Shown here piece by piece: positions 1 to 27,325 of a stretch of 27,325 nucleotides of DNA; position 1 is the stretch's first letter; each line of letters starts with the position of its first letter. This DNA comes from an uncultured Leptospirales bacterium (lineage in GTDB: Bacteria > Spirochaetota > UBA4802 > UBA5368). The translations under genes were made by a program, and so were the position numbers. Below the pieces are notes generated by a model that saw nothing but the letters and a program-made list of their open reading frames with translations, was not told the origin of the DNA and did not search any database. The DNA is taken from NCBI GenBank assembly GCA_964510075.1, contig CAZEAH010000001.1:1-27325 (forward strand), given 5' to 3'.

Positions 1-154
1 AAATATAATAATTCAGAAACATCCGCAACTGTAGAGTCGTTTTTATTCTGAATTATGCGCAATATATGCCCCTGGCGACCGGCCGGACGGAACGTGCCGC
101 GATACGGGGCCGACGGAAAGAGATACCGGAAACGGGGAGTGCGCGGCGGGAGTC

Positions 155-958
155 TCAGAAATGCCTGCGAAAGAAACGCTCGATGCCCTGCCAGATTTTT
201 CTGCGCAGGTCGAGCATGCGCACGCTGTTGACGGAAAGGTCGTCGTGGCGGAAGTAGCGGTCGTTGATGAACAGGGCGCGCGACACGGAAAGCCGAAGGA
301 GCGGGACCTTCCCGCGGCCGTGGCGCAGCATGATGTGGCTTTCGAACAATGGAGAGTTGAGAGCGAACGGCTCGCCGACGGTCCACTCCTCGCTTCCGAG
401 CGATTTCCGCATGGATTCGAGCAGGCCGCGCGCCGTCTCGTCGGGGCAGGTCTTCACCGGCGATCCCCGGTCCATCACCACGTTGTTAACGGTTACCAGA
501 GGCCTCGGCCTTCCCGGGTCCGCGGCGTTTTTGGGGCCCACCGCCATCATCGTGTGGCAGTCGAGGACCAGCCGTATCCGGCCGGTCTCCAGGATCTTTT
601 CGACCGCGCCGTGAAAACCGTGGTAGTAGCGCAAGAGCAGGTTGTTTATCGCGATCTCGTCGGGAAAGACCCCGGGGGGGTAGATGGGAACGCCCGCGCT
701 CGTGCTCTTCTTCACCACCCCGTCGTCGGTGCGCGGCGCGAGCATCAGGTGGTGCCGGTCCAGGTCGACGAACAGGCGGCTTATGGGCGAGTCGATGCGC
801 TCGGCGATAGTATCGCCGAAGTCGAAAAGCACGTCGGCGCAGGCGTCGGACTCGAAGAAGAGTTCGAAGTCGCCGAGTATTTCGTATCCGGCGAGCTCGT
901 CCGGAACGCTCCGCCCGGCATGCGGTACGAGGATGAGGATGGGAAGGCCCCGCTTCAT
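155..958 (-). CDS. N-formylglutamate amidohydrolase family protein (267 aa)
   Basis: Motifs ILVPHAG, SRLFVDLDR and LVLDCHTM are typical of the family. Start moved to ATG 958 (MKRGLPILILVPH); the upstream 42 codons of the ORF call look non-protein-like. Confidence 0.8.
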   Translation of the reverse strand: MKRGLPILILVPHAGRSVPDELAGYEILGDFELFFESDACADVLFDFGDTIAERIDSPISRLFVDLDRHHLMLAPRTDDGVVKKSTSAGVPIYPPGVFPDEIAINNLLLRYYHGFHGAVEKILETGRIRLVLDCHTMMAVGPKNAADPGRPRPLVTVNNVVMDRGSPVKTCPDETARGLLESMRKSLGSEEWTVGEPFALNSPLFESHIMLRHGRGKVPLLRLSVSRALFINDRYFRHDDLSVNSVRMLDLRRKIWQGIERFFRRHF

Positions 959-1110
959 GGCGTCCGGCACGCACCGGCCGGCGGCCGGAACCCCGGGGCC
1001 ATACGGGCGGGGCGGCCCGTTGCGTTGTACAGTCTTACAAGTTCGTCGTTCATGGTCGTTGCGGGAACGGCCGCCGCGCGGCAAATTTGTACGGGTACGG
1101 CAAAATACTA

Positions 1111-1139
1111 TTGACGGAGCGGAGAGTAAAGCGTTAATT
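1111..1139 (+). promoter_or_regulatory. Candidate sigma70 promoter for the Lrp/EndoIII-like operon
   Basis: TTGACG-N17-TTAATT in the only AT-rich patch of this intergenic region. Confidence 0.4.
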
Positions 1140-1298
1140 CAATTGTTTTCGCGCCCTCCGGGACGAGCGGACCGGCATCGCGCCGTTTCGGGCCGCCGGC
1201 GAGGCGTGGTGCATCCGGAAGGGCGGTTTGTTCCGCCGGGGAAAGGGAGCGGGACGGGCGCCGGACTCCGGCGCGACAAACTCAATCAGGAGATAGCG

Positions 1299-1805
1299 AT
1301 GCGAGCATACAAGACCGACGAAACCGGGGAGGCCATCCTCGAGATTCTCACCGCAAACGCCAAGGCGACCGCGGAGGACATCGCGCGCCAGCTCAACGTG
1401 ACCGAGAGCAGGGTGTCGAAATACATCAAGCAGTTCGAAAAGGACAGGATCATTCTGAGATATAAGACGCATGTAAACTGGATGAGGGTTCGCAACAACC
1501 AGGTGCGCGCGCTCATCGAGGTGAAGGTGATCCCGGAGCGCGGAGTGGGTTTCGACGCGGTCGCCGAATCCATCTACCGCTATCCCGAGGTGTCGTCGGT
1601 GTTCCTGCTGTCCGGAAGCTACGACCTTCTGGTGCAGGTGGAGGGGCCGACGCTCCAGCAGGTTTCACTCTTTGTGTCGGAGAAACTCGCGACGATCAAG
1701 AACGTACAGTCCACCGTCACCCACTTCCTGTTGAAAAAATACAAGGAGGACGGTGACGTGCTCGTCGACCAGCCCGAGTCCAAGCGTCTGCCTATGAGCT
1801 TCTAA
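1299..1805 (+). CDS. Lrp/AsnC family transcriptional regulator (168 aa)
   Basis: N-terminal HTH (ILEILTANAKATAEDIARQLNVTESRV), C-terminal effector domain (VFLLSGSYDLLVQV...TVTHFLLKKYK). CAGGAG SD before ATG 1299. Confidence 0.92.
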   Translation: MRAYKTDETGEAILEILTANAKATAEDIARQLNVTESRVSKYIKQFEKDRIILRYKTHVNWMRVRNNQVRALIEVKVIPERGVGFDAVAESIYRYPEVSSVFLLSGSYDLLVQVEGPTLQQVSLFVSEKLATIKNVQSTVTHFLLKKYKEDGDVLVDQPESKRLPMSF

Positions 1806-1808
1806 GCC

Positions 1809-2468
1809 GTGACGTCTCTTTCGGCTGTTTACCGCGCGCTGTTGGCGCGTTACGGTCCCCAGCACTGGTGGCCGGGCGAAACCGATTTCGAGATCGCGAT
1901 CGGCGCAATCCTCACGCAGAACGTTGCGTGGACCAATGTCGAGAAGGCCATTTGCAGGCTGAAGGAGGAAAAACTTCTCTCTCCGAAGGCCCTGCACGGC
2001 GAACCGGTCGATAGAGTGGCCCGGTTAATACGTCCCGCAGGGTACTACAACCAGAAGGCGAAAAAGCTCAAAAACTTCCTGGACTGGTTTTCCTCGTACG
2101 GCTATTCTTTTCCGCGACTGCGGGAGCTCGATGCCGGCCGACTGAGGGAGGAGCTCCTCGGGATAAACGGCGTCGGGCCGGAGACGGCCGATTCGATTCT
2201 GCTATACGCACTCGAAAAAAGGATTTTCGTGGTGGACGCCTATACGAAAAGGATTTTCGGCCGGCTCGGCATCCTCGAGGGAACCGAGGGATACGATGAG
2301 ATCCAGCGCCTTTTCCACCGCCGCTTTGCCGCCGGCGTCCGTGAATACAACGAATACCATGCCCTCATCGTGAATCACGGCAAATACGTATGCAGGAAGA
2401 AGCCGCTGTGCGCCGAATGCTGTCTTGCGCGGCTTTGCGCTTTTAAAGGATCCGGCCGGGCTATTTGA
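1809..2468 (+). CDS. Endonuclease III-related HhH-GPD DNA glycosylase with 4Fe-4S cluster (219 aa)
   Basis: WWPGET...GAILTQNVAW, HhH LLGINGVGPETAD, FVVDAY, C-terminal C-x6-C-x2-C-x5-C (CRKKPLCAECCLARLC). Confidence 0.9.
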   Translation: MTSLSAVYRALLARYGPQHWWPGETDFEIAIGAILTQNVAWTNVEKAICRLKEEKLLSPKALHGEPVDRVARLIRPAGYYNQKAKKLKNFLDWFSSYGYSFPRLRELDAGRLREELLGINGVGPETADSILLYALEKRIFVVDAYTKRIFGRLGILEGTEGYDEIQRLFHRRFAAGVREYNEYHALIVNHGKYVCRKKPLCAECCLARLCAFKGSGRAI

Positions 2469-3192
2469 CGCGGATGAGCGAGCAGACCTCGCCGGTGTCG
2501 CTCGAGGCGGTCTCCGTGTTGTAGATGTCGAGCGACCACTCCCCGTCGACCACATAGCAGTAGCGGAAGGCTCCCGGATGGAGTTTTTTTCGCAGTCTCC
2601 AGATGCCGTCGCGGCCGCGCGAAAGGGGATCGTTCTCGGGGTTCCAGTTGTTGAAATCGCCGACTATGGAGACCATGCGCGCCTTCGGGCGGTGCAGCCG
2701 GAATTCGACCGTGCGGGCGTCGAGTGAACGATAGGTTACCTGCGGCCCCTCGAAGTCGTTGAAGGCCGGGAGGATCGAGACATACGAGCCCATGCCGTCA
2801 TCGTCGCTTGCGGGATTGCGCGGATCGTGGATCCAGACGCCGTCTACGATGAACTTGTAGCGCGGCTGTCCGCCTTCGAGTCCGCGGGTCAGGAAATGGT
2901 ACCATACGCCGTTCGCGCCCCGTTCCATCGCCAGCGGTTTCCAGTGAGAGAAGTCTCCGGCGAGAAGCACGCGCTTCGCCGCGCGGCTTTTATATGTTAC
3001 AAGGATCCCCCTCTCCACAACCTGTTTCTGCCGTTCCCTGTCATAGCGAATAAGTTTCATCTCGGCAGGCATTCGCGCTTCCCGGAGAAAACGCAGATCG
3101 TAGTAGTTGTCCTCCTTGGGTGCGGCGCCCTCCATGGGGCCGAAGGCGGTGAGCAGTACCGGCAGGAGCGCGAAGATGGTGCGGAATCCCAT
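2461..3192 (-). CDS. Exported protein with two CBM48/AMPK-beta-type glycogen-binding (early-set) domains (243 aa)
   Basis: Two modules (VLLAGDFSHW...RYKFIVDGVWIHDP and VSIVGDFNNW...RYCYVVDGEW). Hydrophobic N-terminus MGFRTIFALLPVLLTAF from ATG 3192. Confidence 0.85.
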   Translation of the reverse strand: MGFRTIFALLPVLLTAFGPMEGAAPKEDNYYDLRFLREARMPAEMKLIRYDRERQKQVVERGILVTYKSRAAKRVLLAGDFSHWKPLAMERGANGVWYHFLTRGLEGGQPRYKFIVDGVWIHDPRNPASDDDGMGSYVSILPAFNDFEGPQVTYRSLDARTVEFRLHRPKARMVSIVGDFNNWNPENDPLSRGRDGIWRLRKKLHPGAFRYCYVVDGEWSLDIYNTETASSDTGEVCSLIRVK

Positions 3193-3469
3193 GCTGAGGA
3201 CCTCTGTGCCAAAATGAGTTACAGCGATATAGTACTTATGTCGATAACTAAAGAGAAAATATTTATGTAAAAAAGAACCGGTGCCGGAATTACGCGCCCG
3301 GCGGCGAACGAAAGGCGCGCTTTTCTTCCGTATGACGCGCGGGCACACGAAAAGTAATTGCTTTTTATAAAACGGTGGATTGTGCTGAATTATGTCGCTT
3401 TTTGGCCGTGCGAGGCGCCGCGCCTCTCCGGCTCAGGGCGTACAATCCGCCTCGGGACTGTAAACGGTG

Positions 3470-6400
3470 ATGGGCGATAGCGAAGAAAGGACAGCATACA
3501 CGCCGGAAGAGCAGAGCGAGATCGACAGAATACTGGGCCTTCTGCCGGGCGAGTCTTCCGGCAGAGATGCCGTGGAAGAGTCGAGGCCCGCTCCGTCCCT
3601 GACGCGGACGATGGTCGAGGACGAGGATGCCTATGACCTCAGTTCGGACCTTGTCGAAATCGATGAAACCTCATCGTCGGCCGCCGATGAGATAGAGGAC
3701 ATCACCGATATCATCGAGATGGTGGAGGAGCCTTCCGCCGTCGAAGTTCCGGAATCGAGAGAGCCGTCATTCGAAGAGGCGCCCGCGGCCGAAGCCCCGC
3801 CTGAAATGGAAGTGCTGCCCGAGGAGGAGTTGCCGGCTTTCAAGGAGGAAGCCGCGCCCCCGCCTCCACGGCCCGGCAGGAAGGCGCGCACATCGCTCGA
3901 AGAACTCGACGAGCTCACCTCGATGGAACCCGAATCGGTGGATCTTCAGGATGTTTCCGACGACCGTTACGTCGACGAGGTGGAGGCCCCGCGAGCGCCC
4001 GAAATTGAAGAACCCGTCGGAGCGGAGGAATCGATCGAGCCGTTCGACATGGATCTGGGCGGCCTCGAGGAGCCTGCTCCCAGGCCGTCCGGTATGCGGG
4101 TCGAAAAAGAGACCGATATCGATATCGGCACTCTTTCGGATATATCCGTAGAGGAGATACAGGACATACCCGACGCGGGCGCCGCAGATATACCCGAATT
4201 TGATCTGGGTGAAATGGTCCCCGAGGGGGAGATGCCGCCTTCGCCTCCTCCCGCGCGCGAGGCCCCGGCCGCCGACTACATGGAAGATTTCCACGACGAA
4301 GGAATTCCGGAGCCGCTCGATATGGGGGAAAGGCCTCCTGTGTCTCGAAGGGCCGCCCCCGCGGCTGATCTCGATATCGGAATGGAGCGGGAGGAGATGA
4401 TTCCCGGCATCGGCCGAATCGAGGAGGCGGTGAGCACTGAGGAGATCCCGGATATCGAAGAGGAAGAGCCCCCGCCGGAGCCTGAGAGAAAGAAAAAAGA
4501 GCGTGCCGAGGCGAGGCCGGAGGAAGAGGACGAGCTCTCCGATCGCGACATCCGACGATTGAAAAAAGCGCTTCTTCTGTTCCACCCGGCCCTGCGAAAG
4601 GCCGTTAAAGACGCCATTCTTAACGACCTTCTGCCGCCGGCGGACTCGCGGCATCTCATCGATATGATTCTCTCGGGAAAGCCCGAGGACAACGTACACC
4701 GCTTCCTCGAGAAAAAACTCGGGCGAAGCATCGATATAAGCGAGGGACCGGCGCCGGGAAGGCGTGTGCTCACCTCGCGTCCCGAATACACGCGCGAAGG
4801 CCTCGAGCGCCAGAAGCGCCTGCTTAAGGCCACCCGCATAGGCGGTATCGCCGCGCTGGCGGCGTTTGCGGTCACCATCCTGAGCTACCAGTTCATCTAC
4901 AAGCCGATGATGGCCAAGCGGCTCATAAAGGAGGGCGTTGCGCTCATCCGCGAGCAGGGCGATCCGGTAACCAAGAAGGTGAAGGATTTCGAGAAGGCCG
5001 AGGAGCTGTTCGCCAGAGTTGACGCCGAATACGCGAAGGACTACCTCCCCGGCTACAACGCCTACGCCCGGGCCTATTTCGACAAGCGCGAGTACGAGCT
5101 CGCGCTCGGCAAGCTCGAGCGCGCGAACAAGATCGATCCGGTCGATATCGACACGCTCAATAACTTGGGCTACTTTTACTCAAGAGTGCCGGAGGGCGTG
5201 TATAACAGGATCAAGCGGGCCGACGAGAAGGACTCGAAGCTCGATAAGGCGATCAAGTACTACCGGTACGTGCTCAACCGGAAGCCCGAAAACGTGACCG
5301 CGCTTTACGGCATTGGGAACGCGTACATGTACCAGGGGCAGTACATCAAGGCCCGACAGTACTATGAGGACATCCTTAAGGTCGACAGCAAATCGGTCGT
5401 GGGCTATTCCGGTCTTCTCAACCTCTACATCGAACGCGACGTGATGCCGCGGGTGATGGCAATCCACTCGGACCTTGTCGACAAGAAGATTCTGACCGAT
5501 ATCCCGTCGCACCTGCTCGGAAAGCTCGCCGCGTATTACATCGGGAAAAAGCGCACGGAAAGCACCAATATCCGCGTTGATTTCGGCGTTCAGTCCTCGC
5601 GGTTCAAGGATCCGGCCGACAATCCGTTTCCGGCCGCCAGGGCGGTCCTGGACGCGCTCCACCGGAAAGACCCGCGCTATCCGCAACAGTACGTGCTGTA
5701 CGCCAGGCTCAGCAGGGAGGAAAAAAACCTCAAGCTGATGGAGAACTACGTTCACAAGGCGCTCAAGGAGGAGCCGAATTACTTCGCTGCGTTGCACCTG
5801 CTGGGCGAGTATCATTACGCGGTCAAGGAACCCGTTAAAGCCTTCGACGCGTTTAAGCGGGCCGTAAAGGCCAGCCTCTCCCCGCCCGACTTCACCTACG
5901 AGGATTTCTATTTCGAGACCGAAAACGTCGGCAACAGTTATTTTTACATGGGCAACGTCTTCTACTATTTCTTCGACAGGGTGAAGTACCGTTTCGGCGA
6001 CGAGCTCGAGGAGGAGCCGCTTGACGCCGAGGTCGAGCAGCAGGCGAATTATATCATCGCGCGCGAGAAGTACGAGGCGGCGCTTAAGGAAGGATTCAGG
6101 TCGCCGGAGCTCTTCTATAATATCGGCCGTATTCACTACATGAACGGCCAGTACGAGCGCGCGCTCGAAAGCTGGCTCGAGCTGTACGAGGAGTCCGTGG
6201 ACAGCCCGGAGGTCATGCTCGCGATGGGTAACGCCTTTTACCATCTCGACAATCTGGAGGCGGGAAGAGGCGAATACCTGAAGCTCATATCAATCTTCGA
6301 GCGGCGGGCGGAGTCGATAACCAAGATTTTCCCGGACCGCGCCGACCACGTGAAGGTCTTTCAGACGCTCGCCACGGCATACAACAACCTGGGCGCCGTA

Positions 6401-6601
6401 TATCAGCGCAAGAACGACGAGACCAGAAGCAACGTGAGCTACTGGAAGGCGATCGATTACGCCAAACGCATCGATCGCGAGAACGAATTCGCCCGGGTGA
6501 ACATGGCCCGCGCCTTCAAGGAACGCAGCGAGCCCATCAAACCGATCCTCGACGAAAACATCCCCTTCGCTCTGTCCGTCTACAGCAAGGACATGCGCTG
6601 A
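3470..6601 (+). CDS. flcA: FlcA-like periplasmic flagellar collar protein: acidic cytoplasmic N-region, one TM helix, TPR-rich C-region (1043 aa; GTG 3467 is an alternative start)
   Basis: About 350 aa Glu/Asp/Pro-rich region, a TM segment IGGIAALAAFAVTILSYQFIYKP, then many TPR-like repeats. The architecture matches spirochaete FlcA; orthology is inferred, not tested. Confidence 0.65.
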   Translation: MGDSEERTAYTPEEQSEIDRILGLLPGESSGRDAVEESRPAPSLTRTMVEDEDAYDLSSDLVEIDETSSSAADEIEDITDIIEMVEEPSAVEVPESREPSFEEAPAAEAPPEMEVLPEEELPAFKEEAAPPPPRPGRKARTSLEELDELTSMEPESVDLQDVSDDRYVDEVEAPRAPEIEEPVGAEESIEPFDMDLGGLEEPAPRPSGMRVEKETDIDIGTLSDISVEEIQDIPDAGAADIPEFDLGEMVPEGEMPPSPPPAREAPAADYMEDFHDEGIPEPLDMGERPPVSRRAAPAADLDIGMEREEMIPGIGRIEEAVSTEEIPDIEEEEPPPEPERKKKERAEARPEEEDELSDRDIRRLKKALLLFHPALRKAVKDAILNDLLPPADSRHLIDMILSGKPEDNVHRFLEKKLGRSIDISEGPAPGRRVLTSRPEYTREGLERQKRLLKATRIGGIAALAAFAVTILSYQFIYKPMMAKRLIKEGVALIREQGDPVTKKVKDFEKAEELFARVDAEYAKDYLPGYNAYARAYFDKREYELALGKLERANKIDPVDIDTLNNLGYFYSRVPEGVYNRIKRADEKDSKLDKAIKYYRYVLNRKPENVTALYGIGNAYMYQGQYIKARQYYEDILKVDSKSVVGYSGLLNLYIERDVMPRVMAIHSDLVDKKILTDIPSHLLGKLAAYYIGKKRTESTNIRVDFGVQSSRFKDPADNPFPAARAVLDALHRKDPRYPQQYVLYARLSREEKNLKLMENYVHKALKEEPNYFAALHLLGEYHYAVKEPVKAFDAFKRAVKASLSPPDFTYEDFYFETENVGNSYFYMGNVFYYFFDRVKYRFGDELEEEPLDAEVEQQANYIIAREKYEAALKEGFRSPELFYNIGRIHYMNGQYERALESWLELYEESVDSPEVMLAMGNAFYHLDNLEAGRGEYLKLISIFERRAESITKIFPDRADHVKVFQTLATAYNNLGAVYQRKNDETRSNVSYWKAIDYAKRIDRENEFARVNMARAFKERSEPIKPILDENIPFALSVYSKDMR

Positions 6602-6606
6602 GCCGC

Positions 6607-6637
6607 CCGAACGCCGCCAAAGCGTTACGGCGTTCGG
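6607..6637 (+). terminator. GC-rich hairpin after flcA (possible terminator without a U-tract)
   Basis: Perfect 10-bp inverted repeat CCGAACGCCG/CGGCGTTCGG, 11-nt loop, 5 nt after the stop. It is followed by A7 rather than U's, so it is non-canonical. Confidence 0.5.
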
Positions 6638-6645
6638 AAAAAAAC

Positions 6646-6673
6646 TTGTAAATCTCGCGGCCCGCCTTATTAT
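6646..6673 (+). promoter_or_regulatory. Candidate sigma70 promoter upstream of the SNF2 ATPase leader
   Basis: TTGTAA-N16-TATTAT, preceded by an A7 tract (UP-element-like). Confidence 0.55.
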
Positions 6674-6729
6674 GTCTCATCCGTCCAACGAGATATCCCG
6701 ATGACTGTTTCCCGGGTACATTCAGGCGC

Positions 6730-6751
6730 GGCTCCGGCAGGGGCCTTTTTT
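6730..6751 (+). terminator. Intrinsic terminator inside the 5' leader of the SNF2 ATPase gene
   Basis: GGCTCC-GGCA-GGGGCC stem-loop (6 bp, one G-U pair) followed directly by T6. Confidence 0.6.
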
Positions 6752-6786
6752 ACGGCCGCGCCCGTACGCCGGGCGTGGAAAAAGAA

Positions 6787-9606
6787 ATGAAACCGGATAC
6801 GCTGTCCACAGCCGAAGACCTTTTCGCGTTCGCGCCTGAGGAGCCCGACGAAGCCGTTGTCCGCGGCGAGGAGGAGATACGAGCGCTGCTTGAAGCCGGG
6901 ATCGTGCCGGTCGGCCCGCGTTTCGAGCTGCGCGCCGAGTCCTGCGCTCTTAGGCTGGCGCACGCCAATAACAAGATACTTTCGCTCTCCAATTCCCGCA
7001 CGCGCATCCTTGCCCACCAGGTGGAGAGCACGCACCGTATCGTCAACAGCCTCAAGCAGCGCTTCATCATCGCCGACGAGGTCGGCCTCGGCAAGACGAT
7101 CGAGGCGGGGCTGGTCATCAAGGAACTGATCTACCGCCACGGCTATTCGAGGATACTCATCGTCGCCCCCGCGTCGCTTTTGCTCCAGTGGCAGCACGAG
7201 ATGGAGAACAAGTTCAACGAGCGTTTCGAGGTTCTCGACCGCCGCTTCATCAGGCGGGCGGAGTCCCTGGGTACAAGGGGTTCCAATCCCTGGCAGTCTT
7301 GCGGAAAGGCGATATGTTCGCTCGATTTCATCAAGAACAGGTCCTTCAGCGAGAGCCTGGCCTCGTGCCGCTGGGACGCCGTCGTATTCGACGAGGCTCA
7401 CCGCCTGCGGCGGGACTCGCAGCGCAGTACCCTCGCCTACGCGGTCGCCGAGGTGCTGTCGCGCAACACGCGTTCGCTTCTTCTACTAACCGCGACGCCG
7501 TTCCGCGGAAAGATCGAGGAGCTCTATTATCTGGTCCGGCTGGTCGATAAAAACCTTCTGGGGCCGTTCCAGACCTTCTACAACCGGTTCTGCACCGACA
7601 ATGCCGACCTCGCGGAGCTTCGCGACCGTCTTTCGTCGGTGCTCATCCGCCGGACGAAAAAGGAGGTCGGAGGGTTCACCCGGCGGTTCGCGCGGACGGT
7701 GCGTTTCGAGCTGTATCCGGAGGAGCGCGCGCTGTACGACGCGACGACACGTTATGTGGTCGAGGAGTTCAACAGGGCCGTGCAGACGGAGAACAGGGCG
7801 GTGGGATTTGTAATGACCGTTTTTCAGAAACTGCTCGATTCGTCATCGTTTGCGCTGCTTACGGCGCTCGCCAACAGGCGTGAGAACCTCTCGATCATGC
7901 TGGAGCGGGCCGAATCCGTCCCAGCGGCGGACGGGTTCGATCCCGACGACGCGGACATCGACGACGAGAACGCCGACGAATCGGTGGCCGCGCTGGCGCG
8001 CAAAAGCGCCGCGGAGATCAGAGAGGAGATCGCCACGCTCGACCGCCTTCTGGCGCTCGCGCGCTCCATAGAGCGCAATAAAAAAGGCGAAAAACTCGTC
8101 TCCCTCCTGCGCCAGCTCCGAAGGAAGGGGTGCGCGAAGTTCATCATATTCACCCAGTTTCGCACAACTCAAGAGTACCTTCGCGGCCTGCTCCGGGGGT
8201 TCGATGTGGTCCTGTTTCACGGCTCCATGGACAGGGAGGAGAAGGAGAAGGCGATCCTGGACTTCAAGGGCGACGCCGAGGTTCTCATCTGCACCGAGGC
8301 GGGCGGCGAGGGCCGCAACATGCAGTTCTGCAACATCCTCATCAACTACGACCTTCCGTGGTCGCCGCTCAAAATCGAACAGCGCATAGGCAGGATACAC
8401 AGGTTCGGCCAGCCCCACGACGTCTTCATCTACAACTTCTCCACCCGCGATACGGTCGCCGAGCGCGTACTGGAGGTGCTCGAGAAGAAGCTCCGGCTCT
8501 TCGAGGAGTCGATCGGGGTTCCCGATGTGCTGCTGGGCCAGATCGAGGACGAGCTCGCCCTTTCGAGCCTGTTTATGGAGATGGCTGCCGGAGGGAAGCC
8601 CCGCCGGAGAATCCTTGCGGAAATCGATGAACGGATCGAGAACGCGCGGCGCAGTTACGAAAAGCTCGCCGACCTCACCGTGGCGCGGAACCTGGACTTC
8701 AATTACGACGAATACTACTCCATAACCATGAAAGAGCGCCAGTTTTCAAACCGGCGTATCGAGCGCTTCGTCGAGCGGATGGCGCAGGAGGACGGTCTGG
8801 TCGGCGAGTACCTCGGAAGGAGGAACGCGCGGACAGGGCTGTACCGGATCAAGCGCCTGCACGGACGCCCCCCCGAGACTCCCTGCTACGGCAGTTTCGA
8901 CAGCAGGGTGGCGCTCGATAACGAGGGGATGGAATTTCTCGCTTTCGGCCACCACATAGTGGACACGCTTTTCGAGCACTGCGTTTCCGACGCTTTCGGC
9001 GGGAAGACGGGAGTGAAGCTCATACGATCCGCGGTGCCGTACAGGGGTATGGTCTTCTGTTATCTGGTCTCCTGCAGCGCGCTTTCGAATACGCAGGAGT
9101 TTTTGGTTGTCGCGGCCGATGGAACCGAAAGGGACGAGGGCGAGCTCGAGGAGGTGGAGAGGGAGTTTGTCGAGCAGGAAGGTGCCGCTGCCGCCGGTGA
9201 TGAACTGGAAGGCCTGGTCCGCACCGTCCTTTCCGGTCTGGATCGGTGTTTCGAGGAGGCACGGCGCAGAGTGCGTGAAAAGGTGGAGAAAAGGCTTGGC
9301 GAACTGCGCGAGACGTTTGAACTTTCAATCGATCCGGAGATCGAAAAGATAACCGAGGCTTCCGAAAGCCGAATCAAGGAACTTTCCGAGCAGCTCGAAC
9401 GCCAGGAATGCAGGCAGAAGTGGTACGGAAAGGATATGCGCAGCGCGCTCACGCGCACGAAAAATGAGATCGCACAGGTCGAGCTGGAACGTGAACGACT
9501 GCTTGCTGCATACCGCCGTTCCGGCGAGGCCAGACCGCAGATACGGCTCGTATGCGCCGGGGTGCTGATCGCCCTTCCGGCAAAGCTCAGCCCAGATGTT
9601 TTTTGA
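6787..9606 (+). CDS. SNF2/RapA(HepA)-like SF2 ATPase with C-terminal coiled-coil region (939 aa; GTG 6775 is an alternative start)
   Basis: IIADEVGLGKTIEAG (motif I), DEAH (II), TATP (III), TEAGGEGRNMQ (V), YDLPW, QRIGRIHRFGQ (VI). Confidence 0.9.
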   Translation: MKPDTLSTAEDLFAFAPEEPDEAVVRGEEEIRALLEAGIVPVGPRFELRAESCALRLAHANNKILSLSNSRTRILAHQVESTHRIVNSLKQRFIIADEVGLGKTIEAGLVIKELIYRHGYSRILIVAPASLLLQWQHEMENKFNERFEVLDRRFIRRAESLGTRGSNPWQSCGKAICSLDFIKNRSFSESLASCRWDAVVFDEAHRLRRDSQRSTLAYAVAEVLSRNTRSLLLLTATPFRGKIEELYYLVRLVDKNLLGPFQTFYNRFCTDNADLAELRDRLSSVLIRRTKKEVGGFTRRFARTVRFELYPEERALYDATTRYVVEEFNRAVQTENRAVGFVMTVFQKLLDSSSFALLTALANRRENLSIMLERAESVPAADGFDPDDADIDDENADESVAALARKSAAEIREEIATLDRLLALARSIERNKKGEKLVSLLRQLRRKGCAKFIIFTQFRTTQEYLRGLLRGFDVVLFHGSMDREEKEKAILDFKGDAEVLICTEAGGEGRNMQFCNILINYDLPWSPLKIEQRIGRIHRFGQPHDVFIYNFSTRDTVAERVLEVLEKKLRLFEESIGVPDVLLGQIEDELALSSLFMEMAAGGKPRRRILAEIDERIENARRSYEKLADLTVARNLDFNYDEYYSITMKERQFSNRRIERFVERMAQEDGLVGEYLGRRNARTGLYRIKRLHGRPPETPCYGSFDSRVALDNEGMEFLAFGHHIVDTLFEHCVSDAFGGKTGVKLIRSAVPYRGMVFCYLVSCSALSNTQEFLVVAADGTERDEGELEEVEREFVEQEGAAAAGDELEGLVRTVLSGLDRCFEEARRRVREKVEKRLGELRETFELSIDPEIEKITEASESRIKELSEQLERQECRQKWYGKDMRSALTRTKNEIAQVELERERLLAAYRRSGEARPQIRLVCAGVLIALPAKLSPDVF

Positions 9607-9901
9607 AGGCCACGAGGGCCTTTTCCGGGACGTCGACGAATTCGATTCCCATGCCGGCCTTGCTGTCTTCCGATTCCTGCTCGCGCTTCCAGCGAATAAC
9701 GCCCTTCAGGCTGACGGGTTCTTCGCCGGGGACATACAGGGCGAGTTCTACAGGGGACCCCTCTTCCATGGGTTCAGGGGTGGTGATGAAAAGCCCGCCG
9801 CTGCTCAGGTCGAATGTCGCGCTGAGCGTAAGGCCCTGGTCGGAATGGACCTCCGATTTGATCCGCTTTTTTACCCTGAGGTGTTTCCTTTTTTCTTCCA
9901 T
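9587..9901 (-). CDS. Single-domain PilZ c-di-GMP receptor (104 aa)
   Basis: RxxxR (RKHLR) and DxSxxG (DLSSGG) motifs are intact; C-terminal GMGIEF. GGGGAAG SD-like element upstream. Confidence 0.88.
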   Translation of the reverse strand: MEEKRKHLRVKKRIKSEVHSDQGLTLSATFDLSSGGLFITTPEPMEEGSPVELALYVPGEEPVSLKGVIRWKREQESEDSKAGMGIEFVDVPEKALVAFKKHLG

Positions 9902-10007
9902 GATCACTTCCCCGATAACGAGTGTAACGCACGCTCCGCCATGACCGCCTGGCAGGTGAAACCGGGGGAACGGCATTCCCCCCGGCTCCTCGATTCTCTT
10001 TTCCTTT

Positions 10008-10035
10008 ACTATATACATATTGACAAATAATACAA
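10008..10035 (-). promoter_or_regulatory. Candidate sigma70 promoter for the PilZ gene within an AT-rich divergent promoter region
   Basis: Minus strand TTGTAT-N16-TATAGT. A plus-strand TTGACA at 10020-10025 may serve the divergent gene, but no good -10 was found for it. Confidence 0.4.
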
Positions 10036-10109
10036 TAATTTTTTTACTTCGTATCATGCGGCGGGTACAACGCGTACGAGCATTACAGGCCTGAACGACA
10101 GCGCGGACA

Positions 10110-10703
10110 ATGAACGACAGATCTCTCCCAATACTGTATCTCCAGAAGCAGGTGGTGTTTCCGTACTGTAACGTCTCCTTCAGGTCGACCAGCCGCACCC
10201 TCTCCGGGATCGGCCAGGGGGACAGGGTGGTGGCGCTTCCGGTTCGCACCGTGCTTGACGGCCTGTTCCCCCGCGGAAGACTGGCGACCCTTTCGGAGGT
10301 GGTTGAAATACAGCGGGAGGATGACGCCTGGAATGTTCAGCTTAAGGGCGTCTCGAGGGTGTTAATCCGGCGTGTCATCAAGTTCAGCGCGGTCGAATAC
10401 GATGCGATCGACGAGACCGAGCGTGCCGGCCAGGAGCGGCTGCGCGAGGACCTGCGCAAAAAGTCACAGGAACTTATATTCCTTATAAACGTCAACGAGT
10501 CGGACAAGCTCATCCATCTGCTCAATTTCCTGGTGAACCTTCCGCAGCTTTCAGATTTCGTGTCGAATTATTTCATTTTGAAATTTCCGCGCAGGTATGA
10601 GATATTCACCGAAAGGGACGTTGAACTGCGCGCGCGAAAACTGCTCGTTGTGCTCGACGAGCTGATCGCGGACCTGAAGGTGAAGAGGGAAAGGGAGCGG
10701 TAA
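10110..10703 (+). CDS. Stand-alone Lon protease N-terminal (substrate-binding) domain protein (197 aa)
   Basis: LPILYLQKQVVFP start, LATLSEVVEI...VQLKGVSRV, helical end (QLSDFVSNY...TERDVELRARKLL). No AAA+ or protease domain. Confidence 0.75.
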   Translation: MNDRSLPILYLQKQVVFPYCNVSFRSTSRTLSGIGQGDRVVALPVRTVLDGLFPRGRLATLSEVVEIQREDDAWNVQLKGVSRVLIRRVIKFSAVEYDAIDETERAGQERLREDLRKKSQELIFLINVNESDKLIHLLNFLVNLPQLSDFVSNYFILKFPRRYEIFTERDVELRARKLLVVLDELIADLKVKRERER

Positions 10704-11167
10704 TGAAGAAAAGCGTGGTAAACGACGACGTTTTCTACACCATCGCCTGGTCGCGCCTTATCGCGTACGAGAAGCATTCGGCCTCGCGGATCCTGCCCGA
10801 AATGCCGGGCATACTCTGCCTTCTTGAACGCCGTCCGCGCGGCGCCATGAAATATCTGATTTTCTACGGGTGCTGGCGCGACGGGCTGAGGATGGCCCTT
10901 AAAAATTTCCTTGATCCTGACTTCACTAAATTCCCTGCCATAAACGCGGGGCTCAAGGGGCGCAGCCTTTTCTACAAATACTCCGTGGTCGATACCAGTA
11001 TGCAGGACATGCAGGACATCATGTTCTGGCTTATCCGGACCTACAGGCCGGAATTCAACGCGCTCGAGGGATTCGAGGACTCCAGGCGGTATAAAAACAT
11101 ATCGATTAGAGAGATGGATCTGGGGGAGGACAGCGTGATCGAGCGTCTTCCGAAAACCGGGCTGTAA
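10703..11167 (+). CDS. Hypothetical protein with degenerate GIY-YIG/UvrC-N-like pattern (154 aa)
   Basis: Start overlaps the upstream stop (TAATG). The motifs LPEMPGIL, IFYG..DGLR and LIRTYRPEFN resemble the GIY-YIG fold. The CDS is well supported; the fold call is tentative. Confidence 0.65.
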   Translation: MKKSVVNDDVFYTIAWSRLIAYEKHSASRILPEMPGILCLLERRPRGAMKYLIFYGCWRDGLRMALKNFLDPDFTKFPAINAGLKGRSLFYKYSVVDTSMQDMQDIMFWLIRTYRPEFNALEGFEDSRRYKNISIREMDLGEDSVIERLPKTGL

Positions 11168-11176
11168 GCCGCCTGC

Positions 11177-11824
11177 CTACTTCCGCTCGGGCGCGAGCCT
11201 GAGATCCTCCGCGGTGTATATGTGGGAGACGTTCCGGTTGAGCGCTATGAATTCCAGCACGTATTTCAGCCGGCATGCCGCGTCGAGCGGGGAGGCGACG
11301 CTGTTATCGGTTCGGGGCGACGCCTGCATGATTCGTTTGACGTTCATGCTCCTGGCGTCGGGATCCGGCTCGAAAACGTCCGCGCGAAAGCGCAGGTAGG
11401 TTTCATAAATAGAGCGGATTATCGCGTCGGAACGGATGAGCCAGGCGATGTGCAGGTTGGAGTCGGAATCGTGCATGTTCCGTGTGAAGTATTTGAGTAT
11501 CCGCAGAACGATTTCCGGGTAGAGGTGCTCGTTGACGAGGTCGATCACTCTGGCCTCAAGCTCCGGGTCTATCATCCGCATCGAGGGGTAGGCGAGGCTC
11601 GGGATGTGGGCGATGCCGGTCCTGGCCTTGAACGCCGCGTAATCGAGAAACCGGTCCAGCGAATCCTTTCGCATGATGTCGGTGTCGCGGTAGGTGTCCT
11701 CAAGAAGGACGGACGCGACCGCCTCGAGGTCGCGTTCTTTCAGAAGGTTCTCGATGTTGATCGACCGGCTGGCCTCCAGCGCCGCCGTCAATTCCGCCAC
11801 GCTTCCGTTGAGATACTCACCCAT
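11177..11824 (-). CDS. Hypothetical protein, predicted helical (215 aa)
   Basis: Protein-like composition from ATG 11824, 19 nt after the upstream stop. The longer ORF call overlaps the upstream gene. No family recognised. Confidence 0.7.
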   Translation of the reverse strand: MGEYLNGSVAELTAALEASRSINIENLLKERDLEAVASVLLEDTYRDTDIMRKDSLDRFLDYAAFKARTGIAHIPSLAYPSMRMIDPELEARVIDLVNEHLYPEIVLRILKYFTRNMHDSDSNLHIAWLIRSDAIIRSIYETYLRFRADVFEPDPDARSMNVKRIMQASPRTDNSVASPLDAACRLKYVLEFIALNRNVSHIYTAEDLRLAPERK

Positions 11825-11843
11825 CGTTTGAAAGCCTGTTGAA

Positions 11844-12722
11844 TCAAAAATTCCGGCGGGCGGCAAGCCGTACCGAACGGTGGAAGGGCTCCCTGCTGTT
11901 GTATTCGTACACATTGCGGACCGAGGATACCAGGGAGTACTGGTATACCGTGAATTCCGCGAAGCCGAATACCGCCATCCTGAATTTATTATCGTCCCGC
12001 CACGCATCGTAGATTAGATAGATAAAGGCGGAGTTGGTCAAAAGGGCGAGGAGGCCTTCCAGGTACCTTCCGGTGTAGAAATGCCCGAAGCCCGGAATGA
12101 GGACCGATCCCCCCACCGAAAGAGCCAGGCTTTTGCGCGGACGGTTGATCTCCTCATCGATGAGACGTTCGAGTTCACGCGCCCGGTCCGCGTATGCGCC
12201 GCCGGGGAACGATGCGTTGTGCGCTTCGAGGGCCGTCCTGGCCCCCTCGAAATCCGACTGCAGCGCCAGTGCGAAACAGGCGTCGATTCCCGCCTCTTCC
12301 CGGTGGAGCCCTTCGGGATACACGGAGAGGTATTCCTGATAGGTGCGCAGAGCGAAGAACGGCGAGCCGGTCATAAGGCGGATGTACCCAAGGGAGAGAA
12401 GGGCCTTCTGCGCCTCGGGCTTCTCGCGGTATGTCCGGTAGCAGTGCGAAAAGGCTTCGGCGGCCTCGTAGTAGTTTCCCCCACGGTAATAGGCCTCTCC
12501 CGTAAGCAGGAGCGAAACGGGAACCAGTGCTCCGTCAGGGTACAGGTGGCGGTACCGCATCCCTTCGGTGACGGTCGAGTAGTAATCGCCGCCGGCCAGG
12601 TTCGTTTTCATGAGAGAAATGATGTCTTCCCCCGCGGCGAGGACCGGACACGGCCGCAGCGAGATGAGCAACGCGATCGCCATTGCCGTTGCGCCGATAA
12701 TGCCTGTGGTGCGGAGCTTCAC
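11844..12722 (-). CDS. Signal peptide + BamD/CpoB-like TPR region + C-terminal membrane domain (292 aa)
   Basis: Hydrophobic N-terminus. TPR pairs (LLLTGEAYYRGGNYYEAAEAF, YQEYLSVYPEG). C-terminal SVLIPGFGHFYTGRY followed by hydrophobic helices. Confidence 0.75.
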   Translation of the reverse strand: MKLRTTGIIGATAMAIALLISLRPCPVLAAGEDIISLMKTNLAGGDYYSTVTEGMRYRHLYPDGALVPVSLLLTGEAYYRGGNYYEAAEAFSHCYRTYREKPEAQKALLSLGYIRLMTGSPFFALRTYQEYLSVYPEGLHREEAGIDACFALALQSDFEGARTALEAHNASFPGGAYADRARELERLIDEEINRPRKSLALSVGGSVLIPGFGHFYTGRYLEGLLALLTNSAFIYLIYDAWRDDNKFRMAVFGFAEFTVYQYSLVSSVRNVYEYNSREPFHRSVRLAARRNF

Positions 12723-12731
12723 GGACGCGCC

Positions 12732-13643
12732 CTATCGCACCGGCTCAGGAAGTATGCCGTCCGCATAGGGCCGGTAGTCGGGCACCGAGTGCACTATGCC
12801 CGCGCCGAACCGTTCGGTCTGCGCGCGGTTGAATTCGCCCGCGGCGTTCCATGCCCCGTAGATGCTGCCGCCGTACGCCAGGACGGCGAAAAAACCGAGC
12901 GTAAAGGCGACATTGCGATGCCCCTCCCTCCATGCGAGCGCCGTGCCCGCACCCAGGGCAAGTACGGTCGTTATGCTCCAGAGACCGTCGGCGAATCTTC
13001 CGGCATAGGTCTGGCCGGCCCCGGGGAGTGCGGCGGAGAGCGCGGCGGCAAGCGGTTTCGACCGCGACGGAAGAGCGTCGTAGGCCGAGAGCCGGTCCCG
13101 CAGTGTCGGCAGAACGGAATGCGGATAGAGCTCGGATCCCTCACGGGCCATTCGGAAGGCGGGGGCGAATTCGCCGGCCAGAACGCGTATTTCCACGGAG
13201 CGTATGTAGAATTCCTCGCCGGCCGGGCCATCGGGCCAGGGGGCGGCGTTTTCCAGCGCGCGCACCGCCTCCGCGTACGCGCCGAGACGGGAGAGCGCCC
13301 GGGAGTACAGCAGAAGCGAACCATGGTCGAGGCCGGTAAGCGCCGGCCTGAGGTTTTGCACTACCGTCCGGTACTGCCCGGCGCGGTAGTAGTTGACGTT
13401 GATGAAATGCTCGAGCTCGCGCTTGCGATCGGCCGGCAGAAACGCCATGAGCCTCCTGGTTTCGGCGATGCACTCGAAATGGCGCCCCTCGGCGTACAGT
13501 GTGCGGATGAACGCCGACTGCATCTTAAGGAAATCCTCTCCCGCGGCGAATAGCGTTCCGGGCGTCGCGACCGCCAGCAAAAGAGCGGCGAGCAGCCGCG
13601 TCGCGGGCGGAAATACGGCAATTCCCGTTATGCGTGTTCGCAC
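12732..13643 (-). CDS. Signal peptide + TPR region + C-terminal membrane domain, paralogue of the downstream gene (303 aa)
   Basis: GTG start 7 nt after GGGGAG. TPR-like helices. C-terminal SAALPGAGQTYAGRF followed by hydrophobic helices. Confidence 0.75.
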   Translation of the reverse strand: MRTRITGIAVFPPATRLLAALLLAVATPGTLFAAGEDFLKMQSAFIRTLYAEGRHFECIAETRRLMAFLPADRKRELEHFINVNYYRAGQYRTVVQNLRPALTGLDHGSLLLYSRALSRLGAYAEAVRALENAAPWPDGPAGEEFYIRSVEIRVLAGEFAPAFRMAREGSELYPHSVLPTLRDRLSAYDALPSRSKPLAAALSAALPGAGQTYAGRFADGLWSITTVLALGAGTALAWREGHRNVAFTLGFFAVLAYGGSIYGAWNAAGEFNRAQTERFGAGIVHSVPDYRPYADGILPEPVR

Positions 13644-13646
13644 CCG

Positions 13647-14048
13647 TCATCTCCCCAGGACTTCCGGCGGCAGAGGATCCTCCCCGGGCGGGGAATAGGG
13701 ATTGCACCTCAGTACACGGTCTCCCGCAAGGAGGGAACCCGCGAACAGGCCGAAGCGTTCGACCGCCGCCGCGGCATAGGCGCTGCACGTGGGATGAAAA
13801 CGGCAGTTGGGGCCGTCCTGCGGCGAAACCACCACCTGGAAGAATCGGATGAGCAGGTGTCCAGCCGCCTGGGGCGCTCCGTATGCCGCGTGTCTGCGGG
13901 CACGCCTCGAACGCTCGGAAGGGATCAGCTCGTCGCCGACTTTAACGTCCGAATTCCATGGTATGAAGGAATCCTCCGCGGCGAGCTCTCGTGTGGAGAG
14001 TATGAGGAGAAAAAGGGCGATGCACGATGCCAGCCGTTTCATGCTCAT
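13647..14048 (-). CDS. YidD-like (membrane protein insertion efficiency factor / DUF37) protein with N-terminal signal-peptide extension (133 aa)
   Basis: LIRFFQVVVSP..GPNCRFHPTCSAYAAAAVERFG...DRVLRCNP is the YidD signature with all 3 Cys. It is not in the rpmH-rnpA-yidC locus, so no gene symbol is assigned. Confidence 0.85.
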   Translation of the reverse strand: MSMKRLASCIALFLLILSTRELAAEDSFIPWNSDVKVGDELIPSERSRRARRHAAYGAPQAAGHLLIRFFQVVVSPQDGPNCRFHPTCSAYAAAAVERFGLFAGSLLAGDRVLRCNPYSPPGEDPLPPEVLGR

Positions 14049-14064
14049 TTCGCGGATCGTTCTT

Positions 14065-14688
14065 TCAGGTGTAATAGCGCTTCTGCTCGCGCACGGTCGA
14101 CACGGGGAACCTGCCGTAATTGTGCCCGGGCCAGATCTTCGTGTCGTCGGGCAGGCGGAGTATGATGTTGATGATCGAGTTCATGATCGCGGTCTGTGAC
14201 CCGCCGGGCATGTCGGTGCGCCCCATGCCTTCGGTGAACAGCGTGTCGCCGGTGAACAGATTGCCGCCTGCAAGCACACAGATGCTTCCGGGGGTGTGCC
14301 CCGGCGTATGGATGATGTCAAGGCTCTGCCGGCCGAGGGGAATGGTCTCTCCGCCGCGCAGAAGCATGACCGGTTCGGGAGAGACCCTTCCGCCCAGTGT
14401 GAGCGAGAGCACGCGGTTGGGGATGCTGCGCGCGTGTTCCGCGTCTGCCTCGTGGATGAGGAGGGTGGCGCCGGTCTTCTTTACCACACGGGCGTTTCCC
14501 GACGTATGGTCCCAGTGGCCGTGCGTGTTTATCACATAGCGCACCGTAGCGCCGTGGCGCTCGACGGCCCCGAATATCTCGCCGAAATCACCGGCGGGAT
14601 CGATGAGCGCGGCCTCGCGCGTCTCCTCGTCGCAGAGGAGGTAACAGAACACGGACATCCATGTGACTTCGATCTGTTCGATGATCAT
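14065..14688 (-). CDS. MBL-fold metallo-hydrolase, glyoxalase II/YcbL-like (207 aa)
   Basis: THGHWDH (HxHxDH), HTPGHTPG, FTGDTLF, WPGH. GGAG SD before ATG 14688. Confidence 0.92.
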   Translation of the reverse strand: MIIEQIEVTWMSVFCYLLCDEETREAALIDPAGDFGEIFGAVERHGATVRYVINTHGHWDHTSGNARVVKKTGATLLIHEADAEHARSIPNRVLSLTLGGRVSPEPVMLLRGGETIPLGRQSLDIIHTPGHTPGSICVLAGGNLFTGDTLFTEGMGRTDMPGGSQTAIMNSIINIILRLPDDTKIWPGHNYGRFPVSTVREQKRYYT

Positions 14689-14758
14689 AGGGTATACTCC
14701 GGTGCGGAGCGGGCCGTCTTCCGGTGACGCGTGCGGGCCGCGGCCGGACCGGAACGAC

Positions 14759-14788
14759 GTTGTACCAGCTTCCGCGGGGTTTTGGCAA
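14759..14788 (-). promoter_or_regulatory. Candidate sigma70 promoter for the MBL-yidD-TPR operon
   Basis: Minus strand TTGCCA-N18-TACAAC with a TGn extended -10 (TGG). Confidence 0.5.
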
Positions 14789-14800
14789 GATAAAAAACGA

Positions 14801-14829
14801 TTGCATTTATCGATTGCCGGAAATATCGT
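14801..14829 (+). promoter_or_regulatory. Candidate sigma70 promoter for the PP2C-like gene
   Basis: TTGCAT-N17-TATCGT, back-to-back with the leftward promoter. Confidence 0.55.
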
Positions 14830-14873
14830 TTTGACCGACCGCATTCAACAGCGGAGGGATAACTGCATAACGA

Positions 14874-16016
14874 ATGGGCACCGAAACCTTCATCGATCGA
14901 TTCATGCGCTCCCTCGATGCTCTGAGGGGAGTGCTCCCGATAGGCTGTATGGACGTCATCGTGCGGAGGGACGGCGCCTATGTTTCGAAGATGAAGAAGC
15001 TGTTCGATGAATCCTTCCCCGTGGTCTCGCTTTCGCGGCTTATCGAGACAGGGGCCCTCGGTTCGGTCAGGGGCTCTCCGGTGCTCGATCTTAAATTTAC
15101 GGGCGCGGGCGGGGACGTCTATTCGTCGCTTTTTCCGCTCACCGGCGAAGACGGCGCCGGATACATCATGATGCAGGGCTCCACGCCGCTCGGAGAGACA
15201 GGGAAGGCGCTGGGGCTCTTTCTTGCCGATCTGCTGGCGGATCAGGCGGACGGAACGGCGCGCGAAACCGATGATGCAGGCGATAAGTATCGCGAAGGCG
15301 TACTCGGCATGCGCGAGATTCAGGCCAAGCTCTTTCCCCGGTTCGAGGACGTGGAGGGTCTGGACATCGCCTCCGTGTACCTGCCCGTGGAACTGATGTC
15401 GGGTGATTTCATCGACGCCTTTTTCCTCGACAAGGACACCTACCAGATCACCGGCTGTGATGTGACCGGTTACGATGCGGCCTCGTCATACGCGGGAGCG
15501 GCCATGCGGACGCTTATCAAATCCCTCTCATCGAAAAAGATCGTTCCGTCGGCGCTGGTGGACCTGGCGGTTTCAAAGCTGGACAAAGTGCTCGACGAAT
15601 TGCACTCCCTTGTCTACATGACGATCTTCCAGATTGAACCGAAAACCGGGAAAACGAGGATTTCCTCACTCGGCCGACTGAATACGATTTTATACAAGGC
15701 CTCCAAAAAAGGCTTCATCGTACTCAATAAAACCTCAATCGGGAGCGATCTGTCCAAGCGGCATTCCTTTAAGGACATATCGTTCGTTCTGGAACCGGGC
15801 GATATACTGCTTTTCCATTCAAACGGCGTTGTGGACATCCCCACCGAAGACGGCAGGGCGGTCTTCGGGGAGGAGAGGATCGTCCAGTGTCTCAACGAAA
15901 ACCTTGCCGAATCGTCAATGGAAATCGTCCATGCGCTGGTGGAGTCGCTGTCGGCTTTCACCAATCACTCCGGTTTCGCGTTCGATGTTCTGTTCGTCGG
16001 CATAAAGAAAACTTGA
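14874..16016 (+). CDS. SpoIIE/RsbU-type PP2C phosphatase-domain protein, possibly inactive (380 aa)
   Basis: YLPVELMSGDFID, CDVTG, LEPGDILLFHSNG, FGEERI and terminal FDVLFVGI follow the RsbU motif order. The N-terminal region is unassigned. Confidence 0.8.
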   Translation: MGTETFIDRFMRSLDALRGVLPIGCMDVIVRRDGAYVSKMKKLFDESFPVVSLSRLIETGALGSVRGSPVLDLKFTGAGGDVYSSLFPLTGEDGAGYIMMQGSTPLGETGKALGLFLADLLADQADGTARETDDAGDKYREGVLGMREIQAKLFPRFEDVEGLDIASVYLPVELMSGDFIDAFFLDKDTYQITGCDVTGYDAASSYAGAAMRTLIKSLSSKKIVPSALVDLAVSKLDKVLDELHSLVYMTIFQIEPKTGKTRISSLGRLNTILYKASKKGFIVLNKTSIGSDLSKRHSFKDISFVLEPGDILLFHSNGVVDIPTEDGRAVFGEERIVQCLNENLAESSMEIVHALVESLSAFTNHSGFAFDVLFVGIKKT

Positions 16017-16027
16017 CGTAAGGGAAT

Positions 16028-16057
16028 CCAGCAGGGATGCTGCCGAGTCCCTGCTGG
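16028..16057. repeat. Perfect 10-bp inverted repeat between the PP2C-like gene and psd
   Basis: CCAGCAGGGA-N10-TCCCTGCTGG, with no U-tract on either side. Confidence 0.7.
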
Positions 16058-16083
16058 GCGCGCTAACAATCAAGGGGAAAAAC

Positions 16084-16926
16084 ATGAAGTCTCTGACGAT
16101 AGCTCTGTTCAGGATGCTGCCGACCGGTATCCTCTCGCGCTGTTTCGGATATGCGGCGCGGCTTCCGCTTCCGGCTTTTCTGCTCGACCGGATAATACGC
16201 TGGTACTCCGCCCGGTTCGGCGTTAAAACCGATGAGATCGACAGGCCCGCCGGCGGGTTCGGATCGCTCGACGCCTTTTTTACCAGGAGGCTGAAGCCGG
16301 GCGTGCACCTTGTGGACGGCGGTCGGAAATCCATCGTATCGCCGGTAGACGCCCGCGTCGACCAGTGCGGTGAGATTGACGGCGACACCGTGTTTCAGGC
16401 CAAGGGAATCGGGTACGCGCTCGCCGATCTCATCCCCTCCGATTATCACCGGAATTTTATCGACGGTTCTTTTATGACACTGTACCTCTCACCGGGCGAT
16501 TATCACCGCATACATTCCCCTGTTGCCGGCGAGGTGGCGGGATATTTCGCCCTGCCCGGCAGGCTGCTGACCGTTCAGGACTTCATGGTGCGCGGCGTCC
16601 CGGGCCTTTTCGCGAAAAACGAACGACTCATCAGCTACATAGAGGGCGCCGGCGGACCGGTCGCGGTCGTCAAGGTCGGGGCCATGAACGTCGGGCGTAT
16701 AACCGTTTGTTATGACGGTGTTGTGACAAATCGAGCGTTCAGGCGGAGGGTCGAACACTTCTATCCCCAAGGGGCGCGCCCGCGCGTCGAAAAGGGCGGC
16801 GAGCTGGGGGCGTTTCATATGGGCTCGACCGTCGTGCTGCTTTTCGCCAAAGGCGCGGTGAGACTCGAGACCTTCGAGCCCGGCGCCCGTGTCCGGGTCG
16901 GCCAGAGAATCGCCGATTTTCGATAG
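16084..16926 (+). CDS. psd: Phosphatidylserine decarboxylase proenzyme (280 aa)
   Basis: FFTRRLK, SPVDA, QAKG, YLSPGDYHRIHSP, and the self-cleavage motif GAFHMGSTV. Confidence 0.95.
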   Translation: MKSLTIALFRMLPTGILSRCFGYAARLPLPAFLLDRIIRWYSARFGVKTDEIDRPAGGFGSLDAFFTRRLKPGVHLVDGGRKSIVSPVDARVDQCGEIDGDTVFQAKGIGYALADLIPSDYHRNFIDGSFMTLYLSPGDYHRIHSPVAGEVAGYFALPGRLLTVQDFMVRGVPGLFAKNERLISYIEGAGGPVAVVKVGAMNVGRITVCYDGVVTNRAFRRRVEHFYPQGARPRVEKGGELGAFHMGSTVVLLFAKGAVRLETFEPGARVRVGQRIADFR

Positions 16927-16983
16927 ACTATTTTTTGCCGATTCCGCGTTTCGCACATATCTTACAGTGCAGGAGGCGGCGAC

Positions 16984-17718
16984 ATGGTTCCGATGCGAAC
17001 GGCATCCATCACGACCCACATCAACTCGCAGATTGCGATATGGCGAAAACAGCGGGAGAGGATAGACCTCGACGCGAAGAAGCGTGATTCGGTGCGGCCG
17101 CCCGGAGTGTTTGTGACGGTTTCGCGGGAGTACGGGTGCGGCGGCTTTGAAATCGCCGAAAGAACCGCGGACATCATAAACAGGGAGCACCGCCCGTCGC
17201 CGCAATGGGTGCCCTACGACCGGGCGATCCTCGAAACGATTATGGAGGACCTGGGGCTCACCTCGAGCCTCATGGAGACCCTCACCTCGCCGGCGAGAAA
17301 GCAGATTGACGATTTTCTCCAGACGGCGCTCGGCGAACTGCCCCCCCAGGTAGTGGTCTACCGACGGCTTGCGGAGACCGTCCGGACGCTTGCCACGAAC
17401 GGTAACGTCATCATCGTAGGAAGGGCGGGGAGGGCCATCACCCGCGGCCTGGATCGCGGGTACCACGTGCGGATTGTCGCGCCGCTCGAATGGCGGGTTG
17501 AGCGCATCGCCGGCCTGTGCGGCCTGACGCGCAGGGAGGCGGAAAAGATGATTCTCGAAAAGGGGAGTGCCCGCGAGGATTTTCTCCGCCGCTACGTGAA
17601 ATTCGAAAGCACCGAGCCCGAGGACTATCACCTGGTCATCAACAACGCGCGGCACGGCATGGACGGCACGGCCAGGATGATCGTCGCCGGACTTTCGACG
17701 ATGGGACTGCTGGACTGA
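16984..17718 (+). CDS. Cytidylate kinase-like family protein (244 aa)
   Basis: P-loop variant VTVSREYGCGG, then VIIVGRAG, HVRIVAP and YHLVIN. AGGAGG SD 7 nt before ATG. Confidence 0.85.
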   Translation: MVPMRTASITTHINSQIAIWRKQRERIDLDAKKRDSVRPPGVFVTVSREYGCGGFEIAERTADIINREHRPSPQWVPYDRAILETIMEDLGLTSSLMETLTSPARKQIDDFLQTALGELPPQVVVYRRLAETVRTLATNGNVIIVGRAGRAITRGLDRGYHVRIVAPLEWRVERIAGLCGLTRREAEKMILEKGSAREDFLRRYVKFESTEPEDYHLVINNARHGMDGTARMIVAGLSTMGLLD

Positions 17719-17725
17719 TCCCCGC

Positions 17726-18220
17726 ATGGAGTACACCGGAACGCTTCAATCGTACGAGCTGGAAAGCGGCGTGCTTTCTTTCGATGCGGCGAAGGGAATC
17801 CTGGTGTGCCGCGAGCCGGGCGAAGGGCGGCGAAAACGATGGGTCAAGAAGCTGGATGGCGTCGCCTGCATAGGGAACATCACCGAGGACGGCGAGCGCT
17901 TCTATGTGGCCTGCGAAATCGGGGAGGCGAGCGGTCAGTTCCTGGCCGTCGAAAAGAATACCGGGGAGACCGAGTGGTTCATCCCGGGACGGTCCTTCCT
18001 TCAGCTGGTATACGGTGAGGGACTGTATCTTATCTTCGTCGATGGATCGATGAGGCATTATCTTCTCCGCGTCGATACGGCCGACGGTTCCACGCTGTGG
18101 CACCACGGTGTGGACGAGGACCTTGTGGAATACAGCTTCAGAGGGCGGACAATCACCCTGCGCTACGCCTCCGGAAAATCGGAAGTCCTCGATACCGAAT
18201 GCGGCCTCCGGGCGCGTTGA
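17726..18220 (+). CDS. Hypothetical all-beta protein with PQQ-like propeller repeats (164 aa)
   Basis: Blade-like motifs LAVEKNTGETEW and LRVDTADGSTLW. Starts 7 nt after the upstream stop. Confidence 0.65.
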   Translation: MEYTGTLQSYELESGVLSFDAAKGILVCREPGEGRRKRWVKKLDGVACIGNITEDGERFYVACEIGEASGQFLAVEKNTGETEWFIPGRSFLQLVYGEGLYLIFVDGSMRHYLLRVDTADGSTLWHHGVDEDLVEYSFRGRTITLRYASGKSEVLDTECGLRAR

Positions 18221-18239
18221 AACAACGGTACTTTTCTCT

Positions 18240-18266
18240 CAAACATCAGGCGCCTTCTGTCGATAA
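18240..18266 (+). promoter_or_regulatory. Candidate sigma28 (FliA-type) promoter
   Basis: CAAA-N15-GTCGATAA versus consensus TAAA-N15-GCCGATAA. Confidence 0.35.
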
Positions 18267-18374
18267 TTTCATTAGAAGGGGCGTAGTGTCGGCGGCTTTT
18301 GGCCCGGCGGCGCGGCCGTGACGCGCGCTCCGCAATCGGCGGAATTACCACAGGATGACGAGCGAGGATATGCT

Positions 18375-19214
18375 ATGAGAACGGCGGTACCTAGGGAAGC
18401 GGTCGACATCTACAACCACGCGCTGGCTCTTTCCAGCAAGGGCGATTACGGGACCGCGCTGCGCGAGTATTCAAAAGCCATCGAGCTCTATCCGCGCTTT
18501 ATCGAGGCGTACAACAACATCGGCGAAATATATTCGCGCATCGGCGACAGGGAGCACGCGATTTCAACCTACATGCGCGCGCTTTCGATCGAGCGGAACC
18601 ATAAAATCCTCCTGAACGTGGGGGTCGAGTATTACAACAGGCATGACTACCAGTCGGCGCTCAAATATTTCAAGGAATCGCTTTCCAGGGAGCCCGGTTT
18701 CCTGGAGGGGAATTTCTACCTCGGCATGACGCTTTTCAACCTGAAGGACCTTCGTTCCGCGGAGGGCGCCTTCGCAAGGGTCATTTCCATCGACTGGCGC
18801 CATCTCAAGGCGAATTATATGCTGTCGTATATCTACTACGAATGGAAGGAATACGCAAGGACCATCGAGTGCCTCGACCGCATCCGCGACATCGCCGACG
18901 ACAAAAAGTTCGTAAACAAGTATTACGGTTTCTGCCACTATCACCTGGGCAATTTCGACGAGGCGATCCGCTATCTCACGGTCGCGCTCGAGTCGAGCCC
19001 GCGGTACGCCAAGTTCCGCAATTACCTGCGCGAGCTTACCTATGAAAACAAGTTGAAGGAGATCGGCGATCTCGACGCGCGCGTCCGCGAGATGGAGACG
19101 AAACTGATGAATTCGAAGCCCACCATCCGCGAGCTTTCCCACCTGAGCATGCTCTACATTTTCAAGGGAGAGTATAAAAAGGCCGAAGACCTTCTCCTTG
19201 CCGCCCGTCGGTAG
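18375..19214 (+). CDS. Soluble tetratricopeptide repeat protein (279 aa)
   Basis: Several canonical TPRs (AYNNIGEIYSRIGDREHAISTYMRAL, NFYLGMTLFNLKD). GAGGA SD before ATG 18375. Confidence 0.85.
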   Translation: MRTAVPREAVDIYNHALALSSKGDYGTALREYSKAIELYPRFIEAYNNIGEIYSRIGDREHAISTYMRALSIERNHKILLNVGVEYYNRHDYQSALKYFKESLSREPGFLEGNFYLGMTLFNLKDLRSAEGAFARVISIDWRHLKANYMLSYIYYEWKEYARTIECLDRIRDIADDKKFVNKYYGFCHYHLGNFDEAIRYLTVALESSPRYAKFRNYLRELTYENKLKEIGDLDARVREMETKLMNSKPTIRELSHLSMLYIFKGEYKKAEDLLLAARR

Positions 19215-19222
19215 CCGAAGGA

Positions 19223-19924
19223 TTACCGGCCCCCGCAGCCTCCGGTCGTGCCGGTATGTCCGTCGAAGGGGGCGCGCCTGGCAGGGCAGTCGGCGCGGGG
19301 GCACCTGCCGCAGTTGATGAATCCCTGGTCCGACGCGAACAGTATCCCCGAAAGCGATTTTAACGGTTTCATCAAAAGGCTGTCCGTAAGCGCCACGCCT
19401 ATCCGGGCGGCGGATTCCCCTAAGATCGCGAAAAGCTTCCGTTGCTCCTCCATCGGCCAGGCCTCGAGCGAGCCGGGATTTATCATCGAGAGGGGGCCGG
19501 TGTCGTGCAGTTCGGCTATGTGTTTTTTAAGCGATTCGACCGCCGAGCCGAGCGCGATGGTCGCTATTACGTCGGCCCTGAATCGGTCGAGCATATCGCT
19601 GTACGAATGCACCCATTCCTCCATGCGGGCTCCGCAGGTGGCGATAAAGGGGAAAACCGTATGCAGACCGGCGAGTTTTTCGGCGGGCAGAGATCCTTCC
19701 AGCGGAATTCCATCGAGGTCGACTCCGTCGGCACGTACGCGGGTAAGGCGTGAGGCGCGGTACACGGCGGAGGGACTGCCCGCGGCCTCGGCCTGCCGGG
19801 CCATCTCCTCCACGCGTCCGGCCTCGCGGCCGTCGGATGGGAGCCTGAGAGCGGTTCCGAGGATACCCCGGTCGATGGAAAAGGGAATTCCCTCGAGCAC
19901 GGTTTCCATCCCGCCGGGTCTCAT
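19223..19924 (-). CDS. Stand-alone vitamin B12 methionine synthase activation-domain-like protein (233 aa; ATG 19909 is an alternative start)
   Basis: FIATCG, INPGSLEAWPMEEQRKLF, IGVALTDSLLMKPLKSLSGI, C-terminal CxxCxxxxC. Confidence 0.8.
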   Translation of the reverse strand: MRPGGMETVLEGIPFSIDRGILGTALRLPSDGREAGRVEEMARQAEAAGSPSAVYRASRLTRVRADGVDLDGIPLEGSLPAEKLAGLHTVFPFIATCGARMEEWVHSYSDMLDRFRADVIATIALGSAVESLKKHIAELHDTGPLSMINPGSLEAWPMEEQRKLFAILGESAARIGVALTDSLLMKPLKSLSGILFASDQGFINCGRCPRADCPARRAPFDGHTGTTGGCGGR

Positions 19925-19937
19925 CCGCGAATGCGGC

Positions 19938-20429
19938 TTAACACGAACAGCCGGATCCGCACGAATCGCATCCGCCGGCCCCGCACGAGTCGCCGTACTT
20001 GGCGGTATCGTTGATCTCGAGAAGCTTGATGTGGAAATGCAGCGTCTTTCCCGAAAGAGGATGGTTAAGATCGATCGTCACTATTTCGTCGGTAATTTCC
20101 GTGATCGTCGCGGGAACACGCGCCCCGTTGTCGAGCTGAACGCCGATCGTCATACCGATCTCGGGATCGAACTGCGATCGAACGTCAGCAATCGGAAACA
20201 GGTGCAATAGCGAATCGTCGTAGTCCCCGTAGGCTTCGGCCGGGGGAAGCACGATATCTATCTCGTCGTCGATTTTCATGCCGGCCACGGCGCTGTCGAA
20301 ACCGGGAATGACCATCCCCGCGCCCAGCTGAAACTCGAGGGGCTCCCTGTCGGTCGAGGTGTCGAACACCTCTCCGTCTTCGAGAGAGCCGGTATAATGA
20401 ACGACCACGTATTTTCCGTTTTCAATCAT
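19938..20429 (-). CDS. slyD: FKBP-type peptidyl-prolyl isomerase, SlyD/SlpA family (163 aa)
   Basis: VVVHYTGSLEDGEVFDTS, PLEFQLGAGMVIPGF, AYG, DLNHPLSGKTLHF, Cys-rich tail. AGGAG SD. Confidence 0.88.
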   Translation of the reverse strand: MIENGKYVVVHYTGSLEDGEVFDTSTDREPLEFQLGAGMVIPGFDSAVAGMKIDDEIDIVLPPAEAYGDYDDSLLHLFPIADVRSQFDPEIGMTIGVQLDNGARVPATITEITDEIVTIDLNHPLSGKTLHFHIKLLEINDTAKYGDSCGAGGCDSCGSGCSC

Positions 20430-20466
20430 GAGAATTCTCCTGTAGTTTTAAGTGCGCGTCCCGGGT

Positions 20467-20940
20467 TCACCAGTCCGTCATATCGAATTTCCAGTATGGT
20501 CCCTCCTTTACGAAGGAAAGCTCCATGCCGTTCTGTGCGGTCAGAACCGCTCCGGCGTCGCGTATTTCGCATTTACGTATGCCGCTGTCCAGCGCCTTCC
20601 CCAGCGCGTCGTCGTTCAGCGCTCGCGCGATGCGCATCTGCAGGCCGAGATAGGCCGCGGGCGAAAGGTGCGAGAGCTGTTCCGCCTGCACGTTCAGGCG
20701 TTCGGCGAGTTTTTCCCGCTGCCGCTCTCCCATTCCAGCGATGAGGGCGGTCATCGCGGTGATACGCCGGAGGCTCTCCGCCGAAAGGACCGAAAGCATG
20801 AGTTCCGGGTTTCCCCGGTGATACGCCTTCTGGATTACGCCGAACGCCTCCTCGGGCGTGAGAGGGCCGCGCGAGGAGCACGATAGTGCGAATATAAAAG
20901 CGGCAAGCGCCGCCGGGAGCGCTCTGCTCAGTATACGCAT
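20467..20940 (-). CDS. Putative lipoprotein, possibly NTF2-like fold (157 aa)
   Basis: Signal peptide with lipobox FALS-C21, terminal FVKEGPYWKF hairpin. Overlaps the panC stop by 13 nt. Confidence 0.7.
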   Translation of the reverse strand: MRILSRALPAALAAFIFALSCSSRGPLTPEEAFGVIQKAYHRGNPELMLSVLSAESLRRITAMTALIAGMGERQREKLAERLNVQAEQLSHLSPAAYLGLQMRIARALNDDALGKALDSGIRKCEIRDAGAVLTAQNGMELSFVKEGPYWKFDMTDW

Positions 20941-21797
20941 GAAAATTTTCCGTCCCTTTCATCTATTATCATGTTATCGATCAGTCGCGTAGAACCGAAA
21001 AAGGCCGCCACGGCAAGGACGTTCTTGCCGGAGAGGGTGTCGGCGGGCTGAAGGTCACTGTAGCGCACCAGACTCGCGTAATCAATTTTATCGGGCTCTC
21101 CGGCGGCGAGCGCTTTTTCCACCTCGTGCAGTATCGTCCCGGCCGAACGCTCGCCGGAAGCGATTATTTCCTCGGCTCTCCTCAATGATTTGTGGATGCA
21201 GAGCGCGCGGCGTCGCTCGGTCGCATCGAGGTGCTTGTTGCGCGAGCTCATGGCAAGGCCGTCGTCTTCGCGTACCGTGGGGGATATGACTATTTTCAGC
21301 GGAAAATTGAGGTCGGCCACCATCTTTTCCAGGCTTACCGCCTGCTGAATGTCCTTCTGGCCGAACACGGCCACGTCGGGGAGCACGATGTTGAAGAGCT
21401 TGCTGACGACGGTGAATACCCCGCGGAAATGGCCGGGCCGATGAGCGCCGCAGAGGTGTTCCGTGAGGAGTTCGACGTCCACAAAGGTGCGGCGGTCGCT
21501 GTACATCTCGTCGTCGCCCGGTACGAAGACCAGGTCGACTCCGGCATCGCGGGCGATCGCGAGGTCGCGCTCGAGGTCGCGGGGATAGTTCGAGTAGTCT
21601 TTGGGATCGTCGAACTGTATCCTGTTTACGAAGATGCTCATCACCTGAAAGTCGGACAGTTTACGCGACGCCTCGACAAGGCTGGTATGCCCCCGGTGCA
21701 GATAGCCCATAGTGGGAACGAAACCGATTGTCGCGCCCTCCGCGCGCGCCGAACGCACGATCGAACGGACGTCCTCAATGGTGTGCACTGTGTTCAT
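20928..21797 (-). CDS. panC: Pantoate--beta-alanine ligase (289 aa)
   Basis: GFVPTMGYLHRGH, SIFVNRIQF, RPGHFRGV, FGQKDIQQ, REDDGLAMSSRN, TRLIDN. Confidence 0.97.
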   Translation of the reverse strand: MNTVHTIEDVRSIVRSARAEGATIGFVPTMGYLHRGHTSLVEASRKLSDFQVMSIFVNRIQFDDPKDYSNYPRDLERDLAIARDAGVDLVFVPGDDEMYSDRRTFVDVELLTEHLCGAHRPGHFRGVFTVVSKLFNIVLPDVAVFGQKDIQQAVSLEKMVADLNFPLKIVISPTVREDDGLAMSSRNKHLDATERRRALCIHKSLRRAEEIIASGERSAGTILHEVEKALAAGEPDKIDYASLVRYSDLQPADTLSGKNVLAVAAFFGSTRLIDNMIIDERDGKFSCVY

Positions 21798-21911
21798 CGC
21801 GGTCTCCTGGCCCGGTCCGCCCGTGCGGTTTCCCGGTACTCCGGCGGGAAAGCATGCGGTGCGCTGGATGAACGAAGCCCCGTGCCGGAGCGATCGTCAT
21901 CCCCTGCGTAG

Positions 21912-21941
21912 AGGATAGTTCAGCGCGGCCGTTTCTGTCAA
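21912..21941 (-). promoter_or_regulatory. Candidate sigma70 promoter for panC
   Basis: Minus strand TTGACA-N18-TATCCT, implying a leader of about 105 nt. Confidence 0.6.
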
Positions 21942-21964
21942 TCTTTTTGATTGCGGCCCGACCT

Positions 21965-22810
21965 TCATGTCCCGCGGGCCGCGATCACCATCATGTCCCC
22001 CAGTCCGAAACGCTTGGCGGCCCGGTCGGCGAGACTCCGCGATACGGTGCCGGGCGCGCCGAAACCGCTGCCGTAGGTGAAGCATGTCTCGATCCTGAAG
22101 CCCTTCATCTCGAGCAGCCGTTTCATCTGGGCGGTCGAAAAGAAGTACAGGTGCTCCGGGAAATTGTAGTACCGCCATCGCGCCCCACGCAATCGCATAA
22201 AGGCCCCCCCCGCGCGGCAGGTCGAAAGATAGAGCCTGCCTCCCTCCGCGAGATCGCCGCGGATCTTTTCGAGAAAAAGGTCGGGGCGGTGAAGGTGCTC
22301 GATGGTGGCCCACAGCGTTATAAGGTTAAACCTCTCTTCGTAGCGCTGCTCCAGGTAACCGCCCCGCGTCACATCGAGCCCGAGCCGGTCGCGCGCGAAA
22401 GCGACACAGCTCTCGGAGACGTCGATTCCGCGGGCGCTCCATCCGCGGGCGGCGAGCATGTTGACGAAATATCCCGCGGCGCAGCCGATATCGAGCGATG
22501 TCCGCCGCCCGGAGAGAGAACGCTCGAAATCCGCAAAGCCGAGGTCTTCGAGGTTGAGAAGAAAAAGGCGCTCGATCTGGGCCCTGGTTCCGGGCGCAAA
22601 GTAGTTGTCGTAGCCGCGGTCCGTGCGCCGGGTGAAATAGGTCGACTGATAATACCGGCCGATTTCATCCTCTGCGGGGCGGGGGGAGAGGTAGCGGAGA
22701 CCGCATGAGGCGCAGCGCGCCAGCGTGAATGTTTCTCCGTTCTCCGAGCTTTTCGTGAAAACATTCCGGCGTCTGTCCGTGCCGCAGAGTATGCAGTGGG
22801 GTTCTTCCAT
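21965..22810 (-). CDS. Class I SAM-dependent methyltransferase with N-terminal zinc ribbon (281 aa)
   Basis: CILCG...CASCG zinc knuckles, LDIGCAAG motif I, GIDVS, LWATIEHL. Confidence 0.9.
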   Translation of the reverse strand: MEEPHCILCGTDRRRNVFTKSSENGETFTLARCASCGLRYLSPRPAEDEIGRYYQSTYFTRRTDRGYDNYFAPGTRAQIERLFLLNLEDLGFADFERSLSGRRTSLDIGCAAGYFVNMLAARGWSARGIDVSESCVAFARDRLGLDVTRGGYLEQRYEERFNLITLWATIEHLHRPDLFLEKIRGDLAEGGRLYLSTCRAGGAFMRLRGARWRYYNFPEHLYFFSTAQMKRLLEMKGFRIETCFTYGSGFGAPGTVSRSLADRAAKRFGLGDMMVIAARGT

Positions 22811-22818
22811 CGGACTGG

Positions 22819-22847
22819 GGAATAGCCCGGTCAGCCGCTTGCGTCAA
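22819..22847 (-). promoter_or_regulatory. Candidate sigma70 promoter immediately upstream of the methyltransferase start
   Basis: Minus strand TTGACG-N17-TATTCC, 8 nt before the ATG. Confidence 0.4.
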
Positions 22848-23016
22848 GATATTTTCTCTTCCGGATGGAGTGCTGCCCGGCCTGGGCGGAAATAATCTTG
22901 CCATTTTCGGCGCCGGGTGGTTTGTATCGTTTTGTTGTACCATAGGTCGAACTGCATACGGCACGATCAGACAGACTCCCGACCAACGCGTGCCGGCAAA
23001 CAGGCGGAAAACGGAC

Positions 23017-24084
23017 ATGGATTCAATGCGGACTTCCCGGAAGGTCTTGCTGATCTCCGATAACAAGCGCGCGTCGGTCAGCATCCGCGGGGCGCTGGGC
23101 AAATTCGGGCTCGAGGTGGAGAGCAGGTACCTCAATCTGAGCTCCGTCCCGATGATTAAAAAAATTCTCGCGCGAACCGGAAATACGGCGTTCATTCGCA
23201 CGGACCTGTTTCGTTTCATCCGCGAGGAGGGCGCGCCGTTCGCGCTGGTCATTGACTACGCCGCCGCCCTTGGGGCGGACCTGGGCGATGCGGACGGCAG
23301 GAAACTCCTGCGTACATTCCTCGTCTCGTACATCATACTCGCGCGGGGAAGGGGCCTGGAGTCCCTGCGGGGGAATTTCCTTCTGCTCGGGACGCCTCAG
23401 AACATCGGCGAGATAGCGCGCATCGAACAGAACCCGCTCTCGGTGCTCGATATCCTTACTACGCGGGATTCCATAGTAAACTCGTTCATCCAGGACCTTC
23501 GCTCGGACAGGCAGAAATTTTTAAGCCGCTTCCTCATTAGAGGGCTCAATACCGAGATGCCGGGCGGCGATATCGTCGATACGGTCGGCAGGTTCGTGCA
23601 GAGCGTTAACGATCGCGCGCGTCTGGCCACGGCGGAGACGGCGCCGGCGGTCGGTACCTCGCGCGAGGGGCCCGCGGCGCGTCTTCTCTACCGCATCGAC
23701 GAACGGCGGGTGTGGGTGGACGGCGATATCCTCGAAGTGGATTCCGACCCCGGATACGCCGTACTCAGGGAGGGGGAGTTCTACCTGGACGGGCATTATA
23801 CGAACAGAAATCTGCGAGAGGTCGACGGCAAGCTTAAAAACGCGATCGGCAGGGGGATCGCCACCCTCAAGTTCGAGGCGGACACGCCCATCGTCATCAA
23901 CCTGCAGGAAGGCTGTGTTACCGACGCCAGCACCGCGGCGTCGCTCGCGCAGACCCTCGTTCACGACCTGGGCGGTTTTGCCAACATCCGCGTCAGCGTG
24001 AGCGGGGAGAACAGAAAGATACTGGAAAAATCGACGGGGTACAATCTGCTGCGGGAGTATCTGCGTTTCGCGCCGGAATCGTAA
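23017..24084 (+). CDS. Hypothetical protein with receiver-like N-terminus and STAS-like C-terminus (355 aa)
   Basis: Long protein-like ORF from ATG 23017 (start uncertain). KVLLISDN...LVIDY and IVINLQEGCVTDASTAASL patterns. The domain calls are weak. Confidence 0.6.
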   Translation: MDSMRTSRKVLLISDNKRASVSIRGALGKFGLEVESRYLNLSSVPMIKKILARTGNTAFIRTDLFRFIREEGAPFALVIDYAAALGADLGDADGRKLLRTFLVSYIILARGRGLESLRGNFLLLGTPQNIGEIARIEQNPLSVLDILTTRDSIVNSFIQDLRSDRQKFLSRFLIRGLNTEMPGGDIVDTVGRFVQSVNDRARLATAETAPAVGTSREGPAARLLYRIDERRVWVDGDILEVDSDPGYAVLREGEFYLDGHYTNRNLREVDGKLKNAIGRGIATLKFEADTPIVINLQEGCVTDASTAASLAQTLVHDLGGFANIRVSVSGENRKILEKSTGYNLLREYLRFAPES

Positions 24085-24102
24085 GACGGGCCAGTGCCGG
24101 CC

Positions 24103-27100
24103 TCAGCAGTTGCGCGTGGAGTAGCGCACCGCATCCTCGCCCACTATCCTTACCAGACCGCTCATAAAGGAATCGCTCGGCGTGATGCCGAAGGTGTGGT
24201 GCGCTCGGACGATCTTCTCCTCTCCGCGCGCCTCGCGGATGTGAAAGAACACGGGGCAGGCTCCGCGATTTTCGACGATAACGCGCTTGATCTGGGAGAG
24301 TACCTCTTCGTCCACGCCGATCGGGTCCAGCCTGATATGGATGGCCGCGATCGATTCCCTGCGCGTCTCCCTGAGCGACTTCACCTCGTTGACGATGATC
24401 TTTTTGGGCTTTTCGCTCTCGAACTCCACGCTGCCCTTCACCATGACCGGTTCCTCGGTGGAAACGAGCTTTTCGTATTTTGAGAGCACGTCGGGGAAAA
24501 AGAGGGCCTCTATCGCGCCCTCCATGTCCTCGAGTTTCCCTACGGCGAAGCGCTTTCCGTTTTTCGATATGCGGGCCTTGAGGTCGCTCACGATGCCGAC
24601 TATCGAAAACTCAGCCGAGTCCTGGCCGCCCGCAAGGGCGGAGATACCTGTGCACGCGAACGTTTTAATCTCGCGCTCGTACTTTGCAAGCGGGTGGCCC
24701 GACACGTACACCCCCAGCACCTCCTTCTCGTGCTGGAGCTTGACGTTGTCGTGCCATGGCTCGATCTCCGGGAGCTCGTCGACGAGCCCGGCACGCGAAC
24801 CGGAAGGGGCCGAATCGAAGAGGTTCCCCTGGCCCGAGGCGCGGTCCTCCTGCAGGCGTCTGCCGCTCTCCAGCAGCATGTCGACGGAATGGAAAAGCCG
24901 GGCGCGGACGGGGTGTATGGAATCGAAGGCCCCCGCGCGTATAAGCGACTCCATGGCGCCCTTGTTGACCGCCATGAGATCGATCTCCTCCAGGAAATCG
25001 TCCAGGGTCGCGAAACGCTTTTTCCGCGCGCGCGCCTCCAGTATGGATTCTATCGCCTTTTCGCCGATGCCCTTGATTGCCGAGAGTCCGAAGCGGATAC
25101 AGCCGTTCTCGGTGGTGAAGTCCTTCCTGCTGTGATTGATGTCGGGCGGGAGGATGGTGATGCCGTTTTCGCGGCAGTCTCCCACGTATTTGATTATTTC
25201 ATCCTGGTTGTCGGGCTGGTACGACAAGAGCGCCGCCATGTACTCCAGCGGATAATGTGCCTTGAGATACGCCGTCTGGAAGGAGACGAGCGCATAGGCG
25301 GCTGAATGCGATTTGTTGAAACCGTACCGTCCGAACTTCTCGATCTGCTCGAAAATGCTCTGGGCGATTTTTACCGGTATCTTCTTGGACTCCGCCCCCT
25401 TGAGGAACTTGTCCTCCATCTGCTTGATTATTTCCGGGATCTTCTTGCCCATCGCCTTGCGGAGCTTGTCGGCCTCGGGAAGGCTGAAGCCGCCCAGCAC
25501 CTGCGAGATGAGCATGACCTGTTCCTGGTACACGATGACGCCGAGCGTCTCCATGAGGATCGGTTCGAGAAGCGGGTGTTCGTAGCGCACCCTGTCCGGA
25601 TTGCGCTTTCGCGCGATAAAGTCGTCGACCATGCCGGCGTCGAGCGGACCCGGCCGGTAGAGAGCGTTGACCGCGATGATGTCCTCGAACTTGGTGGGTT
25701 TGAGCTTGCGGAGGATGTTCTGCATTCCCGCGCTTTCAAGCTGGAACACTCCCTTGGTGTTGGCCTTCTGGAGCAGAGTGAAGGTCTTCCGGTCGTCCAG
25801 CGGAATCGAATCGAGGTCGATCTTCACCCCGTGATTTTCCTCGATATACTCCACGCAGCGCGTGATGATGCTCAGGTTCTTCAGGCCGAGAAAATCCATC
25901 TTCACCAGGCCCGCCGCCTCGAGCGTCACCTTGTCGTACTGTGACGAGACGCTGCCGTCCTTTGCGTCTTTGTAGAGCGGCACGTACTCGGTCAGCGGAT
26001 CGCGGGAGATGACGACGCCCGCCGCGTGCTTTCCGGCCGAGCGCACAAGCCCCTCGAGCGTAAGGGAAATGTCCACCAGCATGCGCCCGCGCTCTCCGGT
26101 CGAGCGGATCTTCTTGAAGTCCTCCGAGGCGTCCAGCGCCTCCCTGAGCGAGTCCTCCGTGATGAGCTTGCTGATTTCGTTCGCCTCGGAGAAGGGGATG
26201 CCCAGCACCCTCGCCACGTCCTTTATGACGGCCTTGGCCTTCATCTTGTTGAAGGTGATGATCTGGCTGACATGGTCCTCGCCGTACTTCTTCTTTACAT
26301 AGTCGATCACCTCTTCGCGGCGGTCCGCGCAGAAGTCGATGTCCATGTCGGGCATCTCGTTCCGGTCCGGGTTCAGGAAGCGTTCGAAGAGCAGATTGTA
26401 TTCGAGCGGGTTGAGGCTGGTAATGCCCAGACAGTACGACACCATGGACCCTGCGGCCGAGCCGCGCCCCGGACCGACCGGTATTCCCCTGGCCTTGGCG
26501 TAGTTGATGAAATCCCATACGATAAGGAAATACCCGGAGAACTTCATGCCGGTTATGACGCGAAGCTCGTAATCGATGCGCGCCATGACCTCGCCGGGTA
26601 TGTGCCGGCCGAAGCGTATTTGCGCTCCGTCGAGGACGAGCTGTCTGAGGTAGGTGTCGAGCGTAAAGCCTTCGGGAACCTGGAAATTCGGGAGGATAGG
26701 ATTGTTGAGCTCGAGCTCCAGGTCGATCATTTCGAATATCCGATAGGTGTTGTGCAGGGCGTCCGGAAAGTCCGGGAACACCCGCTCCATCTCGGCCTGA
26801 GTCTTCAGATAGAACTGGTCCGAGGAGAAACGCATGCGGTTCTCCTCGTCGAGGGTCTTGCCGGTCTGGATGCAGAGCAGGACCTCGTGCGAAAACGCGT
26901 CCTCTTTTTTGAGATAATGGCAGTCGTTGGTGGCGATGAGGTCGATGCCGAGCTTGGAGGCCATGGTAACCAGCGCGGCGTTTACGGTCTTCTGTTCTGG
27001 AATTCCGTGGTCCTGGAGTTCCAGGAAGAAATTGCCCTCGCCGAATATCTCTTTCATGCGTCCGGCCACGCCCGAGGCCTCTTTCGTCCTTCCCTGCAGG

Positions 27101-27325
27101 ATGAGCGTGGGTATTTCTCCCGCCAGGCATGCGCTCGAGGCGATCAGGCCGCCGCTGTGTTTTTCGAGGGTCTCGAGGTCGATCCTCGGTTTATAGTAGA
27201 AGCCCTCCAGGAATCCAATCGACGAGAGCTTCATGAGATTTCGATAGCCGGTGTGGTCCCTGGCCAGAAGGAGCAAATGGTAGCCGGCGTCTTTCACCCC
27301 GGCGCGGGCCTCCGTTTCGAAGCGC
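24103..27325 (-). CDS. dnaE: DNA polymerase III alpha subunit, 5'-truncated by the window edge
   Basis: PHP motifs (YHLLLLA, SACLAGE, ATNDCHY), GPGRGSAAGS, catalytic PDMDIDF, GFNKSHS, clamp-binding-like QGNLF, OB fold. The frame stays open to position 27325. Confidence 0.98.
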   Translation of the reverse strand, partial: RFETEARAGVKDAGYHLLLLARDHTGYRNLMKLSSIGFLEGFYYKPRIDLETLEKHSGGLIASSACLAGEIPTLILQGRTKEASGVAGRMKEIFGEGNFFLELQDHGIPEQKTVNAALVTMASKLGIDLIATNDCHYLKKEDAFSHEVLLCIQTGKTLDEENRMRFSSDQFYLKTQAEMERVFPDFPDALHNTYRIFEMIDLELELNNPILPNFQVPEGFTLDTYLRQLVLDGAQIRFGRHIPGEVMARIDYELRVITGMKFSGYFLIVWDFINYAKARGIPVGPGRGSAAGSMVSYCLGITSLNPLEYNLLFERFLNPDRNEMPDMDIDFCADRREEVIDYVKKKYGEDHVSQIITFNKMKAKAVIKDVARVLGIPFSEANEISKLITEDSLREALDASEDFKKIRSTGERGRMLVDISLTLEGLVRSAGKHAAGVVISRDPLTEYVPLYKDAKDGSVSSQYDKVTLEAAGLVKMDFLGLKNLSIITRCVEYIEENHGVKIDLDSIPLDDRKTFTLLQKANTKGVFQLESAGMQNILRKLKPTKFEDIIAVNALYRPGPLDAGMVDDFIARKRNPDRVRYEHPLLEPILMETLGVIVYQEQVMLISQVLGGFSLPEADKLRKAMGKKIPEIIKQMEDKFLKGAESKKIPVKIAQSIFEQIEKFGRYGFNKSHSAAYALVSFQTAYLKAHYPLEYMAALLSYQPDNQDEIIKYVGDCRENGITILPPDINHSRKDFTTENGCIRFGLSAIKGIGEKAIESILEARARKKRFATLDDFLEEIDLMAVNKGAMESLIRAGAFDSIHPVRARLFHSVDMLLESGRRLQEDRASGQGNLFDSAPSGSRAGLVDELPEIEPWHDNVKLQHEKEVLGVYVSGHPLAKYEREIKTFACTGISALAGGQDSAEFSIVGIVSDLKARISKNGKRFAVGKLEDMEGAIEALFFPDVLSKYEKLVSTEEPVMVKGSVEFESEKPKKIIVNEVKSLRETRRESIAAIHIRLDPIGVDEEVLSQIKRVIVENRGACPVFFHIREARGEEKIVRAHHTFGITPSDSFMSGLVRIVGEDAVRYSTRNC

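Follow-up and report, generated by a model that had tools for sequence, protein, structure and literature searches.

A putative four-gene envelope module with a long-form YidD protein and paired TPR-membrane proteins in uncultured Spirochaetota

Background

Canonical YidD is a membrane protein insertion efficiency factor, encoded in the rpmH-rnpA-yidD-yidC operon. YidD proteins are, to our knowledge, nearly universal in bacteria, and we know of only one modest E. coli study on which their molecular role rests; even in E. coli, the molecular function is weakly established. The E. coli protein is reportedly located on the cytoplasmic face.

Two other groups of described systems are relevant to the locus presented here. 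For TM2 (PF05154), DUF5683 (PF18935) and DUF6677 (PF20382) we know of no bacterial function, and targeted literature searches on DUF5683 and DUF6677 returned nothing. Cross-linking evidence is available for YidD, and YfgM and PpiD have been described as membrane-anchored ancillary periplasmic subunits of the SecYEG translocon of E. coli (PMC8082313).

The DNA analysed here is a stretch of 27,325 nucleotides from an uncultured Leptospirales bacterium, referred to below in its entirety as the 27-kb window. It contains a gene for a YidD-like protein and two genes for TPR-membrane proteins, here named TPR-A and TPR-B, which together with a fourth gene (DOWN) are the subject of this study. A preliminary description had proposed the trio as a candidate undescribed envelope module, and in line with this no description of a YidD-TPR module was found in targeted literature searches.

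Results and discussion

Gene layout

The three genes lie exactly where the preliminary description had placed them, all on the minus strand (Table 1), and direct reading of the sequence also confirmed its intergenic gaps of 3 nt (YidD/TPR-A), 9 nt (TPR-A/TPR-B) and 16 nt (MBL-YidD). DOWN begins 19 nt downstream of TPR-B, at 11824. The members of the trio are not chance ORFs: homologues of TPR-B number 74 at E <= 5e-51, and for the YidD protein there are about 97 in the long form. The partners of canonical yidD had been reported as lacking near this orphan gene, and indeed neither rpmH nor rnpA nor yidC is present within the 27-kb window. Genes for a PilZ protein and a SpoIIE-type phosphatase are found nearby, on other strands, and are variably present.

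Table 1. Features of the yidD-TPR locus and its direct neighbours, with domain borders as predicted
Feature	Position	Strand	Description
LonN-domain protein	10110-10703	+	PF02190 E = 3.3e-8; convergent to module
Unknown 154-aa protein	10703-11167	+	convergent; start/stop overlap with LonN-domain gene
DOWN (fourth gene), 215 aa	11177..11824	-	no signal peptide or transmembrane segment; orphan family
TPR-B, 292 aa	11844..12722	-	signal peptide, YbgF/BamD-like TPR domain, C-terminal membrane domain
TPR-B membrane domain, aa 193-275	11898..12146	-	kinked helix 199-216, helices 220-242 and 246-275 (AF2 model)
TPR-A, 303 aa	12732..13643	-	signal peptide, helical-repeat domain, C-terminal membrane domain with PG.GQ.Y.G motif
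TPR-A membrane domain, aa 191-275	12819..13073	-	hydrophobic segments 220-238, 245-263
Long-form YidD-family protein, 133 aa	13647..14048	-	PF01809, TIGR00278, family alignments
YidD domain, aa 58-133	13650..13877	-	amphipathic helix, then core with three invariant cysteines
YidD motif F-x-P-W-N-x-D-V-x-V-G-D-E, aa 25-41	13926..13976	-	predicted disordered linker
YidD N-terminal hydrophobic segment, aa 1-24	13977..14048	-	predicted signal peptide or N-in/C-out anchor
MBL-fold hydrolase, glyoxalase II-like	14065..14688	-	PF00753 E = 6.8e-27; variable neighbour, outside conserved core

Conservation and linkage

The linkage of the genes was surveyed from two ends, namely from TPR-B (77 Spirochaetota genome loci) and from YidD (metagenome loci, 80 in the set). 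Starting at TPR-B, both paralogs were found in 70 and the YidD gene in 69 of the 77 genomes, while starting at YidD, TPR-A was located directly downstream on 65 of 67 metagenome contigs. DOWN is present and co-linear in 72/77 genomes, and TPR-A, TPR-B and DOWN occur together in 40/43 metagenome loci. The order yidD, TPR-A, TPR-B, DOWN is kept in 69-72 of the 77 genome loci despite changing flanks, as the upstream flank switches repeatedly between psd, MBL or a methyltransferase-like set. The genes are frequently joined by 4-nt overlaps, both between TPR-A and TPR-B (71/127 loci) and between YidD and TPR-A (48/141 loci), which indicates co-translation or translational coupling. Moreover, contigs derived from metatranscriptomes (runs X27 and X30) span the TPR-A/TPR-B and TPR-B/DOWN junctions, the latter on one RNA-run contig. 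The clade that carries the genes is deep: across it, identity is only about 55% for psd, a housekeeping gene next to the module, and 33% for TPR-A. Among the carriers are genomes that are complete or nearly so, namely OY760686.1 (3.16 Mb), CALOBT010000025.1 (3.74 Mb) and CAVSFD010000002.1 (4.80 Mb). Judged by these comparisons, the locus can be regarded as a conserved four-gene module of an uncultured Spirochaetota clade, consisting of a long-form yidD, TPR-A, TPR-B and DOWN.

Conservation of the trio across phyla, for which the preliminary description had suggested a survey, was not seen: the gene order is near-invariant in 77 genome and 80 metagenome loci, but every locus with the module belongs to the Spirochaetota. 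The one locus from the Planctomycetota (L077) lacks YidD and contributes only generic membrane proteins that bear the PGxGxxY motif. Common descent may account for part of the synteny conserved inside a single phylum. In four genome loci, where about 4 kb of genes are inserted, and in two metagenome loci, yidD is found apart from TPR-A, so that physical adjacency is not obligatory.

The long-form YidD protein

Profile searches identified the YidD protein with scores of 82.7 bits for PF01809 (cut-off 27) and 71.3 bits for TIGR00278 (cut-off 40). Like canonical YidD, it thus contains the full domain above both curated cut-offs, with an amphipathic helix and three cysteines in CRF.PTCS.Y ... RC.P. 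A hydrophobic moment of about 0.4 was obtained for the helix (residues 58-73), and the cysteines C82, C88 and C115 are invariant among 46 sequences, in the pattern ISPQDGPNCRF.PTCS.Y...RCNP. In contrast to canonical YidD proteins of about 70-100 aa, from which the long-form homologues are separated by a score gap, the module protein has 133 aa and carries a conserved N-terminal export/anchor segment and an acidic motif. From the N- to the C-terminus, the long form comprises this signal/anchor segment, the conserved acidic motif, a linker of basic character and the entire YidD domain. Neither a sequence search of the PDB nor a fold search with the AF2 model (pLDDT 77) yielded a PDB match to the YidD protein.

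The genomic context also differs from that of canonical yidD. In the genome loci, the module gene lies outside the rnpA/yidC setting, and in nearly all of them it is next to TPR-A. No rnpA or yidC family emerged when recurrent gene clusters were compiled from these 77 loci; the scan of the 80 metagenome loci covered psd, MBL and the genes of the module. The best canonical-type YidD matches (P0172 and P0187) are encoded in rnpA-yidD-yidC-jag loci of the MAG assemblies ERZ25039512 and ERZ25039501, whereas the module-bearing MAG is ERZ25039503. Relatives of P0172 are found in Proteobacteria and other phyla. The loci L078 and L162 provide canonical yidD loci for comparison.

The N-terminal segment of the YidD protein has a hydropathy of 1.79 and forms a helix at residues 3-17 in the AF2 model. 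Its N-flank is more positive than its C-flank in 43/46 family members, a charge bias that predicts an N-in/C-out orientation for these 43 of the 46 long-form proteins; topology calls for the module proteins are made by hydropathy and charge rules only. In all three of YidD, TPR-A and TPR-B, the N-terminal hydrophobic segment is followed by AA|(G)ED. The combination of a conserved N-terminal signal/anchor segment, a conserved motif and a full YidD domain suggests that the YidD domain is probably exported and faces the periplasm, i.e. the side of the membrane opposite to that of E. coli YidD.

The motif following this segment (Table 1) is conserved in the family, with F28, P30 and D39 at least 90% conserved and a mean column conservation of 0.54, compared to 0.27 in the linker after the motif. 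In the AF2 model, the motif region has a pLDDT of only about 52-54. Conservation combined with low pLDDT is as expected of a peptide that becomes ordered only once bound, and the motif is a candidate docking peptide. The distant locus L076 retains a remnant of it (DV.VG.ED). The N-terminal extension and its motif, which are specific to the clade, were found only alongside the TPR pair.

The TPR-A and TPR-B proteins

TPR-A and TPR-B had been described as paralogs, each with a signal peptide, TPRs and a related C-terminal membrane domain, and both BLASTP (E = 2e-9, with 25% identity along the entire length) and family HMMs agree with this; the motifs quoted for them, SVLIPGFGHFYTGR and SAALPGAGQTYAGR, are both present. 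The HMMs of the two families cross-match at 23-95 bits, compared to 215-413 bits for members of their own family, and the two form separate orthologous groups, both of which are always retained. Such retention fits a hetero-oligomer.

The TPR domain of TPR-B has the same fold and repeat type as the periplasmic TPR proteins YbgF/CpoB and BamD (PF13525), albeit with scores below the family cut-offs. The AF2 model (pLDDT 91) matched the YbgF TPR domain and BamD in a Foldseek search, and a comparison with 2xev gave a TM-score of about 0.8 at 25% identity. In profile searches, TPR-B matched TIGR02795 (YbgF/CpoB) with E = 3e-14 and 53.5 bits (cut-off 90.1), and the BamD/YfiO profiles PF13525 and TIGR03302 with 22.6 bits (cut-off 25) and 30.1 bits (cut-off 81.4), respectively; PF13525 is a precomputed assignment for many TPR-B homologues. 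Unlike YbgF/CpoB, however, TPR-B has no coiled coil in the AF2 model and no tol-pal neighbours, and unlike BamD it has C-terminal transmembrane helices and lacks a conserved lipobox cysteine and a bam context. A cysteine does occur in the signal region of TPR-B, but it is not conserved, and the possibility that TPR-B is a lipoprotein was rejected.

The membrane domains are better conserved than the TPR parts, both in TPR-A (0.55 versus 0.42) and in TPR-B (0.62 versus 0.51), and hold invariant polar and aromatic residues. They resemble TM2, DUF5683 and DUF6677 in having a helix-kink-helix, a P-G-x-G-x-x-Y-x-G motif and then further transmembrane helices. Between 15 and 29 of 42 members gave sub-threshold matches to these families, with best member E-values of 2.7e-6 to 1.6e-4; the proteins of the window reach 15-18 bits where the cut-offs are 24-28, and no member attains the gathering score. 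For TPR-A there is a weak DUF5683 match, and the sub-threshold matches to DUF5683, DUF6677 and TM2 are located in its membrane domain. The apparent kinship to these three families is therefore one of motif and architecture only. In contrast to them, the membrane domain here follows a TPR domain within the same protein, and comes as an obligatory pair of paralogs.

Both the PGFGHFY motif and the C-terminal Phe of TPR-B are invariant, the latter at the end of a strongly basic tail. No clear basic character is seen in the tail of TPR-A, which leaves the orientation of its C-terminus ambiguous. The C-terminal Phe of TPR-B was also considered as an outer-membrane beta-signal, a candidate that was discarded since the preceding residues show no alternation and the region is modelled as a helix.

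The fourth gene

Among 1.84 billion representatives, DOWN has only 19 relatives, and it is confined to loci with the module. With 28 invariant columns in its alignment, mostly polar, it is the most conserved member of the module. No Pfam or PDB match could be identified for DOWN; the protein belongs to a clade-restricted orphan family and is probably cytoplasmic. This fourth gene, as well as the probable export of the YidD domain, had escaped the preliminary description.

Proposed mechanism

We propose that the four genes encode a conserved envelope module in which the paired TPR-A and TPR-B proteins hold an exported YidD protein at the periplasmic face, as an accessory to biogenesis or quality control; we assign this reading a probability of roughly one in three. 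TPR-A and TPR-B would be exported N-terminally, and their C-terminal TM2/DUF5683-like domains, of about three helices, would anchor each of them in the cytoplasmic membrane. The conserved membrane domains could pair TPR-A with TPR-B into a hetero-oligomer, with the YbgF/BamD-type TPR domains directed toward the periplasm. The long-form YidD protein would be exported as well, and its disordered acidic motif may dock on a TPR groove, which would bring the amphipathic helix and the core with its three cysteines to the periplasmic leaflet. DOWN, finally, might bind the basic cytoplasmic tails. The arrangement as a whole, with an exported YidD paralog on the periplasmic leaflet, held by a heteromeric TM2-like pair and coupled to a lineage-specific cytoplasmic protein, is put forward tentatively and with some doubt.

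The preliminary description had hypothesised a role in membrane protein or lipid handling, or in the quality control of the envelope. At the periplasmic leaflet, the complex might act as an accessory factor for envelope protein biogenesis or quality control, analogous to YfgM-PpiD. This analogy is functional only: in the proposed module as in YfgM-PpiD, a protein that is anchored in the inner membrane and has a TPR-like domain in the periplasm is partnered on that side by a membrane-associated factor for biogenesis. The module proteins have no sequence relationship to that pair. YfgM and PpiD each contain one transmembrane segment, at the N-terminus, while the membrane domain of TPR-A and TPR-B is C-terminal and made up of several helices, and the partner is a parvulin-like chaperone in YfgM-PpiD, but a YidD domain in the module.

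The module may help to clarify the role of YidD proteins. A YidD paralog with a predicted export signal, a conserved motif resembling a docking peptide and a dedicated set of three partner genes amounts to a natural experiment, and a lineage of this kind could reveal the binding partners of the YidD domain and the side of the membrane on which it can work. In addition, the module would be the first genomic partner assigned to the uncharacterised TM2/DUF5683-like membrane motif. If the YidD domain does function outside the cytoplasm, the four proteins would constitute a previously unrecognised four-part envelope machine, and YidD would be a general membrane-active module and not a YidC-specific helper.

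Alternative explanations

The four genes could also be neighbours that share no machine, with the long-form YidD being the sole, relocated housekeeping YidD of the clade, the other proteins performing unrelated jobs, and the gene order reflecting inherited synteny. The confinement of all module loci to one phylum, and the six loci in which other genes part yidD from TPR-A, are in agreement with this. Inheritance by itself, however, fits poorly with an upstream flank that changes repeatedly around a four-gene order that does not, nor with the frequent 4-nt overlaps that indicate co-translation. The YidD extension and motif, moreover, occur only with the TPR pair, and DOWN only with the module. 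We consider this explanation rather unlikely.

A trans-envelope sensor or regulator, in which a signal from the envelope is detected by the periplasmic TPR domains and relayed through the membrane domains to DOWN as output, with YidD as ligand or co-sensor, seems less probable still. It would account for the strong conservation of a probably cytoplasmic DOWN protein with mostly polar invariant columns, as well as for the basic, Phe-terminated tail of TPR-B, but none of the four proteins was found to have a recognisable domain for signalling, DNA binding or enzymatic activity. The nearby PilZ and SpoIIE-type phosphatase genes would suit such a role, yet their placement on other strands and their variable presence speak against a connection.

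The fact that the TPR domain of TPR-B is closest to YbgF/CpoB, together with a weak match to the flagellar collar protein FlcA (E = 0.003, below the family cut-off), could be taken to indicate a spirochaete-specific scaffold that is tied to the periplasmic flagella or to a Tol-Pal/CpoB-like coordination of wall and outer membrane. All of these scores remain below the cut-offs of the respective families, however, and no tol, pal or flagellar genes are present in any locus, i.e. in the 27-kb window or the genome loci. Furthermore, a scan by two peptide patterns recovered only MAGs and one single-cell genome; it yielded no isolate genome, and hence no cultured spirochaete. A scaffold of this kind is considered quite improbable.

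An exported YidD domain acting as a membrane-active, haemolysin-like effector, with the two membrane proteins as its handlers or immunity proteins, is very improbable: PF01809 was historically named the 'haemolytic domain', staphylococcal surveys still list yidD among putative haemolysin genes, and the domain bears a predicted export signal, but the locus is a single-copy, core-chromosome one with housekeeping-level conservation, without mobile elements, polymorphic toxin features or a secretion system in the window and the genome loci, and without a PADLOC match. The lack of a PADLOC match also led to the rejection of a defence-system reading of the module.

Variable neighbours

Several other genes accompany the module to varying extents. 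The preliminary description had placed the MBL hydrolase gene in an operon with the trio, but this gene proved to be a variable neighbour, present in 27 of the 77 genomes, i.e. about a third; its start is probably at 14688 and not at 14844. The LonN-domain gene accompanies the module in 65 of the 77 genome loci and the 154-aa gene in 68, and it is uncertain whether this convergent pair is part of the module. Sub-clades additionally have membrane-protease genes inserted into the module or adjoining it, which code for a PrsW-cNMP protein, an M48 peptidase and a small HExxH protein. As no more than about 12 of the 77 genomes show them, their presence may be a coincidence. The hosts of the module are uncultured spirochaetes of digester, sludge and sediment.

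Organization and conservation of the four-gene module

On the reverse strand of the window, a YidD-family gene is followed by two genes for paralogous TPR-membrane proteins (TPR-A and TPR-B) and by a fourth gene, here called DOWN (see table). The reading frames, close spacing and families reported for the first three genes in the preliminary description were verified; its gene set was right as far as this trio goes, but ended too early, as DOWN was left out. The MBL-fold hydrolase gene upstream of yidD, which it had counted into the operon, is found in only 27 of 77 genome loci and is therefore not part of the core. The canonical-cluster genes rpmH, rnpA and yidC are indeed not encoded in the 27,325-nt window, which elsewhere carries ordinary chromosomal genes (AsnC regulator, Nth, SNF2 helicase, PilZ, psd, PanC, DnaE and others). 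A 490-aa ORF antisense to the TPR genes has no homologue support; most likely it is spurious and reflects the high G+C content.

Coordinates of the module, its neighbours and comparison loci
Feature	Locus	Position	Strand	Remark
MBL-fold hydrolase	window	stop 14065, likely start 14688	-	first in order
YidD-family ORF, 133 aa	window	13647-14048	-	16 nt after MBL
TPR-A ORF, 303 aa	window	12732-13643	-	3 nt after YidD ORF
TPR-B ORF, 292 aa	window	11844-12722	-	9 nt after TPR-A
DOWN ORF, 215 aa	window	11177-11824	-	19 nt after TPR-B
LonN-domain-only protein (197 aa) and 154-aa protein	window	10110-11167	+	LonN stop overlaps 154-aa start
Antisense ORF, 490 aa	window	12081-13553	+
1044-aa TPR protein and 943-aa SNF2/RapA-like helicase	window	3467-9606	+
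DNA near-identical in metagenomes	window	10900-15100
Insert of ~4 kb	L015, L020, L068, L074	about 900-5000		between yidD and TPR-A; sub-clade
DUF898 membrane protein and M48 peptidase with DUF7092	L034; L046; L056	1977-4113; 1833-3936; 744-2868		between psd and MBL, 5' of module
Small exported HELYH (HExxH) protein, ~190 aa	L018; L022; L029; L039	1017-1592; 6990-7562; 6899-7474; 6677-7288		between TPR-B and DOWN
Diverged long YidD, single TPR-membrane gene and overlapping 318-aa gene	L076	4994-7310
Canonical yidD loci	L078; L162	3493-5886; 2633-4522		beside dnaA

The association was tested from both ends, starting at TPR-B and starting at YidD. A scan in which each GTDB species was represented by a single genome yielded 77 loci, 75 of them with a relative of the TPR pair; by family searches of the flanks, 69 loci have the YidD gene, 70 have both paralogs and 72 have DOWN, and loci short of a member are mostly truncated contigs. 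The order yidD, TPR-A, TPR-B, DOWN is invariable in these loci. Searching metagenomes with an alignment of the long YidD gave 80 additional loci, with TPR-A immediately after YidD in 65 of the 67 that have at least 600 nt downstream, and with TPR-A, TPR-B and DOWN present in 40 of the 43 that have at least 2.8 kb. A 4-nt overlap joins TPR-A to TPR-B in 71 of 127 loci and YidD to TPR-A in 48 of 141 (0-25 nt spacing in 49 more), while TPR-B and DOWN are spaced by 0-25 nt in 69 of 113. Contigs of two metatranscriptome runs span the TPR-A/TPR-B and TPR-B/DOWN junctions, which fits co-transcription, with DNA carry-over being possible. Low-depth contigs from metatranscriptome runs also cover parts of all four genes.

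The module-bearing genome loci are from Spirochaetota metagenome-assembled genomes (MAGs) and one single-cell genome, and all TPR-B homologues are from Spirochaetota MAGs. Digesters, sludge and hot springs are the sources of these uncultured hosts. Median identities to the window proteins are 53% for DOWN, 49.5% for YidD, 41% for TPR-B and 33% for TPR-A, with only 55% for the neighbouring housekeeping protein psd, which indicates that the clade is deep. On a distant Spirochaetota contig (L076), one lone TPR-membrane gene comes after the gene of a diverged long YidD whose domain contains an insertion, an arrangement that may represent the two-gene ancestor of the module. An overlapping 318-aa gene of unknown kind lies beside these two. 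A Planctomycetota locus (L077) is without YidD and has just generic zinc-ribbon and PGxGxxY membrane proteins. Metagenomes from anaerobic digesters, sludge, bioreactors and hot springs contain DNA nearly identical to the module region of the window.

A long form of YidD

With 82.7 bits to PF01809 (cut-off 27) and 71.3 bits to TIGR00278 (cut-off 40), the 133-aa protein is, by profile score, clearly a YidD-family member. A score gap splits its homologues into two groups: canonical YidD proteins of 70-100 aa (<80 bits), and a long group (>100 bits) with about 97 members, whose lengths are roughly 110-180 aa, plus shorter gene calls without the N-terminal segment. Long-form proteins have a conserved hydrophobic segment at the N terminus, followed by the motif F-x-P-W-N-x-D-V-x-V-G-D-E and a basic linker that varies; the YidD domain behind it is complete, including its amphipathic helix, and its three cysteines are invariant. 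In 43 of 46 members, the hydrophobic segment is flanked by more positive charge on its N-terminal than on its C-terminal side, which predicts a signal peptide or N-in/C-out anchor and so a periplasmic location of the YidD domain. For E. coli YidD, a position on the cytoplasmic face is reported (Yu et al. 2011). An AF2 model (pLDDT 77) has a helix at 3-17, disorder at 18-57 including the motif, a helix at 58-73 and then the core; sequence and fold searches retrieved no similar solved structure.

The long form shares the YidD domain with canonical YidD, but is bigger, has a predicted export signal and lies outside the rnpA-yidC neighbourhood. Two canonical comparison loci (L078, L162) have the order rnpA-yidD-yidC-jag, and yidD adjoins yidC in Leptospira interrogans (PMC13066512). 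Both comparison loci are from soil MAGs and encode an unusually short YidC (252-274 aa).

TPR-A, TPR-B and DOWN

TPR-A and TPR-B are full-length paralogs (25% identity, BLASTP E = 2e-9), each built of a hydrophobic segment at the N terminus, a region of helical repeats and, at the C terminus, hydrophobic helices that carry PG.G..Y.G motifs. Family HMMs score 215-413 bits on their own family and 23-95 bits across, separating two orthologous groups and indicating that the duplication is old and both copies were retained, as would be expected of a hetero-oligomer. The confident AF2 model of TPR-B (pLDDT 91) comprises a signal helix, TPR-like hairpins (31-192), a helix (199-216) with a kink at PGFG, and then long helices (220-242, 246-275). 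Matches by Foldseek are confined to the TPR part (YbgF/CpoB TPR domain, BamD, generic TPRs); for the membrane part, 15 to 29 of 42 members gave hits to DUF5683, DUF6677 and TM2, all of them sub-threshold. In both paralogs the membrane part is better conserved than the TPR part and contains polar and aromatic residues that never vary, which makes a role beyond anchoring probable.

DOWN has neither signal peptide nor transmembrane segment. It is very conserved inside the clade, with 28 invariant, mostly polar columns; no Pfam or PDB relatives were found, and a search of 1.84 billion cluster representatives gave just 19 relatives, none detectable outside the clade. DOWN is a clade-restricted orphan family occurring with the module.

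Proposed function

The long YidD is a YidD-family factor in a new form, which is probably exported and has dedicated partners. Our literature search found no description of the module, DUF5683 or DUF6677, and the module matches no defence system. The genomic evidence is clear-cut and concerns YidD, a poorly understood universal protein, in uncultured hosts. What follows goes further than gene content, conservation and predicted topology, and is inferred. TPR-A and TPR-B would associate by their C-terminal domains into an inner-membrane hetero-oligomer whose TPR domains are periplasmic; exported YidD would dock by its acidic motif, bringing its YidD domain to the periplasmic leaflet, where it could aid envelope-protein biogenesis or quality control, on the model of the YfgM-PpiD pair at SecYEG (PMC8082313); and DOWN would bind the basic cytoplasmic tails. 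We give this full mechanism a tentative probability of roughly 0.35. Alternatively, the genes could be independent neighbours, or encode a trans-envelope sensor, a spirochaete scaffold or an exported lytic effector.

Variable and conserved neighbours

Sub-clades differ in the upstream flank, which may hold psd and a cytidylate-kinase-like gene, MBL, or a different set of genes, with the four-gene core unchanged. Membrane-protease genes in or beside the module in sub-clades lend weak support to the proposed mechanism. In four genomes, the insert between yidD and TPR-A codes for an intramembrane protease of the PrsW family with a fused cNMP-binding domain, and for a secreted protein that is rich in Ser/Thr and has CBM60 and Y_Y_Y domains. 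An M48 peptidase gene, together with DUF898, lies upstream in three genomes (L034, L046, L056), and a fourth member of its gene cluster is on the far side of the locus in L007. The small HELYH protein of four further genomes has no Pfam match and is possibly a novel metalloprotease. TPR-A is also absent behind yidD in L133 and L155; the insert content given above is that of L015, L020, L068 and L074.

The LonN-domain gene and the 154-aa gene converge on the module, next to DOWN, in 65-68 of the 77 loci, and form a separate transcription unit. In many genomes, synteny with the module is also kept by the genes for the 1044-aa TPR protein and the 943-aa helicase (gene clusters c6 and c13).
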